A stretch of DNA of 64,000 bases from NCBI GenBank assembly GCA_963824615.1, contig CAWGPU010000004.1:108852-172851 (forward strand). Reading direction: 5' to 3'. Numbering within the stretch: position 1 is the first letter of the stretch; every line of letters starts with the position of its first letter. This document shows, piece by piece, positions 1 to 64,000 of this stretch. The notes beneath the pieces were generated by a model. The model was not told where the DNA came from. It was given only the letters and a program-made list of their open reading frames with translations, and ran no database searches. Origin of the DNA: an uncultured Haloplasmataceae bacterium. Lineage in GTDB: Bacteria; Bacillota_I; Bacilli_A; Haloplasmatales; Haloplasmataceae. The translations under genes were made by a program, and so were the position numbers.

Positions 1-731
1 TAAATGAAGCATTTGCGAGTTCTTTGACGAGTGGCAGCATTATAGCTGTTGTTGGTACTCAAATTGATGTTACTTATAATGGAGAAATCAATACTTTTAC
101 AATTGCAGGTATTTATGAGGATAATACAAATAGTAGTAGTGAGCCAAATGCCTTAATTGATAATAATGATTTACTGACAATCTCATCCTCAACTTATAAC
201 TGTAATGTTTTATATGTTAAATTAGATGATGTTTCTTATATAAATTCCGTATTAGCTGATCTAGGATCTTTAGGATTACATACCTATCAATCCACTAATG
301 CAGCGCAAACTGCCTTGACCTACATTGATTTAGGAACAAAGGTATTAACGGGTGTTAGTGGTATTTCATTAGTGGTCGCTGCCATTATGATATTTGTTGT
401 GCTCTACATAAGTATTATTGAAAGAACAAAAGAAATAGGAATATTGCGTGCTGTTGGAGCACAAAAGACGGATATTAGAAAAATGTTCATTTTTGAAGCT
501 GGAATGCTCGGACTTATGGGGGGAGTGATAGGTTGTACTTTTTCGTTAATAATCTCCATCATGACCAATATCATTACCCATGTCTCCTTACAAAATGCGT
601 TAATCAGTTATCATGTTTTATACTATATATTAGGTTTATTGATTAGTTTATTTGTTAGTATACTAGCAGGTATAGCACCCGCTATGAAAGCCAGTGACTT
701 AGACCCTGTAGAATCTTTACGTTATGAATAG
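1..731 (+). CDS. ABC transporter permease, FtsX-like C-terminal domain (5' end lies outside the window)
   Basis: The reading frame is open from the window edge. The C-terminal translation (IERTKEIGILRAVGAQKTDIRKMFIFEAGMLGLMGGVIG) shows the TM helices typical of FtsX/MacB permeases. Confidence 0.6.
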   Translation, partial: NEAFASSLTSGSIIAVVGTQIDVTYNGEINTFTIAGIYEDNTNSSSEPNALIDNNDLLTISSSTYNCNVLYVKLDDVSYINSVLADLGSLGLHTYQSTNAAQTALTYIDLGTKVLTGVSGISLVVAAIMIFVVLYISIIERTKEIGILRAVGAQKTDIRKMFIFEAGMLGLMGGVIGCTFSLIISIMTNIITHVSLQNALISYHVLYYILGLLISLFVSILAGIAPAMKASDLDPVESLRYE

Positions 732-743
732 GAGGAAAGATTA

Positions 744-1604
744 ATGGCAGGAAAACTTTCGAAAAAACAAAAAAATCTAAAAAAGAATAAACTATTAAAT
801 CAACGAACAAAAAAAAATGAACAACAAGATTCTATTGGCATAAGTCGTAAGAAGTGGAAATATGTGATTGATCCGAAAACATTTTTCACTTTAAAAATAC
901 TGACAATCATCGCTATCCCCATTTCGTACTTTTGTTATTCTCCTTTATTAGTTTTAGTCATGATGTTTTATGTTTGTTTATTCTTTTTCGCTTATGCATG
1001 TGAACATAGTTTAAATAAAAGTGTTATTAAAAGTAATCATATTAAATTACTGAAATTTGACAGCGCAATAGCGTTATTATTAATCATTGTCTCATTTTTC
1101 GGCGCTATATTTGGTGTTTCAAGTGGAAGAATAGGGCGATTCTCTAATACTTTATCGATGAAAATAATGACTAACTTAAAAAATTTTGGTTCATTATTAA
1201 CAGGTCAAAGAACTCTTTGGGGGAGAAGTCATACATTTGGTTTTGGGATAGCAAATCGTCCTGATGGTTTTGTTCCCAATAAAGAAGCTTTTCAAGAAAT
1301 ACTTAAAAATATGCCGAATTATAATGGGCATATGCCACATTTTGGTAGTGGTATGCCTCCATTTAGAATGAATATGAATAATATTCCGGTAGAATTTATG
1401 TTTTCACAACTCTTATCTACAATTAATACCGTTCTAATTTTTACAGTAGCTATTTTAGGTGTATTATCTTTAATTTATACTATACGTAAAATTAATCGAT
1501 TTAATATAGAAACTAATGAGTTCATAGAAGATGGAGACATAACTATTTTATCTGATGATGAAATTAATAAGATATTATCCTATGGCGTTGAAGATAAGGA
1601 CTAA
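744..1604 (+). CDS. hypothetical membrane protein (Lys-rich N-terminus, multiple TM segments)
   Basis: ORF of 286 aa with GGAGG 8 nt upstream of the start. It has hydrophobic segments but no recognisable family. Confidence 0.4.
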   Translation: MAGKLSKKQKNLKKNKLLNQRTKKNEQQDSIGISRKKWKYVIDPKTFFTLKILTIIAIPISYFCYSPLLVLVMMFYVCLFFFAYACEHSLNKSVIKSNHIKLLKFDSAIALLLIIVSFFGAIFGVSSGRIGRFSNTLSMKIMTNLKNFGSLLTGQRTLWGRSHTFGFGIANRPDGFVPNKEAFQEILKNMPNYNGHMPHFGSGMPPFRMNMNNIPVEFMFSQLLSTINTVLIFTVAILGVLSLIYTIRKINRFNIETNEFIEDGDITILSDDEINKILSYGVEDKD

Positions 1605-2217
1605 TCAATATGAATTTATATCAAATAGTAATTAGATCTAAATATTAAATTGTTTTTTAGATAATAAAAAACCTTTGTTTATTAGTTTGAGTTAAACATA
1701 GGTTTTTTAATATTTAGAACTGGTTATAAAAACTGATTTGATACTCATTAACAACTATTTAAGGACTATTACGACATAATTAAAACTGTTGTAAAGAAAT
1801 TACTTAGGAAGAAAATATAGAATTTATCGGGAAAATTAGTGTTTTAAAACCAAATCCAGGTTTAAATAAAAGATATCAACAATAACAGCTGATTTCTCAA
1901 AAGATGGTAATAGTAAAGTTATGATGAAAATGACAATGGATATTCACTATAGAAAAATTAATCTTTTTGAATTAAAATTGAATCCTAACTTCGAGTATTA
2001 CTTTTCTGAAGTTATTTTAAATTCATTAATCGAGTATAATTCAAAATCATAATCATTTCTGTTTATAAGATATATTTGAATCTTCCTGAATAAATTGGAA
2101 TCTAACAATTTTATATTAAGTGAAGTAAAAAATAATTCCATTTGACTTAATATCTGTGATAAAATGAAGTAAGGTATGGATTTAATTGTAAAAAAATAGA
2201 TAATGGAGTTGTTATGA

Positions 2218-3216
2218 ATGTTAATATCAGAAATTAAAGAGTTATTAAAAAAATATCAAGAAGAGGATTTAAAACTAATCATATCAGAAATGTACAGGTC
2301 TATACCCAAAAAAATCCGTGAAGAAAAAAATATTGATGATATGTTAACAGATATTAAAGCTTTCAAAAATATTGGTAAAGTTGAATTACAGAAGACGCCT
2401 ATTCAAATCAGTGAGTTAAAAGAAGAAATTCTTCAATTTCTAGATTATGCATATAAAAGTTATTATTTTGCTCCTAACAATTTTGTTCATAAAAAAGAAA
2501 GACCTAAATGGAGATTTAAAGTAAAAGCTTATATAAAGGATTTACAAGGAATTACAGCTTATGGTGAAGAGGGAAAAACCACTACTGATTTATTAGAAGC
2601 ATTATATAAAATGCTTTGTTATGCCTGTTTCTATTACCTTTTTAGTACAGACGATCCCTTCCGTTCTATTAGTATAGATAAAACAGATTTACTTGAAATA
2701 ATCATAAAAAGAAGATTTGCATATGGAATAAGCAAGGCTTCTCTTAAATCCTGCGTTGAATTAGTTTCGCATACTAATGCAAGTACAATACCTTTAATCA
2801 GTAATTTGAAATCTTCAGATTCAAAATTAATGACGATAGAACTGGCAAAGATTGTAAAAGAAGAACTAGAAAAATCAAGAAGAACATCAAATAAGAATTC
2901 ATCGCTAATCGAAAATTCTGATTATTGGTATCATGAAAAAATTAATCGTCTTGTAGAAATCGTTTTTAGGTTAAATATTTCATTGTGTGAATATGATACC
3001 GCAATTCAATATTTCAATAATAACAATATAGAATCAGATAAGGAAATCACTTTATATGTTTTGCTTCGATTGTTGTATGAATATGATTTAAAAACATATT
3101 GGGTTAATGAATACAATAAATCAATAAACAAGAAAATACATCCAAGACAAGTTCTAGAGAATATATATAATCATATAATGGAAAATGAGAAATTTCCTGA
3201 AAATTTTTATTTATAA
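2218..3216 (+). CDS. hypothetical protein (332 aa, no recognisable domain)
   Basis: Long ORF whose upstream sequence (tggagttgttATG) has a weak SD. Lys/Glu-rich with no conserved motif seen. Confidence 0.35.
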   Translation: MLISEIKELLKKYQEEDLKLIISEMYRSIPKKIREEKNIDDMLTDIKAFKNIGKVELQKTPIQISELKEEILQFLDYAYKSYYFAPNNFVHKKERPKWRFKVKAYIKDLQGITAYGEEGKTTTDLLEALYKMLCYACFYYLFSTDDPFRSISIDKTDLLEIIIKRRFAYGISKASLKSCVELVSHTNASTIPLISNLKSSDSKLMTIELAKIVKEELEKSRRTSNKNSSLIENSDYWYHEKINRLVEIVFRLNISLCEYDTAIQYFNNNNIESDKEITLYVLLRLLYEYDLKTYWVNEYNKSINKKIHPRQVLENIYNHIMENEKFPENFYL

Positions 3217-3375
3217 AAGAAATTCGTACTAGAATATAACAAAAAAACTGTAAAAATAGATTCACAATGAATTAATATACTTGTGAAGTAGTGTATAAGA
3301 GATTATTTATAAACAAATGATGAAAAACTGGTGAGGATATTCATTATCCTTACCAGTTTTGGTATTTTATTATAA

Positions 3376-3498
3376 TTATTTTTTATTAGTTGTTTTTGCT
3401 TGAGGATTAGCTGGTTTGGTATTTTGGTAAAATTTGTCGTCTTTTACTGGTTGAGAAACTTTCTTTTCAATTGGTTTTTTCATATTTTTATCACCCAT
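3376..3498 (-). CDS. small basic protein (40 aa, MGDKNMKKPIEKKVSQPVKDDKFYQNTKPANPQAKTTNKK)
   Basis: Strong RBS GGAAGGAGTGA 5 nt upstream of the ATG on the minus strand. A bidirectional hairpin terminator (3333-3362) lies immediately downstream. The ORF is below the 60-aa track cutoff. Confidence 0.3.
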   Translation of the reverse strand: MGDKNMKKPIEKKVSQPVKDDKFYQNTKPANPQAKTTNKK

Positions 3499-3599
3499 TA
3501 ATAATCACTCCTTCCATTACAATATCATTATACAGTAATAAATATTAAAGATAAGTTATATCTTAGATTAACGGTAAATTATACCTAGGATATTTTATA

Positions 3600-5400
3600 T
3601 AATATATTATAGTTGAAAATATATTGACAAATGTTTTGAATAGGTATAAAACAAATCTAGAGGTGATGAAAATGCCGCGAGGAACACAAATCATTAATGG
3701 AACTGAATATGTATATGAATATGATTCTAAATGGGATTCTAAAAAACAATATGGGACTCACAGAAGAAATTACATCGGTAAAATGGTAGATGGGATTTTT
3801 GTACCTAATAAAAATTATAAACTTAAATTCGAATTTGAGAATACAAAAAAAGCTATTGTATCGAATTTTGATGCCGATATAAAATATAAACATCGTTTCT
3901 ATGGTGCAACTTATCTATTGGATATGATTGGACAGAAACTAGGGATTATTGATGATCTTAAAAAATGTTTTCCTGATTCATACGAACAAATGCTTTCAAT
4001 TGTTTATTATCTTATAATGGAAGATTACAACTCGTTAAATCGTTTTCCTAAATGGGCATTAACACATGTTCATCCTTTTGAAAAAAACATCAACTCTATA
4101 CTATATAATGAATTACTTGGTTCAATTAATGATAAAGCAAGGTATAAATTTTTTTTACTACAAGATAAGCGGAGATTTGAAAAGGAGTATCTTGCATACG
4201 ACATTAACGCAATATCAACATTTTCAAATTCATCTAAGCAAATAAAAATTGGTTTTAATAAGGAATCGGAGTCCCTACAATACAATAATCTGATACTTCT
4301 TTTGGGAGAGGAGTCTAGGCTACCTATATATTATAATAGACTAGCGGGAAATATATCTCATGTGAAAATGATACAAAATATAATGACGGATATTGAATTC
4401 TTAAAAAAAGATAGAATTAAACTAATCATGGACCGGGGATTCTACAGTGAAGATAATATTGATGCTATCTATCAAAAACATTATAAATTTATTCTAAACG
4501 CCAAAATATCATTAAAATATATTCAGAAGAAACTCAATGAAGTGCGGAAAATTATCCTTTCTAAGACGCATTATAGTTCTAAATTTGAACTCAATTATTA
4601 TTCTTCACTGCTAGATTATAATAATATTGATATCAAGCAACATTCTGAATTTGATGAGAATAATGTTAGGAGAATGTATCTTCATATTTACTATAGCGTA
4701 GACAAAGCAGCAGAAGACAAAGCAAAGTTAAATAGCTTAATAGAAAAATTACGACAAGAATTAGTGTCAGGATATCATAAACCAGAGCACGAGAAACTAT
4801 ATGAAAAATATTTTGAAATGAATGAAAACTTAGTAAAAGGAACAATGATATCATCAAAACAGGAAGCAATTAAAACTACTGAAAAAAACTTTGGATACTT
4901 TGCTTTGATTACGAATTGTTTTAAGGAACCTTTAGAAGCGTTAGAAATATATTGGCTGAAGGATGATATTGAACACACATTTGGAAACTTTAAAGAAAGG
5001 TTAAGTATGAAAAGAAAATCTGTCTCATCCGATGAAAATTTTGATGGAAAGTTTTTTATTCAATTTATTTCGTTGATTTATCTTTCATATATCAAAAATA
5101 ACATGAATAATCATCTATTATATAAGAATTACAGCCCACAAGAAATTATAGATGAATTAGATATGATAGAGCGTTTTGAACAACCTGGAAGAAAATATCA
5201 TGTTGGAGAATTAACTAAGAAGCAAAATGACTTATATGCGATGTTTGGAGTAGAGGCTCCGAGAGAGATGAATATACAGTAAAACAAATAATAAGAATTC
5301 TAAAATGATAAGTTTAGAGAAAAATATTAAAATACTTTTTTTCTTTATAATACGTTTAAAAAAGAGTTATCTCATGTTGTAAGATAACTCTTTTTCTGGT
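3600..5400 (+). mobile_element. IS1634-family insertion sequence (boundaries approximate)
   Basis: Single transposase ORF flanked by AT-rich DNA. The terminal inverted repeats could not be defined by eye. A perfect 14-bp-stem hairpin at 5358-5395 lies near the right side. Confidence 0.45.
3666..5282 (+). CDS. IS1634-family (IS4 superfamily) DDE transposase
   Basis: ORF of ~540 aa whose N-terminus (MPRGTQIINGTEYVYEYDSKWDSKKQYGTHRRNYIGK) matches the characteristic IS1634-type transposase N-terminus, with a DDE-type C-terminus. TTGACA at 3624 lies upstream. The exact start could be 3624, 3666 or 3672. Confidence 0.7.
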   Translation: MKMPRGTQIINGTEYVYEYDSKWDSKKQYGTHRRNYIGKMVDGIFVPNKNYKLKFEFENTKKAIVSNFDADIKYKHRFYGATYLLDMIGQKLGIIDDLKKCFPDSYEQMLSIVYYLIMEDYNSLNRFPKWALTHVHPFEKNINSILYNELLGSINDKARYKFFLLQDKRRFEKEYLAYDINAISTFSNSSKQIKIGFNKESESLQYNNLILLLGEESRLPIYYNRLAGNISHVKMIQNIMTDIEFLKKDRIKLIMDRGFYSEDNIDAIYQKHYKFILNAKISLKYIQKKLNEVRKIILSKTHYSSKFELNYYSSLLDYNNIDIKQHSEFDENNVRRMYLHIYYSVDKAAEDKAKLNSLIEKLRQELVSGYHKPEHEKLYEKYFEMNENLVKGTMISSKQEAIKTTEKNFGYFALITNCFKEPLEALEIYWLKDDIEHTFGNFKERLSMKRKSVSSDENFDGKFFIQFISLIYLSYIKNNMNNHLLYKNYSPQEIIDELDMIERFEQPGRKYHVGELTKKQNDLYAMFGVEAPREMNIQ

Positions 5401-5487
5401 AATGTCATTATATAATTTCAATTTTTTTGCTATTTTTTGTGTTTCAAGTCCAAATGTTGTTGTCGCAATTAACACTATTTTTTCCAT
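5356..5487 (-). pseudogene. possible N-terminal remnant of a flavodoxin-like gene (MEKIVLIATTTFGLETQKIAKKLKLY...) truncated next to the IS
   Basis: An AAGGAG RBS lies 7 nt before the ATG at 5487 (minus strand). The 43-aa ORF runs into a perfect hairpin (5358-5395) and stops. It resembles the MKIVIVYgSTTGNTE start of flavodoxin. Confidence 0.2.
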
Positions 5488-5656
5488 CTTTATGAACTCC
5501 TTGCTACTTTTATTACTATGTTTACAATCAATAACTAAATTAATGGATAGTTTATTTAAATTATAGGGTTTCTGGCATAAGAAATCTATTTGGTATGGGA
5601 GTAAAAAAGTATAGCTAAAATAATTAAAAATAAAGGAAGCTTGAAAGAGGAGAAAG

Positions 5657-5998
5657 ATGATTAAAAATAATTTTACAGGGGAAAGGTATGCGACAAGAGG
5701 AATCTTATCTTGTTTAGATTTTGAAGTGATCAATTATATCTGGAAAGCACTAGATGACTTTATAAAATTAAAAGAAGTTGAACCCGACTATTTACAAATC
5801 TTTAATCTTAAAACAAAGAAAATAGATGAAAAGTATCATTTAGTCGCTGAACATATACAAGAAGTTCCCGAATATTGTAATATGAAAGCATTCGAAGTAA
5901 CGGTTAATCGTCCGATAAATGAGAAAATATTTGTGATAAGTGATTATGATGAAGATAAGAATGAATATTTAACGATGTTACTAGGATCAGAATACTAA
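5657..5998 (+). CDS. hypothetical protein (113 aa)
   Basis: Good RBS (AGAGGAGAAAG) before the ATG. No recognised domain. Confidence 0.4.
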   Translation: MIKNNFTGERYATRGILSCLDFEVINYIWKALDDFIKLKEVEPDYLQIFNLKTKKIDEKYHLVAEHIQEVPEYCNMKAFEVTVNRPINEKIFVISDYDEDKNEYLTMLLGSEY

Positions 5999-6416
5999 TT
6001 TTTCATATTATCTTTAATGTGTTTTTTAGGAGAAAATAGAATCCAAAAGTAAAAAATGAATAGGTGTAAACATCTATTCATTTTGTTATGTTGAGTTCTT
6101 TTACTAAATTATTAAGGTAATAATTTAATGTTTCTTCTATTAAGTCATTTTCATGAATTTGATGATATTTCACTAAATAATTTTTTTTCTTTTTTAGTAT
6201 ATTCAAAATACCGGTAAATCCACCCCAAATAATGACAGTCATCATTTTTGGATTGATATCCTCTTTTATGCTTCCATCCTTATTAGATTTTATTGCTTTC
6301 TGGTTAGATGTAAGAAATTAAAAAAACCCTCAAACATTTATCTGAGGGTTCATAACACAATATTAAATTCAATTAATTTTTTTTACACTAAGTTATTTAT
6401 GCGACATAGATGGCTT

Positions 6417-6608
6417 TTAAACTTCATAATTTGTAGGCATGATGACTGCGAAAATTAAGTATGCCAATAATCCAGTAAAAGCTAGCAAAATAAAAAGGAC
6501 AAATATTAGACGTATAATAGTAGAATCAATATCAAAATATTCAGCTAGTCCACCACATACTCCTGCAATTTTTTTATCAGTGCTTGATTTATATAATTTC
6601 TTATTCAT
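6417..6608 (-). CDS. PspC-domain small membrane protein
   Basis: The motif [27 protein letters not shown] followed by a TM helix is the canonical PspC (phage-shock protein C) N-terminal domain. A hairpin plus T-run lies downstream at 6325-6350. Confidence 0.6.
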
Positions 6609-6897
6609 ATATGACTCCTCATCTATTTAAATATTTTTTTATTTACAACGGGTTAAATACGAATGGGTTTCTTACTATTCATATAAAGAATAACATATTT
6701 ATTTAGAAATTGGTAGAAAAATAAGATGAATAAATTATGGAATTTGTTTGTTTGAAGAACTTAACGGTCTTTTTCATTTTTTATAATAAAATATGATTAA
6801 ATTAGTTATATTTAATTTTATCAATCTATACAAAGATATTGACATTTATTGGAATTTCAGTTTTAATAATAGTAATTAGATTATTGGAGGAATTTAT

Positions 6898-7671
6898 ATG
6901 AAAAAGGCATATTTTGTTTCACAAATTTTGACATTTGCGTTTATGGGGATTTTCTTATTAACTATCGTAATATTTTTACTGACGTTATTCCCGATTCATT
7001 TTAGTAAATCAATTCTTTTTATTAATCTTTTTATATTAATTGGATCGATTATATTTATGATATTTACCTATATACTCTATAGTATTAAATATGATGAACA
7101 AATTAAAGAGGATTTGGCGCAAGTTCATCATAATTTAAGCGATACTTCCCAAGATTCTAATATTAGTAAATTAATGTTATTTAAAGAAAAACATGTTTCT
7201 TCATACTCAAATAAAATTATTTATGGAAATGAATACAAATACTTATATTGTACAGTGAGAAAATCAAATGTATTATTTGATTTCATTTCGAAGATATTCA
7301 CTATATTATTAGGAGAAGGAGGTTTTTTAAAATCCATTACTCTTTTCTCTTATTTTAAAGGAGATTATTATATTTTTGATCAAACCATCGATTCGGATAG
7401 GTATTATACAAATCATAAAAATATCAATATTCCCATAGAAAAAGAAATTCAAAGGGATTTACTTTGCCAAGAAATGATTGATGAATTAAAGAATAAAAAA
7501 ATATATATTGGTGTGTATAAAAATAAACTTCACATAGCAGTTCAAAATAAAGTAAGTCTTTTAAAAAAACAATTATTCAAAAAATATCAACCTAAGTGGG
7601 AAATCAATCAACAATTGCGAAAATTAATATTTAAATTAACTTTTGATTTAATGGAAAAACGGGATGGGTAA
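6898..7671 (+). CDS. hypothetical membrane protein (two N-terminal TM helices and a soluble C-terminal domain)
   Basis: GGAGGAATTTATATG RBS and start. The N-terminus is hydrophobic and no family was recognised. Confidence 0.4.
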   Translation: MKKAYFVSQILTFAFMGIFLLTIVIFLLTLFPIHFSKSILFINLFILIGSIIFMIFTYILYSIKYDEQIKEDLAQVHHNLSDTSQDSNISKLMLFKEKHVSSYSNKIIYGNEYKYLYCTVRKSNVLFDFISKIFTILLGEGGFLKSITLFSYFKGDYYIFDQTIDSDRYYTNHKNINIPIEKEIQRDLLCQEMIDELKNKKIYIGVYKNKLHIAVQNKVSLLKKQLFKKYQPKWEINQQLRKLIFKLTFDLMEKRDG

Positions 7672-7953
7672 TTTTTGATTTTAGTGCTGAAATCTTTTTT
7701 CAACACTTATCTTGAGAATATCTTTTAATGATAGGGAATTAGTGGGGAAAAAGTTTTATAGCTTGTTTTTTTAACTAATACAGTAATCATATTTATTTTG
7801 TTAATTCTATATTTCAGTCCTAATTTAATCAACTTACACCTAACTATTTGGCTCATGGTACTAAGGAAAAATAAGATAAAATTACCTGGAGTGTATAATA
7901 GAAACGCCTGTTTCTAACGTATATATTAGTAAATATATAATTTAGGAGTATTT

Positions 7954-8865
7954 ATGGCTGATTTATTATTGATACCGAAAATGGACATCATTTTTAAAAG
8001 AATTTTTGGTGATGAAAGAAACAAAAAAATATTAATTTCACTATTAAATGCAGTGTTAGGAATAAAAAAATCCGAATTATTAGATTTAACTATTTTAAAT
8101 AATGAATTATTACCAGAATTTCAAAATGAAAAACAAGGTATTCTAGATATGAGAATAAGATTAACAAATGGGGAATTAATCAATGTAGAAATACAAATCT
8201 TTCCATACGAAAGTATGCGAGAAAGAATTATCTATTATTTATCTAGAATGTTTGTTAGTCAGATTGAAAAAGGTATAAACTATAGAGCGCTAAAAAAATG
8301 TATAAATATAACGATACTTGATTATAATTTAACAAAAGGAAATCACGTTCATAGTATTTACCACTTAAATGAGGATGAAAATGATGAAACGCTCACCGAT
8401 ATTTTAGAAATACATTTACTAGAGCTACGTAAATTCAAAAATACAAATGATGATATATTAAGTTTATGGCTACAATTTATTAAATCAACAAAAAGGGAGG
8501 AATTTGAAATGGTTAGTTTAAAAGATGAAGATATTCAAAAGGCATATGAGGTTTTAGAAGAATTAAATAGGGATCCTAAATTAAAAGAATATTATGAAAT
8601 GTTGAATAAATGGGATCATGATAGAGATTCAATGATATATGATGCTAAAACGTTAGGTTATAAAGAAGGAATAGAAAAAGGGCTTGAAACAGGAAAAGAA
8701 GAGGGTAGAGAAGAAGGGAGGAAAGAAGGAAGAGAGGAAGGAAAAAAGAAAGTGACTGAAGCCCACGCTATAAAAATGTTAAAAGCCAACATCGATTTGG
8801 AGGTTATAAGTGAAGTGACAGGCTTAAGTGTTACTGAGTTAACTTTCATAAAGGATAATACGTAA
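7954..8865 (+). CDS. Rpn-family recombination-promoting nuclease / putative transposase (PD-(D/E)XK, YhgA-like)
   Basis: The N-terminus (MADLLLIPKMDIIFKRIFGDERNKKILISLLNAVLG) is typical of the Rpn/transposase_31 family. The C-terminal KEGxE(K/E)G repeats (KEGIEKGLETGKEEGREEGRKEGREEG) are characteristic of this family. Confidence 0.65.
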   Translation: MADLLLIPKMDIIFKRIFGDERNKKILISLLNAVLGIKKSELLDLTILNNELLPEFQNEKQGILDMRIRLTNGELINVEIQIFPYESMRERIIYYLSRMFVSQIEKGINYRALKKCINITILDYNLTKGNHVHSIYHLNEDENDETLTDILEIHLLELRKFKNTNDDILSLWLQFIKSTKREEFEMVSLKDEDIQKAYEVLEELNRDPKLKEYYEMLNKWDHDRDSMIYDAKTLGYKEGIEKGLETGKEEGREEGRKEGREEGKKKVTEAHAIKMLKANIDLEVISEVTGLSVTELTFIKDNT

Positions 8866-9422
8866 TTTCTAATTATAAGCATGTTAAGGTATATTGTTGT
8901 TTTGAAACCGCAGTTAATTATTTCAAAGTATAATATATAAATTTGTCTAATATAGGTGGATTTATAAAATAGCTACTGATTTGCTTTTGGCTTAATAAGT
9001 ATAAAAAAATTTACATCCCAATAAAAATGTAAATGAGTCCAGTTTAATATAATGATGAAAAGTAATATGTGACAGAAAAACATATAATCATGAAATAAAT
9101 CATTTTACTACTTTATATCCTCACTTTTATCACTCTAACACAAAGGTATATCTTTCAAAATTCGATTATTATATTTGTTTAATCAATAGTTACAGTAGAC
9201 TTAAGGACTCCGCTTAAGACAAATAAAAATAGATTTTATTTAGAATTTTCTAATTTAGACCATTTGATAGTGCAATAAACAGAGCAGTATGAAACTAACC
9301 TATTTCATACTGCTTTCCAAATATTAAGTTGATAATGATTCTTATCAATAGGAAATCTTTTAATAAAGCTTCACTTGCTAAATTAATGGATTATTAAGAA
9401 GTAGAATTCCTCGGAAAAATTT

Positions 9423-10370
9423 TTAGTACCAAATCAACTCGGAATCAATATTAAGTATATCAGAAGATCCGGTCAAATTCATAATTCGTTGTAATTCTTT
9501 ACTTGTACCAACGATAATTTTTTTCACTCCTTCTGCTCCTTCGGATGCTAGACCAGCCATTACCGTGCTCCCTATCAAAACTCCATTTGCTCCTAGTGCC
9601 AAAGCTTTAAAAACATCTGTTCCTCTTACTATTCCACCATCAACAAATATAGGGATTTTTCCTCCAATGACTTTTGCAATACGCGGTAATATTTTTACCG
9701 GAGGTACCGCATAATCTAGAACTGAACCTCCGTGATGGGAGATTACAATAGCTTTGGCTCCGGCTTCTAAAGCCTTTTGCGCATCACGTTCACTTAGAAT
9801 TCCTTTTAAAATAAATGGAAGTTTGGTTGCCTGTACAAAACTTTTAATTTCAGATAGTGTTTTTGGCCCCATCAGATCTGGTCGAACCAAACTATCTCCT
9901 ATTTTTCCACCAAAAGAAAATATAATATCCATACCAACAGCAAACGCCCCAAGTTTTTCAGCTTGGGCAATCTTCTCAAATATAAGGTCTTTGTTTTTGT
10001 AGGGCTTAATTATTTTTACTGTTTTTGCACCAGTTTCAATAATTTCCTTAAGCTCTAGCTCATCTCCTATTCCTACCCACATAACTGCTTCCGCTGCTTT
10101 TGCCCCTTTTGCTACTTCTACCATAGCATTCGGATATATTCCTCCCATTCCCGACAAAGCCGCAACCATCACAGGAGTGCCAAAGGTTTCTCCAAAAAGG
10201 CTCATTTCTGTAGTAGCCTCAACTGAATCTATTACCCGAGTTTCAATCATCAGTGAGTCCATATAATTACGAGTAATTCTGAGAACACTGCCAGTTTCTG
10301 CACCCTTACGCTCACTTATGCCTTTTTCTTTTAATTTGTTTTTTCCATCTACCAATAATTTTCCAATCAT
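9423..10370 (-). CDS. FMN-dependent alpha-hydroxy-acid dehydrogenase/oxidase family protein (TIM barrel)
   Basis: ISHHGGSVLDYAVPP resembles the SNHGGRQLD active-site motif, followed by a Gly-rich FMN-phosphate-binding tail (VDGGIVRGTDVFKALALGANGV). GGAGG lies 8 nt before the ATG at 10370, which supports this start over 10385. Confidence 0.5.
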   Translation of the reverse strand: MIGKLLVDGKNKLKEKGISERKGAETGSVLRITRNYMDSLMIETRVIDSVEATTEMSLFGETFGTPVMVAALSGMGGIYPNAMVEVAKGAKAAEAVMWVGIGDELELKEIIETGAKTVKIIKPYKNKDLIFEKIAQAEKLGAFAVGMDIIFSFGGKIGDSLVRPDLMGPKTLSEIKSFVQATKLPFILKGILSERDAQKALEAGAKAIVISHHGGSVLDYAVPPVKILPRIAKVIGGKIPIFVDGGIVRGTDVFKALALGANGVLIGSTVMAGLASEGAEGVKKIIVGTSKELQRIMNLTGSSDILNIDSELIWY

Positions 10371-10873
10371 GAAAAATACCTCCATTATTATATAGTATTA
10401 TTAAGCTTTTTAAATATCATTAATTGATACTTGATAAATTAAATTTTGAACTAATTATTCATATTACCAAGCTTTTCTTCCTCATGTTGATTTTAATAAC
10501 AATTAGCATACTGCCTTTAATTGCATTCATATATTAGTATTGGCTAGATATCGAATTTCTATTTTTACAAGATACTTTTGTTTGACATAAACTTCCTGTC
10601 AATTTCTGTAATAGGAATAAAGCTTTCAAATCATACATGATGCGGTTTTTATTCCAATAACTTAAGGAAATAAGGGCAGAAGCACGAGTTGCTTTCATGG
10701 GTATTTCTACATTTTGTTTCCTATAACCAGGATTAAAGTAGCAGTGATTAAATTTTTCTCCACTTAGTTATTTCGAAACCATTTAAGATATGAACATATA
10801 TTGCCATAAATGAATAATATATTATATCAATAGATAAAATAGCCTAGTTATTTTATAATTTGGAGGTGTTTTT

Positions 10874-11383
10874 GTGAGTTATACCACGACTAATGGTCAA
10901 CCCCAAGGATATGCGTATACCTTTATTAATAAACTAAGAGAGGCATTGATAGGTGAAATTGTTGCGATTAATGGCTATGCTAATCACATAGCTAATTCAA
11001 ACATGGAACAAATAAATGCTGCCTGGAGAAGTATCATGAAAGATGAAAAAGAACATTATGGCATGTTCTTAACATTAATTCGCAAATATGATCCTATGCA
11101 ATATAATAAATATTTAGAACATATGAACACAAAAGTCAATGTGACTTCTTTACAAACATATCAACCTGAGTATAATAAACAACTTATTCTAAATAACATT
11201 AGGGAGGATGTAAAAGGTGAACTTGAAGCAGTCATTTTATATGAACAGCTTTGGAATGAAATAACAATTGAAGACGTAAAGAATGTATTATATACAGTTA
11301 TACAAACTGAAAAAGGTCATGCTGAGCATCTAACTAGATTATTAATTAATTTTGATCCAGATAAATATGACGGTCTTACATAA
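10874..11383 (+). CDS. ferritin-like superfamily protein (possible CotJC/manganese-catalase-like)
   Basis: GTG start with a GGAGGTG RBS. GEIVAINGYANH...IMKDEKEH resembles the GEL-A---Y and EE--H metal-ligand helices of ferritin-like/CotJC proteins. Its 3' 110 bp is duplicated at 18072-18190. Confidence 0.35.
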   Translation: MSYTTTNGQPQGYAYTFINKLREALIGEIVAINGYANHIANSNMEQINAAWRSIMKDEKEHYGMFLTLIRKYDPMQYNKYLEHMNTKVNVTSLQTYQPEYNKQLILNNIREDVKGELEAVILYEQLWNEITIEDVKNVLYTVIQTEKGHAEHLTRLLINFDPDKYDGLT

Positions 11384-12018
11384 TTAGCGATGCTCATGAT
11401 ACTGATGTTGGAAGATAGCTAGTGGATATTTTTTCATGAGTCGAAAAGACTCATCATTTAAATTTTGAATAGAAATGTTAAAAGGGACTGAATAATTAAT
11501 AATCAGTCCCTTTTCAATTATATTTTACTTATTTATTTCTAAATTTTTATAGCTTTTAAGAAAGAATGCTAGTAAAAACCCAATTATTGAAAGTCCCGTT
11601 AGTAACCAAATAGAATCATGGAAACCATTTACCATAGCTTGTGAAACTTGAGTCTGCATGGCAACAGGTAAATCTGAAATTTTAATGATTGATTTTTGCC
11701 AATACTTGTTATATGAAATTGTGTAAGAACTGGCGTAAGGTGAAACACTTCGCGTGCTTGGAAATAAGATACAACTACACGTTTTGGTAGTTTATTACTT
11801 AATGCGGTTCCAAGTCACGTAACGACACTTTGAGGAAATAAAGCGAGACCAGTCACCAGTACTGTCTGTATTTTTTGCATGAAGACGGGAATTAGAACTA
11901 ACATAGAAAACATGATGACCGCAGCTAACGTACAGATAAGTATTGAGATTGCCGCATTTGAACTTTTAAGTAATCTTAAGTTTACTACAGAGTGTTTACG
12001 ATTGTAACTCCATATAAT
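11262..12018. repeat. direct repeat copy A (~90% identical to 18072-19078, with a ~250-bp internal deletion)
   Basis: By-eye alignment: 11262-11520 matches 18072-18330, and 11520-12018 matches 18330-19078 minus about 18565-18815. Confidence 0.8.
11520..12018 (-). pseudogene. decayed 3' fragment of an MFS (DHA2-type) efflux transporter gene, paralogous to 18321-19829
   Basis: Nucleotide identity to the C-terminal 250 codons of the intact MFS gene. There is no intact ORF, and internal deletions and indels are present. Confidence 0.7.
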
Positions 12019-12236
12019 ATTAATTTATGATAACTACTTTGACAAACAACGACCTAAATTATAAAACAGGTTGGCATTTTCATAAACAAATATCGACAAA
12101 AGTATGCTAATAATTAAGTTAATTACTTATTATGTATAATTTACTGCATCGAATTTTGCAAAAGAATGCCGATTACATTGAAAATTACTAAAAGCCGAAT
12201 TATGATTATGTTAATAAGATGAGAGGAGGATATTTT

Positions 12237-12359
12237 ATGACATCAATTAATTACTATGCTTTCAATCTAAAAAGTCATTTGAGAAGTGTTTGGTTTGTTG
12301 TTTTAATTCCTATTTTATTAATTCTTGGGGTAAGAAACAGTTATAAAAAATATACCTAA
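12237..12359 (+). CDS. small hydrophobic protein (40 aa, MTSINYYAFNLKSHLRSVWFVVLIPILLILGVRNSYKKYT)
   Basis: Strong RBS GAGAGGAGGA 7 nt upstream. It has a single predicted TM helix and lies immediately 5' of IS607 tnpA. Confidence 0.3.
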   Translation: MTSINYYAFNLKSHLRSVWFVVLIPILLILGVRNSYKKYT

Positions 12360-12381
12360 ATCTATCTAAATATGAATATAA

Positions 12382-13020
12382 ATGAATAGAATTGGGGAAA
12401 TTAATATTGAGGTGGTCAATATTAAAATATCAATAAATAAAGCCAGTGAAATAGTTGGTGTGTCAATTAATACATTGAGAAGGTGGGAAAAAGAAGGGAA
12501 AATTACATCTGAACGAACAAAAGGAGGACATAGACGTTACGATAATAACTCCTTATTGGGATTAATAAACAAAGGGAATGAAAAACTTAGTATCGCATAC
12601 TGTAGAGTATCATCATTTGATCAAAAAGATGATTTAATAAGACAGATTAACACGGTATCAGAATATTGTATTGCTAGAGGATATCAATTTAGGATTATAC
12701 AAGATTTAGGTAGTGGACTGAATTATAATAAAAAAGGATTAAAAGAACTAATAGAATTAATATGCAGCCAAAGAATCAATCGAATCATCATCAATTATAA
12801 AGATAGGCTAATAAGATATGGATATGAAATCATAGAAAATATATGTGAGCTAAACGGTGTTAAAATCGAAATCATTAATCATACAGAAGATAAAACATAT
12901 GAACAGGAATTAGTAGAGGATGTATTATCTATTATTACAGTTTTTTCTTCAAAATTATATGGAAGTAGAAGCCATAAAATAAAAAAAATCAAAGAGGAAT
13001 TTATAAAACTAATGAAATAA
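12382..13020 (+). CDS. tnpA: IS607-family TnpA: MerR-type HTH fused to a serine recombinase (resolvase) catalytic domain
   Basis: The N-terminus (ASEIVGVSINTLRRWEKEGKI) is a MerR-like HTH. IAYCRVSSFDQKDDLIRQ contains the catalytic Ser of serine recombinases. The size (~200 aa) and the position upstream of tnpB fit IS607. Confidence 0.8.
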   Translation: MNRIGEINIEVVNIKISINKASEIVGVSINTLRRWEKEGKITSERTKGGHRRYDNNSLLGLINKGNEKLSIAYCRVSSFDQKDDLIRQINTVSEYCIARGYQFRIIQDLGSGLNYNKKGLKELIELICSQRINRIIINYKDRLIRYGYEIIENICELNGVKIEIINHTEDKTYEQELVEDVLSIITVFSSKLYGSRSHKIKKIKEEFIKLMK

Positions 13021-13124
13021 AGAGTTAATATGGAAGATAATATTAACTTTTTTAAATATATCAATCATTATTCATTGATAATCAAACAAATGTTTGCTAT
13101 AATGTATATAGGGGAGGTGGTAAT

Positions 13125-14360
13125 ATGATATTTAATAGAAGCGTTGAAATTACTTTTAATAAAAAAGATCAATTGATATTAGATGGTCAAAGTAAAATAT
13201 GTAACTGGTTATATAATCATTTATTAGAGATGGTTAAAAGTGATAAGGTATCCGGATTATTAGAAGGTAGAAATTTACGAAATGAAATACCAAAACTTAA
13301 ACTAGAAAAACCATTTTTAAAAAGTGTTTATTCATCACCATTAAAAAATGTAGCTTTTAGATTAATGTCAACATTTAATGGCTTTTTTAATTATGATAGA
13401 GGGTTTCCTAAGTTTAAATCTTGGAAAGTCAAATGGTTTTCTTTATTTTATGATGAACCTAACAAAGGATATAAAATAATCAATAATAAAGAAATACAGA
13501 TAAATTTAGGAAAAGATAAAGATAATAGACGATTAAAAGTAAATGGCTTATTAAATGAGTCATTACATTTAAAAGAAACCGATCAAATAAAGAATTTTAG
13601 AATCTGTAAAAAACGAAGAAAATTTTATGGCATATTCTGTATAGAGCGAATTGATATTGTCCCAAAACATGTGAACAGTTTTTTATCAATTGACCCTAAC
13701 CATAAGAATTTCTTTGTAGGAATTAATAATAAAGGTGAAAGTATCGAATTTGAGAAAATAACACAAATTCAATATTTTGATAAAGTAATCGATGAAATTA
13801 AATCAAAAAGAGATAGATGTAAAAAAGGTTCGAAAAGGTGGAAAAGATTAAATAGAGTAATAGATAAAACATATCACAAAAAACAAGAACAGATAAAGTC
13901 AATGTGTTATTGTGTATCTAATTATATAGCGAGAAACTATGATTGTGTATTAATAGGTGATTATACTCCTAGTTTAGAAACCGCAAAATACGAAACGATG
14001 CATCGGAGTATGTTAAACCAAACAATCATAGGAAAATTTAGAACGATATTAGAATGGGTGATGATAAGAAGTGGAAAACAATTTAAGTTAGTAGATGAAC
14101 ATGAAACAACGAAAGTATGTTCTATATGTGGTCATAGTGAAAAGAAGAATCCATCGATAAGAGAATTTGTTTGTCGCAATTGTGGGCGACATTTAAATCG
14201 AGATATTAATAGTAGTATAAATATCGCTAAAAAAGGAAATATATTGTCTGACTCGGACTTTGTTAAATGGGAATTATCTCATGTAACATATACTGCAAAA
14301 TGGGATTATAGGAAATCTAGAATCTTATTTACAGGCTATGCATCTAAAAAAGCTGCATAG
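13125..14360 (+). CDS. tnpB: TnpB (OrfB_IS605 RuvC-like RNA-guided endonuclease) with C-terminal zinc finger
   Basis: 411 aa. The C-terminal zinc finger reads CSICGH...CRNCGRHLNRDINSSINIAKKG, and a RuvC-like D...E...D arrangement is present. GGGGAGGTGGTAATATG RBS. This is the canonical TnpB architecture. Confidence 0.85.
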   Translation: MIFNRSVEITFNKKDQLILDGQSKICNWLYNHLLEMVKSDKVSGLLEGRNLRNEIPKLKLEKPFLKSVYSSPLKNVAFRLMSTFNGFFNYDRGFPKFKSWKVKWFSLFYDEPNKGYKIINNKEIQINLGKDKDNRRLKVNGLLNESLHLKETDQIKNFRICKKRRKFYGIFCIERIDIVPKHVNSFLSIDPNHKNFFVGINNKGESIEFEKITQIQYFDKVIDEIKSKRDRCKKGSKRWKRLNRVIDKTYHKKQEQIKSMCYCVSNYIARNYDCVLIGDYTPSLETAKYETMHRSMLNQTIIGKFRTILEWVMIRSGKQFKLVDEHETTKVCSICGHSEKKNPSIREFVCRNCGRHLNRDINSSINIAKKGNILSDSDFVKWELSHVTYTAKWDYRKSRILFTGYASKKAA

Positions 14361-14560
14361 ATGAATTAAATCAAAGATAGGAAAATCTTTGAGCAAAATC
14401 TACCTAATGTTAGATTTTAGACAGATTTAGTTAGATTTTGTAGAGCGGCTACTTGGCTTATTGGAATGTCAATTTACTGTCTTACCCAAGGTTATACAGG
14501 ATTTGTAGGTTCATGGAAGATTGTCAACTGGGGTCTTAGTATTAAATTTAACTGCATTTA
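14200..14560 (+). ncRNA. predicted TnpB-associated omega-RNA (reRNA) scaffold overlapping the 3' end of tnpB and extending downstream
   Basis: Established knowledge: omega-RNAs derive from the tnpB 3' end plus the right element end. A GC-richer structured stretch (gtagagcggctacttggcttattgg...ggttcatggaagattgtcaactggggtc) follows the stop. No structure was computed. Confidence 0.35.
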
Positions 14561-14651
14561 GTTTTGAAATTTTTGCTTATGAAGCACATAATATTATGTG
14601 TTTCATAATTATTAAATGTACTAATGTTAATTAGATGGGAGAATTTTTGGT

Positions 14652-15404
14652 ATGTTAGAGAAAATAATTACCAGCACAAGTATAATTTTTCCAAATAATG
14701 TTTGTATTGAAAATGGTTATATTTACGATAAAACAACTGACTTGAGATTAGATGTTAATACACTAAAATTTAGTAAAATAAATGATTTAGAAAAACAATT
14801 AAATGGTTTTCTATTAATTAACCTTGTTGAAAAAAATATTGTATTTAAGATATTGAAAAGTCTGATACCTTTGGGATGTAATTACAGATATTCAATAGAT
14901 GAAAATAGACATCTTGCTTATAAATTAATATATTTGTTTAAATTAATGTTTAAACAAACTTTAGTTATTCTAGTGTTTATTTTAATGGTAGTCAATCTAT
15001 TGTTTTTATATGTTGATTTAAGTTATTATCTCTTTATTTTGAAGAATTTTGCTATTATTTATATTAATATTTTGTTATCTATATATTTACATGAAACAGG
15101 ACATTTAATTAAAACTTTCATTAAAAAAGAAAAATCTGATGTTATTTTTTCTGGGTTTTCTCTGTCTGTGCTAATTTCTAATAAAATGAAAGACGACTTC
15201 TTGACTTTATTTTTAGGACCATTTATACCAGTGATTATAGGTTTATGCATGTTGATAATTTCAAATAATCGTCATATAGGGAACAACCTAGAAATAAATT
15301 TATATTTTATATCTTTTATATACTTAGTCCACTTCATAAATTTTTTCCCCTTTACAACCGATGGAAGAAATATGTTCAAATATCAATTTAAGAAGAATCC
15401 ATAG
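14652..15404 (+). CDS. membrane protein with intramembrane HExxH motif (putative metalloprotease-like, M50/CPBP-type)
   Basis: The C-terminal half is polytopic. YLHETGHLIK (HETGH) is embedded in a hydrophobic segment. The N-terminal ~100 aa are soluble. Confidence 0.35.
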   Translation: MLEKIITSTSIIFPNNVCIENGYIYDKTTDLRLDVNTLKFSKINDLEKQLNGFLLINLVEKNIVFKILKSLIPLGCNYRYSIDENRHLAYKLIYLFKLMFKQTLVILVFILMVVNLLFLYVDLSYYLFILKNFAIIYINILLSIYLHETGHLIKTFIKKEKSDVIFSGFSLSVLISNKMKDDFLTLFLGPFIPVIIGLCMLIISNNRHIGNNLEINLYFISFIYLVHFINFFPFTTDGRNMFKYQFKKNP

Positions 15405-15413
15405 GAGGAAATA

Positions 15414-16142
15414 ATGATTGAAATTAAAAATCTAACAAAAAAATTCAAAAACAAAATTGCAGTAAATGACGCTTCCCTTGAAATTAAAAACGGGAAAATA
15501 ACGGGGATTATTGGTCCTAATGGATGTGGGAAAACAACGCTAATTAATTGTTTACTTGATATTTATAAATATGATGGATCAATTACATACGATAAAACTG
15601 ATCTTATAAATAAATTATTTGCATATGTACCCGATGAATTATTACTCCCTAATAAATTAACTGGAAAAGAATATACGCAATTTATTCTCTCTCTTTATGG
15701 AATTAAGGATTCAAATAAGTTAGACAAGCTTCTGTTGTTATATGATATGAAAAATTGTTTTAATAACTTAATCGATACCTATTCATTTGGAATGAAAAAA
15801 AAGTTACAACTAATCTGTGCTTTTTCATTAAACTGTCCATATATTGTTTTAGATGAACCTTTTAGAGGACTTGATATAGAATCCATACTTATTACCAAAA
15901 AACTTATCACTATGTTTATTGGTCTTGGTCTTGGTATTTTTATATCATCACATGAACTTTATAGTATGGAAACCATGTGTGATTCTGTTATCATTATGAG
16001 TGAAGGAAAAGTTTTGATGCAAGGGAAGCCTAAAGATTTATTTAAAGAGTACGAAGTAGATAGCTTAGAAGTTCTTTTTGTAGAAAAGGCCGTATCAGTG
16101 ACTAGAAGGGAATTAATAGATGAAATCATTACAGATTTTTAA
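15414..16142 (+). CDS. ABC transporter ATP-binding protein
   Basis: Walker A GPNGCGKTT, signature-like SFGMKKKLQL and Walker B IVLDEP. GGAGGAAATAATG RBS. Confidence 0.75.
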   Translation: MIEIKNLTKKFKNKIAVNDASLEIKNGKITGIIGPNGCGKTTLINCLLDIYKYDGSITYDKTDLINKLFAYVPDELLLPNKLTGKEYTQFILSLYGIKDSNKLDKLLLLYDMKNCFNNLIDTYSFGMKKKLQLICAFSLNCPYIVLDEPFRGLDIESILITKKLITMFIGLGLGIFISSHELYSMETMCDSVIIMSEGKVLMQGKPKDLFKEYEVDSLEVLFVEKAVSVTRRELIDEIITDF

Positions 16143-17571
16143 ATACATTGTAAAACTTTGGTTTTCAGAGATTACTTCACTCTTAAACAACTCGGCTAAA
16201 AAATTAATAGCATTGTTTTCATTGGTCTTTTTTATTGGAGCGTTTAGTTATTTATCATTTATTTTTATGGGTAAATTTTTCTCAATTTTGTTTGAACTAA
16301 ATGACAAATCTCTATTTGATAACATGTTTTACTCGGAAAGTCTATTTATTTCTCTTATAGTTTTTGCAATTTACATATTTATTAAAACCATTACAAGTGA
16401 TCAAAATATGTTAGATTGGCAACTTTGTTGGATGCCTGTAGCCAAAAATCAAGTTCTCATAGCATATTATTTACTTCATTATTTGCTCATTAGCATTATA
16501 TCCATATTATTAGTGGTGCTAATCTATTTCCCTTCATTTATATACTATGGTGGACTTTCCTTTATATTGGTTCAATTAATAGCCAACGGATTATTGCAGA
16601 CATTAATTATGTTTATTTTGTTTACTGCAATATATAATTCATTGTATTTTATTTTTAACATAATTAAACTTGCCGGTGCCAAATATGTTTCATCACTTAT
16701 TTTAATTATTCTATTTGTAGTTTATATAGTTACTAGTATCGATATTTTTGGATTTAAGCCAGAAAATAATATTTTATCTTATTCGTCTTTTTTATTTTAT
16801 AAAAATTTATCTTATGGCAATATAAATATGATTTTTATAGGAATGGTCATATTGTTACTATTGGTTTTATTTGGTTTTTCATTATTTTCAAAAGGTAATA
16901 ATCACTATGCTAGTAATTCAATAGATATTTTAAAAGCTGTTCCAGTGAGCAAAAATTATATAATTAATATATTTATTCTTCAATTAAAATATATGATTAG
17001 GAATATAGAAATTTTAATTAATCTAGTTCTCACTTTCATCATTTTGATAGCATCTTTTTTTATTGAAAATATTATACCTGTGTATATCCTGCTGTTAATG
17101 TTTTATGCATTCTCCACTGCAATGCATGCGATGTATAGTTATGGAAATGAAAGAAAATTTGATTATGTATACAAACTGGCAAATAAGGACAATATAAAAA
17201 TCAATATTTATAGGTTGTTATCATGCACTATATTAACAGTAATTCTGTTTATGATTTATTATCTACTTACATTTAGACATTACTATTTTATACAAACATT
17301 TATATTAGGTATTAGTTTAGCAATTGGTTCATCAATCATACTCTATGCAATTGGGATGATTGTAGTTGTAGAATATGAAAAACCACTAAATTCATTTATT
17401 TCCATTATATTATTTATTTTTATTTCTTGTATTTATTTTAGTTTAAATTATTTTTTATTTACTAAAGTTAGTTTTGCTACATATAGTTTAGCTAATATAA
17501 TTTTATTAATCATATTATTTGATTTTTTTATACTTGCTACAAATAATAAAATGAAGGAGTTGAAATTATGA
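16120..17571 (+). CDS. polytopic membrane protein (putative permease partner of the preceding ABC ATPase)
   Basis: 483 aa with >10 hydrophobic helices, overlapping the ATPase stop. No family motif seen. Confidence 0.45.
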   Translation: MKSLQIFKYIVKLWFSEITSLLNNSAKKLIALFSLVFFIGAFSYLSFIFMGKFFSILFELNDKSLFDNMFYSESLFISLIVFAIYIFIKTITSDQNMLDWQLCWMPVAKNQVLIAYYLLHYLLISIISILLVVLIYFPSFIYYGGLSFILVQLIANGLLQTLIMFILFTAIYNSLYFIFNIIKLAGAKYVSSLILIILFVVYIVTSIDIFGFKPENNILSYSSFLFYKNLSYGNINMIFIGMVILLLLVLFGFSLFSKGNNHYASNSIDILKAVPVSKNYIINIFILQLKYMIRNIEILINLVLTFIILIASFFIENIIPVYILLLMFYAFSTAMHAMYSYGNERKFDYVYKLANKDNIKINIYRLLSCTILTVILFMIYYLLTFRHYYFIQTFILGISLAIGSSIILYAIGMIVVVEYEKPLNSFISIILFIFISCIYFSLNYFLFTKVSFATYSLANIILLIILFDFFILATNNKMKELKL

Positions 17572-17852
17572 GTAAAATAAAGAATCTACTCCCTATTGCT
17601 TCAATTATTTTTATCATCTGGTTTCCTATAACTGTAACGATTGTCTATTTTTCAAATTTATTTTCAAATAACTCAGGAAAGATATTTTTCAATACTATCG
17701 AGTTAAATATAGTTGGAGGTACAGTGTCTACAAATTTTTCAATAAACATTCTTTATGTATTATTGATTGGGTATCTGTTGAATTTTATTTTTATTTTTTT
17801 ATTATATTCAATTTTTTCAAAAACAAGAAAAGATACAGTTGAAGCAAATTAA
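17568..17852 (+). CDS. small membrane protein (94 aa)
   Basis: ATGA overlap with the preceding ORF, and a GGAGTTGAAATTATG RBS. Two predicted TM helices. Confidence 0.3.
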   Translation: MSKIKNLLPIASIIFIIWFPITVTIVYFSNLFSNNSGKIFFNTIELNIVGGTVSTNFSINILYVLLIGYLLNFIFIFLLYSIFSKTRKDTVEAN

Positions 17853-18071
17853 TTTATATAATTATACTTAATAGGAAATTTTGAAATAGATGAAAATGCA
17901 AACGTGCTAAGATAAAGATACATATATTTATAAAGGATATTATGAGTATTTGTCAAATAAAGAAAAAATGAACTCTTGTGTCATTATTGTAGTAAAAAAT
18001 CAATTTCCATTTATTTCTATTTTAGATTCTATTATTGAAAATCACATGTTAAGTTTCATATTTTGGATTTA

Positions 18072-19078
18072 ATTGAAGATGTGTAGAATGTATTATATAC
18101 AGTTATACAAACTGAAAAAGGTCATGCTGAGCATCTAACTAGATTATTAATTAATTTTGATCCAGATAAATATGACGGTCTTACATAATTAGCGATACTC
18201 ATGATAGCGAGGTTGGAAGAATATTTTTTTCATGAGTCGAAAAGACTCATCATTTAAATTTTTAATAGAAATATTAAAAGGGACTGAATAATTAATAATC
18301 AGTCCCTTTTCAATTATATTTTACTTATTTATTTCTAAACTTTTATGGCTTTTAAGAAAAAATGCTAGTAAAAATCCGATTATTGAAAGTCCTGTTAGTA
18401 ACCAAATAGAATCATGGAAACCATTTACCATAGCTTGTGAAACTTGAGCCTGCATGGCAACAGGTAAATCTGAAATTTTAACTGTTGAGTTATGGCCAAT
18501 ACTTGTTATATGAAATTGTTTAAGAACTGGCGTAAGGTGAAACAATTCCCGTGTTTGAAAGTAGGCTACTAGAATTGCTATTCCTACCGCACCGCCAATT
18601 CGTTGCGCGATATTAAATAATGTGTTTCCATCGGTTGTTTCGTGAGATGGCAAACTACCTATTAATTCCATTAATAATGGTTGAATAACAAGACCAACCG
18701 CAAATCCTCGTATAATGAGTAAAGCGGATATTTCCCAAACTGACGTATGATAGTCAACTAATTGTAAACATACCGTACCTAACATGACTAAAAACATTCC
18801 TAGGATTACTGTTTTGCGTATACCTACACGCTTTGGTAATTTATTACCTAATATGGTACCAAGCCCTGTGACGATACTTTGAGGAAATAAAGCAAGTCCA
18901 GTCACCAGTACTGAATGTTCCTGTATTTTTTGCATGAAGACGGGAATTAGAACTAACATAGAAAACATGATAACCGCAGCTAAGGTACAGATGAGTATTG
19001 AGATTGCCGCATTTGAACTTTTTAGTAATCTTAAGTTTACTACAGGGTGTTTACGATTGTAACTCCATATAATATAAA
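18072..19078. repeat. direct repeat copy B (the intact version of 11262-12018)
   Basis: Contains a 110-bp 3' fragment of the ferritin-like gene, the shared bidirectional terminator and the 3' ~750 bp of the intact MFS gene. Confidence 0.8.
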
Positions 19079-19829
19079 TCAATATTAAAAGAGCTCCACT
19101 TGCCCAGTAAGGCCAGGCTTGTAATGATAACCCACCATGAAGCGGAATATTAGATGTTCCAAATGTTAGTAATGCAAGTCCACCAGATAAAAATAATAAA
19201 CCAAGCGGATCAAACTTAACATCCTTACTACCTTTTGTATAAAAGGTATGAGGTATCTTTAAAGTCGCAATAAAACCTATGATACCGATAGGTACGTTAA
19301 TCCAGAATATTAATTGCCATCCTGAAATTTGAATTAATAATCCTCCTATTGTTGGACCTAAAGCAGGAGCTAAGAAAAGGACAATCCCCATCAGTGGCGA
19401 AATAGTATTAAAAATATCACTATCTTTTTCCTTTTTACCACCTAGTAACATTTCCATTGCTAGAGGTAGCATTGGTGCTCCAAACATTCCTTGTAAAATT
19501 CTGGCGACTAGAAGCATTTCGAAATTATTTGATATGGCACATAAAATAGAACCCACCGTGAATCCTACCATACTGATTAAATAAATCCGTAAGGTACCAA
19601 AACGTTTTGCCAAATAAGCACTCGCAGCAAGTACTGCAGCTAAGGCTAAAAGATAACCAGAAATAATCCATTGCATTGTCGTTTCAGATCTATTCAACTG
19701 AAGTGCAATGTTTGGTAACGCCACAGTGACGATATTTGAATCCATCATAGTTAAAAATGGTCCCATTAGTAGTCCTATTTGTGCGATAAGAGTTAGTCGA
19801 TTAATATTTTTTCCATTTTTTTGTTTCAT
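18321..19829 (-). CDS. MFS transporter, DHA2 (14-TMS) drug:H+ antiporter type
   Basis: 502 aa with about 14 hydrophobic segments and MFS motifs (GxLaDRfGrr-like LAKRFGTLRIY). It is divergent from the MarR gene. Confidence 0.75.
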   Translation of the reverse strand: MKQKNGKNINRLTLIAQIGLLMGPFLTMMDSNIVTVALPNIALQLNRSETTMQWIISGYLLALAAVLAASAYLAKRFGTLRIYLISMVGFTVGSILCAISNNFEMLLVARILQGMFGAPMLPLAMEMLLGGKKEKDSDIFNTISPLMGIVLFLAPALGPTIGGLLIQISGWQLIFWINVPIGIIGFIATLKIPHTFYTKGSKDVKFDPLGLLFLSGGLALLTFGTSNIPLHGGLSLQAWPYWASGALLILIYIIWSYNRKHPVVNLRLLKSSNAAISILICTLAAVIMFSMLVLIPVFMQKIQEHSVLVTGLALFPQSIVTGLGTILGNKLPKRVGIRKTVILGMFLVMLGTVCLQLVDYHTSVWEISALLIIRGFAVGLVIQPLLMELIGSLPSHETTDGNTLFNIAQRIGGAVGIAILVAYFQTRELFHLTPVLKQFHITSIGHNSTVKISDLPVAMQAQVSQAMVNGFHDSIWLLTGLSIIGFLLAFFLKSHKSLEINK

Positions 19830-20168
19830 GCAAATTTACCTCCATTATAGTTTATTTATCTAATATCTTTTTTTATATTATAGCAATGTTTAATATGAAC
19901 GCATAGAATATGATTAATTTGGAATATATTTATTGTTAACTTTTACAAGAAATATCTAATCAAAGATGATTTATTTAGGTTTTATGTTCTTCTTATTTTA
20001 TCCTGCGCAATAGTAATTATTTCATAAATAATTATATGTTTTCACATTGAAATCCTCCATATAAATTTGAGTCGCATTGCGACGCGTATTTTCATATATA
20101 GTATATGGTTGAAAGTTGAAAAAGTCAATTACTATTTTTAAAGAAATGTCGACATGTATTCCATAGCC

Positions 20169-20197
20169 TTGACATTATAGATATATCATTGTATTAT
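20169..20197 (+). promoter_or_regulatory. sigma-A-type promoter (TTGACA-17-TATTAT) for the MarR gene
   Basis: TTGACA at 20169-20174 and TATTAT at 20192-20197 are separated by a 17-nt spacer. Confidence 0.45.
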
Positions 20198-20239
20198 AGG
20201 CTTTAACAATATAAATCGTGTTTATGAGGAGGGATTTTA

Positions 20240-20689
20240 TTGGATTTTAAAGACGAAGAATTTTTAAAAAAGTTTATTATTGACAGTGTTCGTATTATCA
20301 ACCACACAGCTAATAATTTTGTGAAAGCTGAAATTGCTAGGGGGGGTCTTACAACACCACAAATAAATGTGTTGATGGAATTAGTATCCTTTGATGGATT
20401 ATCAGTTAAAGAGTTAAGTCAAAGACTAAATTTATCCCATAGTACTGTATCGGGAATTATTGATAGATTAGAATCTCGTGAATTTGTAGAGCGGAAACAA
20501 GACTCAAACGATGGTCGGTATACACGAATATATTTGTCTGCTCGCGTTAATGATTATGTTAAAAACAATTTAATCCAAAGATACACTCCTTTTATTGATG
20601 CCATGTATAAAGCAACTCCAGATGAAAGGATAAAGATTATTGAAGGCTTCTCTATTCTTAGTAGATTATTAAAAGAATCAGGTAATTAG
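20240..20689 (+). CDS. MarR-family transcriptional regulator
   Basis: Winged-helix region LSVKELSQRLNLSHSTVSGIIDRLESREFVERKQDSNDGR. 149 aa, divergent to the MFS efflux gene. Confidence 0.8.
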   Translation: MDFKDEEFLKKFIIDSVRIINHTANNFVKAEIARGGLTTPQINVLMELVSFDGLSVKELSQRLNLSHSTVSGIIDRLESREFVERKQDSNDGRYTRIYLSARVNDYVKNNLIQRYTPFIDAMYKATPDERIKIIEGFSILSRLLKESGN

Positions 20690-20961
20690 AAAAATGTTAG
20701 AAAATTACTTCTGATGTACATATAACTCGATTACTTTTTAACAATAGAAATAAATAAATAGTATCTATCATTAAAATGAGGATTAACGCAATATTAATCT
20801 GATATATTAGAGATACACATTAAAAACTCAATTCAACAAATTTTCCTGAAGTTTAAATTCAAGTTAAATAGAAGTTTCTAGATAAACAGGTAAAATAAGT
20901 GTTATAATTTATATTATCCAGGAAATAAACATCATATAATATATTAAAAGGAGGATACATC

Positions 20962-21402
20962 GTGAATAAGAAATTAAATTATACAGCGGTTAAATTGATC
21001 ATAACGGCAGTCATTTTAATAGGCGTAGGTATTTGGTTATTTTATATTTTTTCCAGTGGTGCTAAAGAACCAGTTGTCAATATTTCTGATAGTTCTTTTA
21101 AAGTAACTGGAATGTATGGGAAAACGTATAATTTTTCCGATATAACTTCTATTACTTTAGAAAGTTCTCTTCCAAAAATTGAAAAAAGAACAAATGGTTA
21201 TAGCCTTCATGGAGTATTAAAGGGAACATTCGTATTAGATAGTTTAGGGACTTGCCGTTTATTTCTAAGTAATGAAACAGAACCTTTTATATTTATTAAC
21301 ATTAATAATTCTTATGTCATTATCAATTTTTCCGATATTACTAAGACCCAAAGTACCTATCAACAGTTACTTGACAATTGGCAAAACTTTAGTCAAAATT
21401 GA
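20962..21402 (+). CDS. hypothetical membrane-anchored protein (146 aa)
   Basis: AAAGGAGGATACATCGTG RBS and an N-terminal TM helix. No family recognised. Confidence 0.4.
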   Translation: MNKKLNYTAVKLIITAVILIGVGIWLFYIFSSGAKEPVVNISDSSFKVTGMYGKTYNFSDITSITLESSLPKIEKRTNGYSLHGVLKGTFVLDSLGTCRLFLSNETEPFIFININNSYVIINFSDITKTQSTYQQLLDNWQNFSQN

Positions 21403-21846
21403 TATTTTCAAATATATATATAAAACTATAGTCACTTTAATGCATAAGGTGACTTTTTTGTTTTAAATATAAAAGAAATAATTTTCTAATTGATTAATAC
21501 TATTTATTAAGTAAGCTGAAAGTTATTGATAAAAAATTGATACGGGATTATAATAAAAATGGGTAAAATATACATCCAAATTGCCATAATGGCTGATAAT
21601 TTTCAAAAACTTTTTTAATTGAATCTTACTTAAACATTTTATTTATATTCTTGTTGTTAATTGAGGGAAATGAGTTTTAAATATTGCATAAGCATAAGAT
21701 AGTTATTTCAAAAATAAAGATGAGTTTACCATAATTAAATAGAAATTCTATCTAAAAAAATCAAAAAATTTACTTGTTATTAACCAATTTTAAGACAATC
21801 AGGTTGTTATTTACCTTATGAAGCAATATACAAAGGAGGAAGAAAA

Positions 21847-23061
21847 ATGGGATTTGACACAGGTAATACAGCATTTATGCTAATAGCTACAAGTTTAGTA
21901 ATGTTAATGACACCAGGGTTAGCTTTTTTTTATGGGGGACTTGTTGGTAGAAAAAATGTTATAACCATTATGATGCAAAGTTTTGTTTCATTAGGTCTTA
22001 CGACTATTATTTGGTTTAGCGTTGGGTATTCATTATGTTTTAGTGGTGATGTTGGAGGTATAATCGGTAATTTACATTATGCATTTTTAAATCATATATC
22101 GATTACTCAGACTTTATCAGCTACAGATAATATACCTATTATCGTATTTATTGCTTATCAAATGATGTTTGCAGTCATCACTCCTGCACTTATTACCGGT
22201 GCGTTCGCTGATAGAGTAACCTTTAAAGCATACATTATATTTCAAGTTTTATGGTTATTTCTCGTATATTTTCCGTTTACCCATATGGTTTGGGGCGGAG
22301 GTATATTAGCTCAATGGGGAGTTCTTGATTTTGCAGGTGGTATCGTCGTTCATACAAGCGCTGGTATGGCAGCACTCGCTTCTGTATTCTTTATTGGGAG
22401 AAGACATAACAAACCAAGCGTACCGCATAATATTCCTTTAATGACAATAGGAACCGCTTTATTATGGTTTGGATGGTATGGATTCAATGCAGGAAGCGAA
22501 CTTAAAGTGGATGGTATAACTGCAGTCGCTTTCCTTAATACTGATATTGCAGCTTCTTTTGCAACAATTGTATGGTTAGCTATCGAATGGTTCGAAACAG
22601 GTAAGCCTAGATTTGTAGGATTATTAACAGGTGCTGTTGCCGGACTAGCTACTATTACACCAGCTGCTGGATATATCAGTCCGAGTTCAGCCGCAATTAT
22701 TGGTATTGTTGCTGGTACCGTATGCTACTTCGCAGTTAAACTTAAAAACAAACTTCATTGGGATGATGCACTTGATGTATGGGGAGTACATGGTGTCGGT
22801 GGTATGCTAGGTGTAGTTTGCTTAGGTTTATTTGGAACTACTGCTATCAATGTAGCGGGAGCGAATGGTTTATTCTTTGGAGGAACAAAATTTTTCTTCA
22901 TAGAATTAGGAGCAGTTATATCTGCAGCGATCTATTCATTTATAATTTCTTATATTCTTTTGAAATTAATTAGTTACATAACTCCTGTACGAGTAACAGT
23001 TGAAGTTGAAGATTCAGGATTAGATGAAGAACTTCATGGAGAACATGCTTATTATCTATAA
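21847..23061 (+). CDS. amt: ammonium transporter (Amt family)
   Basis: AFMLIATSLVMLMTPGLAFFYGGLVGRKNV and FDFAGGIVVHTSAG are canonical Amt/MEP motifs. AAAGGAGGAAGAAAAATG RBS. Confidence 0.9.
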   Translation: MGFDTGNTAFMLIATSLVMLMTPGLAFFYGGLVGRKNVITIMMQSFVSLGLTTIIWFSVGYSLCFSGDVGGIIGNLHYAFLNHISITQTLSATDNIPIIVFIAYQMMFAVITPALITGAFADRVTFKAYIIFQVLWLFLVYFPFTHMVWGGGILAQWGVLDFAGGIVVHTSAGMAALASVFFIGRRHNKPSVPHNIPLMTIGTALLWFGWYGFNAGSELKVDGITAVAFLNTDIAASFATIVWLAIEWFETGKPRFVGLLTGAVAGLATITPAAGYISPSSAAIIGIVAGTVCYFAVKLKNKLHWDDALDVWGVHGVGGMLGVVCLGLFGTTAINVAGANGLFFGGTKFFFIELGAVISAAIYSFIISYILLKLISYITPVRVTVEVEDSGLDEELHGEHAYYL

Positions 23062-23067
23062 TATGAA

Positions 23068-23108
23068 AGACCGCCGTATAGAAATTGATTCTAAACGGTG
23101 GTCTTTTC
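23068..23108 (+). terminator. rho-independent terminator after amt
   Basis: agaccgccg...cggtggtct stem followed by tttt. Confidence 0.7.
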
Positions 23109-23446
23109 TTTTATTAATAATATTGTTTAAATCTAATCATCATTATAAGACCAGAAATAAATGTGATGACATTACCTACTATGATAGATAATATGACTAG
23201 TAAAAGTTATAATTGTTTCTCATTACTTATTTGTAGGTAAATTGTTAATATATCATAAATTTTTACGACAAATTCAAAAAATATTTATTTGAAAAATTAG
23301 AAAATAGAAATGTTACTAAATTCAGATTAATTCAAGTAAGATACGTATACAAATAGAAGTCATTGTTTTATAATGAAAATAGAAACAACAGTTATTCCAA
23401 AACAGTGTTTAATCATTATAAAAAAAATAAGATAATGGAGGACAAA

Positions 23447-24367
23447 ATGATATATACATGTACATTGAATCCAAGTGTTGATTATGTAGTATGGTTAGAA
23501 AAATTCATAACAGGTGATGTTAGCCGATCTAAAACCGAGTCTTTTGACCCAGGTGGAAAAGGGATAAATGTTTCATTGCTACTCAACAATCTAAAGATAG
23601 ATTCTACTCTTTTAGGGTTTATGGGTGGTTTTACAGGTCATTATTTAATGGATCTGCTTGATGAAAACAAATATTTACATTTAGATTTTATTAAAGTTAA
23701 GGGTACTACAAGAGTAAATGTGATAATTCAAGAAACAGTTGAATCACGAATAAGTGCGAATGGACCCATTATCACAGATCATGACTATGAGAAATTAATT
23801 CATAAAGTCAACAATATCGATGAAAATGATATTTTTATTTTATCTGGCAGTATTCCTTCTTCTATAAAAAAAGATGTGTATAGTGAAATTGCTGAAATCG
23901 TAAAAAATAAAAAAGCATTATTTATTGCTGATACGACAGGTGAAAAATTACTGAACATTTTACAGTATCATCCGTTTTTAATTAAACCAAATAGAAAAGA
24001 AGTTGAAAATATTTTTAACGTTGAGCTTAATAATGAAAAAGATATTATCAAATATGGTAAGTTATTAAGAGAAAAAGGAGCTCAAAACGTGTTGATATCA
24101 CTGAGTGGTGATGGAGCTATTTTAATTACTAACGACAAGATATATCGTTCAAATGCATTAACTGATAAAGTAGTTAATACTGTAGGTGCAGGAGATAGCA
24201 TGATTGCGGGATTTGTCGCTATGTATTTGAAAACTAAATCATATCCCGAAGCATTAAGATTTGGAGCCGCTAGTGGTAGTGCAACTGCATTTTCTATTGG
24301 ATTAGGTAAAGAGGATGTCATTAATGCTTTATTTAATAGAATTGAAGTTAAAGAAATAGTTGAATAG
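23447..24367 (+). CDS. PfkB-family sugar kinase (1-phosphofructokinase / tagatose-6-phosphate kinase-like)
   Basis: GGAGG 7 nt before the ATG at 23447. MIYTCTLNPSVDY is the typical FruK start, and the C-terminal GAGDSMIAGF is the PfkB anion-hole motif. Confidence 0.75.
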   Translation: MIYTCTLNPSVDYVVWLEKFITGDVSRSKTESFDPGGKGINVSLLLNNLKIDSTLLGFMGGFTGHYLMDLLDENKYLHLDFIKVKGTTRVNVIIQETVESRISANGPIITDHDYEKLIHKVNNIDENDIFILSGSIPSSIKKDVYSEIAEIVKNKKALFIADTTGEKLLNILQYHPFLIKPNRKEVENIFNVELNNEKDIIKYGKLLREKGAQNVLISLSGDGAILITNDKIYRSNALTDKVVNTVGAGDSMIAGFVAMYLKTKSYPEALRFGAASGSATAFSIGLGKEDVINALFNRIEVKEIVE

Positions 24368-24529
24368 CTTAAGAATTGATATTTTGGAGAATTTTTATTC
24401 TCCTTTTTTTAATTTGATTGAATGTAAATAGGTAAATGAGTAATTATCATGTTAAAATTTAAAGATTGAGATGTCCATTTTGTTATTTTTAGGTAAAACT
24501 ATTGTCGAAGAGGTGGTTGTTTTGTTATA

Positions 24530-25144
24530 ATGAATATATCTATTTTAGGAAATATTAGGGAATTAAGGTGTATTATGAACGGAATTATTTTGGGAATTAT
24601 CGCATTTATACTAATGTATGTCTTTGATATTTTTACTTTGTATAATAATAAAGTAATGAAAATAATCTTTGGAGTATCGGGTATTGGGTTATTGATCTAT
24701 TCGACTATACAAGTATTAGTTGATTCAAAAATTATCTATATACCTTTTTTAATTCGAATGATTAGTGGGTCTTTATGTGTCATTTTCATTTTTTTACTAA
24801 TTTATTCTTTGTTTTTAGAATTGCCATTTACTAAAACGTATCGTGATGAAGACCATAATAATGCTTTAGTAGATAGGGGAACTTATGCACTGTGTCGTCA
24901 TCCTGGTGTTTTATGGTTTGGATTCAGCTTTTTATTCTTATTTTTGATGACCGAGAAATTATTTGTATTGTATGCAGGAATCATTTGGACATTAATAGAT
25001 TTTATCTATGTTATATTACAGGAGAGATATATCTTTTCTAAAATGTTTCCAGAATATAAACAATACTTAAAAACTACACCGATGATTATTCCAACTAAAA
25101 ATAGTATGAAAAGATGTATAACAACACTAGGGAGGATTAAATGA
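24530..25144 (+). CDS. membrane methyltransferase-family protein (ICMT / phospholipid methyltransferase-like)
   Basis: Polytopic. LVDRGTYALCRHPGVLWFGF resembles the TxGxYxxxRHPxY motif of isoprenylcysteine carboxyl methyltransferase-like proteins. Confidence 0.4.
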   Translation: MNISILGNIRELRCIMNGIILGIIAFILMYVFDIFTLYNNKVMKIIFGVSGIGLLIYSTIQVLVDSKIIYIPFLIRMISGSLCVIFIFLLIYSLFLELPFTKTYRDEDHNNALVDRGTYALCRHPGVLWFGFSFLFLFLMTEKLFVLYAGIIWTLIDFIYVILQERYIFSKMFPEYKQYLKTTPMIIPTKNSMKRCITTLGRIK

Positions 25145-26694
25145 AAACATTGAAAGAAATGCTCAAGCATGATGAATATAATCTGATTTGGGAGAGGTAT
25201 TGTGGCTTTCTGGATTTATCACTCAATGAATTTATGCAAATTCAAGAACGACTTTTGATGGAGCAAATTGAAATTTTGTATTCTTGTGAATTGGGTAAAA
25301 GACTAATGAAAAAGAAACCTAGTTCATTAAAGGAATTTAGGGAAATAGTTCCGTTAACAAACTATGAAGATTATGCAGATATATTAATAAATAAAAAAGA
25401 AGAAATGTTACCTTCTAAACCATTATATTGGATTAAAACCACTTGGAAGGGTGGAACACAAGATATTAAATTGGCACCATATTCAGAGAGTATGATTGAA
25501 GAACATGCAAAAGCATTTATTGCTAGTTTAATACTTGCTACAAGCAAAAAACGTTATGATTTTACTTTAAGAGATCATGATAAATTTTTATATGGGATGG
25601 CTCCTTTACCATATTTAACAGGACTTGCACCATATGGTTTAAAAAAAGAAATTGATTTCGAATATTTACCATCTATTGAAAAAGCAGAAAGCCTAGGATT
25701 TAAAGAAAGAAATAAAGAAGGATTTAATATTGCTTTAAATAGAGGGGTTGATTTATTTTTTGGTTTATCGAGTGTATTAGTTAAAATTGGTGAAGATTTT
25801 GTAACAGGAAGTTCTTCTAAAAAATCAATCAGACCTAAAAACTTAAAGATGTTATTTAAATTAATCAGGGTTTTTATAAAAAAGAATATTAAAAAGGAAA
25901 CAGTCTTACCCAAAGATTTATTTGATTTCAAAGGCATTTTGTGTGCCGGAACAGATACATCGGCATATAAGGAGAAAATCGAATATTACTTTGGAAAAAC
26001 ACCACTTGAAATTTTTGGTGGTACTGAAATAGCAACAGTAGCTATTGAGACTTGGAGTAGAAATGGATTAACTTTTTTTCCTGATGTTAACTTTTTAGAG
26101 TTTATTCCTGAAAAGGAATCTCTTAGAAGTTTAAACGATAAAACATTTCAACCCCAAACCATTTTGTTAAATGAATTAAAACCGAATGAGAAATATGAAC
26201 TTGTTATAACAAAATTTAGAGGTGGTGCTTTTGTACGGTATCGTGTTGGTGATATGATTGAATGCTTGGCCTTAGAGGATAAGGAGAGTCAAATCGCTTT
26301 GCCTCAAATAAGATATGTCGACCGCATTTCAAACATTATTGATATAGCTGGATTTACTAGAATAACAAAATCCACTATCGAAAAAGCCTTAACTTTAGGT
26401 AATTTCAATGTGGTGAATTGGGTAGCGTGTAAGGAGTTAATCAATAATGAACCAACATTACATTTATATATCGAATTAAAAGATGAAATAAATAATATAA
26501 TCACCGTTAAAAAGCATATACATGACGGACTAAAATCTCTTGATTCTGATTACCGTGATTACGAAACGTTATTAGGGAAATCACCTTTACAAGTGACACT
26601 TTTGAAACAACATGCATTCACAAAATTAACTGATAAATCAGCATTTGTTCAAATAAATCCAGGAAAAGAAATTTTGAATGAATTATTTTCATAA
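25141..26694 (+). CDS. GH3-family (acyl-acid amido synthetase-like, adenylate-forming) protein
   Basis: TTWKGGTQDIKLAPYS resembles the GH3 phosphate-binding motif (SSGTSxGxxKxIP). ~520 aa. ATGA start overlap with the upstream gene. Confidence 0.45.
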   Translation: MKTLKEMLKHDEYNLIWERYCGFLDLSLNEFMQIQERLLMEQIEILYSCELGKRLMKKKPSSLKEFREIVPLTNYEDYADILINKKEEMLPSKPLYWIKTTWKGGTQDIKLAPYSESMIEEHAKAFIASLILATSKKRYDFTLRDHDKFLYGMAPLPYLTGLAPYGLKKEIDFEYLPSIEKAESLGFKERNKEGFNIALNRGVDLFFGLSSVLVKIGEDFVTGSSSKKSIRPKNLKMLFKLIRVFIKKNIKKETVLPKDLFDFKGILCAGTDTSAYKEKIEYYFGKTPLEIFGGTEIATVAIETWSRNGLTFFPDVNFLEFIPEKESLRSLNDKTFQPQTILLNELKPNEKYELVITKFRGGAFVRYRVGDMIECLALEDKESQIALPQIRYVDRISNIIDIAGFTRITKSTIEKALTLGNFNVVNWVACKELINNEPTLHLYIELKDEINNIITVKKHIHDGLKSLDSDYRDYETLLGKSPLQVTLLKQHAFTKLTDKSAFVQINPGKEILNELFS

Positions 26695-26747
26695 TTATGA
26701 TTAGGCAATAATGGGAAGAAAATAAAAAAAGTAATGAGGGAAAATTT

Positions 26748-29282
26748 ATGGAACCAATAAATTATATTACACTGATACCATTTATCGCCTGTGTTTTTTA
26801 TTTTATATTACTGATAATTCTGATGGGATCTAGAAATAATAAAATTGCGAAAGCTTATATTTATTATATAGTTGCCATGATTATCTGGAGTTTAGGATCA
26901 TTTGTCATGAAAACAAATTTTCCTCCTGGTTCCTTATTTTGGAACCGTATATTGTGTGTGGGTTTGATATCTATGCCTATCTTATTTTATAATTTCACAT
27001 TAGTGTTAACTAAAATAAAAAATCAGTTTTGGGTATTATGGATTGGAGTATTTACCGGAATTTTCTTTATCATTGCTAATTTTATGGGATTAATTATGAA
27101 ATCTGCCTATATGGATATGGTAAACAACCAATTTAACTATAAATTAGGACCTGTTGCACCAATAATGGCTATCTGGAGTTTATTATACTTAATATTGGCT
27201 TTTATGAACATTTTAGGTAAAGTGAAATCAAATGAAATCCCTTTTGTTCGAGTGAAATTGATTTTAATTGGTTTAGTTTTAGTAATTATTGGTGGATTGC
27301 TCAATTTAAATAATAAAATTGGTAGATATCCATTAGATATAATCTTAAATACAATTAATGCTGTGTTTATTGTCTATTCTATATACCGACATAAATTTTT
27401 AGAAATAAAATTAATTGTTAAAAAGGGTATTGCTTATTCTTTGTACACCATTATTTTAACTTGTGTATATTTAATCGCAATAGTTGGGGTTCAACTCATG
27501 TTAAGCCACATATTTGGCTACAGTAATATTACCTTAACGATTACAGTGGCCTTACTCTTAGCTATGATTTTTCAACCAATGAAAAATACATTACAACGAG
27601 GGATAGATCGTATCTTTTATAAAGAAAAGCTAAAATCACAAATGGTATTAAAGAATTTTAGTGAAATTATTAATAACATTCTTGATTTAAATGAAATACT
27701 AGATGCCATCATGAATGCCGTCAATAAACGATTACAACCCAAACAAATTCATATCGCCTTAAATGAGAATATTGATGACTATATTGTTTATGATCAAAAG
27801 GCTAACGAAGTCACACATCTCAAAATAAATAGTGATCACCCAATCGTCAAATGGTTTCTACAAGGAAAATCATTACTAACAATCAGCGAAATTCATAATC
27901 TTCCATATTTTTCAAGTTTATGGAGTATAGAGAAAAAGCAATTACTTGATATTAATACTGAATTGATTGTTCCAATTAAATTTAGAGATAAATTAATTGG
28001 GATGTTAATATTATCAGAAAAAAATGGTGGAGATGCATATACAGATGATGAATTAGATTTAGTTCATACAGTAGTTAATCATGCAGCCGCAGTAATTGAA
28101 AATGCTAAATTGTACGAAGAAGCAAAAGAACAAGCCATTACCGATGGCTTGACGAAACTATATAATCATCGTTACTTCCATGAAATTCTATCGGAAATTG
28201 TTGCTAAAAATAAGTATCAAGTATTTTCTATCGCAATGATTGATGTGGATTTATTTAAATTTTATAATGACCTTTATGGTCATTCCGCAGGAGATAGAGC
28301 ACTAGTCAGAATAGCACAAACGATAAAAGAAAATATATCTCTTAATGATATGGTCTTTCGTTATGGTGGCGAAGAATTTGCGGTTATTTTTCCTAATATT
28401 GAAGGTGAACAATCTTTAGAAGCGATTGAAAAAATTCGTAAAGCTGTGGAGTCTTCTTTTTACAATTCTTCTAATTATGGAGAATTTATGACTGTTAGTG
28501 CTGGCGTTGCTAATTATCCATATGTCAGTAAAACGGTTGAATTTGTTCTAGATTGTGCTGATAAGGCAATGTATACTGCTAAACAATCTGGACGAAATAA
28601 AGCTATTTTATATTCAGATAAGCAAATTAATAATGAAAAACCAGAAACTCAATTTGATTTAGAGAGTCTACAAGATAGTATTAAATCAGCTTATTTATCT
28701 TCTATCTATGCTTTAGCAGCAACAATTGATGCAAAAGATCGTTATACTTACGGACACTCAGAAAATGTGTCGAATCTAGCTGTGATTCTAGCAAAAGAAG
28801 CTGGTTTTTCTCCTGAAAAACTAGATGTGATTAAAAATGCTGGATTACTTCATGATATTGGGAAAATTGGTATTCCAGAAAATATTCTAACAAAACCTGA
28901 TAAACTAACTCCTGATGAATATCTCCTGATGAAAAAACATGTAGATATATCAATCACGATTATTAAGCACATTCCGAATTTAATAGAGGTCATCCCGGCA
29001 ATTATGAGCCATCATGAGAAATATGACGGGTCCGGTTATCCTTTAGGAAGAAAAGAGGAAAACATTCCGTTTGAGGGTAGATGTTTATGCATTGTAGATG
29101 CATTTGATGCGATGATTTCTGATAGACCTTATCGTAAAGCATTAGGTGTTCCGTTTGCGATTGCGGAATTAAAGAAATTTAGAGGCATTCAGTTTGATCC
29201 CAAATTAACAGATTTGTTTATTAATTTAGTAGAAAGTGGAAAACTAAATCATATTATTGATGTTACCAACAAAGGAAAATAA
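26748..29282 (+). CDS. multi-domain c-di-GMP signalling protein: N-terminal membrane sensor, GAF, GGDEF diguanylate cyclase and HD-GYP phosphodiesterase
   Basis: RYGGEEF is a GGDEF active site. HDIGKIGIP and HHEKYDGSGYP are HD and GYP motifs. The first ~250 aa form 7-8 TM helices. Confidence 0.8.
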   Translation: MEPINYITLIPFIACVFYFILLIILMGSRNNKIAKAYIYYIVAMIIWSLGSFVMKTNFPPGSLFWNRILCVGLISMPILFYNFTLVLTKIKNQFWVLWIGVFTGIFFIIANFMGLIMKSAYMDMVNNQFNYKLGPVAPIMAIWSLLYLILAFMNILGKVKSNEIPFVRVKLILIGLVLVIIGGLLNLNNKIGRYPLDIILNTINAVFIVYSIYRHKFLEIKLIVKKGIAYSLYTIILTCVYLIAIVGVQLMLSHIFGYSNITLTITVALLLAMIFQPMKNTLQRGIDRIFYKEKLKSQMVLKNFSEIINNILDLNEILDAIMNAVNKRLQPKQIHIALNENIDDYIVYDQKANEVTHLKINSDHPIVKWFLQGKSLLTISEIHNLPYFSSLWSIEKKQLLDINTELIVPIKFRDKLIGMLILSEKNGGDAYTDDELDLVHTVVNHAAAVIENAKLYEEAKEQAITDGLTKLYNHRYFHEILSEIVAKNKYQVFSIAMIDVDLFKFYNDLYGHSAGDRALVRIAQTIKENISLNDMVFRYGGEEFAVIFPNIEGEQSLEAIEKIRKAVESSFYNSSNYGEFMTVSAGVANYPYVSKTVEFVLDCADKAMYTAKQSGRNKAILYSDKQINNEKPETQFDLESLQDSIKSAYLSSIYALAATIDAKDRYTYGHSENVSNLAVILAKEAGFSPEKLDVIKNAGLLHDIGKIGIPENILTKPDKLTPDEYLLMKKHVDISITIIKHIPNLIEVIPAIMSHHEKYDGSGYPLGRKEENIPFEGRCLCIVDAFDAMISDRPYRKALGVPFAIAELKKFRGIQFDPKLTDLFINLVESGKLNHIIDVTNKGK

Positions 29283-29296
29283 AAGTTATTTATGGA

Positions 29297-29328
29297 TAAA
29301 AGGCCGCTTATATAAGTGGCCTTTTTAT
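29297..29328. terminator. bidirectional rho-independent terminator
   Basis: aaaaggccgcttatataagtggccttttt has A and T runs on both sides. Confidence 0.7.
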
Positions 29329-29424
29329 AGGGACTGACTTAAATGCAACCGTTCACAAGGATTTCTTACCTGTTACTTCATAGGTGTATCTAAACAAAAG
29401 AAAAAATATGGTAATCTATTTAAA

Positions 29425-29465
29425 AAACTACCAATAGGAATTATAGGTAGTTTTTTGTTTTAGAT
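29425..29465 (-). terminator. terminator at the 3' end of the gvp operon
   Basis: The aaaaaactacc...ggtagtttttt hairpin lies directly after the stop of the last gvp gene. Confidence 0.6.
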
Positions 29466-29490
29466 GCCAAAAATAAAATAATTGATTCCA

Positions 29491-30273
29491 TTAACAAAAA
29501 TTATAAGGTGGCCATGGCCCTGAACATTCGATGATTATTCCACAATCCTGATAATTTTCTTTAAGTTGATTAATGGAATTCTGAAATTCATCGATTTGTG
29601 TTTGGTTAATTAAAACCGCACAGTTTAATATCATTTTTTCCTGAACACAAGTAATTTCTTTTGCCAGTAGTTTATTAGATTTAAGCTCTTTACAATAAGG
29701 TTTAACAGTCTCTATGATAGAATTAGCCGATGCAAATATTTTTTTCTCAACCTTATTATCTAAATCAATATCGAACTTCTTTTTAAGGAAAAAAGCTGCT
29801 CCTTTTGGTTTATTAAATAAACTTGCCGCAAAAGCAGTAATCTCTGCATTCATGGCTGTTTCCTTAAAGTGTTTAACGTCACAGTAAATTTTCACACTAT
29901 GTTCTTCACAATCCCTTAGTGAGTTTAAAGTTTCATTGAACAAATGATAATTTTCCGACAGTGCATCACGTAATCTATTTTCATTATTAAAAAGGGTTAG
30001 AAACTTCATGGGTATGCTGACCTTATTGCCGCTTAACAACTGTAAAATGTTCATAAATTTGCAAGCCTTTTCGGTTAGCCATTTTATGTCCTCACCCTTT
30101 ATTTTTAAATTCTCTTCACTATATTCATTTAAATAGACTTTACTATATATTCCAAACAATCCCTTGTATTCTATTGCGCAAATAGGATGGATATCATCTA
30201 TTCCTTTAAATGAGTTGTTATTTTCATCAAAGTGATTAACAATACAATATAAAAGCAATCCCTCTTCTTCCAA
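29491..30273 (-). CDS. gas vesicle protein, GvpF/GvpL family (third paralog)
   Basis: C-terminal SGPWPPYNF and an N-terminal LYCI-type start, as seen in the other two GvpF/L genes of the cluster. Confidence 0.7.
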   Translation of the reverse strand: MEEEGLLLYCIVNHFDENNNSFKGIDDIHPICAIEYKGLFGIYSKVYLNEYSEENLKIKGEDIKWLTEKACKFMNILQLLSGNKVSIPMKFLTLFNNENRLRDALSENYHLFNETLNSLRDCEEHSVKIYCDVKHFKETAMNAEITAFAASLFNKPKGAAFFLKKKFDIDLDNKVEKKIFASANSIIETVKPYCKELKSNKLLAKEITCVQEKMILNCAVLINQTQIDEFQNSINQLKENYQDCGIIIECSGPWPPYNFC

Positions 30274-30276
30274 AAT

Positions 30277-30627
30277 TTAATTTCCTCCCTCTATTTTTGT
30301 TTCTAATTTTTCCATTCTTTTTAATAGTTTCGTATTTTGTGCTTCAAGTAGTTTCATTTTTTTATTCTCTTCTAATTTTTCTTGTTTTTCAGCATTTAAT
30401 TTCGCCTTAGTTGATAAATTCGGGTCGGACATCCACCAATCTATTCCCATCTCTTTTGCTTTATCTATAGAAGCAATAATTAAACGTATTCTTATCGTCA
30501 GTAATTCTACGTTTGCTATCGCAATACTGATATCTCCCGCTATAACAACACCCTTATCAAGAATTTTTTCGAGTATATCCCCTATTGTACTTGATGAGGT
30601 TGATTGATTTATATAATTTCCTGCCAT
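30277..30627 (-). CDS. gvpJ: gas vesicle protein GvpJ (GvpA-family fold with C-terminal extension)
   Basis: TIGDILEKILDKGVVIAGDISIAIANVELLTIRIRLIIAS is a GvpA/J core. It carries a Lys/Glu-rich tail. Confidence 0.75.
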   Translation of the reverse strand: MAGNYINQSTSSSTIGDILEKILDKGVVIAGDISIAIANVELLTIRIRLIIASIDKAKEMGIDWWMSDPNLSTKAKLNAEKQEKLEENKKMKLLEAQNTKLLKRMEKLETKIEGGN

Positions 30628-30643
30628 TTACTTTCATCCTCCT

Positions 30644-30988
30644 TCACATTAAATTTCCTAGTGGACCCAAATTTAAATTTAAATCTTCCTCTTCAAGTCC
30701 AAATATATCTCTTAATTCTATCATTTTCTCCTCAAGCTTCATGAAAGCTATCCCTAATTGTTCAATCTCCTCGTCATTTACTGTTCCATTTTCCATCCGT
30801 CTCATGGCTTGTTTCTCCATAAGTTTTCTTAATAATTCAATTAATGTTAGAACAAGCTTTGCAAGACCTTGTTCAACACCCTCAGGGTCTGCATTGAGTC
30901 TATTTTTAAATCCATTATTAATATTAGATACTTCACTCATAAAATCATCATTGTCAAAATTAGAATTATCATTCATTTTCATCACCAA
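30644..30988 (-). CDS. gvpK: gas vesicle protein GvpK
   Basis: LAKLVLTLIELLRKLMEKQAMRRMENGTVNDEEIEQLG matches the conserved GvpK core. Confidence 0.8.
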   Translation of the reverse strand: MVMKMNDNSNFDNDDFMSEVSNINNGFKNRLNADPEGVEQGLAKLVLTLIELLRKLMEKQAMRRMENGTVNDEEIEQLGIAFMKLEEKMIELRDIFGLEEEDLNLNLGPLGNLM

Positions 30989-31688
30989 CTTTTGTTAATT
31001 TTACAAAATGATATGGTGACCAGGGGCCACTAAATACAAATTTATAATTTGCGTGTTTGTTTTTTAATTCTTCAACACGAAAAGTAAATTGTTCAATATT
31101 TGTTTTATATACGAGGTATGCTCCATTAAATATTAAGTTGTTTTTAAAAGGTTTAACTAAATTACTCTCGCAAGCTATTTCTATTAATTCTTTATTTATC
31201 TCATCTAAAACAATTTCAATCGCTTTTAGTTGTAATTTTCGATTGAGATATCGTTCATATCTCTTTAACATATATGATTTTGGATTTTCGTTTTCTATCT
31301 TGTCAAACTTATCTTGATGTTCATAATCTAGTTTATAAAATATCTTAACGCCTAATTCAACTTTTCCCTTTACGCGATCAAGATTTTCTATAAATTGTAA
31401 GTAATATTGTGTTAGCATCAATATAACACTATCCTCATTTATACTGATTGTTGAAAAACTAAGGGGTAGTACACTACTAAATACCATCGCACAACTGGCG
31501 ATTTTTTCATGACATTGAAGATTTTCAAAAGTAGGTTCATATCTCGATTTATGGGTTTTACTGACTAAGGCACAGATATCCTCATAATGAATCACCGTTA
31601 TTTTCTTATCATCCATTCCTAATAAATCTATGCATGTATCATCTGAAATTTTTGATGTTATACAATAAATATAATAATTTTCTGTCAT
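30969..31688 (-). CDS. gvpL: gas vesicle protein, GvpF/GvpL family (second paralog)
   Basis: Contains KGKVELGVKIFY and a C-terminal SGPWSPYHF. Confidence 0.75.
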   Translation of the reverse strand: MTENYYIYCITSKISDDTCIDLLGMDDKKITVIHYEDICALVSKTHKSRYEPTFENLQCHEKIASCAMVFSSVLPLSFSTISINEDSVILMLTQYYLQFIENLDRVKGKVELGVKIFYKLDYEHQDKFDKIENENPKSYMLKRYERYLNRKLQLKAIEIVLDEINKELIEIACESNLVKPFKNNLIFNGAYLVYKTNIEQFTFRVEELKNKHANYKFVFSGPWSPYHFVKLTKVGDENE

Positions 31689-31689
31689 C

Positions 31690-31884
31690 TCAATCCGTAA
31701 GCTCCTTCCTATCTCCTCTAATCGTATCTACCGAACTAATGGCTAACCGTAATCCAACATAAATTAAATCAATATTAGCAATTGATATCATGAGATCCCC
31801 ATGGATGAGAATTCCTTTATCAAGCAATCGATCTAGAAGATCAAGGAGGGTCATCTCTTTTTCATTTTCACTTAAATTAGACAT
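31690..31884 (-). CDS. small GvpA-family gas vesicle protein (GvpS/GvpM-like)
   Basis: LLDLLDRLLDKGILIHGDLMISIANIDLIYVGLRLAISS is a GvpA-fold core in a 64-aa protein. Confidence 0.65.
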   Translation of the reverse strand: MSNLSENEKEMTLLDLLDRLLDKGILIHGDLMISIANIDLIYVGLRLAISSVDTIRGDRKELTD

Positions 31885-31888
31885 ACCC

Positions 31889-32122
31889 TCACTCCTCTCT
31901 CATTTCATGTTCTTTTTTATATTTTTTTATTTCCATCAATTTCTCTAAAATAACTGTTTCTTCTGCTTCGTACTCATCTTCTGTTATTTTGCCACTATCA
32001 AACAATTCATATATTTCATCGAGAGCCTCCTTATAGGGAGTCTCATCGTAAAGTTCTTTTTCAGCCTCGTTATAAATTATTTCAAATATCTTTTTTATAC
32101 CTCGGAAAAGCATTGTTATCAT
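31889..32122 (-). CDS. gvpG: gas vesicle protein GvpG
   Basis: 77 aa. MLFRGIKKIFEIIYNEAEKELYDET...GKITEDEYEAEETVILEKL matches the GvpG pattern (helix plus EYEA motif). Confidence 0.7.
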   Translation of the reverse strand: MITMLFRGIKKIFEIIYNEAEKELYDETPYKEALDEIYELFDSGKITEDEYEAEETVILEKLMEIKKYKKEHEMREE

Positions 32123-32140
32123 CTCCCTATAAAATATTAT

Positions 32141-32887
32141 TTAATTAATCTCTATCCGAATATTAGTAAAATTATAGGGAGCCCAAGGACCAGTATAGCT
32201 AAAAATTAGTTTCTCATTATATAATGTTTTAAATTTTTCAACAGTCTCATCAAAAATAGCCTCATTTGCTTTATCAACTAAGAAATAACAATTTAATATA
32301 GTTTTAATCGGTAAATTTTCTTTAAATTTACTTTCAGTAGCTATCTTTTCTAAAGGGGTATAGATTTTTTCACGGTATATTTCTCGTTTTTCTTTTATGG
32401 CAGCTTCTACCATTTTACCAAGTAAAATCTTTTCATTTAATACTTTATTTTCTTCTTTTCCTTCAATTGCTTGCTTAAGTTTCATTATTTTTTCATCTTG
32501 TATATCTTCATCAAAATAGAGAGCATCCCAAGTAATCTTTAACCCTAACTCTACTTGATTTTTTAATCTTCGAATATTCTTCAAAAACAGTTCGTAATTG
32601 GATTTTATGATGATTTCAATTCCTTTTTTGTTATTTGCTACCGTGCCAAAAGCAACAGGAATGATCGTATACTCTTCTAATACTAGATTCAATACCTTTT
32701 GATGGGCCAAAGAATTTTTTCTTGATGGAAGATAATCTATAATTGGTGCATCACTAACAACAGCGGCTATTTCATCTAGATTTATTGTATAAACAGGTGC
32801 ATTAAATCCACAAATAGATGAGGTGCCAAAATTTTTCTTTTCTTTTTCTTTTATGAAACAATATAGATATTTTCCCATTAATGCCAT
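32141..32887 (-). CDS. gvpF: gas vesicle protein GvpF (GvpF/L family, first paralog)
   Basis: Contains LYCF, KNQVELGLKITW and TGPWAPYNF. Confidence 0.8.
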   Translation of the reverse strand: MALMGKYLYCFIKEKEKKNFGTSSICGFNAPVYTINLDEIAAVVSDAPIIDYLPSRKNSLAHQKVLNLVLEEYTIIPVAFGTVANNKKGIEIIIKSNYELFLKNIRRLKNQVELGLKITWDALYFDEDIQDEKIMKLKQAIEGKEENKVLNEKILLGKMVEAAIKEKREIYREKIYTPLEKIATESKFKENLPIKTILNCYFLVDKANEAIFDETVEKFKTLYNEKLIFSYTGPWAPYNFTNIRIEIN

Positions 32888-33165
32888 TACTTATCACCTT
32901 CAACATCAATTATGTCTTGTTGGTTTATATTGGGATTATTTAATTTCTCAATTGCTTCTTCAAATTGTTTATTATCTGATATTAATTTCATATTAATTGT
33001 GTATTTGCCAACGAGTAACTCGCTTTCTTGTGCTTTAATGTTTCCACTAATATTAATCTCTTGCCCCTCGTTACTAACCATATCTTCCATAATTTTAATA
33101 ATACTTTTAATCCTGCTTGTAATAAGACTGATATTATTTATTTTTTCATTTTCAACAGTTGACAT
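32887..33165 (-). CDS. uncharacterised 92-aa protein encoded inside the gvp operon
   Basis: Translationally coupled to gvpF (stop and start share a nucleotide). Acidic. No recognised Gvp family by eye. Confidence 0.4.
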   Translation of the reverse strand: MSTVENEKINNISLITSRIKSIIKIMEDMVSNEGQEINISGNIKAQESELLVGKYTINMKLISDNKQFEEAIEKLNNPNINQQDIIDVEGDK

Positions 33166-33180
33166 TATATCACCTCAATC

Positions 33181-33441
33181 CTAGTCATTATCTACTGTAG
33201 CGCGTTTTCTTGTAGAGATGAGTTCAAAGCTATTAACTTCTTGTTTATCTGTAACATGTATTTCATAAATTTCTACTATGTCTCCAATACCTTTGCGCGT
33301 TGTATACTCTGGGTCTACTAATACCTCACATACTGCCTTCCAATAATGTTCTTCTCTAACTACAGATATGACCCTACAATTTTGATCTAAAACAATTTTA
33401 AAGAATTTTCTTACCCATTCTATGCAATCTATAATGGTCAT
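33181..33441 (-). CDS. uncharacterised 86-aa protein in the gvp operon (possible GvpO/GvpR-like accessory protein)
   Basis: Occupies the position between gvpN and gvpF where B. megaterium has gvpR/gvpO-like genes. Sequence assignment is uncertain. Confidence 0.35.
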   Translation of the reverse strand: MTIIDCIEWVRKFFKIVLDQNCRVISVVREEHYWKAVCEVLVDPEYTTRKGIGDIVEIYEIHVTDKQEVNSFELISTRKRATVDND

Positions 33442-33456
33442 TTTATCCCTCCTTAC

Positions 33457-34425
33457 TCAATCGTTTAAAGTATTGTAAAATACATTATGGATTGACTTAT
33501 TAACAATTTTATATAAAAATGCTTTCTCTGTTTCATCTAATCCATCATTTGATAATTGTGTACCGAATATATCCATACATATTTCCTTTAATGCTGCACT
33601 ATCTGGTGATAGCTTGATTCTCTGTTTACTAATGATATTTGCCATCATCAAACTACTCCGTATGGAAACTAATTTTAAATCCCGCATTTCTTTTCTAATT
33701 TGTTTCGTTATTTTAATGATCTTCTCTGCCTCAGATGATGTTAGATTCGATTTGGAGACTATTATTAATTTTTCAGTTTCCTCGTCCATTGAAGTAATAT
33801 CAATTGTAATCATCCTATCAATTAAGGCATTTGTTGATTTGAATACACCAACATATTCACTAGGGTTACTAGTGAAAATCATTTTAAAATCTTTACTTAT
33901 ATTAATAATTGAATTACCATTTACATTTTCAGGTACCTCTAATATTCTCTCTTCAAGAATTGGGAGGAGGATATTGTTTACTTCAGGGCTAGTTCTGGTA
34001 AATTCATCATAAATAAAGGTATATCCGTTTTTACAAGCGGTAACTAATTTACCATCTGTCCAAAGTTTTTTTTGTTCTTCTTCCCGTTTATATACCGAAC
34101 TGATAAAATTATCGATTACTAAAGTATTCTTGCTTCCATAAAAATTTCCAATCATTTCTGATTCACCTAGTTCCTTACTTCCGCATATATATATTATAGG
34201 GTTACCAAGTTCCTTTGCAATATGGAAGGCAAGAGAAGTTTTACCAACACCTGCAGGTCCTCTTAAGTGTACGGGGTATCCAGTATTTAGATACCATGAT
34301 GCCCGTTCTGATAAACTATTAGTGTAGTCGGTCTGAATGAACATACTTTGATTAAGAAAATTATAGTCTTTGTTTTTACTCACTTTCTCACCACCTATCT
34401 TTATTATTACGGCTAAGCAAGGCAT
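33457..34425 (-). CDS. gvpN: gas vesicle protein GvpN (AAA+ ATPase)
   Basis: Walker A GPAGVGKTS and Walker B-like FIYDEF in the GvpN/CbbQ/NirQ arrangement. The alternative GTG start at 34383 (AGGTGGTGA RBS) may be the true start. Confidence 0.8.
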   Translation of the reverse strand: MPCLAVIIKIGGEKVSKNKDYNFLNQSMFIQTDYTNSLSERASWYLNTGYPVHLRGPAGVGKTSLAFHIAKELGNPIIYICGSKELGESEMIGNFYGSKNTLVIDNFISSVYKREEEQKKLWTDGKLVTACKNGYTFIYDEFTRTSPEVNNILLPILEERILEVPENVNGNSIINISKDFKMIFTSNPSEYVGVFKSTNALIDRMITIDITSMDEETEKLIIVSKSNLTSSEAEKIIKITKQIRKEMRDLKLVSIRSSLMMANIISKQRIKLSPDSAALKEICMDIFGTQLSNDGLDETEKAFLYKIVNKSIHNVFYNTLND

Positions 34426-34547
34426 TAAATGACATGATGCTATTCACTTAAGTAGCTAAGTGATGAATTATAACCACTCATAAAAAGAACCCTGCTTAAC
34501 CAGTTGTACTTATTAATTATTGACTAGAGTACTAATTAAAATGATTG

Positions 34548-34760
34548 TTATGCTTCATGAAGTCTATCGTGTTTTAAAAGACCTACTGCATCAGCATAAA
34601 CTAACCAGGTTCTAACACAGGCGATTACGATTCTAGCTTCAATTGCCAATATTTCAATTCCCACTAAAGAAACTTTAGCCCACAAATCAACTACTATTCC
34701 TTTATCTAGGATTCTGTCAATTACTTCGACAAGGCTTGAACTTTCAACCGATGTTTTCAT
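34548..34760 (-). CDS. gvpA: gas vesicle structural protein GvpA
   Basis: [41 protein letters not shown] is near-identical to the universal GvpA core. AGGAGG RBS. Confidence 0.9.
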
Positions 34761-35011
34761 AGTTTAACCTCCTTTATAACTGAGTAGCTTTTTATCGCTC
34801 TAATTCATATTATTGAAAAATCGACAAAAATGTTACAAGTTAGGGACTAAAATTCACGCCCTTTTATTGACTGTTTCCTTTGTCACAAGTGCTGATTAAT
34901 TTAAATATAATTAGAAATTTTACAAATTATTCCTTTTAGTACAATTAAGTGATTGAGTAAAAAACATGATTACATTCTCAATATTTTAGAAATTAAATAT
35001 AAAAGTAGATT

Positions 35012-35048
35012 AAAAGAAAACCTTCGTTTTTAATAAAAACGGAGGTTT
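35012..35048. terminator. bidirectional hairpin terminator upstream of the gvpA promoter region
   Basis: aaaaccttcgttttt...aaaaacggaggtttttt. Confidence 0.5.
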
Positions 35049-35184
35049 TTTAATATGTAATAAATAAAATTGTAGTAAAAAATAAAAATAAAAGACTAAC
35101 TCAAAGGAAATGATTACAAAGTCCTAAAAAAATAAAATCTTAATAATGAGATTAATAAAAATAGTGACTTATTGAGTAATGTCT

Positions 35185-35217
35185 TGACAAAATTAAAAAA
35201 ATTGTGTTATAGTGAAG
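35185..35217 (+). promoter_or_regulatory. near-consensus sigma-A promoter with extended -10 (TTGACA ... TGtTATAGT)
   Basis: TTGACA at 35185, then a 15-nt spacer, then TGTTATAGT. The RBS AAAGGAAGTGA and the small ORF at 35238 follow. Confidence 0.55.
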
Positions 35218-35237
35218 TAATTAAAAAGGAAGTGAAT

Positions 35238-35336
35238 ATGAATAAAGTTTCTTTAGAAAAAAATTCAGTTTTACAGATGGGTGTTAGAAAAAAGATTTCT
35301 GCTGTTTTCTTCATTTTTTTATTTAGACGATGTTAG
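35238..35336 (+). CDS. small ORF (32 aa, MNKVSLEKNSVLQMGVRKKISAVFFIFLFRRC)
   Basis: Strong promoter and RBS. Hydrophobic C-terminus. It lies upstream of a membrane-protein/ABC-ATPase pair and is below the ORF track cutoff. Confidence 0.3.
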   Translation: MNKVSLEKNSVLQMGVRKKISAVFFIFLFRRC

Positions 35337-35574
35337 AGTGAGATTCACCTTGACAATTTAAATACCTAATTCTTACGATAAACTTATCACAAAGCGATTG
35401 TTAATTTTTTCTAGTTAAGAAAATAATTTGATTATAGTCTAAATTCTGCATTAAAATGAATAAACAAGTAAAAATTAACAATTAGTAACCAATACTGATA
35501 AAATATTCAATAATATATATTTTTCATTATTGAGTTGGTATAATTCAAATGTAAAAAAATATGGAGGTTTAATT

Positions 35575-36306
35575 ATGTTTGCATTAAATTTTAAAAAAGA
35601 TTGGCGAATGAACAAATCATTATTCATAAGTTTCTTCGCAATATTATTCTTACTTTTATTTGTAAATACCGCTTTTTTTATTGTTTTAAAGAACATTAAC
35701 CCTGGAACCACTTATGATGTTCTCAGAACAATATGGGGATTCTTAGCAACCCTTTCATCATTAATAGGAACGATTTTGACCATAGTATTGATGTATTTTG
35801 TTTTAAAGAATGATTTAGGTAAAAATAAAATACAATATTCTATTTTTACACCGCAATCTATCTTATCATGGTATCTGCCAAAAGTATTGTTTGTATTAAT
35901 AGTACAAGGATTATTTGCGCTAATTGACTTAGGATACACTTATTTCGTTTTTGATCTTATTAAATCTGTAGGTCAAACAGTTAATTTTAATTTTTGGGAT
36001 AATATGACATTATTCTTAACAAAAACATTTAATTTTGGTTTCTTTGCCCTTTTGACTTTATGCATTGCTTTATATTACTCATTTAGAAAAAAAGGATTGT
36101 CATGGTTCTTAATTGTCGTAGCTGTTCTTATTTATTTCATTGGTGATATTTCTTATACAATTTACCAACAAATACAATCATCATTGCATGATACGACATT
36201 TAAAAATATCCCAACTATGGTTATTCCATATGTTATTAAAAATGTTATTGGTTTAGTTTATCTTTTCATTTCAATATATCTATTTGATAAAAAGATAGAA
36301 TATTAG
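35575..36306 (+). CDS. polytopic membrane protein (putative permease partner of the downstream ABC ATPase)
   Basis: GGAGG 7 nt before the ATG at 35575. About 6 TM helices. Confidence 0.45.
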   Translation: MFALNFKKDWRMNKSLFISFFAILFLLLFVNTAFFIVLKNINPGTTYDVLRTIWGFLATLSSLIGTILTIVLMYFVLKNDLGKNKIQYSIFTPQSILSWYLPKVLFVLIVQGLFALIDLGYTYFVFDLIKSVGQTVNFNFWDNMTLFLTKTFNFGFFALLTLCIALYYSFRKKGLSWFLIVVAVLIYFIGDISYTIYQQIQSSLHDTTFKNIPTMVIPYVIKNVIGLVYLFISIYLFDKKIEY

Positions 36307-36317
36307 GAGGTATTAAA

Positions 36318-37022
36318 ATGATAGAAATTAAAAATCTTACACAAAAATTTGGAAGCACTATTGCGATTCAAGATATAAATTTAACTTTGAATAAAGGTGG
36401 AATTATTGGACTTATTGGACCAAATGGATCTGGGAAATCAACGATAATTCGCTCAATCATGGGTATTTTGAAACCTTCTACAGGCTCTGTTTTAGTGGAT
36501 GGTGAGCCTGTTAATCGACAAATCAGTAAAAAAATAGCTTATTTATCAGATATTAATGAATTATACTTACCAACAGTTCTACAAAATATTGATTACTTTA
36601 CAAATCTTTACCAAGATTATGATAAAAATATAATGATGGACATTATTAATAGTCTTCATATAGATTTACATATGAATGTGAAAGGTTTATCAAAAGGACA
36701 AAGCATGATAGTTCGCTTTGCTTTAACAGTTGGAAGAAAAGTGGATTATGTCTTATTAGATGAACCGTTAAGTGGATTAGACCCAGTATTCCGTGAAAGT
36801 TTTATTAAACGATTAGCTGATTTTCGTGAAGATAATCCTAACGTGACTATTATTCTTACTTCACATATGTTAAGAGAAATTCAAGGCTTATTAGATGAAG
36901 TTATTGCGATTTATTTTGCTAAAATATTAGCATATGATAAAAAGGAAAATATTCTAAAAGACAATGAAGATCTTGAAGCTTGGTTTAAAGAAGAATATGT
37001 AAAAGCAGGTATTAATTTTTAA
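36318..37022 (+). CDS. ABC transporter ATP-binding protein
   Basis: Walker A GPNGSGKST, signature LSKGQSMIV and Walker B VLLDEP. Confidence 0.75.
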   Translation: MIEIKNLTQKFGSTIAIQDINLTLNKGGIIGLIGPNGSGKSTIIRSIMGILKPSTGSVLVDGEPVNRQISKKIAYLSDINELYLPTVLQNIDYFTNLYQDYDKNIMMDIINSLHIDLHMNVKGLSKGQSMIVRFALTVGRKVDYVLLDEPLSGLDPVFRESFIKRLADFREDNPNVTIILTSHMLREIQGLLDEVIAIYFAKILAYDKKENILKDNEDLEAWFKEEYVKAGINF

Positions 37023-37081
37023 TTAAAATAATAAAAACTCACAAAATCATTAAGATTTATAGTGAGTTTTTTTAATATCTT

Positions 37082-38050
37082 TTATTTTGTTGCTTTATTT
37101 AAAGCATTTGTGATTGCTTGATAGAGTCCATGAGTTGAATGAGTCGCACCACTAACCGAATCAATATTTAATGATTGTTGATTTAGTATAGTAGAAACAT
37201 TTTGATTAAGAATTGATTGATATGGATATCCCGTGCAACCGCAGTTTTTAACTTGAATATTTGTTATTTTATTATTTTTTATACTGACAGTAACACTTAC
37301 TTGAAGATTATGATAACCAGTTCCATTACCTGTATATGTCCCATCAGTAAATTGTAGTGATGCAATGTCAATTTGCTGTGTTTGTACAAATAAATTACCT
37401 TGATTTAAAATAAAAGTGAGCACAATTGCGGTTAAATAAAAGGTATATTTTAAAGCTGTACTAAATTTAGTTTTATTAAACCTAATAATGGTATAAACTA
37501 AAAAGGTGAGAGAATAAAAGACTTGGTTGGAGGAGTTGGCTAATAAAAATAAATGAATGTAGGTCGCTAAATAAACAAAATAGGACCATTTATGTAACGA
37601 CTTCCAATCCTTGGCATCTAGTCTTTTTCTGATTGTCAGAAATGAGGTTATAAATAAAGGGACCATGACAACAAAGGCCATTATCCCAAAAATGATACCC
37701 CAATCTGTGAAAAAATTACTAGCGTAACCTATAAATGCAACAACAGCATGTGGTATAAGAAAGATAAAAGCACTAATGGATAGTACTCCTCTTATCGCAA
37801 ACATTTTGGCCACATTTTTTTTCTTCCTGTTTAATGCTCCCAAAAACATGACAATCACAAATAAGACTAGACTAACATAACCTGTATTTATGACATTTGA
37901 TAAGGCTATATTCTTGTAAATTACTGTTAAAACACTAAGGAAAATAGCTATTAAATAAAAAACAAGAGGGTATTTTTTTATTTTTTCCTTATAAAAGTAT
38001 ATTAAACTGGTTGTTATTATCAATATTAAAATATATTCCATATAAATCAC
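37082..38050 (-). CDS. membrane protein: ferric-reductase-like heme-binding TM domain fused to a C-terminal FMN-binding domain
   Basis: 6 TM helices with paired His residues (PHAVVAF, IHLF). The C-terminal VSGATHSTHGLYQAITNALNKA is an FMN_bind-type motif (as in RnfG/NqrC). Confidence 0.45.
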   Translation of the reverse strand: MIYMEYILILIITTSLIYFYKEKIKKYPLVFYLIAIFLSVLTVIYKNIALSNVINTGYVSLVLFVIVMFLGALNRKKKNVAKMFAIRGVLSISAFIFLIPHAVVAFIGYASNFFTDWGIIFGIMAFVVMVPLFITSFLTIRKRLDAKDWKSLHKWSYFVYLATYIHLFLLANSSNQVFYSLTFLVYTIIRFNKTKFSTALKYTFYLTAIVLTFILNQGNLFVQTQQIDIASLQFTDGTYTGNGTGYHNLQVSVTVSIKNNKITNIQVKNCGCTGYPYQSILNQNVSTILNQQSLNIDSVSGATHSTHGLYQAITNALNKATK

Positions 38051-38289
38051 CTTAAATTATTATATTAGATAATAATGGAAAAATAAAGTTTAATGCTCTT
38101 TTCCAGATTAATCATCCTGCAATTATTATATTGGATAATGATGTGAAGATATTGTTATTATTATGTTATTTTAAGTTATTTATGATAAATAGGTGGTTGA
38201 ATAATTTATTATCTCGAAAAGGATAATTCTATACACTTGATGAAAAATATGATATATTAAAAGGGTAAATAAGAGCAATTAGGAGCGAT

Positions 38290-38982
38290 ATGGAAACGGA
38301 AATCATTCAAGAAAAAATTAGTAAATTAAAAGAAAATAAAGCAGTTTGTTGTATTGTAGAGGTTGGTGCTTTCAAAAAACAAGTGGCAAATGATGTCGAT
38401 TTATTTGTTTTTCTTTTAGATGATGGAGAATTTTTACGAGAAGTAGTTAATATAAAAGGAATTATATTTGATATTTCCTATATACCAATTAATGTACTAG
38501 AAATAGGTATGAAACAAAAATGGTCATTTTTAATGACTGCTTGTCAAACATTTGAAATCATTTATCAAAACGGGGAAGCTTTTAAGGTTATTGAATTACT
38601 CAAAATTATCTCATCACTAGCCCCCGAACCTTTATCAATAGATGAAATCAAATATCTTCGTTTTAAGTTAAACGAGGATTATGACGCGCTACGCTCACGA
38701 TTACTTGAAAAAAATAATGCGTTATTCTTAATGAACCATTTATTTTATAAATGTTTAAATACTTATTTTAAATTACATAATAAATGGGTTCCTAAAGATA
38801 AAAAAATGCTTCAGGAGTTAAAAAAAATTGACATCGAATTTTATGTTTTATGTCAAACATTTATGGAAGAAATTAACATTGAAATGAAAAGCATAATTTT
38901 AAAACAGGTATTAAATGATCTACTAAACCCTTTTGGCGGATTATTGAATTTTTGGGAAAAGGGGAAGTTCCCTTTAAAATAA
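38290..38982 (+). CDS. putative nucleotidyltransferase (Pol-beta superfamily fold) with helical C-terminal domain
   Basis: VGAFKKQVANDVDLFVF fits the hG[GS/A]x9-13DhD NTase motif. 230 aa. Confidence 0.35.
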   Translation: METEIIQEKISKLKENKAVCCIVEVGAFKKQVANDVDLFVFLLDDGEFLREVVNIKGIIFDISYIPINVLEIGMKQKWSFLMTACQTFEIIYQNGEAFKVIELLKIISSLAPEPLSIDEIKYLRFKLNEDYDALRSRLLEKNNALFLMNHLFYKCLNTYFKLHNKWVPKDKKMLQELKKIDIEFYVLCQTFMEEINIEMKSIILKQVLNDLLNPFGGLLNFWEKGKFPLK

Positions 38983-39006
38983 AAAAAAGAAGTAGAGGTA
39001 AGAAAA

Positions 39007-39576
39007 ATGGACAAAGAAAGAATCGAGAAAGCAGTAAGGGAGATACTTGAAGCGATTGGTGAAAATCCAAATAGAGAGGGATTAATTGATACACCTAAAA
39101 GAATAGCTAATATGTATGAAGAAATTTTTTCGGGTCTAAATGAAGATCCTCGAAAACACTTGAAAATATTCTTTCAAGAAGAACAACATGAGGAAATGGT
39201 TTTAGTAAAAGACATATCGTTTTATTCTGTATGTGAACATCATTTAGTGCCGTTTTTTGGCAAAGTGCATGTTGGTTATTTACCAAAGGGTGGTAAATTA
39301 ACAGGATTAAGCAAATTGGCACGAGTAGTTGAAACGGTTTCTAAAAGACCGCAAATTCAAGAAAGATTGACGACAACGATTGCTGATGTATTAATGGAAG
39401 AATTGACACCATATGGTGTTATCGTTGTTGTTGAAGCAGAACATATGTGTATGACTATGAGAGGTGTTAAGAAACCAGGGTCACAAACGGTTACCTCGGC
39501 AGTAAGAGGATTATTTAACAAAGATGCAAAAGCAAGGGCTGAAGCGATGTCACTAATTAATTTTGGACGCCATTAA
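39007..39576 (+). CDS. folE: GTP cyclohydrolase I
   Basis: The conserved [10 protein letters not shown]...GKVHVGYLP...LSKLARVV and QERLT motifs are present. Confidence 0.9.
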
Positions 39577-39588
39577 TAGGGGGTAAAA

Positions 39589-40437
39589 ATGAGAGGTATT
39601 GATTATAGAATCCAACGAAGAGTAGATTTACAATGTGGCCCATACCTGCTTGAATTTGGGAAAAGAACTTATATAATGGGGATATTAAATGTAACACCAG
39701 ATTCTTTTTCAGATGGTGGTGACTTTACTGATTTAGAGGAAGCGATTCATCATGCGAAAGAGATGGTTTCAGACGGTGCCGATATTATTGATATTGGTGG
39801 AGAATCAACAAGACCAGGAGCAGCTTTTGTGAATAGTGAGGTAGAACTAGAACGTGTTTTACCCGTGTTAAAAAGATTGGTTAAGGAAATTAAAGTACCC
39901 ATTTCAGTTGATACATATAAAGCTAGTGTCGCTAGGAAGGTTTTAGAAGCAGGGGCACATATCATTAATGATATATGGGGTTTACAAAAAGACCCTGAAA
40001 TAGCGAATGTTATTGCCGAGTATGAGGTTCCTGTTATCATTATGCACAATAGAATTGATACCGAATATAAAAATGACATTATGGAAGAAATTGTCACCTT
40101 TTTTAATCAGTCCATTTCTATTGCTTTAAACGCTGGTATAAAAGCGAATAATATCATTTTAGACCCAGGTATTGGATTTGGAAAAACCCTTGAACAAAAT
40201 ATCATTGTGATGAAGCGATTAGGTGAATTAAATGATTTAGGTTATCCTATTTTATTGGGGACATCAAGAAAATCATTGATAGGCAAAACATTGAACTTGC
40301 CTCCAAAAGAAAGAGTAGAGGGAACTTTAGCGACAACGACTATGGGTATTATACAAGGAATTGACATTGTGAGAGTTCATGATATTAAAGAAAATATTAG
40401 AGTAGCTAAATTCACAGATAAGATTATAAGAGGTTAA
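39589..40437 (+). CDS. folP: dihydropteroate synthase
   Basis: Contains the GILNVTPDSFSDGG pterin-binding start, DIGGESTRPGA and GTSRKS. Confidence 0.9.
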   Translation: MRGIDYRIQRRVDLQCGPYLLEFGKRTYIMGILNVTPDSFSDGGDFTDLEEAIHHAKEMVSDGADIIDIGGESTRPGAAFVNSEVELERVLPVLKRLVKEIKVPISVDTYKASVARKVLEAGAHIINDIWGLQKDPEIANVIAEYEVPVIIMHNRIDTEYKNDIMEEIVTFFNQSISIALNAGIKANNIILDPGIGFGKTLEQNIIVMKRLGELNDLGYPILLGTSRKSLIGKTLNLPPKERVEGTLATTTMGIIQGIDIVRVHDIKENIRVAKFTDKIIRG

Positions 40438-40441
40438 TCAA

Positions 40442-40807
40442 ATGGATAAAATTTTAATGAAAAATTTATCGTTTTATGGTTATCATGGAGTACTTAAAGA
40501 AGAAAATCGATTAGGTCAAAAGTTTTTTATCGATATTGAATTATTAACGGATTTAAAAGTTGCTGGTAAATCAGATGATGTTTCCGACACCATTAATTAT
40601 GCTGCTGCCTTTGAATTAGTTAAAATTATCGTTGAACAAAATAAATTTAATTTAATTGAAGCGTTAGCTGAAACAATCGCGAGTTCAATTCTTTCCACTT
40701 ATTCTAAGGTTTTAGAAGTAGTTGTGAAGATACGGAAACCAGAGGCACCAGTAAATGGAATTTTCGATTATTTTGGTGTCGAAATAAGGAGAATGCAAAA
40801 TGTCTAA
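40442..40807 (+). CDS. folB: dihydroneopterin aldolase
   Basis: Contains FYGYHGVLKEENRLGQKFFIDIEL. 121 aa. Confidence 0.85.
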   Translation: MDKILMKNLSFYGYHGVLKEENRLGQKFFIDIELLTDLKVAGKSDDVSDTINYAAAFELVKIIVEQNKFNLIEALAETIASSILSTYSKVLEVVVKIRKPEAPVNGIFDYFGVEIRRMQNV

Positions 40808-41285
40808 AGTTTATATTAGTATAGGTAGCAATATGGGAGATAAGCAAGGACATCTAGCTAAAGCGGTACAATTATTAAATATGCATGATGCAATTACCGT
40901 GATTAAAGAGTCTGCTTATTATGAGACACTACCTGTGGGGTATACCGACCAAGAAAATTTTATCAACCAAGTGATTGAATTAGATACCATTTTATCCCCT
41001 GATGAATTATTAGATTATTGTCAATTGATAGAATTTCAATTAAAAAGAAAAAGAGAAATCAAATGGGGACCACGTACAATTGATTTAGATATCTTACTTT
41101 ATGACAATCAAAAAGTACATAATGAAAGATTAATTATTCCACATCCACGAATGATTGATCGTGCTTTTGTCATGGTTCCGTTATATGAAATAGCTCCAGA
41201 ACTCACAATTTTCAATCAAAACATTAACCAAATTATAGATAATTTACAAAAAACAATTTCTGAAAATATTATAAAAAAACTTTAA
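40800..41285 (+). CDS. folK: 2-amino-4-hydroxy-6-hydroxymethyldihydropteridine pyrophosphokinase
   Basis: Contains YISIGSNMGD...WGPRTIDLDILLY. Overlaps the folB stop. Confidence 0.85.
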   Translation: MSKVYISIGSNMGDKQGHLAKAVQLLNMHDAITVIKESAYYETLPVGYTDQENFINQVIELDTILSPDELLDYCQLIEFQLKRKREIKWGPRTIDLDILLYDNQKVHNERLIIPHPRMIDRAFVMVPLYEIAPELTIFNQNINQIIDNLQKTISENIIKKL

Positions 41286-41301
41286 AAAATATAAATAAAA
41301 A

Positions 41302-41332
41302 ATGCCTAAGTGAATACTTAGACATTTTTTAT
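41302..41332 (+). terminator. rho-independent terminator after folK
   Basis: gcctaagtgaatacttagac followed by tttttt. Confidence 0.5.
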
Positions 41333-41722
41333 TAGGAGAAAAGAGATAAGAGAGGAAAAAAGTTTTATAAAGATTAATCATAATAGAAAATATGCTTTGA
41401 TGACAATCTTTATTATAAACTTGAATACACGCATCAATATCGTACAATTATGAGAGATTATGTGATGAATTAAGCAGTTTGCAATCTTCCACAATTATTT
41501 TCGTTAGGTAATTAATACTTCTCTTTTTCCAAATATTCGTGTAATGATGACTTAGCGACTATGGTGTGAAAGAAGATATACAAGCTACAAGGGAACAGGT
41601 ATCAGTTGTATCTCGTAAAATATCGTTAGTGGTATACATAAATATAAATAAAAGAAATGAAAATCCGACAATTTGTAAATAATGTATAGTAGAGGATGCA
41701 GTACAATAATAATTGTCATACT

Positions 41723-41884
41723 CAAATAAAAAAAAGATGATTGAGGGAATCATCAAAATAAAAAAAAAGATGATTGAGGGAATCATCAAAATAAAAAAAA
41801 AGATGATTGAGGGAATCATCGGAATAAAAAAAAGATGATTGAGGGAATCATCGGAATAAAAAAAAGATGATTCCTTGAATCACC
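41723..41884. repeat. tandem array of five ~33-bp units, each a 7-bp-stem hairpin (GATGATT-GAGGG-AATCATC) with an A9 or T9 run
   Basis: Four perfect copies and one degenerate copy. The spacers are identical (AAAATAAAAAAAAA or GGAATAAAAAAAA). On the minus strand each unit reads as hairpin plus T9. Confidence 0.85.
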
Positions 41885-41962
41885 TTAGGTTGAAGTATTT
41901 TCTCAAAGAATATTATACCATACTATAGATGAAAAAAAAAGTCTAAAAAAATTATTTTTCCA

Positions 41963-42012
41963 TTGACCAACTCAGTCAATTATAATATAATAAAATTGAC
42001 CACAAGAGTCAA
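41963..42012 (+). promoter_or_regulatory. two palindromic operator-like sites TTGAC-N7-GTCAA (41963-41979, 41996-42012) flanking a TATAAT box
   Basis: ttgaccaactcagtcaa TTATAAT ataataaaa ttgaccacaagagtcaa. Both are perfect 5-7-5 inverted repeats 24 bp upstream of the tetR GTG start. Confidence 0.5.
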
Positions 42013-42035
42013 AAATAAAGAAAGGAAGGTTTTAA

Positions 42036-42653
42036 GTGTACACTAATTTTTTAAAAATAAGTGTTGAAAAACAGAATAGAATTATTAACGCCTGTATTAA
42101 AGAATTTTCTTTAAATGGTTATGATAATGCATCTACGAATGAAATTGTTAAAGAGGCTGGTATATCAAAAGGGTTGCTTTTTCATTATTTTAAGAACAAG
42201 AAAATGTTATTCTTTTATATTTATGATTATGCTATAAATTTTTATGTAAAATACTTTTATGATAATTTTGATTTTAGTGAAACAGATTTATTCAACAGAT
42301 TTCAAATTGCCTTGAAAATGAAATCAGAAATTATCGGAGATTATCCATTATTTTTTAAATTTTTAGAAAAAGTTTACTTTGAAGATGCAGCGGAGGTAAA
42401 AAATGAATTAATTGAGAAGAATAAGGATATGATACAATTCAGTTGGCGAATCTTTGAGAATATAGATACTTCAAAATTTAGAGAGAATTTAAATTTACAA
42501 CAGGCGGTAAATGTTATTTCTTGGACTATTGAAGGAATAGAAAATAAATTTACAAAAGAAGTCAAGTTAACTAAGAAAGCTATTGACTATCAAAAAAGTT
42601 TCGATGAGGTCAAGGAATATATTGAATTATTAAAAAAAATTTTTTATAAATAA
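42036..42653 (+). CDS. TetR-family transcriptional regulator
   Basis: N-terminal HTH NASTNEIVKEAGISKGLLFHYFKNKKML. GTG start with a GGAAGG RBS. Confidence 0.8.
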   Translation: MYTNFLKISVEKQNRIINACIKEFSLNGYDNASTNEIVKEAGISKGLLFHYFKNKKMLFFYIYDYAINFYVKYFYDNFDFSETDLFNRFQIALKMKSEIIGDYPLFFKFLEKVYFEDAAEVKNELIEKNKDMIQFSWRIFENIDTSKFRENLNLQQAVNVISWTIEGIENKFTKEVKLTKKAIDYQKSFDEVKEYIELLKKIFYK

Positions 42654-42664
42654 GGAGGAAAAAA

Positions 42665-43549
42665 ATGAACGTGATTGAAGTGAACAAATTAACGAAGTAT
42701 TATGGTGAAGAAAGGGGAATTATTGATGTTAGCTTTAATGTAAAGGAAGGCGAGATATTTGGGTTTATTGGACCTAATGGGGCAGGTAAATCAACAACGA
42801 TTCGTACTTTGTTAACATTAATTTACCCAACAAGTGGTAGTGCAACGATATTTGGGAAAGACTGTGTTCAATTTGCACCTGAAATTAAAAAGGAAATTGG
42901 TTATCTTCCATCAGAAGTATTTTACTATGATAACATGAAAGTGATTGATTTATTAAAGTATTCAGCAAGTTTTTATAAAAAAGATTGTAGTGAAAGAATA
43001 AAATATTTGTCAGAAGCCATGGATTTGGATTTAACGAGAAAAATTGATGATTTATCGTTTGGGAATAAAAAGAAAGTAGGAATAGTTCAAGGTCTCTTAC
43101 ATGAACCGAAACTTATTATTCTAGATGAGCCTACTAGCGGATTAGACCCTCTTATGCAACAAAAATTTTTCGAATTGCTTAAAGAAGAAAATAAAAAAGG
43201 AGCTACGATTCTTTTCTCTTCTCATATTTTAGGCGAAGTACAAAAGTTATGTGATCGTGTGGCAATTATTAAAGAAGGTCAAATTATTAAAATTGAAGAT
43301 ATGAAATCTTTCAAAGAAAATAATTATCGAAGAGTTAAAATTGAAACCAATGAAAAATTGAGTCAAGAATATTTTAATATGAACGGTGTCAATGATTTAC
43401 AAATTAAAAACAACGTAATTAGTTTTCTATATAAAGGAAGTATGAACTTATTAACTAAGAAAGTTTCTGAAATTAATATTTCTAATTTATGGATAGAGGA
43501 ACCTAACTTAGAAGAAGTATTCATGCATTATTATAAGAAGGGGGAATAG
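42665..43549 (+). CDS. ABC transporter ATP-binding protein (ABC-2 / bacitracin-type exporter ATPase)
   Basis: Walker A GPNGAGKST, signature-like SFGNKKKVGI and Walker B ILDEPTSGLD. Confidence 0.8.
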   Translation: MNVIEVNKLTKYYGEERGIIDVSFNVKEGEIFGFIGPNGAGKSTTIRTLLTLIYPTSGSATIFGKDCVQFAPEIKKEIGYLPSEVFYYDNMKVIDLLKYSASFYKKDCSERIKYLSEAMDLDLTRKIDDLSFGNKKKVGIVQGLLHEPKLIILDEPTSGLDPLMQQKFFELLKEENKKGATILFSSHILGEVQKLCDRVAIIKEGQIIKIEDMKSFKENNYRRVKIETNEKLSQEYFNMNGVNDLQIKNNVISFLYKGSMNLLTKKVSEINISNLWIEEPNLEEVFMHYYKKGE

Positions 43550-44349
43550 TGATGAATATTTTCAAATATGAGCTAAAAGCAAACGCTAAGTCGACTATAA
43601 TTTGGTTAGTTTCATTAGTGTTAGTCGTTTTCTTATTTATGTCAATATATCAAAGTTTCGCAAAAGATGCTCCTCAGGCACAGGATTTTCTTACAAGTTT
43701 ACCACCTGCAGCCAGAGCTGCATTAGGCATCAATATGGATACCTTCTTCACTGTATTGGGTTTTTATTCATTTGTATTTCTTTATATTGTATTAATTGGC
43801 GCAATCCAAGCAATGAATTTGGGATTGGGAATGTTGTCAAAAGAAACACGAGAAAAAACAGCTGATTTTTTGTTGACTAAACCTGTCACAAGACAATTTA
43901 TAGTTACTTCAAAAATGCTAGCTGCTTTAACTGCTATTATTATTACGAATATTGTCTTTCTTCTCATTTCTTATGTCATTCTTTTAACAATCCAAACGAA
44001 TAATTTTTCAGGTAAAATATTTTTTATGTTATCAATCACACTGTTATTTATCCAAATATTCTTCTTTGCAATCGGATTTATTTTATCTGTAGTTATTCCT
44101 AAAATCAAGACAGTAATAGCTATTTCTCTCCCAATCGTATTTGGATTTTTTATTATCAGTATGATAGGTTCTATTATTGGCGAAAAAGCTGTGCATTATT
44201 TGACTCCATTTGAATATTTTAATCGAGAATATATACTTGAGGCTGGGGCTTATCAACTGCGTTTTATTCTCATTGAAATGGTTATTGTCATTGGTCTAAT
44301 TTTTTCTACCTATTACATTTATACTAAAAAAGACATTCATTCTATTTAG
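43549..44349 (+). CDS. ABC-2 family transporter permease
   Basis: 6-TM permease overlapping the ATPase stop. Confidence 0.6.
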   Translation: MMNIFKYELKANAKSTIIWLVSLVLVVFLFMSIYQSFAKDAPQAQDFLTSLPPAARAALGINMDTFFTVLGFYSFVFLYIVLIGAIQAMNLGLGMLSKETREKTADFLLTKPVTRQFIVTSKMLAALTAIIITNIVFLLISYVILLTIQTNNFSGKIFFMLSITLLFIQIFFFAIGFILSVVIPKIKTVIAISLPIVFGFFIISMIGSIIGEKAVHYLTPFEYFNREYILEAGAYQLRFILIEMVIVIGLIFSTYYIYTKKDIHSI

Positions 44350-44361
44350 TAAGGAGGGAAT

Positions 44362-45153
44362 TTGATGAATATATTTTTAATTGAATTAAAAGCACATCGT
44401 AAACCACTAATTTTTTGGTGTTTAGGGATGATTTTAATGATTATCGCTGGAATGGGTAAATATGCAGCCTATAGAGGTGCTGGACAATCCATTAATACGG
44501 TGATGGAGTCCTTACCAAAATCAGTCGCTGCAATATTAGGTATCGGCAATTTTGATTTAACTCAAGCAACTGGTTTTTACGGGGTATTATTTATTTATTT
44601 ATTAATGATTGCAACCATTCATGCTACTATGTTAGGAGCTAATATGATTGCTAAAGAAGAACGAGATAAAACAGCTGAATTTCTATTTGTAAAACCTATT
44701 ACAAGATCAAATGTGATTACCGCAAAATTAGCGGCATCATTTGTTAATCTTGTCATATTAAATCTAGTTACCTTATTTTCATCTTTAGCTATGGTCGATT
44801 ATTATGGAAGTAACAATTCAGGAGATGTTTTATTATTAATGCTTGGGATGTTTATCTTACAAATTCTATTTTTAACTTTAGGTACAGCTCTCGCATCAAT
44901 CATGCAAAACCCTAAAAAAGCAGCTTCACTAGCAACAGGCATTTTATTAATTACCTATCTAATATCGGTAGTAGTTGATATGAGCACACATTTAGATTTT
45001 TTGAATTATTTCACGCCATTTAAATATTTTGCTGCTAGTAATGTATTCAGTAACGGAATATCAGTCATTTATGTACTACTTTCATTTGTTATAGTTGGCA
45101 TTTTCATCTATTTAACCTATTCACAATATAAAAAGAGAGATTTAACAATCTAG
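44362..45153 (+). CDS. ABC-2 family transporter permease (paralog of the preceding gene)
   Basis: The N-terminus is similar to the previous permease (MNIF..ELKA...K). 6 TM helices. Confidence 0.6.
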   Translation: MMNIFLIELKAHRKPLIFWCLGMILMIIAGMGKYAAYRGAGQSINTVMESLPKSVAAILGIGNFDLTQATGFYGVLFIYLLMIATIHATMLGANMIAKEERDKTAEFLFVKPITRSNVITAKLAASFVNLVILNLVTLFSSLAMVDYYGSNNSGDVLLLMLGMFILQILFLTLGTALASIMQNPKKAASLATGILLITYLISVVVDMSTHLDFLNYFTPFKYFAASNVFSNGISVIYVLLSFVIVGIFIYLTYSQYKKRDLTI

Positions 45154-45523
45154 TATGTTAAAATGAGATTTTCTGAAATGAGTTTATCTTTCAGAAAAAA
45201 TCAATACATCATAATATAAGAAAAAACATGTTTTTAATAACATGTTTTTTTCATCTGGTTTCAGTTGATTGTTTGTATCACTTTAATAATATTATACATA
45301 TAATTATCAAAGTGATATCATAAATATATGTTGATTTTGGAATGTTACTAGTTTTGTTTTGATTATTTAATGGATTGTTTTATAAATACTCTTAAATAAG
45401 ATATATGAACATATTCTGTATAATTGTTAGAAGATAATATTAAGAATATATGATTTGAATTGAGGAATCATATGGATTGGGATACTAAAAGATAGAAGTG
45501 GTTTCTAAATTTAAAGAAATTGT

Positions 45524-45553
45524 TTGACACAACGAAAGTTTACATTTATAGAT
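45524..45553 (+). promoter_or_regulatory. candidate sigma-A promoter TTGACA-17-TATAGA upstream of the crcB pair
   Basis: ttgacacaacgaaagtttacatttatagat. Confidence 0.35.
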
Positions 45554-45641
45554 TCAATTTTAATATTGAAATATAGTAAGTTTTGTTATAATATAAAAGG
45601 ACGTTGAAATAAATAGAAAAAATAGTAAAGGTGAAATAGAT

Positions 45642-46025
45642 ATGATATATCTTTCAATCGGATCATTTGGTATAATTGGTGCCTTATTACGGTATTATCT
45701 TGGGATTTCTATCCATGAATGGTGGGTATATTCGTTTCCACTAGGAACACTTCTAATTAATTATATTGGCGCATTTACTTTAGGATGGTTTACTTATAAT
45801 GTTGCTCATTTAAAAATTCCTGAATGGTTTCGTATTGGCTTTGCGACAGGGTTAATTGGTTCTTTTACCACTTTTTCAACATTTAGTGTTGAGACGGTGA
45901 ATTTATTAGATAAAGGATTAATTATATATGCTTTAGGGTACGTTGCCCTCAGTTTATTTGGTGGTTTAATGTTTCCTTTCTTAGGATACAGAATGTCTAA
46001 AGTTATCACTAGAGAGGGGGAATAA
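45642..46025 (+). CDS. crcB: fluoride ion channel CrcB/FluC subunit
   Basis: ~125 aa with 4 TM helices and the GFxGxFTTFSTF motif (GLIGSFTTFSTF). Confidence 0.8.
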   Translation: MIYLSIGSFGIIGALLRYYLGISIHEWWVYSFPLGTLLINYIGAFTLGWFTYNVAHLKIPEWFRIGFATGLIGSFTTFSTFSVETVNLLDKGLIIYALGYVALSLFGGLMFPFLGYRMSKVITREGE

Positions 46026-46029
46026 AGAC

Positions 46030-46398
46030 ATGATTTTAAATGGAGTATTGGTAGCTTTTGGAGCGTTCTTGGGAGCGACTAGTCGTTTCGCTGTCAGTAA
46101 ATGGATTGATAATAAAATGACTTCAAAATTCCCCTTTGGGACAATAGCAGTTAATTTATTAGGCTCATTTTTATTGGGTATTATTATCGCAAGTCAGGGA
46201 AATAATCAAATATCATTGTTACTCGGTACTGGTTTTATGGGGTCCTTTACGACTTTTTCGACTTTTAAAGTTGAAAGTATTAAATTAGGATTAGAAAAAC
46301 GATGGTATTTGTTATCAAGATATTTAATTTACAGTTACGGTTTAGGGATTGTTTTAGCGTTTTTCGGCTATTTTATTGGGAAACAACTCTATTACTAA
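46030..46398 (+). CDS. crcB: fluoride ion channel CrcB/FluC subunit (second paralog, heterodimer partner)
   Basis: Contains GFMGSFTTFSTF. 122 aa. Confidence 0.8.
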   Translation: MILNGVLVAFGAFLGATSRFAVSKWIDNKMTSKFPFGTIAVNLLGSFLLGIIIASQGNNQISLLLGTGFMGSFTTFSTFKVESIKLGLEKRWYLLSRYLIYSYGLGIVLAFFGYFIGKQLYY

Positions 46399-46446
46399 AT
46401 GACTTGTTTTATACAATAGTCTTAATATTACATGTTTAGGGAGGTT

Positions 46447-47154
46447 ATGATGGGTGATTTTATTAAATTGGACGGTGTTATTAAACATTATCAAATGGGT
46501 GAGGTAGAAGTAAATGCATGTGATGGAGTTTCTTTTAATATTCAAAAAGGTGAATTTGTAGTCATTGTTGGTCCTAGTGGAGCTGGGAAAACCACTGTTT
46601 TAAATTTAATTGGCGGAATGGACCAATGTGATAAAGGTAATATGGTAATTGAAAATAAAGACATTAGCCAGTATACAAAAAAACAATTAACTACTTATCG
46701 CCGAAATGATATTGGTTTTGTCTTTCAATTTTATAATTTAGTACCAAATTTAACTGCTTTAGAAAATGTAGAACTAGCAGCTCAAATATGTTCAAATTCT
46801 CTTGACCCCATTACTATATTAAAAGAAGTTGGTTTAGAGAACAGAATAAATAATTTCCCATCACAGCTTTCTGGTGGTGAACAACAACGCGTTTCTATTG
46901 CTAGAGCTTTGGCTAAAAATCCTAAATTACTGCTTTGTGATGAGCCAACTGGAGCATTAGATGATGAAACCGGAAAATCAATTTTAAAATTATTATATAA
47001 AACATGTAAAGATAAGTTGATGACAGTAGTTGTTATCACTCATAATCATGCTATAACTCCCATTGCTGATAGAGTCATTCAAATTAGGAGTGGAAAGGTT
47101 ATTTCGATTTTTGAAAATCTTCATCCACAGCCTGTTGAAAGGATTGATTGGTGA
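46447..47154 (+). CDS. ABC transporter ATP-binding protein (MacB/FtsE/LolD-like)
   Basis: Walker A GPSGAGKTT, Q-loop, signature LSGGEQQRVSIARAL and Walker B LLCDEPTGALD. GGGAGG RBS. Confidence 0.8.
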   Translation: MMGDFIKLDGVIKHYQMGEVEVNACDGVSFNIQKGEFVVIVGPSGAGKTTVLNLIGGMDQCDKGNMVIENKDISQYTKKQLTTYRRNDIGFVFQFYNLVPNLTALENVELAAQICSNSLDPITILKEVGLENRINNFPSQLSGGEQQRVSIARALAKNPKLLLCDEPTGALDDETGKSILKLLYKTCKDKLMTVVVITHNHAITPIADRVIQIRSGKVISIFENLHPQPVERIDW

Positions 47155-49607
47155 TGGTTAAAGCCTATACAAAAACAATCATCAGGCAAATTACATTTAA
47201 TTTCCATAGATACTTTTCCATCTTGTTAATAGTTGCATTAGGGGTCAGTTTTTATTCTGGTCTGCGTTCAACTAGTCCTAACATGCAAATAACCGCAAAT
47301 GATTATTTAAGTGATCAAAATGTGATGGATTTTAATATTGTATCTCAACTGATGTTTACGAGTGATGATGTACTTGCCATTAAAGAAAACCCTTTAATCA
47401 AAGGGATCATGCCTAGTTTTTATACCGAAGCGCAACTAGAATTAAATGATGCTAGTTTAACGGTAAATGTCCATTCGCTTGATACTAGTTTAAAAGGCAA
47501 TGATGAGAATAATATAAATCAACCCAATTTATTAAAAGGACGTTTTCCTGATACGAATGCCGAATGTTTGATTGATGAGAAATTAATGAAATCAGAAAAT
47601 TTCAAAATTGGTGACCAAATTACTTTAGCAGGTACAAATTTAAAAGCACCAATTTTAACAATCGTTGGAGTGGCGAACAGCCCATTATATATCTCTATTG
47701 AGAGAGGAGTTAGCTCAAACGGGGATATCAATGGTTTCATTTTAGTGAATCAAGATGCCTTTAATACACTTTACTATACGAATCTCTATGTGACTATAGA
47801 TAAAACAGGTCTTTCTCGCTTTTCAAAAGAATATAAAAATAAAATTCAGGCTGTTAAAAAGCAATTAGAAACTATAGGCGAAACTAGGAGTGAAATAAGA
47901 GCACAAGACTTGGGCAATCCAAATTTACCTTCGAAATGGATTATTTCAGATTTATTTCAAAATATTGGATTTAGTTCGTATTTAGATGATACACAACGAA
48001 TTTCGGCTGTAGGAAATGTCTTTCCTTTAATTTTCTTTTTAGTTTCCTCACTTGTCAGCTTAACATCTATGACAAGAATGGTTGAAAATGATAGGACAGA
48101 AATTGGAATTTTTAAATCATTAGGATATAGTCGTTTTGCGATAACACGAAAATATTTGTTTTATGCCCTGTCAGCCAGTATTATAGGTGGTGTCGCTGGA
48201 TTTCTAGTTGGAGTAAATTTATTTCCCAAAGTTATATTTAATGCCTATGGTATTTTGTATCACTTGATGCCTCTTGAAATTAGTTTTAGTTATTCACTTG
48301 CGATTACCTCAATTCTTGCAGCCATCCTAGTTATAACGATACCAGCTTATTTCGCTTGTTTACGAAGTTTTGTTTCTTCTCCAGCCAATTTAATGAGACC
48401 TAAAGCTCCTGACCCAGGTAAAAGAATATTTCTGGAAAAAATAAACTTTTTGTGGACGCGATTAAAATTTATTCAAAAAGTCACTGCGCGTAATCTATTT
48501 AGATATAAAAAAAGGTTGTTAATGACAGTTATTGGAATCGCAGGATGTACCGCTTTACTATTAACAGGTTTTGGTTTACGTGACTCGATTAGTTCAATTA
48601 TTGACCGTCAATTTAAAGAAATAAGAACTTATGATGCAGAAATTTATTTAAATAATCATCTTACAAATGATTCATTAGCACAGTTCAAAAAGACTGTAAA
48701 GATAAACAGTATGGTTAAGGATACATTTTATATTGACCAAGAATCTTTAAAGATTAGTTATAAAGGAGTAAATAAAGACCTCTATTTAATTATCCCTGAA
48801 AATGCAACATCACTCAATTCATTCATCACATTAAGAACGCGTCTTACTCATGAGGATGTTAATCTCGATAATAATTCAGTTGTGTTAACTGAGAAAATAG
48901 CCACACTTTTAGGCATTCATATAGGGGATACTATTACACTAGAAAATAATCAGTACCAAATCGTAACGGTAAAAGTATCCGGTATTGTTGAGAATTATCT
49001 TTATCATTATGTCTATATGTCACCGCAATTGTACGAGTCGTTATTTAATCAAACAGTACACTATAATGTTTTATTAACGAAACTAACGAATACAAGTGAT
49101 AGTGCTGAGAAACAGTTGGGAAAAGATTTTACAACCGAATCTCAAGTTCAAACGGTACATTTTATTTCCCAAATAGAATATCATTTTAATAATATGATCA
49201 GCACATTAAATGATGTCGTATATGTTTTAATTATTTCAGCTGCACTGCTTGCATTTTTAGTGTTATTTACCTTAACGAATATCAACATCGATGAACGAAA
49301 ACGAGAGTTAGCAACGATAAAAGTATTAGGATTTTATGATAAAGAGGTGTCCTCTTATATATACCGTGAAAACTTTATACTCACCTTTATTGGTATTATA
49401 GCGGGATTAATATTAGGGTATTTTCTACTTCATTACGTAATAGTCACAACAGAAACAGATATTGTGATGTTCTGCCGTAATATTAGTTGGATGAGTTACA
49501 TTAACGCGATTGCCTTAACATTTGTTTTTGCGATAATAGTAAATGTGATTATGCATCTAAGAATTCATAGAATTGATATGATTGAATCATTAAAAAATGT
49601 CGAATAA
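47154..49607 (+). CDS. ABC transporter permease with two FtsX-like domains (MacB-type)
   Basis: ~818 aa with duplicated 4-TM FtsX modules separated by large extracytoplasmic domains. The start overlaps the ATPase stop. Confidence 0.7.
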   Translation: MVKAYTKTIIRQITFNFHRYFSILLIVALGVSFYSGLRSTSPNMQITANDYLSDQNVMDFNIVSQLMFTSDDVLAIKENPLIKGIMPSFYTEAQLELNDASLTVNVHSLDTSLKGNDENNINQPNLLKGRFPDTNAECLIDEKLMKSENFKIGDQITLAGTNLKAPILTIVGVANSPLYISIERGVSSNGDINGFILVNQDAFNTLYYTNLYVTIDKTGLSRFSKEYKNKIQAVKKQLETIGETRSEIRAQDLGNPNLPSKWIISDLFQNIGFSSYLDDTQRISAVGNVFPLIFFLVSSLVSLTSMTRMVENDRTEIGIFKSLGYSRFAITRKYLFYALSASIIGGVAGFLVGVNLFPKVIFNAYGILYHLMPLEISFSYSLAITSILAAILVITIPAYFACLRSFVSSPANLMRPKAPDPGKRIFLEKINFLWTRLKFIQKVTARNLFRYKKRLLMTVIGIAGCTALLLTGFGLRDSISSIIDRQFKEIRTYDAEIYLNNHLTNDSLAQFKKTVKINSMVKDTFYIDQESLKISYKGVNKDLYLIIPENATSLNSFITLRTRLTHEDVNLDNNSVVLTEKIATLLGIHIGDTITLENNQYQIVTVKVSGIVENYLYHYVYMSPQLYESLFNQTVHYNVLLTKLTNTSDSAEKQLGKDFTTESQVQTVHFISQIEYHFNNMISTLNDVVYVLIISAALLAFLVLFTLTNINIDERKRELATIKVLGFYDKEVSSYIYRENFILTFIGIIAGLILGYFLLHYVIVTTETDIVMFCRNISWMSYINAIALTFVFAIIVNVIMHLRIHRIDMIESLKNVE

Positions 49608-49632
49608 ATAAAAAAATGGATGGTGTCAAACG

Positions 49633-50190
49633 ATGAAAAAAATATATCCGAATTTCTACAATTTAGAACCAATGCCGACAGAAGAGGGATATATCTTGCT
49701 TAAATGTCTCAATTGTCAGGAAATATGGTTATATAATGCGACTGATTTAAAAAAGACAGACAGAAAATGCCCTTATTGTGGAATGCTTCATACATTAGAT
49801 GAATATTATCAAGCAGCTTATGAAGATACATATCATTATTACCATATGATAGCAGTGAAAAATTTATTAGAACTTATCAATATTAAGATAGAGATTACTG
49901 AAAATGCAACAGAGGAAAAACAAAAAAGGTTCCAAGTGATATTTATTAATATTCCGCAACCTAATGAAAAAGAAATGAATGATTATGTCCAATTTGCATA
50001 TCAAGAATTAAAGAAAAGGGCAGATGAAAAAACTTTAGAAATAGAAATGAAAGTTCCTGTTTATATGCAACAAATGCTAAATGAGGATGATTTCATAGAA
50101 TTAAGGACAGACTGTTGTGAAAGCCTGTTAAAAGTAAAAAAAGGTCATGAATTAATAAAACATTGTGTTTATTGTAATTCTGATTTATAA
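49633..50190 (+). CDS. hypothetical protein with two CxxC pairs (putative Zn-ribbon)
   Basis: CLNCQ...CPYCG in the N-terminal part and C...CVYCN in the C-terminal part. Confidence 0.4.
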   Translation: MKKIYPNFYNLEPMPTEEGYILLKCLNCQEIWLYNATDLKKTDRKCPYCGMLHTLDEYYQAAYEDTYHYYHMIAVKNLLELINIKIEITENATEEKQKRFQVIFINIPQPNEKEMNDYVQFAYQELKKRADEKTLEIEMKVPVYMQQMLNEDDFIELRTDCCESLLKVKKGHELIKHCVYCNSDL

Positions 50191-50469
50191 ATATTAATGA
50201 TAATTAAGCCACCAGTTTTGCTGGTGGCTTTCATTTATTGAACGATAATTTTTTTATTTATCTTACATTTATATTAAGTGACATTATCAAACCTTCATTT
50301 AATCCTGTTTAAGAAACCACAATCTTCTATTTTTAAACCATTCAATGAGATAGGTAAATAACATATTGTTCTTTTTTTATCCATAAATGAATATCTTTAA
50401 TTATTGAAATGGAAAAAATCCATCAGTATAAAGAGATGGCTTTTTTTGACTTGAATTGGGTGATATAAA

Positions 50470-51801
50470 TTGAATGGATCATCATTTTATAAAAAATCAA
50501 CATTACTTATATTAACAAATTTAACAACAGGTATATTAAGTTTTTCCTTTTCTGTTATTTTATCACGTAAAATTGGTGCTGAAGGAATGGGATTATATAG
50601 TTTAGTGCTTCCTATCAGTAGTTTACTTCTTAGTGTTATTTCAGGAGGATTATTAGTCGCTGTTTCAAAAGTCGTCGCAGAATATTATTTCAAAAGAGAA
50701 ATGAATAATTTGAAAAAAATTATCAAGACAACCCTGATTTTTAATATCATATTATCTCTTTTTGTCATTTTTTTTGCTTACTTATTTTCTTACCAAATAA
50801 GTATATATATAGTTAGAGATGCACGGACTGTTTATGCGCTGCGATTTATCTTTATTTCAATCGTTGTAATGACACTGTCAAATACTTATAAAGGTTATTT
50901 TTATGGAACTACTAATGTGAGCGTCCCTGCTTTCATAGATATTGTGGAAAAAGCGGTTCGGATAATTTTTTTATTAATCATCTTTAAAATGACTTTTGTT
51001 TCGAGTATAACAACTTCAATAACAACCGCCTATTTAGTATTTTTTATAGGTGAATTAACATCATTGATTTTATTATACATATATTTTAAGTTAGATATTA
51101 AACTCTTAAAAAAAACAAATGAAAGAATTGAAGATGGTCTACAATTGCTTTACAATATTTTTTCAATTTCCTTACCTTTAATGATCACTGAATTAATTTC
51201 TTCTTCTCTATTTACAATCTCTTCACTTATTTTACCAAGAAGATTACTAAAGGCGGGTTTTAATTATAACGAAGCACTGGCATTAATTGGTCGTTTTGCT
51301 AGTATGTCCATGCAAATTGTCTTTTTTCCAATGGTTATTATTTTTTCGATTACAACGATTCTAATTCCTGATTTATCGAGGAGTGTCAGTCAAAATGATA
51401 TTTATTCAATTGAAAAGAGAATTTCTCAAGTATTAAAAATCTCTTTTTTATTAGGTGTATTTGTTTTTATCATCTGTTTTATATTTGGAAATGATTTAGG
51501 TAGAATCGTTTATCAACGTGATGATTTAGGTCAGTACATCCGTTTTATGGCATTTAGTGCACCATTAATCTATACATCCGCTACAACGCGTGGTATTTTG
51601 AATGGTCTTGGAAAACAGAAAATAATTTTAAAATATTCTTTACTTATTTCAGTATTACAAGTTGTTTTACTTTATATTTTAGTCGCAATTCCACAAATTA
51701 ATATATTTGGTTTTGGAATTACCATCATATCAACTACATTCATATCATTATTCTTTTATATAAGAGAAATCAATAAAGAAATTCAAATAAAAATCTTTTA
51801 A
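50470..51801 (+). CDS. MOP-superfamily polysaccharide/lipid II flippase (SpoVB/MurJ-like)
   Basis: 443 aa with about 12-14 TM helices. The N-terminal pattern KKSTLLILTNLTTGILSFSFSVILSRKIGAEGMGLY is typical of SpoVB/Wzx-type proteins. Confidence 0.55.
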   Translation: MNGSSFYKKSTLLILTNLTTGILSFSFSVILSRKIGAEGMGLYSLVLPISSLLLSVISGGLLVAVSKVVAEYYFKREMNNLKKIIKTTLIFNIILSLFVIFFAYLFSYQISIYIVRDARTVYALRFIFISIVVMTLSNTYKGYFYGTTNVSVPAFIDIVEKAVRIIFLLIIFKMTFVSSITTSITTAYLVFFIGELTSLILLYIYFKLDIKLLKKTNERIEDGLQLLYNIFSISLPLMITELISSSLFTISSLILPRRLLKAGFNYNEALALIGRFASMSMQIVFFPMVIIFSITTILIPDLSRSVSQNDIYSIEKRISQVLKISFLLGVFVFIICFIFGNDLGRIVYQRDDLGQYIRFMAFSAPLIYTSATTRGILNGLGKQKIILKYSLLISVLQVVLLYILVAIPQINIFGFGITIISTTFISLFFYIREINKEIQIKIF

Positions 51802-51883
51802 TGAAAACGAATACATTACTATTGTTTATTAAATTATGGTAAAATTATAGGAAATAGATAAATTGAAAAGAGGAAAGATATTT

Positions 51884-52621
51884 ATGAAAGGTCTAGAATT
51901 ATTAAAATTACCTACTTTAAATCCCTCATTCATAGTGTGGCCAACACTTCTTTATGACGAGAATCATGTGATTTTAGTTGACTGCGGTTATCCTGGGACT
52001 TATGAGGAGTTAAAAATGGTGTTATTAGATAAAGGATTTTCTTATGATGATTTAACACATATCATTATTACACATCATGATATAGATCATATCGGTAATT
52101 TAAGTACAATCATAAAGCATCATCCTGAGATTAAAGTCTTAGCAAGTTATATTGAAGCGCCATATCTTACAGGCAATAAAGAACCCATTAAATTATCCCA
52201 AAAGGGATATTATGATAACCTAATGCAAACTGTAGGTCTGTTGCCCTCTCCTAAACGTGAACTTGTTAAAGAAGTAATAGAAAATTTAATAATTAATCAG
52301 GTCACAGTTATACATGACAATGAGCTATTACCATTTTGCGGGGGAATCAAAGTGATTTATACACCAGGTCATACACCGGGCCATGTTTGTTTATATTTAG
52401 AAAGCTATAAAACCCTTATATCAGGAGATGAATTAAATGTCGTAGAAGGGATATTATATGGTCCCAAACCTCAATTTACTCAAAATATGACAACAGCAAT
52501 AGAATCTTTATCCAAAATAGTTAAAAATGATATACGTTCAATTTATTGCTATCATGGCGGAATTTATCAAGATAATCCTAATTTACGAATTATACAATTA
52601 TTAACAATTGATGAATATTGA
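51884..52621 (+). CDS. MBL-fold metallo-hydrolase
   Basis: HHDIDHIGN fits the HxHxDH zinc motif, with downstream His and Asp residues. AAGAGGAAAG RBS before the ATG at 51884. Confidence 0.7.
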   Translation: MKGLELLKLPTLNPSFIVWPTLLYDENHVILVDCGYPGTYEELKMVLLDKGFSYDDLTHIIITHHDIDHIGNLSTIIKHHPEIKVLASYIEAPYLTGNKEPIKLSQKGYYDNLMQTVGLLPSPKRELVKEVIENLIINQVTVIHDNELLPFCGGIKVIYTPGHTPGHVCLYLESYKTLISGDELNVVEGILYGPKPQFTQNMTTAIESLSKIVKNDIRSIYCYHGGIYQDNPNLRIIQLLTIDEY

Positions 52622-52680
52622 TAATAGGGAAAAAAAGAATCACTTGATCTTAAAAGTGATTCTTTTTCTAATTAATTTGT

Positions 52681-52854
52681 CTAAAGTAAAATGAGTAATA
52701 ATAGTATCCCTAAACCAATCAGTGCCCAGTACCATGGTCTAAAAAAAAATCTTCTACCGAAACAGCACCAAGGTCTATAAGGATAGCCATACCATGGTCG
52801 AAATCTTCTATAGTAACCGTATTGTGCAAAAATTCCCATTCTCCTCCACCACAT
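52681..52854 (-). CDS. small Tyr/Arg/Pro/Trp/Cys-rich protein with hydrophobic C-terminal tail (57 aa, MWWRRMGIFAQYGYYRRFRPWYGYPYRPWCCFGRRFFFRPWYWALIGLGILLLLILL)
   Basis: AGGGGTGA RBS 5 nt upstream. It is paralogous in composition and motif (CCFGRR / CGCFGRF, hydrophobic tail) to the 53010-53192 product. It is below the ORF track cutoff. Confidence 0.4.
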   Translation of the reverse strand: MWWRRMGIFAQYGYYRRFRPWYGYPYRPWCCFGRRFFFRPWYWALIGLGILLLLILL

Positions 52855-53009
52855 ATAATCACCCCTTATCTATAGTAGTATATGTTTTTAGGTACAATTT
52901 TCTTGTATTAACCGCCCCTTAATATTTAAATAATGTTTTTATCTTTGATGAATTTGACCTATTTAGATAAAAGACTCTATTCTATTTTAGAATGGAGTCT
53001 TTCAGCTTA

Positions 53010-53192
53010 TTAAATGAAACCGAAAAGTAACCCTAAACCAATACCCGTTGCGAAGCCATATCCACCACCAAAGCCAAAGCCACCATACCCGAATCTTCCA
53101 AAACAACCGCATGTAGGTCTACAACATATAGGTCTACAGCATATAGGTCGACAAATAGTTGGGCAACATCTTCTGTATCCGTAATATCCCAA
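53010..53192 (-). CDS. small Cys/Pro/Gly/Tyr-rich protein with hydrophobic C-terminal tail (CRPICC x3 repeats)
   Basis: TTG start preceded by AGGAGGTG. Repeats CCPTICRPICCRPICCRPTC are followed by a GYGGFGFGGGYG stretch and a hydrophobic tail. Confidence 0.4.
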   Translation of the reverse strand: MGYYGYRRCCPTICRPICCRPICCRPTCGCFGRFGYGGFGFGGGYGFATGIGLGLLFGFI

Positions 53193-53349
53193 GTTAACAT
53201 CACCTCCTGTATCTTTTATATGTTAATATATGATGAAACTCATTTTCAAGAATGTATAATACTCCTCTTTCTAAGTAAAATAATCATTATATAACAGGTA
53301 CATTTAGGAAAAAACTATAAAAAAAAGAGGTAATGTTCTATTACCTTCT

Positions 53350-53742
53350 TTATTGTTTAAAGAAATTACGAAATAAATTTCCATAACCTAATATGTTTTG
53401 TAGATTATTAGGTCCAAAACCATAGGGTTGATGTTGATTATTGATATGATTGAATTGACCTTGTTGGCTATATGGATTAAATTGACCAAATTGACCTTGA
53501 TGATTGTAAGGATTAAATTGATTATGATTATTATATGGATTAGATTGATTTTGATTCATAAATGAATGTCCTTGATTATACGGATTATAATTATTTTGAT
53601 TGTATGGATTCATATAAGGATTATTAAATTGATTCTGCATAAAGTTATTGTTACCGCCAAAAAATTGTTTCATCATACCTACACCACTTAGTAATGATTG
53701 AATGGTTCCCATATTTTTTAGCCCAAATGAAAGTAAATTCAT
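53350..53742 (-). CDS. Asn/Gln/Pro/Tyr-rich low-complexity protein (NPY/NQ repeats), putative spore coat/crust-type protein
   Basis: AGGAGGTAACAC before the ATG. The upstream minus-strand sequence ACattctaattacatttaaCATAccTTA fits the sigma-K consensus (AC-17-CATAnnnTA). Confidence 0.5.
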   Translation of the reverse strand: MNLLSFGLKNMGTIQSLLSGVGMMKQFFGGNNNFMQNQFNNPYMNPYNQNNYNPYNQGHSFMNQNQSNPYNNHNQFNPYNHQGQFGQFNPYSQQGQFNHINNQHQPYGFGPNNLQNILGYGNLFRNFFKQ

Positions 53743-53777
53743 GTGTTACCTCCTTTATTGATTTTCATTGACTATTA

Positions 53778-53805
53778 TAAGGTATGTTAAATGTAATTAG
53801 AATGT
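53778..53805 (-). promoter_or_regulatory. sigma-K-type (late mother-cell) promoter candidate for the N/Q-rich gene
   Basis: Minus-strand sequence AC-N17-CATACCTTA lies about 35 nt upstream of the RBS. Confidence 0.35.
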
Positions 53806-54173
53806 AAGGACATCTGTATATAGAATTTAAGGGATTATTTAAAAAAATATCTTTATTTTATAGACAATGTCTCTCATTTTCATTATACTTGTTTTATAAG
53901 GGTAATTTAGTACACGAGTTTAGTAGAAATTCTTGATTGATGAAATTGTGGGGATAGTTTCATTAATAAAGTACTAAATTAACAGTTTTTAGTAAAAATT
54001 AATAAATTGTCAGTTTCTTAATAGAAACACATCGGAAATTTATGATTAAATAATTTTCTTATATTACAATTGCAAAATTAAAATGCACAGATATGATTTA
54101 GAAAAAGTGAATTATGAGAAATTTTTATTATTTTTCAATATAAGTGGGATTAATTTTATAAGAGGAGAAGTCT

Positions 54174-55415
54174 ATGTATAATAAAAAATCAATTGAGGCA
54201 GTAGATAATTCGATTTTTAAAGGAACATTTATGAAACCCTTAAATGAAAGTTATTCTCTTGCTAATATTCCAGGTACAATAATTAACAACTTTGGAGGAC
54301 ATAGCAATAATATTTTGCCTGTAGATGTTTTTGGAAAATTCCAAAAAAAATATGATAAAATTGTTTTATTTGTGCTTGATGGATTTGGTTATAGTGCATT
54401 TAAAAAATTCTATCATAAATCAACATTTTTAACCAATGTGGTTAAAAATGGAGTAGTGTCCAAGTTAACGACTCAATTTCCCTCAACGACATCCGCTAAT
54501 ATTACAACTTTTCATACAGGACTCCCCGTTAGTTTAAGCGGGGTTATAGAATGGTTCTATTATGAGCCTGTAATTGATAGTGTTTATAGTCCGTTATTAT
54601 ATAAAAAAGCCAAAGATGAGAATGAACTTTTGTCAATAGAGGCTGAAAAAATATTGCCAACAGAAAATTTGTATCAGCAACTGGTTGTTCCTTCTTATGT
54701 TTTTCAATTAGATCTTTATAATCAAGGAGCTTATTCACATCTTATGCAAAAGGGAAGTCAAACAGTAGATTTTAAAAATTTAGAAGATGGATTAAGCCAA
54801 TTAAAGGAAGTCCTAAAAAAAGATGAAAAATCTTACAGTTATTTTTATCATTCTGATTTTGATTCTGTATCCCATAAGTTTGGACCAAATGCAAAAGAGA
54901 CTGAGGAAACTATCACAAACATACTAAAATCTTTAGATCACTTTTTTGCTGATCTTTCTGCTAAAAATACACTATTTATGTTAACTGCTGATCACGGACA
55001 GACTACAGTTGTAAAAGAAAATGCAATTTATATAAATAAGCAATATCCGGAAATTTTACCTTACATAAAAAAGAATAAAGAAGGTGAATATATTATCCCA
55101 TGCGGGTCATTTAGAGATATGTTTTTACATATTGAAAAAGGACATGTTGATGAAGTTTTAACATTTTTGCAAGAAAAATTAAAAGGAAAAGCTGAGGTTT
55201 ATAAAGTACAAGAATTAATCGAAGCTGGTATATTTGGAGAACATGTTCCATCTATGAAGTTTTTAGAAAAGATAGGTGATATTGTAATATTAGCCTATGT
55301 TGACCAAGCAATATGGTGGTACGAAGAAAATAAATTTTTTGTTAAACACCAAGGAATGCATGGTGGACTAACAAAAGATGAGTTAGAAATTCCTTTTTTA
55401 GTTTACCCTTATTAG
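54174..55415 (+). CDS. alkaline-phosphatase-superfamily metalloenzyme (type I phosphodiesterase / nucleotide pyrophosphatase-like)
   Basis: Contains VLDGFGYS, the nucleophile region TQFPSTTSANITTFHTG and the metal-ligand motifs HSDFDSVSHKFG and LTADHGQT. Confidence 0.55.
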   Translation: MYNKKSIEAVDNSIFKGTFMKPLNESYSLANIPGTIINNFGGHSNNILPVDVFGKFQKKYDKIVLFVLDGFGYSAFKKFYHKSTFLTNVVKNGVVSKLTTQFPSTTSANITTFHTGLPVSLSGVIEWFYYEPVIDSVYSPLLYKKAKDENELLSIEAEKILPTENLYQQLVVPSYVFQLDLYNQGAYSHLMQKGSQTVDFKNLEDGLSQLKEVLKKDEKSYSYFYHSDFDSVSHKFGPNAKETEETITNILKSLDHFFADLSAKNTLFMLTADHGQTTVVKENAIYINKQYPEILPYIKKNKEGEYIIPCGSFRDMFLHIEKGHVDEVLTFLQEKLKGKAEVYKVQELIEAGIFGEHVPSMKFLEKIGDIVILAYVDQAIWWYEENKFFVKHQGMHGGLTKDELEIPFLVYPY

Positions 55416-55657
55416 GTTAGAAATCATAAAAAAAAGGTTAATTAAAAATCATAAATTTTGCTATTTTCAATTATTTCATAAGAAGAATGTAACTATGAAA
55501 TCTAGTTTATTTCAAAAAACGACATGAATATTATTAATATTTAAAGATAAAATAATAAGGTAACGAACCCGTTAATTTATGTAAAATATAAAAACCTACT
55601 GCTCATGTATTTTCTTAATATCTCCAATTGGAAAAGAATGTGATTTTTAAAATTACC

Positions 55658-55686
55658 TTGACAATTAGCGCTCGAAAAGGTAAGAT
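55658..55686 (+). promoter_or_regulatory. candidate promoter TTGACA-17-TAAGAT for the opp operon
   Basis: ttgacaattagcgctcgaaaaggtaagat. Confidence 0.35.
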
Positions 55687-55789
55687 AAATTTAATATAAA
55701 ACTGAATTTTCGCCAAATTTTCGCAGTACAGTTATTATTAATATATTAAATTATTTTGATGATAAATTGATTTTAATAAGGAGGAAAAT

Positions 55790-56713
55790 ATGCTTAAATT
55801 TATACTAAAAAGACTAGTAGCAGTAGTTATAACGTTATTAGTAATATCGTTTCTTACATTCATTCTAATGCATATTGCACCAGGTAGTCCATTTGCTAGT
55901 GAAAAAGGATTATCACCAACTGTATTAGCTGCTCTTAATAAACGATATGGACTTGACCAAAACATATTAGTTCAATATTGGAAATATTTATATGGTTTAT
56001 TGCACTTTAATTTTGGAGTTTCTTTTAAATTAAAAGGGGAAACTGTTAACCATATAATTAATCAAGGCTTTCGATATACTGCTATAATCGGGGGATTGGG
56101 TACATTAATTGTAATAATTATTGGGATTCCATTAGGAGTTTTATCAGCACTAAAGCATGATAAATTTTTCGACCGTGCATCTATGCTTGTATCAGTTTTA
56201 GGTGTTACTGTCCCAAGTTTTGTTTTTGCATCATTGTACCAATATTTCTTCGCTATCAAATATCATTTGGTTCCAATATATGGTGTAACTAGTTTCCTTA
56301 GTTATGTAGGACCAGCTATATGTATCGCAGTCTTTTCATTAGCGTTTGTAACACGATTGACAAGATCAAGTATGTTAGAAGTTCTGCAACAAGATTATAT
56401 TCGAACTGCAAAAGCTAAAGGCTTAAGTAGTTTTAGAGTCTTATTTAAACACTCTTTACGAAATGCACTAATTCCAGTTGTATCTTACCTTGGTCCAATG
56501 ATTGCCGGAATATTAACAGGTTCATTTGTTATTGAATCTATATTCTCTATTCCTGGTATAGGAAAATATTACACAACTAGTGTAAGTCAACGAGATTTTA
56601 CCTTAATTATGGGATTAACAATGTTTTATGCGGTATTCTTGGTATTTGCGGTCTTTATAGTTGATATACTATATGTATTAATCGATCCAAGAATTAAGTA
56701 TGAGAAAGATTAG
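55790..56713 (+). CDS. oppB: oligopeptide ABC transporter permease OppB
   Basis: The N-terminus MLKFILKRLV...FILMHIAPGSPF is the canonical OppB/DppB start. An EAA-loop region is present. Confidence 0.85.
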   Translation: MLKFILKRLVAVVITLLVISFLTFILMHIAPGSPFASEKGLSPTVLAALNKRYGLDQNILVQYWKYLYGLLHFNFGVSFKLKGETVNHIINQGFRYTAIIGGLGTLIVIIIGIPLGVLSALKHDKFFDRASMLVSVLGVTVPSFVFASLYQYFFAIKYHLVPIYGVTSFLSYVGPAICIAVFSLAFVTRLTRSSMLEVLQQDYIRTAKAKGLSSFRVLFKHSLRNALIPVVSYLGPMIAGILTGSFVIESIFSIPGIGKYYTTSVSQRDFTLIMGLTMFYAVFLVFAVFIVDILYVLIDPRIKYEKD

Positions 56714-56724
56714 GATGTGAGAAA

Positions 56725-57906
56725 ATGATAAATAATGATATGTGGGAAAAAGTAGAAAGTAAAGAGTTTGAAAATGAGGAAATAAAACGTCCGAGTTTAA
56801 CATATTGGGCTGATGCATTTAGAAGACTTTTAAGAAATAAATTAGCTATCGTTTCTTTAATCTTTCTAGGCTTATTGATACTTATGGTTATATTTTTACC
56901 AATGTTTTGGAGTAGAAGTTACTCTGACCAACAATTGGGATATTCAAATATACCACCAACATTAGAAATTTATAAGGTAGCTGATAATGAATTCATCTAC
57001 GTTACAAATGACTTTAAAGTAATTGAGGTTACTGCTAATGGAAAATTGCTTTCTGCACCGACACCTACTATAGATGATATGTTATCAAGAAGTAGAACAT
57101 ATGTATTAAATGGATATACAATTTTCGTAAATTACCGTGTTCAGATAGATGATCCAACTAGTAAAGTAAAATTCAATGTTTTTGTTAATGGTAGTACCAC
57201 GATGTTAACACAATATAAAACGGTAAAAAATGCTAGTTATTTGTTGGGGACAGATAAATTAGGTAGAGATTACTTTTTAAGATTAATATATGGTGGTAGA
57301 ATTTCACTAGCAATTGGGTTTGCAGCTGCATTAGTAAACTTTATCATAGGAGTAGTTTATGGAGGAGTTGCTGGCTATTTTGGAGGGAAAATAGACAACA
57401 TTATGATGCGTATCGTTGATACGATTAGTACGATTCCTTTAATATTATATGTAATTGTTTTAATGGTGGTTTTACCACCAAGTTTAGGCACAATAATATT
57501 AGCATTAACTCTGACGTATTGGGTCGGAATGGCCCGGATTGTAAGAGGATCTGTTTTGGCATTAAAAGAACAAGAATTTGTTCTAGCTGCTAAAACAATT
57601 GGTGCGAATTCAACAAGAATAATATTTAGACATATATTACCTAATACTATGGGACCTGTCATGGTTGCATTAACAATGCAGATTCCAACTGCAATATTCA
57701 CTGAGGCTTTTCTAAGCTTTATTGGATTAGGAGTATCGGAACCAATCCCATCATGGGGTTCATTAGCAAATGATGGTTTAGCTGCAATGTCCACATCTCC
57801 ATACTTATTGTTCTATCCCGCTCTTATAATGAGTGTAACATTATTGGCGTTTAACTTACTTGGTGATGGACTAAGAGATGCACTAGATCCTAGATTAAGA
57901 AAGTAG
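56725..57906 (+). CDS. oppC: oligopeptide ABC transporter permease OppC (with ~150-aa extracytoplasmic insertion after TM1)
   Basis: The C-terminal LGTDKLGRDYFLRLIYGGRISL and EAA loop are canonical OppC. The N-terminal domain is longer than usual. Confidence 0.8.
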   Translation: MINNDMWEKVESKEFENEEIKRPSLTYWADAFRRLLRNKLAIVSLIFLGLLILMVIFLPMFWSRSYSDQQLGYSNIPPTLEIYKVADNEFIYVTNDFKVIEVTANGKLLSAPTPTIDDMLSRSRTYVLNGYTIFVNYRVQIDDPTSKVKFNVFVNGSTTMLTQYKTVKNASYLLGTDKLGRDYFLRLIYGGRISLAIGFAAALVNFIIGVVYGGVAGYFGGKIDNIMMRIVDTISTIPLILYVIVLMVVLPPSLGTIILALTLTYWVGMARIVRGSVLALKEQEFVLAAKTIGANSTRIIFRHILPNTMGPVMVALTMQIPTAIFTEAFLSFIGLGVSEPIPSWGSLANDGLAAMSTSPYLLFYPALIMSVTLLAFNLLGDGLRDALDPRLRK

Positions 57907-57919
57907 GGGAGATTTTCAA

Positions 57920-58915
57920 ATGGCTAAAAAAATATTAGATGTTCAAAATTTAAAAACTTCTTTTTACACTCATTTGGGAGAAGTACAAGCTATTCGAGGT
58001 ATATCGTTTTCAATTGATGATGGAGAAATAGTTGGTATTGTTGGAGAATCAGGTTCTGGTAAAAGTGTTACTGCTTCATCAATTCTTCGACTATTAGTAT
58101 ATCCAGGAAAAGTTAAAGAAGGAGCTATTTATTTCAATGATGAAAATATCCTAGAAAAAACAGAAAGTGAAATGCGTCATATACGTGGTAATGAAATATC
58201 AATGATTTTTCAAGACCCAATGACATCTTTAAACCCTGTATATACAATAGGAAATCAAATAATTGAAATTTTAAAAGCTCATAATGATATTACAAAATCA
58301 GAAGCAATAGCAAAAACAATAGAATTGTTAAAAATGGTTGGTATTCCTTCTCCGGAAAAACGAATTAATAATTATCCACATGAATTTTCAGGAGGTATGA
58401 GACAAAGGGTTATGATTGCTATGGCAATAGCTTGTGATCCTAAATTGTTGATTGCAGATGAACCAACTACTGCTTTAGATGTAACTATACAGGCTCAAAT
58501 TTTAAGAATCTTAAAAGATTTAAATAAACGACTTGACAATGCGGTTATATTAATCACACATGATTTAGGCGTGGTAGCAGAAACTTGTGATAAAGTTGTT
58601 GTTATGTATGGTGGACTTATTATGGAAAAAGGAACAGTTCACGATTTATTTAGTAATCCATCACATCCTTATACAGTTGGATTGCTTAAATCACTCCCTA
58701 ATTATCAAAGAAGTGGAAAATTAAAACCTATAAAAGGAACTCCACCAGATTTATTATATCCACCAAAAGGCTGTCCATTTGCTTCTAGATGTAGTCAAGC
58801 TATGAAAATCTGTAAAACAGAATTACCTGATATGTTTAAGGTAGAAGAAAATCATTTTTCAATGTGTTGGTTGCATCATCCAGATTGCAAAGAATCTGTG
58901 GAAGAGGTGAAATAA
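57920..58915 (+). CDS. oppD: oligopeptide ABC transporter ATP-binding protein OppD
   Basis: Contains GESGSGKSV and [14 protein letters not shown], plus the C-terminal Cys-containing oligopeptide ATPase extension. Confidence 0.85.
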
Positions 58916-58916
58916 A

Positions 58917-59897
58917 ATGGAACAAGAAAAAGATTTATTAGTTGTTAAAAATTTGAAAAAATATTTCACGAAATCGGGTGGACTTTTAGGGAATAAAAAA
59001 TCATATATAAAAGCTGTCGATGACGTATCATTTTCGATAAAAAAAGGTGAAACATTTGGTTTAGTTGGAGAATCTGGTTGTGGTAAATCAACAACTGGAA
59101 GAACAATTATCCGCTTATATGATGTAACAGGTGGAAACGTTATTTTCGATGGTAATGATATTTCTAAATTATCTGATAAAGAGGTATTTCCATACCGAAA
59201 AAGAATGCAGATGATTTTCCAAGATCCATATGCTTCATTAAATTCAAGAATGACTGTTGCCGATATTGTTGGTGAACCAATATTAATTAACAATATGTTA
59301 AGCAGTGCTGATCGTAAAAAACGAATTTTAGAATTATTAAACCTTGTTGGATTAAGACCTGACCATGCGAGCCGTTATCCCCATGAATTCTCTGGTGGGC
59401 AACGGCAAAGAATAGGTATAGCTAGAGCATTGGCAGTTAATCCAGAGTTCATTATATGTGACGAACCAATATCTGCACTAGATGTTTCTATACAAGCACA
59501 AGTCATCAATTTGTTAGAAGAACTTCAAGATAAACTTGGCTTAACCTACTTATTTATTGCTCACGATTTGTCAATGGTTAAACATATATCTGATCGTATT
59601 GCAGTTATGTATTTAGGTAAAATAGTTGAAATTACAACAAGTGATGAATTATTTAACAATACTCTCCATCCTTATACAAAGGCACTTTTATCTTCAGTAC
59701 CCGTACCAAATGTAGACGCCAAGAATAAACATGAAATTATTCTTGAAGGAGAAATTCCTAGTGCTTTAAATCCACCTTCAGGGTGCAGATTTAGAACAAG
59801 ATGTCCACATGCATATGAAAGATGCGCTAAGGAAGAACCAGCATTAATTGAAATAACTGCTGGACACTCTGTAGCATGTCACTTATTTACTGAGTAA
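58917..59897 (+). CDS. oppF: oligopeptide ABC transporter ATP-binding protein OppF
   Basis: Contains GESGCGKST, FSGGQRQRIGIARAL and CDEPISALD. Confidence 0.85.
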   Translation: MEQEKDLLVVKNLKKYFTKSGGLLGNKKSYIKAVDDVSFSIKKGETFGLVGESGCGKSTTGRTIIRLYDVTGGNVIFDGNDISKLSDKEVFPYRKRMQMIFQDPYASLNSRMTVADIVGEPILINNMLSSADRKKRILELLNLVGLRPDHASRYPHEFSGGQRQRIGIARALAVNPEFIICDEPISALDVSIQAQVINLLEELQDKLGLTYLFIAHDLSMVKHISDRIAVMYLGKIVEITTSDELFNNTLHPYTKALLSSVPVPNVDAKNKHEIILEGEIPSALNPPSGCRFRTRCPHAYERCAKEEPALIEITAGHSVACHLFTE

Positions 59898-59954
59898 TTA
59901 CTTACTAAAAAGTAATTAAATATAAGTAGTACTATAAAAAGGAGGAAGATTTAT

Positions 59955-61676
59955 TTGAAAAAGTTTTATTTATTATTTTCTTTGTTACTTACATTAGTGT
60001 TAGTAGCTGGCTGTGGTAAGAGTAATGTTATCACTGGTGGCGGAGCTTACATAGCTTACGACATTGCAGTGGATCCTCAAACTTGGGATCCTAGTTATAA
60101 CACTGCTAATGATGGTGGTCATATTATCACCAACATGTTTGAAGGTTTATACCGTGCTACTGCAACAGGTGTAGTACCAGCAGGTGCATCTACTACTACC
60201 ATCTCTAGTGATGGATTGACTTACACATTTGATTTAAATAAAAAAGAAAAATGGTCAAATGGGAAACCAGTTACAGCAAATGATTATAAATTTGCTTGGT
60301 TAAGAGTTCTTGATCCAACTGATCCATCTCAATATTCATACATCATGTCTCCATATATCGTGGGTGCTGATGATTATATGGCTGGTACAGGTACTAAAGA
60401 TGCTGTTGGTATTAAAGTTCTTAATGATTATAAGTTAGAAGTAGATTTAACAATGCCTGTTCCATACTTCACTCAACTTTTATCATTTATGACTTATATG
60501 CCAGTATATAGTCAAGGTACTTATGCTGATGGATGGGAAAAAGACGCTAGTACAGCAATTAGTAATGGACCATTCGAATTTGTTTCTTATACTATAGGTT
60601 CAGATATCCAACTTAAGAAAAACCCTAATTATGCAAATGCTGACCAAGTAAAAGTTGCTGGTCTTGATTTTAAAATCATTGATAACGCAACTACTGCTGT
60701 AGCAGCATATAAAGCAGGACAACTTCAAGTTATTGATGCTGTTCCAGCTGAGCAAATTGCTGATTTATTAGCAACAGATGCTAATTTTAATATCACTTCA
60801 CAAGTTGGTACATATTACTATGTATTCAACATGGATGATCCACTAGTTGGAGACCCTGCAGGTGCTGCTGGCGTAGAAATCCGTCGAGCATTATCAATGG
60901 GTATTGACCGTCAAGCTATCGTTGCAAACGTAACAAAAGCTGGAGAAATTCCTGCAACTACATTCTTACCACCGACCTTAACATGGTCAAATGGTACTTC
61001 ATGTAATTCAGAATCTTATGGTTTAACTGCTACTGCTCAAGTAGATGCAGCTAAAACATTATTAGACAAAGGAATTGCTGATTATAATACAGCTAATCCT
61101 TCTACACCTATTACTATTAATACTTTAGCTGATCATTTAGCAGTTGGATTTAATACAACAGCTACTGATAGTCACAAAAATATAGCTGCAGCTATTCAAG
61201 AACAATGGAAAACTAACTTAGGTTTAGTTAGAACAGATGGTAAAGGTATAACATTAACTCAAGAAGAATGGAATACGTTCTTAACTGACAGAACACAAGG
61301 GAAATTCCCAATTGCTCGTGAAGGTTGGTTAGGTGATTATCCTGATCCAAATACAATGTTAGACTTATTTACAGCTACATCAGGTAATAATGATGCTCAA
61401 TGGCGTTCAACTTTATCTGATACATATAATTGGGACACAACTACTAATCCTGAAAATGCAACTTATGATGCCTTAATCGCAAAAGCATTTACTGATACAG
61501 GAACTGCTCGCGATCAAGATTTTAAAGATGCTGAAAAAATTCTAGTACAAACAGAAGCTTTAGTTATTCCAGTATATTATTATAATAATGAAAATTTAAT
61601 TAATAATGATCAAGTTCAAGGTGTTGTTAGAACTCAAATGGGTCAATGGTACTTTGGAGATGCTTCTTGGAAATAA
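59955..61676 (+). CDS. oppA: oligopeptide-binding lipoprotein OppA (family 5 substrate-binding protein)
   Basis: Signal peptide plus lipobox LVAGC. ~570 aa SBP. TTG start with GGAGGAAG RBS. Confidence 0.8.
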   Translation: MKKFYLLFSLLLTLVLVAGCGKSNVITGGGAYIAYDIAVDPQTWDPSYNTANDGGHIITNMFEGLYRATATGVVPAGASTTTISSDGLTYTFDLNKKEKWSNGKPVTANDYKFAWLRVLDPTDPSQYSYIMSPYIVGADDYMAGTGTKDAVGIKVLNDYKLEVDLTMPVPYFTQLLSFMTYMPVYSQGTYADGWEKDASTAISNGPFEFVSYTIGSDIQLKKNPNYANADQVKVAGLDFKIIDNATTAVAAYKAGQLQVIDAVPAEQIADLLATDANFNITSQVGTYYYVFNMDDPLVGDPAGAAGVEIRRALSMGIDRQAIVANVTKAGEIPATTFLPPTLTWSNGTSCNSESYGLTATAQVDAAKTLLDKGIADYNTANPSTPITINTLADHLAVGFNTTATDSHKNIAAAIQEQWKTNLGLVRTDGKGITLTQEEWNTFLTDRTQGKFPIAREGWLGDYPDPNTMLDLFTATSGNNDAQWRSTLSDTYNWDTTTNPENATYDALIAKAFTDTGTARDQDFKDAEKILVQTEALVIPVYYYNNENLINNDQVQGVVRTQMGQWYFGDASWK

Positions 61677-61689
61677 TTAAATAATTAAA

Positions 61690-61727
61690 AAAACTCTTAA
61701 GGATGATTTTTTCCTTAAGAGTTTTTG
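61690..61727 (+). terminator. rho-independent terminator after oppA
   Basis: aaactcttaagga...tccttaagagttttt. Confidence 0.75.
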
Positions 61728-61857
61728 ATTGTTAGAAATATAATTTCGTTTTTCTAATGAATTTATGGTTAAAAATAAAAAAGTATTATTTGATAATACT
61801 TTTTTGGTTTATATGGGTACTATAGACTAAATGAAAAATGGACTAAAACTTTCCTTT

Positions 61858-62289
61858 TTAAACGCCACCAATACCTGTAGGAGTAGCGATTTCTTGTAAG
61901 CCTACATTACCTGATTTAAGGGTTGCTCGTATCAAATAGATGTCAGCAATCACAGAAAAGACTCGGGAAGTTAGTAAGTCTTCTGCTGCACTTAATGTAT
62001 TTTTATTGACAGATGTTTTACTATTTTTCAAATCATCATAAGCTTTTTTAGCAGTGCTTAAATCAATAAAATCTGAGCAAGCCGAAATAAATACAGAAAC
62101 AATGAGTATATTGTGTGCTTCATTTTTGATGTTTATGTCGTAAAGAATATCTAAATGCGTTGATTCTATCGATAAAATGACCGCTATTAAGGACAAAAAA
62201 GCACTGAAATCATTTAGTCTTGAGAGTCCAGTAGGTACAGGCATTATTTTCACTTCCAAAAGATATGAATACTTTCCTACTATAATCAT
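61858..62289 (-). CDS. hypothetical protein (143 aa)
   Basis: ORF only. N-terminal hydrophobic segment. Confidence 0.3.
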   Translation of the reverse strand: MIIVGKYSYLLEVKIMPVPTGLSRLNDFSAFLSLIAVILSIESTHLDILYDINIKNEAHNILIVSVFISACSDFIDLSTAKKAYDDLKNSKTSVNKNTLSAAEDLLTSRVFSVIADIYLIRATLKSGNVGLQEIATPTGIGGV

Positions 62290-62380
62290 ATTAAGGAATT
62301 TAAAAAAAGTATAGGCTAATAATCACTATTATTTCTAAAAAAAAGAAAAAGGCATCTATATTTTATAGATGCCTTTCATA

Positions 62381-62617
62381 TTATTTTTTAATTATTTCAA
62401 TTTTTCTTTCATATTCTTCAATTGATATTTGACCGGATGCTAGCTTCTCTTTTAGTAGATTTTGATAATGTAAATTAGTCATTTTTCGTGGAGAGTGACC
62501 TCTAAACAAAATGAGTAGAAAAGCTATAAAAAAAATTATCACAATGAGCTCTATTAAAAGATAAGGCCAGTAAATACCGACATGATAATATCTAACATTA
62601 TGAAAACAATTCCACAT
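62381..62617 (-). CDS. small membrane protein with C-terminal SHOCT domain
   Basis: TM helix, then LLKEKLASGQISIEEYERKIEIIKK, the SHOCT signature (hydrophobic-xGxIxxEEYxxxK). Confidence 0.5.
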   Translation of the reverse strand: MWNCFHNVRYYHVGIYWPYLLIELIVIIFFIAFLLILFRGHSPRKMTNLHYQNLLKEKLASGQISIEEYERKIEIIKK

Positions 62618-62639
62618 TATAAATTACTCCTTTTTAACA

Positions 62640-62819
62640 TCATTTGCGCAAAATATTTTTTTTAGCTAAATATTCTTTTTCATCGATTTCGCCATTGACG
62701 AAACGTTCATTTAAAATATCTAATGGTCTGTTGCGAGTTTCGTGGTGTCGATAATATGAATGGTCGTAAGGTGTTAAGATGAAAAATATAAATACAAAAA
62801 AAATAATACCGAAAAACAT
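62640..62819 (-). CDS. small membrane protein with C-terminal SHOCT domain (paralog)
   Basis: AGGAGG 8 nt before the ATG at 62819. TM helix, then LNERFVNGEIDEKEYLAKKNILRK. Confidence 0.5.
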   Translation of the reverse strand: MFFGIIFFVFIFFILTPYDHSYYRHHETRNRPLDILNERFVNGEIDEKEYLAKKNILRK

Positions 62820-62950
62820 TATATCGCCTCCTGACAACATTATTTTATCATTGAAATATGGAGAAATTATGGAGTAAGCAGGAAATATAAAAAATGATGG
62901 TTATTTTCTTGCTGAAAGTAAAATAATAATGATGAGAAAGGGTGAGTCTT

Positions 62951-63814
62951 ATGAACACCTATCAAAAAATTTCGCGAATTTTAAGCATTGTATTTTTATC
63001 AAACTTATTCATAGGAACCATGAAGTTAACTGTAGGTTATATTATAAAAAGTGCTAGTATTTCAGCTGATGGATTTCAATCTTTAACAGATTGTGCATCT
63101 AATATCATCGGATTAATTGGTATAAAAATTGCTTCAAAACCTGCTGATTTGAATCACCCATATGGTCATAAAAAATTCGAGACTCTCTCAGGATTATTCA
63201 TTGCTGTCATGTTAGTCGTTGTCACTGTTAAAATAATTTCGGGAGCGATTGCTTGGTTTTTTAACCCATATCATCCTCATATTACTAACTCTAGTTTAGT
63301 GATTATGGGATTTACATTATGTGTTAATATCATTGTTTCAACTATTGAGTATAGGAAAGCAAAAAAATATAATAGTGATATCTTATTATCCGATTCAATG
63401 AATACGCGAAGTGACATTTTCGTTTCATTAAGTGTTATTGTCACGATTGTTGCGATTAAACTTGGTGTACCACCTATAATTGATCCGATTTCATCTTTGA
63501 TTGTCGCAGCTGTAATCATTTATGCTTCTATCCAAATTTTTAAATCAACAACTGGTGTATTAGTAGATCAATTTGTCATTTCCTCTGATGAAATTAAAAA
63601 AATTGTTATGTCATTTCCTGATGTGAAATATGTTGATAAAATACGTAGTCGAGGAAGAAAAGATGATATTTTTGTGGATTTACATATAAAAATCGACCCT
63701 AGTATGACAATAGAGGCAGCTCATCGACTTAATCATGAAATCGAAAAAAAATTAAAACAAGATTTAAATTCAAGCATTCAGCTAATTGCTCACCTAGAAC
63801 CTAGCGAATATTAA
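62951..63814 (+). CDS. cation diffusion facilitator (CDF) family transporter
   Basis: TM1-2 region SISADGFQSLTDCASNIIGLIG and TM5 HLD-like region. 6 TM helices plus a C-terminal cytoplasmic domain. Confidence 0.75.
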   Translation: MNTYQKISRILSIVFLSNLFIGTMKLTVGYIIKSASISADGFQSLTDCASNIIGLIGIKIASKPADLNHPYGHKKFETLSGLFIAVMLVVVTVKIISGAIAWFFNPYHPHITNSSLVIMGFTLCVNIIVSTIEYRKAKKYNSDILLSDSMNTRSDIFVSLSVIVTIVAIKLGVPPIIDPISSLIVAAVIIYASIQIFKSTTGVLVDQFVISSDEIKKIVMSFPDVKYVDKIRSRGRKDDIFVDLHIKIDPSMTIEAAHRLNHEIEKKLKQDLNSSIQLIAHLEPSEY

Positions 63815-63941
63815 TAATCAATCAGCATGTATGATGTTAATAAATACTACACAAAATATATAAGAGTAAAAAGCATTATATTTGAAATGAAACAATTAGA
63901 GTATATAATTAAATTAGCAATATATAGGAAGGATTGATAAA

Positions 63942-64000
63942 ATGAAAGCTTTAGTGGATAAAGAAACTTGTATAGGATGTGAATTATGTCCATCTATTTG
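63942..64000 (+). CDS. 4Fe-4S ferredoxin (3' end lies beyond the window)
   Basis: AGGAAGG RBS. MKALVDKETCIGCELCPSI begins a CxxCxxC cluster motif. Confidence 0.4.
   Translation, partial: MKALVDKETCIGCELCPSI

Follow-up and report, generated by a model that had tools for sequence, protein, structure and literature searches.

A 6-kb peptide/protease/ABC insert between direct repeats of convergent ferritin-like and MFS 3′ ends: a probable insertion-duplication by recombination

A duplicated segment flanks the insert

In the window, the 64-kb stretch of DNA analyzed here, a segment of 1.0 kb that covers the convergent 3′ ends of a ferritin-like gene and an MFS efflux gene is present in two direct copies (A and B), with a peptide/protease/ABC module at their joint. 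The features are as follows:

10874–11383, plus strand: intact ferritin-like gene (169 aa; Rubrerythrin/EncFtn-like), its last 118 bp within copy A
11266–12024: repeat copy A (759 bp); functional ferritin-like 3′ end, terminator spacer, and decayed MFS 3′ fragment
11436–11454 and 11480–11514: terminator hairpins of copy A, the second bidirectional (AAAAGGGACTGA...TCAGTCCCTTTT), from a hairpin scan and the sequence
11525–12024, minus strand: MFS pseudogene fragment, corresponding to codons 251–502 of the intact gene
12025–18070, plus strand: insert (6046 bp); a 3928-bp peptide/protease/ABC module with a nested 2118-bp IS607-family element
12025–12236, plus strand: native upstream (leader) region of the module, by similarity to L018
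12237–12330, plus strand: 5′ part of the gene for a 68-aa precursor-like peptide, split by the IS607-family element
12331–14448, plus strand: IS607-family element (2118 bp; position ambiguous by a shared GG)
12348–12369 and 14396–14438: subterminal motif AAATCTAYCTAA at the ends of the element
12382–13020, plus strand: tnpA, within the element
13125–14360, plus strand: tnpB, within the element
14449–14561, plus strand: 3′ part of the peptide gene, ending in …ATWLIGMSIYCLTQGYTGFVGSWKIVNWGLSIKFNCI and a stop
14652–15404, plus strand: HExxH membrane protein; degenerate PqqD/RRE N terminus and M50B/site-2-protease-like domain
15414–16142, plus strand: ABC ATPase; DrrA/lantibiotic-protection/PSM-export-like, below equivalog cut-offs
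16120–17571, plus strand: polytopic permease, matching no Pfam or NCBIfam family
17568–17852, plus strand: 94-aa membrane protein, the conserved last gene in related modules
17853–18070: tail, 218 bp between the module and copy B
18071–19079: repeat copy B (1009 bp); dead ferritin-like 3′ fragment, terminator spacer, and 3′ half of the intact MFS gene
18071–18188, plus strand: truncated ferritin-like 3′ fragment, with an in-frame TAG at 18083–18085
18232–18250 and 18276–18310: equivalent terminator hairpins of copy B
18321–19829, minus strand: intact DHA2-family MFS efflux gene (502 aa), divergent from a MarR gene (20240–20689)

The ferritin-like protein scored 93.8 against the EncB family (cut-off, 90). 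The MFS protein gave a full-length family match to TIGR00711 (297.8; cut-off, 230.2; residues 15 to 492), and its alignments to homologues reach 97 to 100% coverage. The pairing of MFS and MarR genes is also found in L019.

A repeat search of the window returned five collinear direct-repeat blocks between the copies, two at 95% (11266–11415/18071–18220 and 11429–11698/18225–18494) and three further ones, covering 11677–11772, 11770–11869, and 11866–12033 of A, at 82 to 94%. Self-BLAST of the window aligned 11266–11772 with 18071–18569 (91.9%, E = 0) and 11775–12024 with 18824–19079 (89.8%, E = 3e-95), and no other repeat was present in the 64 kb except a short tandem array (41724–41872). The repeat boundaries lie at 11266/18071 on the left and 12024/19079 on the right (±4). 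The gapped alignment of the two copies contains 50 substitutions over 749 nt (93.3% identity). Three stretches of B are missing from A, namely, 252 bp (18570–18821 of B), 6 bp (18914–18919), and 1 bp (18489), and the spacers differ by a 10-bp indel (11416–11425 of A) plus a 1-bp indel. Divergence is uneven along the repeat, ranging from 2.5 to 15% (chi-square, p = 0.0045); the longest exact run measures 112 nt (18085–18196 equals 11280–11391 without a mismatch) and the second longest 66 nt (11478–11543).

These data support the observations in a preliminary description of the locus and part of its interpretation. Its ~90% identical repeat (11262–12018 against 18072–19078) is correct to within a few bases, with 93% identity over 749 nt, and the collinear blocks display the extended identity that it expected of a dot plot. 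The bidirectional terminator that it described as shared is retained as hairpins in both copies, the ferritin-like gene at A and the MFS gene at B are intact as proposed, and the IS607 and HExxH/ABC genes lie inside the bracket. The direct repeats around the 6046-bp insert also bear out its proposal of a duplication or insertion, with about 6 kb now separating two copies of the ferritin 3′ end, terminator, and MFS 3′ part. Its ferritin remnant in B is indeed only a 3′ end, although it measures 118 rather than 110 bp.

Such a layout could also be produced during assembly, if two strain variants, or a chromosome and a circle with a homologous kilobase, were threaded through shared k-mers. Threading a circle into the chromosome would give this arrangement, and the copies do share a 112-nt exact run. 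However, each of the two joints has a unique sequence, which an actual molecule must have contained, and the exact runs of 112 and 66 nt are shorter than the usual final k of 127 to 141. Moreover, the contig crosses a 2.1-kb IS whose proteins recur on a second contig, which suggests long reads or unambiguous paths, and gene and family annotation of the insert revealed no replication gene. We consider an artefact quite improbable.

Truncation and limited decay of the inner gene copies

Both outer genes are whole, and their inner copies break off precisely where the repeat ends, a pattern that fits an insertion-duplication. The preliminary description had interpreted the incomplete inner copies as reciprocal decay or complementary degeneration of the two genes. 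This does not hold, because the inner ferritin and MFS pieces end precisely at the repeat boundaries; thus, the duplicated segment never held whole genes, and the truncations represent the geometry of the duplication, that is, its end points, and not decay.

Decay as such is limited to deletions, a TGA, and deviant residues in the MFS fragment of A and to one TAG in the ferritin fragment of B. The MFS fragment, which had been rightly described as a decaying pseudogene, carries the three deletions (252, 6, and 1 bp), a frameshift, a TGA at codon G322, and residues that deviate at Y252, P262, G328, and G336. At the positions invariant or nearly invariant among 49 homologues where the copies differ, A is the deviant one in five of five, which shows that its MFS fragment decayed in place. 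Within the first 14 nt of the ferritin fragment of B lie three substitutions, and one of these produced the TAG; the 112-nt exact run follows.

The IS607-family element is an independent insertion

IS607-family elements make no target duplications and use GG crossover sites (PMC6188088). In the window, TnpA comprises Pfam MerR (17–53) and Resolvase (71–200) domains and reached 217.1 bits against NCBIfam transpos_IS607 (cut-off, 110); the transposase is 66 to 68% identical at the nucleotide level to annotated IS607-family transposases. TnpB scored 148.7 against NCBIfam guided_TnpB (cut-off, 100) and also matched Pfam Cas12f1-like_TNB and OrfB_IS605. An omega-RNA family search at the element detected none, and the fold is not distinctive. 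Allowing at most one mismatch, the 12-mer AAATCTAYCTAA has two matches at the left end, three at the right end, and only two more elsewhere in the 64 kb. Both junctions carry GG (12329–12330 and 14447–14448), and the tips lack terminal inverted repeats (1 of 10 and 6 of 20 bases shared). A TnpA with an N-terminal MerR-type HTH and a serine-recombinase domain, the presence of tnpB, short subterminal repeats, GG junctions, no target duplication, and a length of ~2.1 kb are all common to this element and IS607/IS1535 (PMC6188088). We see no essential difference between them; the element in the window is a passenger that splits the peptide gene of the cargo and did not give rise to the 1-kb repeats.

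When exactly 2118 bp are removed in silico, the best of nine GG/GG combinations, a conserved 68-aa ORF reappears and no bases are left duplicated. Spanning the junction, the restored peptide is 44 and 41% identical to 70-aa peptides of the Bacillus gobiensis and Desmospora modules, respectively, and the ORF score rises to 47.8 bits as compared to 21 bits when interrupted. The ends of the element sit 305 bp and 3.6 kb inside the insert. Because these ends are internal, the family leaves no target duplication, and removal restores the peptide gene, the element is an independent insertion into the cargo. The earlier suggestion that it was placed there with the cluster, and the idea that it had a role in forming the bracket, are therefore not supported.

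A related scenario is that TnpA, perhaps together with TnpB/omega-RNA cutting, moved the whole 6-kb segment and produced the flanking repeats. TnpA is the sole recombinase in the insert, but this scenario is extremely improbable given the lack of target duplications and the GG crossover sites of the family (PMC6188088) and the repair of a gene by excision of the exact 2118-bp unit. In addition, the subterminal motif clusters only at 12348–12369 and 14396–14438, and 14-mers of the presumed guide region match the repeats zero times. The joints of the insert bear no mobile-element ends: inverted repeats are absent, and the IS607 motif comes no closer than 300 bp to them. We likewise rejected transposon ends at 12025/18070, where neither inverted repeats nor transposase-binding motifs are found, and a transposon target-site duplication (2 to 15 bp), since the repeats are 0.76 to 1.0 kb long and 7% diverged.

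The module and its relation to RRE-S2P peptide clusters

Judged by its sequence, the module without the IS is a very rare five-gene set, predicted to encode a membrane-anchored two-Cys peptide, an RRE/S2P-like HExxH protease, an ABC ATPase, a permease, and the 94-aa membrane protein. The permease has one close homologue among 5.8 billion proteins. The module recurs at L018 with 78% nucleotide identity in another context, and it is found in three other Bacillota genomes, in every case without flanking duplications. Similarity to L018 includes the upstream region, which 12082–12208 resembles with a score of 27 versus 15 ± 2.4 (0 of 300 shuffles reached it), and stops at 17821, within the 94-aa gene. 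The GC3 of the insert (0.20) equals that of the host (0.213 ± 0.029), and thus, composition gives no sign of foreign origin.

Eep and PptAB typify pheromone processing and export. The pattern of RRE-S2P clusters, in which a PqqD/RRE-fused M50/S2P membrane protease adjoins a short precursor ORF, holds here at the family level: P0134, P0135, and P0139 exceeded the cut-off for PqqD and P0137 that for M50B, HExxH and GP...D are invariant in the protease family, the best Foldseek matches are S2P (3b4r) and SpoIVFB (8vjm), and the 68- to 70-aa ORF is conserved across related modules. The HExxH protein of the window is itself subthreshold (M50B 17.8 versus a cut-off of 26; RRE with a 32-aa gap).

Daptide BGCs are peptide clusters with an RRE-fused intramembrane site-2 protease, defined by an ELExMEAP motif in the precursor, a C-terminal Thr, and Dmp-forming enzymes (bioRxiv 10.1101/2023.03.08.531785). 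Like these BGCs and Eep/PptAB-type systems, the module combines an RRE-fused M50/S2P-like protease with a short precursor ORF and an ABC exporter. In contrast to daptide BGCs, it has no decarboxylase, aminotransferase, or methyltransferase genes, and its precursor is a membrane-anchored two-Cys peptide rather than an ELExMEAP...Thr peptide. We rejected daptide membership, as the precursor ends in ...NCI and lacks ELExMEAP, and the Dmp-forming enzymes are absent. The gene order also differs from that of the Desmospora and B. gobiensis clusters.

Origin of the structure

The structure is an old, one-off insertion-duplication by recombination and not a transposon footprint; the event is of a known kind, an ordinary genome rearrangement. 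Campbell insertion-duplication is the integration, by a single crossover, of a circle that does not replicate and that carries an internal piece of the target. Such integration is the "insertion-duplication" of the laboratory, and in nature, it occurs as episome integration via homologous recombination. We tentatively favor, with a confidence just short of even, an origin by single-crossover (Campbell-type) integration of a circle, or of a linear fragment anchored by homology, that came from a close relative. The incoming DNA would have consisted of the module joined to ~1 kb of the ferritin/MFS 3′ region, and one homologous crossover within that 1 kb would generate whole ferritin and truncated MFS, the module, then truncated ferritin and whole MFS. 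The two illegitimate joints (12024/12025 and 18070/18071) would have arisen when the incoming DNA formed. Gene conversion would then have run patchily from copy to copy, and the dead fragment would have acquired its deletions. The IS607 element entered the peptide gene in a separate event. RecA recombination between the repeats could still remove the insert plus one repeat copy, returning the ancestral locus.

The direct repeats of the homology segment, whole outer genes, truncated inner copies, and reversibility by homologous recombination all resemble Campbell cases. Unlike them, the locus has no vector functions, its copies are 7% diverged, the circle is hypothetical, and the homology segment covers two convergent 3′ ends, leaving both genes undisrupted. 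In homology-facilitated illegitimate recombination (PMC3240628), a homologous anchor and an illegitimate joint bring in foreign DNA. This could account for the ferritin-fragment joint and the restored intact MFS gene. However, with a linear fragment, this process normally replaces or deletes recipient DNA, whereas here, a duplication and two illegitimate joints are present. Because the module is found elsewhere without flanking duplications, we counted it as portable, in favor of the insertion route. No donor, circle, or empty site was found, the best match among genome contigs being 29% and the next best in the protein database 52%, with no close relative among metagenome contigs.

A substantial possibility, though one we somewhat doubt, is that the structure arose in situ in one event in this lineage, as a tandem duplication that took up the module at its joint, by unequal sister-chromosome end joining with filler DNA or by two replication template switches. 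The event would have linked the module to MFS codon ~251 on one side and to ferritin codon ~131 on the other, producing initially identical 1-kb copies; all of the 7% divergence would then be later, neutral in the dead pieces and constrained in the live ones, with partial gene conversion. The end topology is identical to that of the Campbell route, which requires as many illegitimate joints and thus has no parsimony advantage. A short TTAATT microhomology at both joints and the host-like GC3 of the module are also compatible with an in situ event.

The coding substitutions bear on both routes. Overall dN/dS between A and B is ~0.36, with 20.5 synonymous and 18.5 non-synonymous changes, while the in situ decay model expects 56 to 60% non-synonymous. 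If ~17 non-synonymous changes were neutral hits in the A lineage, about 13.6 synonymous differences would be expected rather than 20.5. The ratio and the synonymous excess hint at a pre-diverged allele, but the selection test did not reject in situ duplication (P = 0.09 to 0.15), A is deviant at every polarizable conserved residue, and non-synonymous changes fall alike on conserved and variable sites. As they show no enrichment at variable sites (P = 0.33), most may be post-insertion decay. The uneven divergence and the 112-nt identical run fit later gene conversion. Against in situ formation, identical 1-kb direct repeats should readily lose the insert via RecA unless the module is selected, and a pre-diverged repeat would be less prone to such loss. 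Furthermore, the module proteins of this genome are each recorded on one contig, with no record of a second copy.

Cargo between direct repeats with intact target genes would also suit a site-specific integrative island whose duplicated segment is the attachment site, in the manner of elements with a spare 3′ end of their target gene. We regard this as very unlikely: there is no integrase at either edge, the only recombinase being the IS607 TnpA with its internal ends, and the repeats are ~1 kb long and 7% diverged, in place of a short identical core, with the 112-nt run lying inside the diverged repeat. Integration at an intergenic terminator would need no spare gene ends on both sides, and the other loci of the module lack such repeats.

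Possible wider role

An unlikely but wider reading is that the bracketed unit is an integrase-less, homology-targeted cassette, a self-propagating "natural insertion-duplication vector," whose cargo would represent an undescribed class of membrane-anchored two-Cys peptides, released by an RRE-fused S2P and exported by a dedicated ABC transporter. If so, recombination between the repeats by host RecA would release a ~6.8-kb circle made of the cargo and one of the repeats, and a single crossover at the ferritin/MFS terminator would bring it back into naive relatives, with both genes left unharmed.

The main value of the locus is as a worked example. Truncated inner gene copies around an island can reflect insertion-duplication geometry and not necessarily "reciprocal decay," and an IS inside an island is not necessarily its mover. 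The structure predicts that a peptide-export module can be gained and lost reversibly, through RecA, at a convergent terminator. A side result, perhaps the more useful one, is that base-exact IS607 boundaries, set by the restored 68-aa gene, expose a very rare module.

Direct repeats flank the insert in an insertion-duplication geometry

A repeat search of the window linked 11266-12033 to 18071-19088 by five collinear direct-repeat blocks. Self-BLAST of the window recovered two blocks, 11266-11772 against 18071-18569 (91.9%, E=0) and 11775-12024 against 18824-19079 (89.8%, E=3e-95), and the gapped alignment of copy A (11266-12024) with copy B (18071-19079) contained 50 substitutions in 749 aligned nucleotides (93.3% identity). 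The repeats claimed in the preliminary description are thus real. Both limits are sharp, the left one at 11266/18071 and the right one at 12024/19079 (±4). Copy A has deletions of 252, 6, and 1 bp, the largest corresponding to B 18570-18821, and the spacer of the repeats carries one 10-bp and one 1-bp indel. Besides this pair, the search of the 64 kb found only a short tandem array, an intergenic 33-bp unit repeated 4.6 times at 41724-41872 with 96% matches. Its unit consists of a GATGATT-GAGGG-AATCATC hairpin and then an A/T run, and as such resembles terminators in tandem.

The repeats involve the following genes:

10874-11383, + strand, intact ferritin-like gene, 169 aa (Pfam Rubrerythrin/EncFtn-like)
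11525-12024, MFS fragment of copy A, equal to codons 251-502
18321-19829, - strand, full-length DHA2 MFS efflux gene (TIGR00711, 297.8 vs. cut-off 230.2)

The final 118 bp of the ferritin-like gene fall within copy A, and the same 118 bp form the ferritin fragment of copy B, which is cut at the repeat boundary and has an in-frame TAG at 18083-18085. The full-length MFS gene covers 97-100% of its homologues in a protein database comparison and has a divergent MarR gene as its partner, an arrangement shared with a distant relative. Two terminator hairpins are retained in each copy. With the cargo in the middle, both outer genes remain complete and both inner pieces stop precisely where the repeats do. 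This is the geometry of an insertion-duplication, which bears out the event proposed from the sequence alone, and the bracket is a new instance of a known event type. The accompanying proposal of reciprocal gene decay holds only in part: most of it is geometric truncation at the repeat ends, but the MFS fragment of copy A has indeed decayed, with a frameshift, an in-frame TGA, and three deletions.

The product of the ferritin-like gene scored 93.8 bits against the NCBIfam EncB family (cut-off 90), which places it by score among the EncB-family cargo ferritins of encapsulins, here with both half-domains in a single chain; no encapsulin shell gene was found among its annotated immediate neighbors. 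The neighborhood of the repeat is rich in mobile-element genes; within 8 kb upstream lie genes for an IS1634-family transposase (3624-5282) and an Rpn-family recombination-promoting nuclease (7954-8865).

The IS607 element is a passenger within the cargo

The 6046 bp separating the copies (12025-18070) are a composite of an IS607-family element and a 3928-bp module of peptide, protease, and ABC transporter genes. A domain search identified a MerR HTH and a resolvase domain in TnpA, which scored 217 bits against the NCBIfam IS607 transposase model (cut-off 110), and TnpB scored 149 (NCBIfam cut-off 100). Members of the IS607 family have subterminal repeats and no terminal inverted repeats, generate no target duplication, and recombine at GG (PMC6188088). 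In agreement with the subterminal repeats described there, the 12-mer AAATCTAYCTAA is clustered at 12348-12369 and 14396-14438 only, and comparison of the element tips revealed no inverted repeats.

A short ORF starting at 12237 reads into the left IS end. We removed the element in silico by joining the sequence that ends with each GG at 12327-12330 to the post-GG sequence at 14447, 14455, or 14463, which gave nine reconstructions. The one lacking 2118 bp (12331-14448) yielded a 68-aa ORF, MTSINYYAFNLKSHLRSVWFVVLIPILLILG before the junction and ATWLIGMSIYCLTQGYTGFVGSWKIVNWGLSIKFNCI after it. This ORF aligns over the junction with 70-aa peptides from two related clusters (44% and 41% identity), with which it shares a WF.V.I..LL.LGAT..G motif and two conserved Cys. 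It scored 47.8 bits with one gap, as compared to 21 bits for the interrupted ORF and 38-40 bits with 4-7 gaps for the remaining in-frame GG reconstructions. Because the restored ORF aligns across the junction, the IS is 2118 bp long, GG-flanked, and without target duplication, and 12025-12330 is native module DNA. The latter is further supported by the similarity of 12082-12208 to the region immediately upstream of the module on contig L018 (score 27 vs. 15 ± 2.4 in shuffles). In this genome, IS607 has inactivated the module.

The IS ends sit 305 bp and 3.6 kb from the two joints; thus, the element did not make the bracket. IS607-mediated mobilization was also rejected, as its defining features were lacking, and a TnpB guide tested against the repeats gave no match. 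The exact TnpA and TnpB sequences (12382-14360; proteins P0121, P0122, and P0123) are also recorded on a second contig, indicating that the element is multi-copy, and a TnpB of the same 90%-identity cluster (380 aa) was found on a 1.49-Mb contig. The element has probably been active of late, in this genome or a related one. No omega-RNA or other RNA family was detected at Rfam gathering thresholds, and the RNA fold downstream of tnpB was not distinctive (z=-0.74). A weak similarity between 12126-12313 and 14535-14729 was dismissed as AT-driven. Defence-system models returned generic ATPase matches only.

The cargo is a very rare five-gene module

Of the by-products, the cargo holds the most interest: it is a module that is very seldom encountered and that combines a membrane-anchored two-Cys peptide and an ABC exporter with an S2P-like protease fused to an RRE. 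The peptide gene aside, its four genes at 14652-17852 encode the HExxH membrane protein, whose motif residues are H147, E148, and H151, the ABC ATPase, a permease of 483 aa, and a membrane protein of 94 aa. The module loci are:

window, 12237-12330 + 14449-14561 and 14652-17852
L021, 3480-7224
L023, 464-4465
L018, 908-3934

The permease had one close homologue among 5.8 billion proteins, encoded on the 4-kb contig L018, where the same module (78% nucleotide identity) adjoins a hemerythrin gene and is without IS, ferritin gene, or MFS gene. At E<1e-3, a search of 1.84 billion representatives turned up just nine relatives of the HExxH protein. Those more distant have an M50B-like domain and, at the N terminus, a PqqD/RRE domain above the Pfam cut-off. 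An AlphaFold model of the HExxH protein (pLDDT 77) had the site-2 protease 3b4r and SpoIVFB as its best PDB matches. In Desmospora profundinema and Bacillus gobiensis, the HExxH protein has as neighbors both an ABC ATPase and a permease, along with a ~90-aa protein and a small ORF of 70 aa. Beyond this genome, the module was seen in no more than one Logan contig, in Desmospora, Bacillus gobiensis, and Croceifilum, and in two metagenome records, one each from JGI and Logan.

The module peptide (68-70 aa) has a central transmembrane helix and a ~25-residue C-terminal tail bounded by the two conserved Cys; the other parts are a PqqD/RRE-fused S2P-like HExxH protease, an ABC ATPase, a family-less permease, and a ~90-aa membrane protein. 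Our search found no published description of this five-gene module. The daptide RRE-S2P clusters (bioRxiv 10.1101/2023.03.08.531785) are related in architecture but distinct, the likeness being confined to the protease architecture. The window HExxH protein (14652-15404) has a 32-aa gap in its RRE-like N terminus relative to distant relatives, while that of L018 (L018:1030-1521) lacks the N terminus and the peptide gene is absent altogether. Thus, both module copies in this lineage may be degenerating.

Divergence of the copies and origin of the bracket

The other module loci have no flanking duplications, and the bracket is thus peculiar to this locus rather than a property of the module. For the same reason, and as its defining features were not found, site-specific integration was rejected; the insert ends carry no inverted repeats. 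Among 185,579 species representatives, no MFS match exceeded 29% identity, and the next MFS in a large protein database was 52% identical, with no ferritin gene in its context. Two metagenome DNA scans, for the IS-free junction and the shared terminator, gave no match.

Two routes to the bracket were weighed. In the first, circular DNA in which the module was joined to about 1 kb of a close relative's ferritin/MFS 3' region would have integrated by a single (Campbell-type) crossover; as a variant, a linear fragment would have been anchored by homology (HFIR, as defined in PMC3240628). In the second, an in-situ event involving sister chromosomes or a switching replication fork would have linked the module on one side to MFS codon ~251 and on the other to ferritin codon ~131. 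Either route requires two illegitimate joints, and microhomology at both joints is trivial (TTAATT).

In the intact-MFS frame, the copies differ over 162 codons by 20.5 synonymous and 18.5 non-synonymous changes (overall omega about 0.36), with 26 transitions to 13 transversions in the MFS part. A naive count of these changes hinted at a foreign allele. However, at kappa=4, neutral evolution would make 71.5% of the changes non-synonymous, and a model with copy A neutral and copy B constrained, which predicts 56-60%, was not rejected (P=0.09-0.15). dN/dS was abandoned as a discriminator. Polarization against 49 homologues showed copy A to be deviant at each of the five residues that are invariant or nearly so and differ between the copies (Y252N, P262S, G322*, G328S, and G336V), and non-synonymous differences were not enriched at variable positions (P=0.33), so a large share of the divergence at the protein level reflects in-place decay. 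For prior divergence, the modest synonymous excess gives only a hint. This excess speaks against the in-situ event, as does the expectation that new, identical 1-kb repeats would readily lose the insert through RecA recombination. On these two arguments, neither of them strong, we tentatively and slightly favor Campbell-type integration, and regard in-situ formation as possible and somewhat less likely.

Divergence is uneven along the repeats (chi-square p=0.0045): the ferritin part shows 2.5%, the spacer 4.6%, and the MFS part, along its length, 6.0, 12.5, 15.2, and 4.4%, with the peak adjoining the 252-bp deletion. Patchy gene conversion, blocked locally by that deletion, would be the simplest explanation. 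One tract of 112 nt (11280-11391 and 18085-18196) is perfectly identical, with the remainder of the repeats 5-15% diverged, and the three differences of the ferritin part all lie within 14 nt beside the joint, which suggests gene conversion or junction-associated mutation. That these 112 nt are the longest exact run common to the copies, that both joints are unique sequences, and that the contig runs through a multi-copy IS make an assembly artefact very improbable. Last, the GC dip was ruled out as a sign of foreign DNA, since the insert genes have the same GC3 as the host (0.20 vs. 0.213 ± 0.029 in the window); the dip reflects membrane-protein composition.

Follow-up and report, generated by a model that had tools for sequence, protein, structure and literature searches.

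A compact gas-vesicle operon in a low-GC, Clostridia-like bacterium

Gene content and layout of the cluster

The window analysed here, a 64-kb stretch of DNA, carries eleven intact, tightly packed open reading frames (ORFs) at positions 29491-34760 of the minus strand, arranged in the order gvpA-N-O-H'-F-G-S-F2-K-J-L as a single 5.3-kb operon (Table 1). Neighbouring genes overlap by at most 20 nt or are separated by at most 18 nt; the only larger spacer, of 122-164 nt, lies between gvpA and gvpN. All the ORFs are furnished with ribosome-binding sites and coupled junctions. Nine of the eleven products (GvpA, GvpN, three GvpF/L proteins, GvpG, GvpK, a GvpJ-like and a GvpS/M-like protein) match curated Gvp families with Pfam and NCBIfam profile scores that are above or near the thresholds and far beyond chance; curated cut-offs are passed by A, N, all three F/L copies, G, K and the J/S domain. 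The preliminary description of eleven packed minus-strand genes, forming a complete gas-vesicle operon in an AT-rich, Firmicute-like genome, is thereby borne out by both the HMM matches and the syntenic relatives discussed below. The host is a low-GC, Clostridia-like and possibly uncultured bacterium; in GC content the cluster (0.29-0.30) is indistinguishable from the window at large (0.24-0.34), the flanking genes are ordinary chromosomal ones, and no gvp-related ORF lies elsewhere in the window. Moreover, an independent public run (L001) contains the same cluster with 1 difference in 8682 nt.

Table 1. Features of the gas-vesicle cluster and its flanks, in window coordinates.
Feature	Coordinates	Strand	Basis
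gvpA, major shell protein, 70 aa	34548-34760	-	PRK09371 and Gas_vesicle
gvpN, AAA+ ATPase, 308 aa from GTG at 34383	33457-34383	-	TIGR02640
gvpO/gvpR-like gene (orf86), 86 aa	33181-33441	-	hhalign profile-profile
truncated gvpH-like gene (orf92), 92 aa, N-terminal module alone	32887-33165	-	profile alignment
gvpF, 248 aa	32141-32887	-	Pfam GvpL_GvpF
gvpG, 77 aa	31889-32122	-	Pfam GvpG
gvpS/gvpM-like small GvpA paralog, 64 aa	31690-31884	-	Gas_vesicle domain
third GvpF/L-family paralog (F2), 239 aa	30969-31688	-	Pfam GvpL_GvpF
gvpK, 114 aa from TTG, later start possible	30644-30988	-	Pfam GvpK
gvpJ, 116 aa, GvpA-like domain and charged helical tail	30277-30627	-	Gas_vesicle domain
gvpL-type GvpF/L paralog, 260 aa	29491-30273	-	GvpL_GvpF and NCBIfam GvpL
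intrinsic-terminator-like hairpin after last gene	29422-29456	-	AAAAAACUACC...GGUAGUUUUUU
hairpin and U-run upstream of cluster	35017-35049	-	fold z
candidate gvpA promoter, TTGTAA-18-AATAAT	34809-34838	-	consensus scan

GvpA is canonical, as had been proposed: it scores 110 bits against NCBIfam PRK09371 (cut-off 100) and 49 bits against Pfam Gas_vesicle PF00741 (cut-off 25), is 73% (46/63) and 76% (44/58) identical to the solved gas-vesicle shells PDB 7r1c and 8gbs, respectively, and retains all core positions that are invariant across 78 other GvpA proteins, in comparison with which three residues of helix alpha2 (C48, R50 and V54) are rare. The two GvpA-like paralogs likewise exceed the PF00741 cut-off, the gvpS/M-like product at 60.8 bits and GvpJ at 53 bits; their top NCBIfam matches are halo_GvpM (37 bits, under its cut-off) and halo_GvpJ (49 bits). 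GvpN, also correctly recognized as an AAA+ protein, passes the TIGR02640 gas_vesic_GvpN equivalog (296 bits; cut-off 266.8) and matches Pfam AAA_5 with 74 bits, and its Walker A (GPAGVGKT) and Walker B (YDEF) motifs are invariant in an alignment of 15 sequences; its closest relatives are from Clostridia. Its start is probably the GTG at 34383, located behind GGTGGTGAG, rather than the alternative ATG at 34425 (322 aa). GvpG (Pfam PF05120, 51.5 bits; cut-off 30.6) and GvpK (Pfam PF05121, 116 bits; cut-off 25) likewise exceed the thresholds of their families.

All three members of the GvpF/L family clear the cut-off of Pfam GvpL_GvpF PF06386 (23.6), with 189 bits for gvpF and 152 bits for each of the other two; the NCBIfam equivalog cut-offs (200, 350), which belong to narrow cyanobacterial and haloarchaeal profiles, are reached by none of them. 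The gvpF product is closer to cyanobacterial GvpF (91 bits) than to GvpL (62 bits) in NCBIfam, resembles the PDB GvpF structures 6l5d (E 6.5e-19) and 4qsg (E 1e-15), and is the top match for GvpF-position genes across all loci compared. For the remaining two, the triplet of the preliminary description stands while its labels have to be exchanged. The last gene of the operon, previously called gvpF3, is of the GvpL type (NCBIfam GvpL 76 bits versus GvpF 32 bits) and is the best match to Bacillaceae GvpL-position genes (113 and 95 bits, versus 37-50 for the other two paralogs), whereas the former gvpL is a third GvpF-family paralog, F2, situated between gvpS and gvpK; the best matches of F2 hold the same position in six loci from several phyla (L003, L020, L035, L036, L046 and L069), and the two Bacillaceae loci have no counterpart. 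The C-terminal motif given for the triplet, GPW[AS]PY[NH]F, captures the general pattern, but the third paralog reads GPWPPYNF, which widens it to GPW[ASP]PY[NH]F.

The cluster is bracketed by two A/T-rich hairpins followed by U-runs, one downstream (fold z = -3.2; equally good folds in 2 of 200 shuffles) and one upstream (fold z = -3.4; 1 of 200 shuffles), at the sites of the terminators reported on both sides; these hairpins are real, though a consensus scan requiring at least 3 G-C pairs missed them both. The upstream hairpin would insulate the cluster from transcription upstream. The candidate gvpA promoter matches 9 of 12 consensus positions, which alone is no better than chance, and is a weak assignment; two metagenomic relatives, L083 and L084, have the block GTAAC-N15/16-CAATAnAATGnAnTAG conserved ahead of their gvpA. 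No regulator gene occurs in or beside the cluster. This, the weak promoter and the three rare alpha2 residues of GvpA are points against a functional operon.

The two previously unnamed genes

Two ORFs between gvpN and gvpF had been left nameless in the preliminary description and can now be assigned. The first, orf86, has a strong ribosome-binding site (AAGGAGGG) and scores 17.5 bits against Pfam GvpO PF05800, under the gathering cut-off of 25. Its family profile, however, aligns over the full length with proteins in the GvpO/R position of Bacillaceae and other loci (hhalign probability 98.9%, E 1.3e-17), one of which reaches the Pfam GvpO gathering score with 26.4 bits. An AF2 model (pLDDT 87.6) predicts a helix packed on a 4-stranded sheet in a cystatin/NTF2-like fold. 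On this profile-profile evidence, orf86 is treated as a divergent member of GvpO/GvpR.

The second, orf92, has no match in Pfam or NCBIfam, and searches of 5.8 billion and 1.8 billion proteins returned only one 93%-identical twin. Residues 9-65 nevertheless align to the N-terminus of 170-200 aa GvpH/Hsp20-like proteins from other gvp clusters (phmmer 26-34 bits; 3-sequence HMM 41 bits; hhalign probability 96.2%, E 2e-9). The full-length relatives carry an alpha-crystallin domain (HSP20 23-38 bits; cut-off 20.8), while orf92 ends at residue 92 with neither an HSP20 nor a GvpH (PF05455) Pfam match; because the N-terminal module aligns but the alpha-crystallin domain is absent, orf92 is regarded as a GvpH fragment and not a full member. 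By these alignments it is not an orphan but a remnant of GvpH, a protein of many gvp clusters, reduced to the N-terminal module, and it is probably dispensable. The ORF has its own ribosome-binding site (GAGGTGA), and its stop overlaps the gvpF start (TAATG).

Relatives and known gas-vesicle systems

Numerous Clostridia and other Bacillota have annotated gas-vesicle clusters, and the present one adds a compact case to a well-known system rather than a new system type. Three compact clostridial relatives from metagenomes, L083 (JGI 3300042934), L084 (Logan SRR28019981) and L088 (a sediment metagenome), have their genes in the same order, A-N-O-(H')-F-G-S-F2-K-J-L, with proteins 53-82% identical to those of the window; for GvpK, the identity to L083 and L084 is 80-81%. 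They differ at the gvpH position: the remnant is wholly missing in L084 and 77 aa long in L083, whereas L088 keeps a full-length GvpH-like gene (191 aa) together with a 710-aa Cdc48-like ATPase. A full-length GvpH and the ATPase are also retained in a further relative, L089. In addition, GvpA of L083 and L084 bears His/Asp-rich tails, which the window GvpA does not have.

Large clostridial clusters, such as those of Clostridium sp. ZS2-4 (GCA_026719745.1, L090), L002, L068, L071 and L082, have the N-O-H-...-F-G block in common with the window, with GvpN about 50% and the orf86 family 44-59% identical. They differ in several respects: gvpA is present in 2-3 copies, the GvpH/Hsp20 gene is full-length, there are one or two Cdc48-like ATPases, a 360-aa protein fuses GvpA to a PH/GRAM domain, the GvpL-like proteins are long, and the S-F2-K-J-L block is absent.

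The Bacillus megaterium pNL29 cluster (gvpB-R-N-F-G-L-S-K-J-T-U) is of similar size, with 11 genes in about 5-6 kb (PMC11223475); it too belongs to Firmicutes, has no GvpC, and shares the essential set (shell protein, N, F, G, L, S, K, J) along with a GvpO/R-like gene. As the preliminary description had noted, the gene order is nonetheless different: O/R precedes N in B. megaterium and follows it in the window, gvpL comes after G there and a GvpL-type gene lies at the 3' end here, the window has an extra F-family paralog between S and K as well as the GvpH remnant, and the order B-R-N-F-G-L-S-K-J followed by T and U does not occur. Similarly, the synteny comparison, which found the order conserved in L083, L084 and L088, set it apart from the Bacillaceae loci L037 and L051 (A-O-N-F-G-L-S-K-J); no homologue of the two ORFs after gvpJ in L037 was detected (E > 1).

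Serratia sp. ATCC 39006 matches the window in its three GvpA-type and three GvpF-type genes, all six of which are essential there (PMC4982088), and counterparts of the haloarchaeal A, N, O, H (partial), F, G, J, K, L and M genes of Halobacterium salinarum are found here (PMC7688916). In contrast to these two systems, in which 14-19 genes are organized in two units, the single 5.3-kb operon has no GvpC, regulators (GvrA/B/C or GvpD/E), GvpI, V, W, X, Y or Z.

Predicted function and alternative readings

Genetic work has defined B, N, F, G, L, S, K and J as essential in B. megaterium (PMC11223475) and A, O, F, G, J, K, L and M as essential in haloarchaea (cited in PMC11223475, PMC7688916); the window cluster holds all eight of the former and counterparts of all eight of the latter. 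On its gene content, the region is very probably a functional, self-contained gvp operon, from which vesicle production may be expected. In the mechanism proposed, GvpA would polymerise into a ribbed, hydrophobic-lined shell that keeps water out and lets gas diffuse in; GvpF, GvpL, the third F-paralog, GvpG, GvpK and the GvpA-like GvpJ and GvpS would form a nucleation and chaperoning complex; and the AAA+ GvpN, probably aided by the GvpO/R-like protein, would drive growth from bicone to cylinder. None of the eleven products matches a GvpC family and the window has no other gvp-related ORF, so that, barring a gvpC copy elsewhere in the genome, unbraced vesicles like those of B. megaterium are expected. 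Also missing is the Cdc48-like ATPase, which is frequent in gvp clusters elsewhere.

Some complete-looking gvp clusters, that of Streptomyces coelicolor among them, have never been observed to yield vesicles (PMC4982088), which also speaks against function here. In one alternative reading, the truncated gvpH and lost ATPase would be the first erosion of a cryptic, decaying operon. Such decay would fit the missing alpha-crystallin domain, the full-length GvpH and ATPase still present in L088 and L089, the rare helix-2 residues of GvpA, and the faster evolution of orf92, which differs from its twin contig by 7 non-synonymous and 6 synonymous changes as against 0 and 4 in the adjacent gvpF head. 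It is nevertheless improbable, given that the ten other genes are intact with their invariant residues kept, that Halobacterium and Serratia do not require GvpH, which B. megaterium and Anabaena lack altogether (PMC7688916, PMC4982088), and that B. megaterium works without the Cdc48-like ATPase too; with proteins only 53-82% identical, L083 and L084 still have the same reduced layout, which argues for long-term selection. Recent acquisition as a mobile island is just as hard to credit. The cluster lies on the strand opposite to nearly all its neighbours with reversed local GC skew, hairpins bracket it, L083 has different flanking genes, and transposases occur elsewhere in the window (3.6-14.4 kb), yet the skew reversal is a plain consequence of a minus-strand operon, the GC content equals that of the surroundings, and the 15 kb on either side are free of integrase, transposase, repeat or tRNA features.

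A third reading concerns timing only and is compatible with a functional gvp operon: the genes might serve at the sporulation stage to build the endospore "gas caps" of anaerobes instead of buoyancy organelles of vegetative cells. Descriptions of gas vesicles on the spores of spore-forming anaerobes go back to the 1970s-80s, and spore-attached vesicles are known from Sporohalobacter lortetii, Orenia sivashensis and Clostridium species of soil (PMC4187190); the nearest GvpN relatives are clostridial, and the conserved motif upstream of gvpA is non-canonical. That block, however, also admits a sigma-A-like reading, with TTGTAA and TAnAAT as the pair, and fits no assignable sigma-E, -K, -F or -G consensus, and no sporulation family was found among the approximately 55 larger ORFs scanned in the window, which also leaves the earlier label "apparently spore-forming" without backing. 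A spore-stage role is accordingly rather unlikely, if less so than decay or recent acquisition.

Returning to the functional operon, a speculative extension, to which only a small probability is attached, is that it was naturally minimised. An L088/L089-like ancestor (N-O-H-Cdc48-like ATPase-F...) might have lost the ATPase and the alpha-crystallin half of GvpH, leaving a stand-alone N-terminal module of 92 aa that continues to be translated and remains somewhat constrained; the operon could at the same time be a genetic basis of the anaerobe spore gas caps. If this were true, the 5.3-kb operon would be one of the most compact complete gvp clusters in nature and offer a useful acoustic-reporter chassis, and the 92-aa module, if functional, would show which portion of GvpH engages the assembly complex.

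Gene content and layout of the gvp operon

Eleven consecutive ORFs run on the minus strand from 34760 down to 29491 (from the ORF listing of 27.5–37.5 kb), and the preliminary description of this stretch as a gas-vesicle (gvp) operon was borne out in its core reading by Pfam and NCBIfam profiles, each applied with its own cut-off. GvpA was recognized by PRK09371 (110 bits; cut-off 100), GvpN by TIGR02640 (296 bits; cut-off 266.8), GvpG by PF05120 (51.5 bits; cut-off 30.6), and GvpK by PF05121 (116 bits; cut-off 25), while three GvpL_GvpF proteins matched PF06386 with 189, 152, and 152 bits (cut-off 23.6), and two extra Gas_vesicle-domain proteins, one J-like and one S/M-like, matched PF00741 with 53 and 61 bits (cut-off 25). 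The first GvpF paralog also matches the solved GvpF structures 6l5d and 4qsg, and no additional gvp-like ORF was found elsewhere in the window.

GvpA shows 73% identity to 7r1c and 76% to 8gbs, both gas-vesicle shell proteins of solved structure, and keeps all of the positions that are invariant in 78 other GvpA sequences. Compared with the same 78 sequences, its helix alpha2 carries three rare residues: C48, where all 78 have S or G; R50, where 68 have E or D; and V54, where 58 have K. These differences may remove or invert an i/i+4 charge pair of the outer surface. The GvpA proteins of the two closest syntenic relatives, L083 (JGI 3300042934) and L084 (Logan SRR28019981), bear His/Asp-rich C-terminal tails (e.g., HDYEPHHDHDYDHGNGHDHYAIGMA) that look like metal-binding sequences and that are absent from the window GvpA.

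Neighboring gvp genes overlap by up to 20 nt or stand up to 18 nt apart, with the exception of a 122–164 nt spacer 3' of gvpA; this spacer was checked for an attenuator or terminator, and no hairpin with a U-run was found in it (fold z of −1.8, not significant). The likeliest start of gvpN is the GTG at 34383, behind GGTGGTGAG. Strong ribosome-binding sites precede both orf86 and orf92, and the stop of orf92 overlaps the start of gvpF in the sequence TAATG. Upstream of gvpA, the block GTAAC-N15/16-CAATAnAATGnAnTAG is conserved in L083 and L084; a sporulation sigma factor was sought for the candidate gvpA promoter, and none could be assigned. The GC content of the cluster (29–30%) is not distinct from that of the window (24–34%).

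Coordinates of the operon, its signals, and the neighboring and comparison features
Feature	Position	Strand	Remark
gvpA	34548–34760	−	
orf86	33181–33441	−	86 aa
orf92	32887–33165	−	92 aa
Third GvpF/L type	30969–31688	−	
GvpL type	29491–30273	−	
A/T-rich hairpin and U-run	29422–29456		3' of last gvp gene; fold z = −3.2
A/T-rich hairpin and U-run	35017–35049		260 nt upstream of gvpA; fold z = −3.4
Terminator of convergent neighbor gene	29298–29325		
Best gvpA promoter candidate	34838–34809	−	TTGTAA-18-AATAAT
Signaling protein	26748–29282	+	844 aa; 7TM, GAF, GGDEF, HD-GYP
Sigma-70-type promoter region	35184–35336	+	TTGACA-18-TG-TATAGT, 11/12
Membrane protein and ABC ATPase	35530–37022		
IS607-like pair	12382–14360		serine recombinase with MerR HTH; TnpB/Cas12f-like
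DDE transposase	3624–5282		
PD-(D/E)XK transposase	7954–8865		
crcB pair	45642–46398		
folE-folP-folB-folK	39007–41285		
Cdc48-like ATPase	L082:1696–3816; L088:3925–6057; L089:3881–6004; L090:11797–13917		
GvpA–PH fusion	L082:7738–8817; L090:18021–19100		359 aa
GvpA with His/Asp-rich tail	L083:3505–3771; L084:135–395		

The remaining window genes are ordinary chromosomal ones, including those for folate synthesis, an ammonium transporter, ABC transporters, crcB, opp, and a GGDEF/HD-GYP protein. The last of these, with its c-di-GMP signaling domains, is encoded convergently to the operon at the latter's 3' end; its neighborhood is not conserved in L083, and therefore no functional link to the gvp operon is drawn. 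Divergent from gvpA, a near-consensus sigma-70-type promoter lies just before a 32-aa ORF that has a good RBS; genes for a membrane protein and for an ABC ATPase come next. Transposases are confined to 3.6–14.4 kb, more than 15 kb from the operon, and no sporulation genes were seen among the roughly 55 larger ORFs of the window that were scanned. In Firmicutes, fluoride or THF riboswitches are often located ahead of crcB and folate genes; both gene sets are present here, although Rfam and tRNA scans of the whole 64 kb returned no Rfam match at gathering score and no tRNA.

Identity of the divergent and duplicated genes

The core annotation of the preliminary description stands; it had left orf86 and orf92 unnamed, and both can now be given a family. 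Against Pfam GvpO, orf86 reaches a sub-threshold 17.5 bits, and its few homologs, all on Clostridia-type contigs, score 21–23 bits. A profile of the orf86 family was aligned over its full length to proteins that take the GvpO/GvpR slot in clusters of Bacillaceae, Desulfovirgula, and Symbiobacteriaceae (hhalign probability 98.9%, E 1.3e-17), one of which exceeds the Pfam GvpO gathering score; the AlphaFold model of orf86 is confident (pLDDT 87.6) and places a helix on a four-stranded sheet in a cystatin/NTF2-like fold. Because of this match, the slot protein passing GvpO, and the predicted fold, orf86 is assigned as a divergent GvpO/GvpR.

The first impression of orf92 was that of an orphan, as no family match and only a 93% twin (contig L085) emerged from a word-indexed search and a HMMER scan of 1.8 billion representatives; a further match, to the low-complexity repeat protein P0140, proved spurious on inspection and was rejected. 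The orphan reading was ruled out once more syntenic loci were compared, in which orf92 matches the N-terminal 50–60 residues of 170–200 aa proteins located after GvpN/GvpO in many gvp clusters (phmmer 26–34 bits; three-sequence HMM 41 bits; hhalign probability 96.2%, E 2e-9). These full-length proteins contain an Hsp20 alpha-crystallin domain (HSP20 23–38 bits, above cut-off) and score 18–26.6 bits against Pfam GvpH, one of them over the cut-off of 22; orf92 terminates ahead of this domain and is accordingly read, from sequence comparison, as a truncated GvpH. At the equivalent position, L083 retains 77 aa of this module (40 bits), a remnant for which direct BLASTP gave no match to orf92 and Smith-Waterman alignment with shuffles was no more than suggestive (12/2000), and in L084 the counterpart is wholly lost. 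A deletion-fusion, in which the orf92 tail ISDNKQFEEAIEKLN would be the leftover C-terminus of a Cdc48-like ATPase, was also considered; the motif aligns, yet at 3 bits and E ~50 the proposal is unsupported. The AF2 model of orf92 (pLDDT 54.5) is too low for a fold search. Relative to L085, the truncated gvpH shows 6 synonymous and 7 non-synonymous changes (rough dN/dS ~0.3), whereas the head of the adjacent gvpF shows 4 and 0; thus, orf92 is weakly constrained at best.

Among the GvpF/L paralogs, the labels first given as gvpL (30969–31688) and gvpF3 (29491–30273) are swapped. The latter gene scores 76 bits with NCBIfam GvpL versus 32 bits with GvpF, and the GvpL-position genes of Bacillaceae loci find their best match in it (113 and 95 bits, versus 37–50 for the other two paralogs). 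The former represents a third GvpF/L type, which clusters of Chloroflexota, Planctomycetota, Proteobacteria, and Desulfovirgula carry between gvpS and gvpK and which is absent from the Bacillaceae loci. Serratia likewise has three F-type and three A-type genes, all of which are essential there (PMC4982088).

Completeness, relatives, and significance of the compact cluster

B. megaterium needs B, N, F, G, L, S, K, and J but can dispense with R, T, and U (PMC11223475; PMC11445434). For haloarchaea, the eight genes A, O, F, G, J, K, L, and M are sufficient (cited in PMC11223475 and PMC7688916). By its predicted gene content, the window cluster holds all the essential components of both sets, which upholds its original description as complete. 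Halobacterium and Serratia do not require GvpH, and B. megaterium and Anabaena do not have it (PMC7688916, PMC4982088). No GvpC, regulator, or Cdc48-like double-AAA ATPase was found among the cluster's genes. Such an ATPase (CDC48_N and two AAA domains, ~705–760 aa) accompanies GvpH in at least 48 of 80 loci compared; most of the bacterial clusters compared, across many phyla, have it next to the GvpH/Hsp20-like gene (about 48 of loci L002–L081), and its slot (H-ATPase-F) matches Serratia gvpH-gvpZ-gvpF2.

By analogy with characterized systems, GvpA would form the shell, with F, L, F2, G, K, J, and S serving in nucleation and chaperoning of assembly and with elongation driven by GvpN together with O/R; lacking GvpC, the vesicles would probably be unbraced, as in B. 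megaterium. The operon may serve vegetative buoyancy or spore-attached "gas caps", the latter being known in anaerobic spore-formers (PMC4187190).

More than 1000 GvpN homologs were found, the closest of which (50–65% identity) come from Clostridia-type contigs and include the annotated GvpN of Clostridium sp. ZS2-4, Anaerocolumna, and Herbinix. The compact order A-N-O-(H')-F-G-S-F2-K-J-L recurs in L083, L084, and the sediment metagenome locus L088, and a near-identical copy of the cluster (one difference in 8682 nt) occurs in Logan run ERR11594399. Clostridium sp. ZS2-4 (L090) and several Lachnospiraceae-like loci, in contrast, carry a larger, distinct type with Cdc48-like ATPases and a GvpA–PH fusion, in which an N-terminal GvpA-like domain is joined to bacterial PH/GRAM-like domains.

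As organelles, gas vesicles are well understood, and many Bacillota already have annotated gvp clusters; the window cluster is a new compact case of a well-known system and no surprise to a specialist. It is, at the same time, a very compact natural cluster, and since all experimentally essential components are kept within 5.27 kb, it is a candidate for the engineering of acoustic reporter genes. The cluster belongs to a lineage without close sequenced relatives, in which even the housekeeping proteins, all those tested from the window, are singletons at 90% identity. The cluster and its relatives L083, L084, and L088 form a natural series of deletions affecting GvpH and the Cdc48-like ATPase, showing accessory parts whose loss evolution tolerates.

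Follow-up and report, generated by a model that had tools for sequence, protein, structure and literature searches.

A tandem array of five hairpin and T-run modules between folK and tetR in a Clostridia genome, a candidate strand-specific terminator minisatellite

In a 64-kb stretch of bacterial DNA (hereafter the window), the folate-synthesis gene folK and a TetR-family regulator gene are separated by non-coding DNA that contains a short tandem array at positions 41723–41884. This raises the question of what kind of element such an array is and what, if anything, it does. An earlier note on this DNA had described it as five hairpin modules, each followed by poly-T on the minus strand, and had offered a multi-terminator or insulator, a slippage-prone minisatellite and a protein-binding array as possible readings. 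Its assignment of the flanking genes to FolK (HPPK) and a TetR-family regulator was confirmed. The organism belongs to a low-G+C Clostridia lineage (~29% G+C) without close relatives: the identity of its FolP to other proteins does not exceed 76%, named relatives such as Gottschalkia, Maledivibacter and Thermotalea lying at 70–76%, and that of its TetR does not exceed 51%.

The TRF call and the parsing of the single units agree on five head-to-tail hairpin modules of 32, 33, 33, 32 and 32 nt, as had been proposed. TRF returned a period of 33, 4.6 copies and 96% matches with a score of 252, the highest TRF score in the window. Read on the plus strand, the units are CAAAT-A8-HP (41723–41754, 32 nt), AAAAT-A9-HP (41755–41787, 33 nt), the same AAAAT-A9-HP again (41788–41820, 33 nt), GGAAT-A8-HP (41821–41852, 32 nt) and GGAAT-A8 followed by a diverged hairpin, HP* (41853–41884, 32 nt). 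Here, HP denotes the 19-mer GATGATTGAGGGAATCATC, which occurs exactly four times with starts at 41736, 41769, 41802 and 41834, compared with a shuffle expectation of 0.03 matches at up to 3 mismatches. The fifth and rightmost hairpin, HP*, is GATGATTCCTTGAATCACC (41866–41884). Four perfect repeats of the unit had been claimed; the 19-nt palindrome is indeed exact in four copies, but the full 33-nt unit is exact in only two (41755–41787 and 41788–41820), and the exact segment common to four units consists of A8 plus the hairpin, 27 nt. Neighbouring hairpins are 13–14 nt apart, and the longest exact repeat inside the array measures 60 nt. With a head-to-tail unit of 10–100 bp and high identity between copies, the array falls within the definition of a minisatellite. 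The palindrome has a 7-5-7 symmetry and a spacing of 32–33 bp, the A8–9 tracts recurring at the same interval, and its loop, as previously read, has the plus-strand sequence GAGGG and the minus-strand sequence CCCTC.

On the minus strand, every stem is directly abutted by U8 or U9, which is the U-tract expected of an intrinsic terminator. Module 5 (41853–41886) is the first that minus-strand transcription would meet. It consists of the fifth hairpin, AAGGUGAUUCAAGGAAUCAUCUU (41886–41864), followed by U8 and AUUCC; the stem has 10 pairs including three G-C pairs, a 3-nt AAG loop and an energy of about −9 kcal/mol, and the first two residues of the U8 (41865–41858) close the stem. Module 4 (41821–41852) consists of the hairpin GAUGAUUCCCUCAAUCAUC (41852–41834) followed by U8 and AUUCC. 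This hairpin, identical in all four HP copies, has 7 pairs, two of them G-C, a CCCUC loop and an energy of about −5.6 to −5.8 kcal/mol. Modules 3 (41788–41820, HP at 41820–41802) and 2 (41755–41787, HP at 41787–41769) are identical to each other, with U9 and AUUUU after the hairpin, and module 1 (41723–41754, HP at 41754–41736), the last in this direction, ends with U8 and AUUUG. The earlier note had given a T9 run to every unit; a T-run does abut every stem, but the runs are T8, T9, T9, T8 and T8. It had also regarded the fifth unit as degenerate, whereas on the minus strand this unit forms the best hairpin of the array. In addition, the fifth hairpin and the adjoining HP are 86% complementary over 21 nt, and together with module 4 the fifth hairpin can form a compound helix of 18 pairs (−20 kcal/mol) that is again followed by U8.

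When these hairpins are read on the plus strand, A-runs border them and a U-tract is absent. Their HP stems reach −7.3 kcal/mol there, with GAGGG(A) loops and A-rich linkers between them, and neither the terminator scan nor the fold energies revealed anything terminator-like 3′ of the array on this strand. A consensus terminator scan found three sites in the region compared with 0.3 expected, and the fifth hairpin is the only unit of the array that passes it. Since the gene-end terminators of the window span −7.3 to −16.9 kcal/mol (with T6–T8 runs), the fifth hairpin is typical of them in energy, while the four HP copies are sub-par, being weaker than every gene-end terminator found in the window, which counts against reading them as terminators. 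Their stems are weak but their U-tracts are optimal, and a G-C pair closes the stem beside the U-tract. The folding z-scores of the array are −7.5 on either strand; given the composition of the region, these values merely restate the repeated palindromes. The multi-terminator or insulator reading of the earlier note thus stands as far as the anatomy is concerned, which is terminator-like on the minus strand only and lies downstream of a promoter motif (see below), but the terminator function itself is predicted from these features.

Because the longest exact repeat is 60 nt, ordinary reads, or k-mers longer than 60, are enough to settle the number of copies. In an independent Logan short-read assembly of run ERR11594399, a contig (L001) is 100% identical over 39066–41753 and reproduces the left array junction exactly. 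The contig stops at 41753, one base short of the end of the first hairpin; by hand count, this break is where the first 30-mer common to the units begins, which fits a graph of k=31. A second contig of this run (L143) covers 42685–52025 at 99.925% identity, with 6 mismatches and 1 gap in 9.3 kb; the ERR11594399 assemblies contain the same organism and provide a second data set for the locus. The earlier note had named an assembly artefact of a homopolymer-rich region as what would overturn its description. With the left junction matched and the 60-nt repeat resolvable, the array is not obviously such an artefact, and assembly artefact is unlikely. The differences between A8 and A9 could be homopolymer errors. 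The broader reading, in which the array is an assembly or sequencing artefact or else lies inside a real protein-coding gene, draws on these possible homopolymer errors, on the source being a single 277-kb contig and on two open reading frames that cross the array (86 aa on the minus strand, 41 aa on the plus strand). We consider it very improbable. Apart from the agreement of the independent contig, the 86-aa frame and the peptides of all open repeat frames have no homologue in 1.84 billion representatives/5.8 billion clusters, and the 32-nt units break the reading frame, for which reasons a coding array was rejected. The 86-aa frame is also absent from the recorded gene calls.

To the left of the array, the folate operon folE, folP, folB, folK is encoded on the plus strand and ends at 41285, convergent to any leftward transcription. 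It is followed by a bidirectional terminator at 41294–41333 (with energies of −11.8 and −7.3 kcal/mol on the minus and plus strands, respectively). The stem of this terminator is perfect over 12 pairs on the minus strand only, which hints at some minus-strand transcript ending there. Right after it, at 41334–41362, lies the purine-only stretch AGGAGAAAAGAGATAAGAGAGGAAAAAAG with two Shine-Dalgarno-like motifs and no start codon at a usable distance from them; seen from the minus strand, the same stretch is rich in pyrimidines (CCUC/CUCC) and immediately precedes the terminator. The 390 nt between the folK terminator and the array contain no convincing open reading frame, resemble nothing else and show no excess of RNA structure, with z-scores of −0.3 and −0.5 on the two strands. 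The idea that the 750-bp spacer holds a repeat or the remnant of a pseudogene was rejected, since neither tblastn with the proteins encoded downstream in the relatives nor blastn against the remainder of the window gave a match.

To the right, the tetR gene (42036–42653) and an ABC-2 exporter gene (42665–45153) follow on the plus strand. What comes after folK in the nearest relatives (L138–L140) is either a DAHP-synthase/NeuB-like gene that overlaps or adjoins it, with a response regulator next, or a large sensor kinase. Here, synteny breaks at 41286–42035, where folK is followed by the 750-bp non-coding gap and then the tetR-ABC cassette. Since folK is followed by other genes in the relatives and the cassette is found elsewhere without the array, the spacer marks a lineage-specific junction. 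A single assembled genome has the locus, and none of the related genomes does. Further downstream lie two tandem crcB (fluoride channel) genes (45584–46398), with an extended −10 promoter only ~50 nt before them. At the gathering score, the 64 kb yielded neither a fluoride riboswitch nor any other Rfam family, and no tRNA.

A source of leftward RNA is suggested by a predicted orphan promoter on the minus strand, whose extended −10 element TATGGTATAAT (41912–41922) points into the array. The element fits TRTGnTATAAT, the full Firmicute extended −10, and is the sole match in the window, compared with 1.87 expected by chance. It lies 26 nt upstream of the stem of the fifth hairpin, on the strand where the modules are terminator-like. 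Its −35 is poor and not recognisable, a T-run occupying the place. The shorter pattern TGnTATAAT occurs 11 times in the window against 11.8 expected, that is, at chance level. Seven of these 11 sites are intergenic, intergenic DNA making up 22% of the window, and most sites of the intergenic type lie 22–54 nt upstream of gene starts on the same strand. Their intergenic, start-proximal placement therefore makes the pattern a useful promoter marker in this window. Because the motif counts are at chance and the −35 is poor, we only infer the orphan promoter.

From its predicted start site at ~41905–41903, 18 nt before the fifth hairpin, transcription would yield an orphan transcript of ~45–50 nt (41856–41904, minus strand). 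Predicted by combining the promoter motif with the first terminator, this transcript would consist of an 18-nt unstructured 5′ end, the fifth hairpin and U8; read-through would add modules 4 to 1. The orphan-transcript region has no open reading frame and no Rfam match, and no site complementary to the predicted 18-nt 5′ end was found elsewhere in the window. The TetR operator palindromes described below also give −35/−10-like matches on the minus strand. No minus-strand open reading frame lies between the tetR promoter and the array, and none is encoded in 41886–42035. From 42036 to 52621, all genes are on the plus strand, and the nearest upstream minus-strand coding sequence lies beyond. Three small, unusual proteins are encoded in a minus-strand cluster at 52681–52854, 53010–53192 and 53350–53742. 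Two of the three have 57–60 aa, are rich in Cys, Gly, Tyr and Arg and end in hydrophobic C-terminal tails, one of them with CRPICCRPICCRPTC repeats; the third (130 aa) has repeats rich in Asn, Gln, Pro and Tyr and no Pfam match. The cluster at 52681–53742 may be spore-coat-like, and the TRF repeats at 53110–53154 and 53453–53601 are coding repeats of these genes.

The tetR gene itself has a promoter, TTGACC-17-TATAAT, at 41963–41991 (11/12 match). Two palindromic predicted operators overlap this promoter, TTGACCAACTCAGTCAA at 41963–41979 and TTGACCACAAGAGTCAA at 41996–42012, 33 bp apart, so that the pair covers the −35 and the start site. A TTGAC-N7-GTCAA pair with a distance of 32–33 bp also precedes tetR in two homologous cassettes (L141, 1005–1053; L142, 3416–3465), both without a hairpin array. 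Motif and spacing are thus kept where TetR is only ~50% identical, and it is likely that the dual-operator design is conserved in this TetR subfamily. The array cannot be upheld as the binding site of the adjacent TetR, one form that a protein-binding array could take, since the predicted operator of this regulator is conserved in cassettes that have no array; as a TetR operator array it was rejected, its sequence being unlike the conserved operators of the homologous cassettes. The hairpin centres (41745 to 41875) and the operator centres (41971 and 42004) do share one lattice of ~32.6 bp. Because the operator spacing is conserved in the cassettes without an array, this match between the periods of array and operators is most likely a coincidence.

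The palindrome was then sought outside the array. In the window, GATGATTGAGGGAATCATC at up to 3 mismatches occurs only in the array, apart from one chance-level match inside a gene. An exact scan of one genome per species over 185,579 species revealed no array of it and 16 single matches, all in unrelated sequence context. The earlier note had warned that the unit might turn out to be a common REP-like element; dispersed copies were found neither in the window nor in these species genomes. No flanking inverted repeats or target duplication surround the array, and with no other copy in the window, no array in the species genomes and no flanking terminal repeats, a dispersed element of REP or MITE type was rejected on these data, a low-copy family in the rest of the source genome being conceivable. 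Viral contigs gave 0 matches, and a plasmid or phage origin was rejected as blastn against plasmids and phages found no match. The uniqueness of the array argues against a dispersed-element or protein-site family. A metagenome scan used a loop-degenerate pattern, too loose to inform on close relatives; it returned at least 120 generic AT-rich hairpin loci, and among the matches listed none had a GAGGG/CCCTC loop or an array. One metagenome contig (L041, WNGA01185296.1) contains, at ~370–1634, more than 1.2 kb of degenerate tandem modules of 26–28 nt and 51 nt, in which an ATCAT...ATGAT hairpin is followed by a T-run. With 10–17 copies (TRF), this is a far longer hairpin-plus-T array; its stems and those of the unit in the window are unrelated in orientation.

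Rfam gave no match at the gathering score in the whole window and only noise at E≤10 in 41200–42100, and a known RNA family was rejected, with no CsrB/Rsm- or RsaE-type match on either strand. In a test for a sponge of the CsrB/RsmZ type, the plus strand has GAGGG(A) loops, no terminator, a 9/12 promoter and no Rfam match. In the corresponding test for RsaE/RoxS, the minus strand has UCCC in four loops and the covariance model of the family was not matched. That the array is not CRISPR, as the earlier note had argued, is borne out by its 13–14-nt intervals, which are near-identical A-run sequence and not unique spacers; Rfam returned no CRISPR repeat family for the window. We do not place the array in the REP, CRISPR or operator-array class or in any Rfam family.

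The best explanation of these observations, to which we give about an even chance of being right, is that the array is a recently amplified, strand-specific intrinsic-terminator minisatellite that would stop leftward transcription from the orphan promoter. According to this model, the extended −10 promoter (41922–41912, minus strand) would start an RNA ~18 nt before the fifth hairpin, and the divergent −35/−10-like sites overlapping the TetR operators are a possible further source of leftward RNA. Most RNA polymerases would halt at the fifth hairpin and release an RNA of ~45 nt, while those that escape would face four more stops. With this first stop and its four backups, almost no antisense RNA would enter the folE-folP-folB-folK operon. 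The extra copies may owe their presence to selection for a stronger insulator, or they may be neutral. The near-identity of the units is due to their youth, so that the common hairpin and U-run are no evidence of selection; furthermore, the good bidirectional terminator that already stands at 41294–41333, on the folK side of the array, leaves no obvious need for extra insulation.

The copies themselves would have arisen by replication slippage or by unequal recombination between units made of an A-run and a palindrome. On the minus strand, the module ends read, in order, ATTCC, ATTCC, ATTTT, ATTTT and ATTTG, neighbours being most alike, and these spacer subtypes suggest a stepwise duplication of neighbouring units. 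Together with the 60-nt exact repeat, this gives the structure of a young minisatellite, and the minisatellite option of the earlier note is well founded in this respect. HP and the fifth hairpin differ at five positions in direct orientation and at three when one of them is flipped; it is a matter of speculation that the hairpin loop was inverted before the amplification.

It is possible, if doubtful, that the array is a silent minisatellite, in which a hairpin and a homopolymer were amplified by slippage in a non-essential rearrangement spacer that no transcription enters. The terminator likeness would then be a relic, for example of the orphaned terminator of a deleted minus-strand gene. 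Runs of A8–9 and palindromes are classic slippage substrates, and the array is built of both. The locus is lineage-specific, with other genes after folK in the relatives and the tetR-ABC cassette elsewhere without the array, the near-identical young units bear no sign of selection, and the promoter is a motif match at chance frequency. However, the extended −10 lies on the right strand and at the right distance, and any leftward transcription, whatever its origin, would be acted on by a stem that abuts U8–9. If leftward RNA is made, it might instead act as a modular small RNA, with nested minus-strand isoforms that partial read-through of the weak terminators would yield and whose one to four identical UCCCUC loops would pair with Shine-Dalgarno-like GAGGGA. 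The loop and its closing bases, UUCCCUCA, are present in four copies, a promoter motif lies upstream and the region has no open reading frame; moreover, UCCC in unpaired regions of Firmicute small RNAs (staphylococcal RsaE and RNAIII) targets ribosome-binding sites (PMC2790875), a weak likeness that speaks for this reading. Nevertheless, we regard it as improbable: the fifth hairpin with its U8 should end most transcripts before any C-rich loop is made, no Rfam family including RsaE matches at E≤10, there is neither conservation nor a target in the window, and the pyrimidine loop of one young unit is a single observation copied four times. A shade more improbable is a copy-number-tunable variant, in which a leaky terminator series behind the orphan promoter would produce multivalent anti-Shine-Dalgarno isoforms. 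If it were true, repeat expansion or contraction would alter regulatory valency.

Two further readings dispense with the minus-strand RNA. The array could act at the DNA level, either as 19-bp palindromic sites about three helical turns apart for a dimeric protein or as phased A-tracts that bend the DNA upstream of the tetR promoter. The 7-5-7 palindromes and the A8–9 tracts, both at 32–33 bp, and the lattice of ~32.6 bp shared with the TetR operators would suit such an element. It is nonetheless a long shot, because the TetR operator differs in sequence and keeps its spacing in cassettes without the array, a further copy of the palindrome is absent from the window and any counterpart of the array from other genomes, and the RNA reading, unlike a protein site, accounts for the T-run that abuts each stem. 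Finally, the plus strand might encode a sponge RNA whose four GAGGG(A) loops would bind CsrA or a C-rich small RNA. The GGA loops on hairpins of −7.3 kcal/mol, joined by A-rich linkers, have the appropriate form, but this reading is hardly credible: no convincing promoter lies just upstream (the best is TTGTCA-17-GATGAT, 9/12), no plus-strand terminator follows the array, no CsrB/Rsm-type Rfam match was obtained at E≤10 and there is no conservation.

If the terminator minisatellite model is true, the locus would be a natural five-fold, strictly one-directional transcription barrier made by simple repeat amplification. It would show the rapid silencing of a stray promoter that a rearrangement left antisense to an essential folate-synthesis operon, and would offer a compact natural design for a polar insulator. 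Its practical weight is modest, as the element occupies one locus in one uncultured Clostridia lineage, has no relatives and gives no sign of a new mechanism. The locus is a local curiosity and not a new kind of genetic system.

A comparison with known systems places the array between several classes. Its partly palindromic repeats and regular period of ~33 bp resemble a CRISPR array, which it departs from in having only five units, the same A-run in its intervals and no unique spacers. Like REP elements and BIMEs, its palindrome is extragenic, can form RNA hairpins and can influence transcript 3′ ends; REP elements, however, are dispersed in hundreds of copies, whereas in the window this one occurs in the array only. 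With RsaE/RoxS and RNAIII it shares several UCCC hairpin loops on one RNA strand, beside a terminator, but it matches no Rfam family in sequence or structure, its loops lie behind a strong first terminator, and it has no conservation or known target. Mycobacterial VNTRs of the MIRU type are intergenic minisatellites found at many loci per genome. The BrickBuilt element of Porphyromonas gingivalis is likewise an intergenic minisatellite, with a 23-nt unit, present at many loci within a MITE with terminal inverted repeats (PMC4596501). The array resembles both in the head-to-tail repetition, between genes, of a unit of a few tens of bp, in its dyad symmetry and in its presumed origin by slippage or unequal recombination. 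It differs from them in being single-copy in the 64 kb, in having no flanking inverted repeats and in that its unit is a complete terminator module.

Tandem terminators and hairpin clusters, both of them common, are also among the closest known systems. WebGeSTer DB lists 100,364 U-shaped terminators among 977,173 best terminators, and U-shaped tandem terminators have hairpins less than 50 nt apart (PMC3013805). The hairpin clusters of Gupta and Pal (2021) have less than 15 nt between hairpins, lie at most ~80 nt downstream of a stop codon, and drop exponentially in frequency with hairpin number (PMC8355165). With hairpins 13–14 nt apart on one strand and a U-tract after each, the array has the spacing of both classes and would likewise act in series, but its placement does not follow a stop codon. 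Known tandem terminators do follow a stop codon and usually combine two unrelated hairpins, whereas here five near-identical copies result from repeat expansion and are preceded by no gene, only by the predicted orphan promoter. The locus combines two known kinds of element in one place: it is a minisatellite whose unit is a whole terminator, situated behind a predicted orphan promoter.

Follow-up and report, generated by a model that had tools for sequence, protein, structure and literature searches.

Three conserved micro-protein genes of a Haloplasmataceae bacterium as candidates for spore-envelope components

A stretch of 64,000 nucleotides of DNA from an uncultured Haloplasmataceae bacterium (hereafter the window) carries, in the vicinity of the sporulation gene spoVB, three short genes, ORF1, ORF2 and ORF3, that are almost certainly real. 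As their conserved promoters resemble those of late spore formation, the three products are plausibly unrecognised building blocks of the spore envelope. In full, the reading that we favour is that ORF1-3 encode spore-envelope micro-proteins that would be made in the mother cell, would be partly membrane-anchored and could be cross-linked; we give it a probability of about 0.4.

Gene models and their conservation

The three open reading frames and the hairpins downstream of them are as follows.

52681..52854, minus strand: ORF1, 57 aa (open reading frame and translation)
53010..53192, minus strand: ORF2, 60 aa, TTG start (open reading frame and translation)
53350..53742, minus strand: ORF3, 130 aa (open reading frame and translation)
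52630..52669, minus strand: ORF1 terminator hairpin with U-run, -16.3 kcal/mol, z = -4.6 (direct folding)
52966..53007, minus strand: ORF2 terminator hairpin, -17.4 kcal/mol, z = -4.5 (direct folding)
53324..53351, minus strand: weak hairpin of ORF3 with a U8 run, -8 kcal/mol, z = -1.1 (U-run read directly)

An earlier note on this DNA had described three tiny proteins here; their coordinates and translations agree with ours, and all three are encoded on the minus strand, which had been left unstated. A ribosome-binding site, a conserved promoter block and a terminator hairpin are present separately for each gene, and we propose that the region consists of three separate single-gene transcription units. 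The ORF1 terminator is common to the convergent MBL-fold gene and is therefore bidirectional. A consensus terminator scan found none; the hairpins and U-runs were shown by direct folding.

The reading frames are kept across the homologous loci L007, L009, L010, L002, L013 and L014, with orthologues of ORF1 in L007, L009, L010 (protein cluster P0005), L002 and L013, and of ORF2 in L007, L010 and L014. When the window was compared with L007, the differences at codon positions 1/2/3 were 19/11/23 for ORF1, 13/11/27 for ORF2 and 22/16/45 for ORF3, with 16-22 synonymous codon changes per gene. The products are 54-68% identical to their L007 orthologues in global alignments, similar to the 63-72% of the flanking enzymes; for ORF3, a local tblastn alignment running across a repeat region of variable length gives a lower identity, 41%. 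By this pattern of substitution, ORF1-3 are evidently under purifying selection.

Open frames in low-complexity DNA may be spurious, and public annotation could be taken in this sense: ORF1 is missing from the public gene calls, roughly as expected from the earlier remark that it falls below calling cutoffs, and ORF2 is called in the +1 frame (P0001), which is likewise open. However, the conservation is frame-specific, with a third-position bias and many synonymous changes, the ribosome-binding motifs are conserved at the correct spacing, each gene ends in its own terminator, and the L010 homologues of ORF1 (63 aa) and ORF2 (50 aa) were called in-frame by an independent pipeline. The substitution pattern and the spacing of the ribosome-binding site also rule out the +1 frame of ORF2 as a real gene. 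The chance that the three frames are spurious is negligible, and for practical purposes this explanation is already refuted.

Promoters and genomic context

The following elements were found upstream of the three genes.

53778..53812, minus strand: ORF3 promoter TGTCCTTAC-N17-CATACCTTA, canonical sigma-K geometry AC-N17-CATAnnnTA
52876..52884, minus strand: ORF1 -10 box CATATACTA, sigma-E/K mother-cell type, 21 nt upstream of the ATG
52904..52908, minus strand: ATACA / ACACA block of ORF1, conserved, 19-20 nt upstream of the -10 box (read directly)
53224..53232, minus strand: ORF2 -10 box CATATATTA, part of the conserved 13-mer CATATATTA[AT]CAT
53250..53257, minus strand: AwACAnyC block of ORF2, conserved upstream of the -10 box (read directly)
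53281..53305, minus strand: 25-nt intergenic block AAATGTACCTGTTATATAATGATTA, identical in the window and L007, partly kept in L010 and L014

Among the promoters mapped in C. difficile, those of sigma-E and sigma-K share a CATA-type -10 box and those of sigma-K have an AC at -35 (PMC3789822); by our own count from Table S7 of that study, 16-19 nt separate AC and CATA in the sigma-K promoters. We defined a sigma-K promoter as AC at -35 and CATAnnnTA at -10, 16-18 nt apart and just upstream of the gene. Only ORF3 is preceded by such a promoter, a pattern that the earlier note had read there. It occupies 53778-53805 on the minus strand, upstream of the ORF3 start by 35 nt, and reproduces the AC-N17-CATAnnnTA geometry of the sigma-K regulons of B. 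subtilis and C. difficile. It is the sole well-placed AC-N16-19-CATAnnnTA in the window; its TGTCCTTAC-N17-CATAnnnTA arrangement is kept in the window, L007 and L014, and the corresponding spacing is GC-N17 in L015 and TC-N16 in L016. ORF1 and ORF2 differ from these regulons in spacing: 20-21 nt separate their conserved AC from CATA, and the AC is thus displaced upstream by three to four bases.

The -10 boxes of ORF1 and ORF2 are themselves well conserved. That of ORF1 is kept as CATAT[AGT][CAT]TA in the window, L007, L009, L010 and L013, and its first eight bases, CATATACT, are those of the mapped C. difficile sigma-K promoter CD0564; that of ORF2 is kept in the window, L007, L010 and L014 and coincides in every base with the -10 boxes of the mapped sigma-K promoters CD1898 and CD2409 (PMC3789822 Table S7). 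The L002 copy of ORF1 has a TATAAT-like box and no CATA box. From its position, the ATACA / ACACA block is a possible -35 element of ORF1 with a non-canonical spacer (AC-N20/21). In the AwACAnyC block of ORF2, ACA stands 20 nt upstream of the box and the C is at the canonical -35 distance (17 nt). The 25-nt intergenic block may be an extended -10 (TGnTATA) promoter of the sigma-A type or a regulator site. Promoters of the ECF, sigma-H, sigma-F/G and sigma-A types were also considered by eye for ORF1-3 and were set aside, their motifs or spacings being absent or unconserved.

The nearest recognised sporulation gene is the following.

50470..51801, plus strand: spoVB (stage V sporulation protein B), TIGR02900 equivalog, 430.8 bits vs a cutoff of 372.3

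ORF1 adjoins spoVB or sits one gene away from it in four genomes (the window, L007, L009 and L010) and overlaps it convergently in L009 and L010; adjacency to spoVB is lost in L002, L013 and L014. The transporter encoded in L014 was rejected as a SpoVB and is a generic MATE protein. The neighbours in the window, L007, L010 and L014 include spoVB and genes for an MBL-fold hydrolase, a phosphodiesterase, a MATE transporter and an ABC ATPase, none of which is conserved across all these contexts; the pairs ORF3-ORF2, ORF2-ORF1 and ORF3-ORF1 persist in otherwise different surroundings. No other sporulation gene was recognised among the ~45 open reading frames of the window that were scanned, and none near the distant homologues of ORF3 and ORF2 (L014-L016). 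As a control for sigma-E, the sequences upstream of spoVB were aligned: the elements TCATAwT...TAATAAAAT are common to L007 and L009 and absent in the window.

ORF1-3 might instead be small membrane or stress proteins unrelated to sporulation, their CATA boxes being read by another sigma factor or being AT-rich coincidences fixed by descent, and the adjacency to spoVB being an inherited gene order. Several of the above observations fit this explanation: the non-canonical -35 spacing of ORF1 and ORF2, the sigma-A-like block upstream of ORF2, the TATAAT-like box of the L002 copy, the window devoid of other sporulation genes and the distant homologues in non-sporulation contexts. Moreover, the full sigma-K pattern occurs in the window at chance frequency (3 found vs 3.5 expected), so that its weight rests on position and conservation and not on occurrence. 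On both counts, however, the boxes of ORF1-3 stand out: only four CATAnnnTA lie within 60 nt upstream of a gene start and on the right strand in the 64 kb, and three of them precede ORF1-3; these three are footprinted in the orthologous intergenic regions, where the surrounding sequence diverges, while the adjacent phosphodiesterase has a conserved promoter of the sigma-A type (TAGACA-17-TATACT); and the -35/-10 geometry of ORF3 is exactly canonical in three genomes. We consider a function outside sporulation unlikely, though it keeps some weight. The promoters suggest the mother cell as the compartment of synthesis, and we lean slightly towards expression of ORF1-3 in sporulation or in the mother cell.

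The presence of spoVB suggests that the host sporulates. Haloplasma contractile, which has been cultured, is described, as far as we are aware, as a non-spore-former. Turicibacter, which groups with Haloplasma (PMC4807225), includes T. sanguinis, which forms true heat-resistant spores and possesses much of the canonical B. subtilis coat repertoire (PMC13492147). In the neighbouring order Erysipelotrichales, most of the Bacillus coat proteins are missing, yet members sporulate (PMC10868615), and there is therefore room for unrecognised coat components in such lineages; a search of the supplement of that study for Haloplasmatales gave nothing usable.

The three proteins and their relatives

The N-terminal 40 residues of ORF1 are rich in Arg, Trp, Tyr and Phe, with a net charge of +9 and no Asp or Glu; across the family this part has a net charge of +8 to +13, no acidic residues and, in the alignment of the orthologues, an invariant motif YYRR[FY]R..YGYP.R plus a Cys. 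The C-terminal 17 residues, WYWALIGLGILLLLILL, are apolar. Such tails measure 17-18 residues in the family, with a mean Kyte-Doolittle hydropathy of 2.3-3.3, and AF2, run on the single sequence, predicted a C-terminal helix at residues 40-56 (pLDDT 84-95). Inspection and hydropathy revealed no N-terminal signal peptide in ORF1-3. We took as tail-anchored those proteins whose only hydrophobic helix, ~17-22 residues long, stands at the extreme C-terminus, which lack a signal peptide and whose remainder is cytosolic (positive-inside); ORF1 has the C-terminal hydrophobic helix, lacks a signal peptide and follows the positive-inside rule. The predicted architecture of ORF1 is thus that of a tail-anchored membrane protein and not of a soluble coat protein.

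SpoVM and the YjcZ family of 'tiny TM' proteins, known from Bacillus, belong to the sporulation phase; they are very small and bind membranes through one segment, which is hydrophobic or amphipathic. From the mother-cell side, SpoVM fastens the coat's basement layer to the outer forespore membrane, and in proteins of the YjcZ type a hydrophobic segment accompanies a stretch rich in Gly, Tyr and Cys. ORF1 and ORF2 could therefore be tiny membrane proteins of the forespore or mother cell that act in the manner of SpoVM or YjcZ, in membrane organisation, engulfment, cortex synthesis (with SpoVB) or germination; in that case all would be sporulation-specific without forming coat matrix, and ORF3 would be an unrelated late protein. 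The tail-anchor architecture of ORF1, its tight placement by the gene of the cortex-precursor flippase SpoVB in four genomes, overlapping convergently in two of them, and the mother-cell-type -10 boxes are all in line with this. However, no SpoVM or YjcZ model, nor any other sporulation family of NCBIfam or Pfam, matches ORF1-3 even at E <= 10, the adjacency to spoVB is not kept in three of the loci, and the extreme Arg, aromatic and Cys composition is atypical of known small membrane proteins of sporulation. SpoVM, moreover, is a 26-residue amphipathic helix, whereas ORF1 has a C-terminal helix of transmembrane length after a 40-residue Arg/aromatic domain. A literature search on YjcZ gave nothing usable. 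Such a sporulation role outside the coat matrix is, on this evidence, unlikely.

ORF2 contains 9 Cys, three CRPIC pentads and a Gly/Tyr/Phe stretch, and its pentads are encoded by a tandem repeat.

53110..53154, minus strand: 15-nt tandem repeat, three copies, in ORF2, encoding Cys-Arg-Pro-Ile/Thr-Cys pentads

The members of the family have 50-68 aa, with 5-10 Cys and 4-8 Tyr, and in three of the four orthologues a TTG start follows GGAGGTGA. They end in a conserved tail, G.GLGLLFGF[IF], which is Gly-rich and whose best 17-residue Kyte-Doolittle window reaches 1.1-1.8. In three of the four orthologues the last apolar run, at 11-17 residues, is short for crossing a membrane; in the window copy it comprises 27 Gly-rich residues. 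The conserved GLGLLFGF points to a specific interaction or to anchoring at an interface. As most Cys pairs are gone from the L014 orthologue, a role of ORF2 built on disulfides loses weight.

The earlier note had seen in ORF2 repeats like those of keratin-associated proteins, and the pentads are indeed present; yet the scores against the Pfam families Keratin_B2 and Keratin_B2_2 were below threshold (21.7 bits vs a cutoff of 28.7, and 17.4 bits vs 27), the L007 orthologue matched neither, and part of the Cys pairs is gone in L014. ORF2 follows the pentad logic of the mammalian proteins (C-C-x-P-x in these, CCRPI / CRPIC three times in ORF2) and differs from them in having only three pentads. 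Like them, ORF2 could plausibly cross-link a tough proteinaceous integument through disulfides, but the likeness is one of convergence in low-complexity sequence and not of homology. ORF1 and ORF2 had also been taken for paralogues. This did not hold: hhalign gave a probability of 1.8%, BLASTP only a 6-residue match (E = 0.21) and cross-family tblastn an E of ~0.1, and the CFGR(R)F core that the two seemed to share is missing from the orthologues of both in the alignments. At the level of their sequences, ORF1 and ORF2 are not detectable paralogues.

CotY/CotZ of B. subtilis, ExsY of B. cereus and CdeC/CdeM of C. difficile are Cys-rich proteins of the spore crust and exosporium that are made in the mother cell without a signal peptide and for which disulfide locking after mother-cell lysis is proposed, CdeC/CdeM being of the sigma-K class (PMC6101409, PMC4950064 and PMC3789822). 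ORF2 resembles these in its many Cys and in the absence of a signal peptide, and would likewise be made in the mother cell. It has no sequence similarity to them in Pfam or NCBIfam and is far smaller (50-68 aa); its CRPIC pentads are joined by a Gly/Tyr stretch, and its conserved hydrophobic C-terminal tail has no equivalent in them.

Small size and a high Cys content are also features of secreted or toxic peptides, such as bacteriocins, RiPP precursors of the SCIFF type, Arg/Trp-rich antimicrobials or type I toxins; ORF1 has an N-terminus reminiscent of cationic Trp/Arg antimicrobial peptides, and an ABC exporter pair is encoded at 46432-49607. However, across four or five different contexts the genes have no conserved neighbour that is a maturase, an immunity gene or a dedicated transporter, and in particular neither an adjacent conserved maturase, e.g. 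a radical SAM enzyme, nor a match to a RiPP/SCIFF family model was found in the window, L007, L010 and L014. The proteins show no leader/core design and no double-glycine site, their conserved parts are the C-terminal tails and not a core peptide, NCBIfam was unmatched, there was no Rfam or antisense RNA signal, and, with synteny kept at 45-72% protein divergence, the locus is a stable and not a mobile one. It is very improbable that ORF1-3 encode such peptides.

ORF3 begins with a conserved module, FGLKN.GTI...K, with a predicted helix at residues 3-28, continues with a repeat region of variable length rich in Asn, Gln, Pro and Tyr that AF2 predicts to be disordered (low confidence, pLDDT 47), and ends in a short, conserved, basic and aromatic C-terminus. 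The N/Q/P/Y repeats reported earlier were recovered as imperfect DNA repeats of 27-45 nt. An exhaustive phmmer search of 1.84 billion representatives returned five true homologue clusters (P0006-P0010) and one spurious match, and the module occurs in these five other clusters only. CotC/CotU, CotG, YppG and GerQ of B. subtilis are low-complexity coat proteins rich in Tyr, Gln or Pro. ORF3 is like them in being Tyr/Asn/Gln/Pro-rich, predicted disordered, basic and placed behind a sigma-K-type promoter; it has no detectable homology with them and possesses its own invariant module. In Bacillus coats, low-complexity proteins of this kind serve as substrates of dityrosine or transglutaminase cross-linking (PMC7944565).

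Homologues were sought more widely. Pfam and NCBIfam scans of ORF1-3 and their L007 orthologues at E <= 10 yielded no family, the exceptions being the sub-threshold keratin match and DUF6600 at E = 0.48; the coat, crust, exosporium and small sporulation families of Pfam-A and NCBIfam (CotY/Z, ExsY, CdeC, CotF, YppG, YjcZ/tiny-TM and SpoVM) were unmatched. In a word-indexed search of 5.8 billion proteins, ORF2 found nothing, ORF3 only itself and the ORF1 profile a single cluster, P0005; a scan of metagenome DNA with the ORF1 profile gave one locus. Homologues of ORF1-3 are very rare in public data, and we propose, from their distribution, that these micro-proteins are specific to a small clade of low-GC, Haloplasma-like Bacilli. 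Rfam gave nothing for the whole window at the gathering threshold or for 52500-54200 at E <= 1, and the reading of the region as a structured RNA or riboswitch was dropped for this reason.

A proposed role in the spore envelope

The earlier assignment of these proteins to a coat layer is supported in outline by the spoVB neighbour, the mother-cell-type -10 boxes, the sigma-K-like promoter of ORF3, the lack of signal peptides and the composition. It had to be changed in that ORF1 appears tail-anchored rather than soluble and that the -35 spacing of ORF1 and ORF2 is non-canonical. The composition of the three proteins, with Cys, Tyr and basic residues and with no acidic residue in ORF1 and ORF2, fits cross-linkable coat material.

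We propose that ORF1-3 would be transcribed in the mother cell during sporulation from promoters of the sigma-K/sigma-E type and that their products would become structural parts of the spore envelope. ORF1 would insert through its C-terminal helix as a tail-anchored protein, its basic, aromatic N-terminal part facing the mother-cell cytoplasm, i.e., the coat-building side of the outer forespore membrane. ORF2 would be positioned alongside through its GLGLLFGF tail and would offer its clustered Cys and Tyr for disulfide or dityrosine cross-links after lysis of the mother cell, and ORF3 would dock by its conserved N-terminal helix and supply a disordered Asn/Gln/Pro/Tyr matrix. The sigma factor used, the timing of expression, the topology at the spore, the cross-linking and the coat role in this scheme are those that we infer from the sequences. 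A structural role in the envelope, taken by itself, is tentative and falls somewhat short of an even chance.

A bolder version, which we hold to be decidedly improbable, is that the membrane-proximal integument layer of spores in the Haloplasma-like clade consists of dedicated micro-proteins without counterpart elsewhere: the tail-anchored, poly-Arg/aromatic ORF1 would mark the outer forespore membrane as SpoVM does, ORF2, with its CCRPI pentads and Gly/Tyr, would be a membrane-tethered bacterial analogue of keratin-associated proteins locked by disulfides or dityrosines, and a prion-like, Asn/Gln/Tyr-rich ORF3 would condense on both, to yield a convergent 'cornified envelope' made of proteins of <130 residues.

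Should the proposed role be wrong, three orphan micro-protein families of a rare lineage remain, which would be of limited interest. The locus illustrates how such genes escape annotation, ORF1 being uncalled, ORF2 being called in the wrong frame and most ORF2 homologues starting with TTG, and in its CCRPI pentads ORF2 clearly exemplifies convergence with the keratin-associated proteins of vertebrates. The TGTCCTTAC-N17-CATA arrangement may serve as a sequence handle by which the late mother-cell regulon of these genomes could be traced. The spore surface of the Haloplasma/Turicibacter branch of the Bacilli has so far been deduced only by homology to Bacillus and Clostridioides models; if the proposal is true, ORF1-3 would be the first candidate structural spore-envelope proteins specific to this branch.

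Three small genes with their own signals

All three low-complexity genes described by the earlier note are present, each of them encoded on the minus strand.

Small genes of the locus
52681-52854, minus: ORF1, 57 aa, ATG start
53010-53192, minus: ORF2, 60 aa, TTG start
53350-53742, minus: ORF3, 130 aa, ATG start

In this window of ~29% G+C, a Shine-Dalgarno motif stands before each ORF (GGGGTGA, AGGAGGTGA and AAAGGAGG for ORF1, ORF2 and ORF3, respectively), and each has its own hairpin and U-run after it, for which direct folding gave -16.3, -17.4 and -8 kcal/mol; these hairpins had been missed by a consensus terminator scan. The locus thus consists of three monocistronic units. ORF2 carries a 15-nt sequence repeated three times in tandem, coding for Cys-Arg-Pro-Ile/Thr-Cys pentads, and ORF3 is made up of imperfect 27-45 nt repeats. 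No Rfam family matched the region, even at E <= 1.

Public annotation of the ORF1/ORF2 region is unreliable. The exact ORF1 sequence was not found in a collection of 15 billion proteins and public gene calls omit it, and the call at ORF2 (P0001, 53033-53200, minus) is a Val/Asp/Leu-rich 55-aa product of the +1 frame, whereas the conserved frame is the Cys-rich one. Scanning genomes with the neighbouring phosphodiesterase as query gave a match of 63% identity in a MAG labelled Haloplasma contractile (L007), in which the order spoVB, MBL-fold hydrolase, ORF1, ORF2, ORF3, phosphodiesterase is the same as in the window. Parts of this order recur elsewhere: a Bacilli MAG (L002) has ORF1 next to the phosphodiesterase, a fermentation metagenome (L009) has it converging on spoVB, ORF2 and ORF1 are flanked by the phosphodiesterase and spoVB in three loci (L010-L012), ORF3 and ORF2 occur together in GCA_003586005.1 (L014), and in L013 the beginning of an ORF1 copy comes after ORF3. 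Differences from L007 at the first, second and third codon positions number 19/11/23 (ORF1), 13/11/27 (ORF2) and 22/16/45 (ORF3), with 16-22 purely synonymous codon changes in each gene, and three of four ORF2 orthologues share the TTG start. By global alignment the small proteins are 54-68% identical, close to the flanking enzymes (63-72%); a local tblastn alignment of ORF3, running across its variable-length repeat region, gives a lower 41%. Constraint is thus comparable, and ORF1-3 are genuine protein-coding genes in the frames first proposed; that they are spurious is extremely improbable.

A fourth uncharacterised family, of ~126-148 aa, is found no more than a few kb from ORF3 or ORF2 homologues at four further loci.

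Copies of the fourth family
61858-62289, minus: window
1392-1778: L014
105-485: L010
4466-4912: L016
1-231: L013

It directly adjoins the ORF3 homologue in L013 and L016 and is 8 kb away in the window. Its members have hydrophobic helices and the motif FIDLSTAKKAYDDL...LLTSR.FSV...IYLIRATL, and none matched Pfam above threshold; a CATACTATA box lies upstream of the L016 copy. This family may belong to the same functional set as ORF1-3.

Other features of the window
7954-8865, plus: PD-(D/E)XK family transposase-like gene
12382-14360, plus: IS607-like pair, a MerR-type serine resolvase, then a TnpB/Cas12f-like protein with a TNB domain
26748-29282, plus: large 7TM (HisKA_7TM) protein with GGDEF and HD-GYP domains, likely for c-di-GMP turnover
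29491-34425, minus: gas-vesicle gene cluster
29491-30273, 30969-31688 and 32141-32887, minus: three GvpL/GvpF paralogues
33457-34425, minus: AAA_5 GvpN-like ATPase
45642-46398, plus: two tandem crcB fluoride-channel genes

Across the 64 kb, neither a fluoride riboswitch nor any other Rfam family reached the gathering threshold.

Three protein families of narrow distribution

The ORF1 family has an invariant motif, YYRR[FY]R..YGYP.R, a Cys, a net charge of +8 to +13 and no acidic residues. Its last 17-18 residues are apolar (mean Kyte-Doolittle hydropathy 2.3-3.3), and AF2 run on the single ORF1 sequence predicted a confident C-terminal helix (residues 40-56, pLDDT 84-95) after a low-confidence N-terminus. 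The predicted architecture is that of a tail anchor, and by the positive-inside rule the part N-terminal to it would lie in the cytoplasm of the cell that makes the protein. Conserved in the ORF2 family are P.FIC[RH]PI..R.I, a central stretch rich in Gly and Tyr, and a tail that hardly varies, G.(G/A)LGLL[FL]G[FC][FI], with 11-17 apolar residues in three of four orthologues, marginal for a membrane span; Cys residues number from 10 down to 5, and the CC pairs are lost in L014. In the ORF3 family an invariant N-terminal module, FGLKN.GTI...K, is followed by an N/Q/P/Y region that differs in length between members and by a short C-terminus that is both basic and aromatic. Given the family alignment, AF2 returned a mean pLDDT of 47, a helix at 3-28 and a remainder without structure.

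The initial observation was largely right, except that ORF1 and ORF2 are not detectable paralogues: hhalign gave a probability of 1.8%, BLASTP aligned only IGLG[IL]L (E = 0.21), and the 'CFGR(R)F core' they were said to share is missing from the orthologues of both. Searches of Pfam and NCBIfam with six proteins at E <= 10 returned no model apart from DUF6600 for ORF3 (E = 0.48) and Keratin_B2 for the window ORF2. The keratin-associated-protein likeness is genuine at the pentad C-C-R-P-I; being sub-threshold (21.7 vs 28.7 bits) and incompletely conserved, it is a case of convergence. In a word-indexed search of 5.8 billion proteins, ORF2 retrieved nothing, ORF3 only itself and the ORF1 profile one cluster; exhaustive phmmer with ORF3 against 1.84 billion representatives gave five true clusters, and a metagenome DNA scan one further ORF1 locus. 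All carrier loci have a G+C of 25-31%, and the families are restricted to a small Haloplasma-like clade.

Conserved promoter elements

The putative promoters constitute the main functional evidence on ORF1-3. The window contains 79 copies of CATAnnnTA, four of which are well placed (<=60 nt ahead of a gene start, in the same orientation), three of them at ORF1-3. These -10 boxes are kept from genome to genome, in intergenic sequence that otherwise diverges.

Conserved -10 boxes
ORF1: CATAT[AGT][CAT]TA, five genomes
ORF2: CATATATTA[AT]CAT, four genomes
ORF3: CATA[CA][CTA][TGC]TA, five genomes

The sigma-K-like promoter proposed for ORF3 is canonical (AC-N17-CATAnnnTA) in the window, L007 and L014, with TGTCCTTAC exactly 17 nt upstream of the -10 box; homologues in L015 and L016 lack the AC (GC-N17 and TC-N16, respectively). 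Across the window, the full sigma-K pattern occurs at chance frequency (3 found vs 3.5 expected). Sigma-E and sigma-K have a common CATA-type -10 and differ at -35 (ATA vs AC; Saujet et al., PMC3789822), and mapped C. difficile promoters include CATATATTA (CD1898, CD2409) and CATATACT (CD0564) verbatim (PMC3789822, Table S7). Upstream of ORF1 and ORF2, the AC of a conserved A[TC]ACA block sits 20-21 nt from the -10 box, just outside the 16-19 nt that we counted in that table, so their sigma assignment is uncertain; one mapped sigma-E promoter (PMC3789822), that of cspBA (AATACA-N19-CATATAC), is arranged like that of ORF1.

As a control for reading conserved intergenic blocks as promoters, we used the divergent type I phosphodiesterase gene, whose sigma-A-type promoter, TAGACA-17-TATACT, is conserved (53861-53889, plus; about 5925-5955 in L007). 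Its recovery indicates that footprinting here picks out promoters, and those of ORF1-3 differ in type from the housekeeping one. A vegetative role as small membrane proteins is unlikely. Sporulation-specific expression is somewhat favoured.

The interval from the ORF3 terminator to the ORF2 promoter contains a 25-nt block, AAATGTACCTGTTATATAATGATTA (53281-53305, minus). This block is identical in L007 (about 5517-5541, minus), although the proteins are only ~63% identical, is partly retained in L010 and L014, and resembles an extended -10 (TGnTATA) or an operator. The fourth well-placed CATAnnnTA, CATATAATA (20933-20941, plus), is 20 nt before the start of 20962-21402, just downstream of an extended -10, TGTTATAAT; the 146-aa product is membrane-anchored and without family match.

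A candidate role in the spore envelope

50470-51801: spoVB (stage V sporulation protein B), above the NCBIfam equivalog cutoff (430.8 vs 372.3 bits)

Of the ~45 other window ORFs scanned, none was recognisable as a further sporulation gene. Turicibacter and Haloplasma form a group at the base of the Bacilli (PMC4807225), and T. sanguinis makes heat-resistant spores under Bacillus-type control by late sigma factors (PMC13492147). In the neighbouring Erysipelotrichales most Bacillus coat proteins are absent, yet members sporulate (PMC10868615); T. sanguinis, by contrast, is reported to keep a large part of the canonical coat proteins of B. subtilis (PMC13492147). We infer that the window organism sporulates.

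The scheme we propose takes real genes, conserved regulatory anatomy, linkage, tail-anchor design and predicted disorder as its established points, and is conjectural in all other steps. In the mother cell, sigma-K-RNA polymerase would read ORF3, and either sigma-K or sigma-E would serve ORF1 and ORF2. ORF1 would insert post-translationally via its C-terminal helix, exposing its basic aromatic domain at the site of coat formation, the side of the outer forespore membrane that faces the mother cell. The GLGLLFGF tail would tether ORF2, whose clustered Cys and Tyr would cross-link after mother-cell lysis, and ORF3 would dock via its N-terminal helix and add a disordered Asn/Gln/Tyr-rich matrix. 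None of the three has a signal peptide. A bacteriocin, RiPP or toxin, for which small Cys-rich products might be taken, is very unlikely.

In function the trio would come closest to two groups, the Cys-rich proteins of crust and exosporium (CotY/Z, ExsY and CdeC/CdeM) and the Tyr/Gln-rich coat proteins (CotC/U, CotG, YppG and GerQ), while ORF1 is reminiscent of SpoVM or YjcZ-type tiny membrane proteins; profile searches placed the proteins in none of these families. We consider a sporulation membrane role outside the coat as unlikely as the vegetative one. A structural spore-envelope role, to which we assign a probability of about 0.4, is a plausible reading, proposed in the earlier note, that is now better grounded, if unproven. 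What is new is three orphan micro-protein families whose conserved regulatory signature is of the sporulation type, in a lineage that has been little studied.
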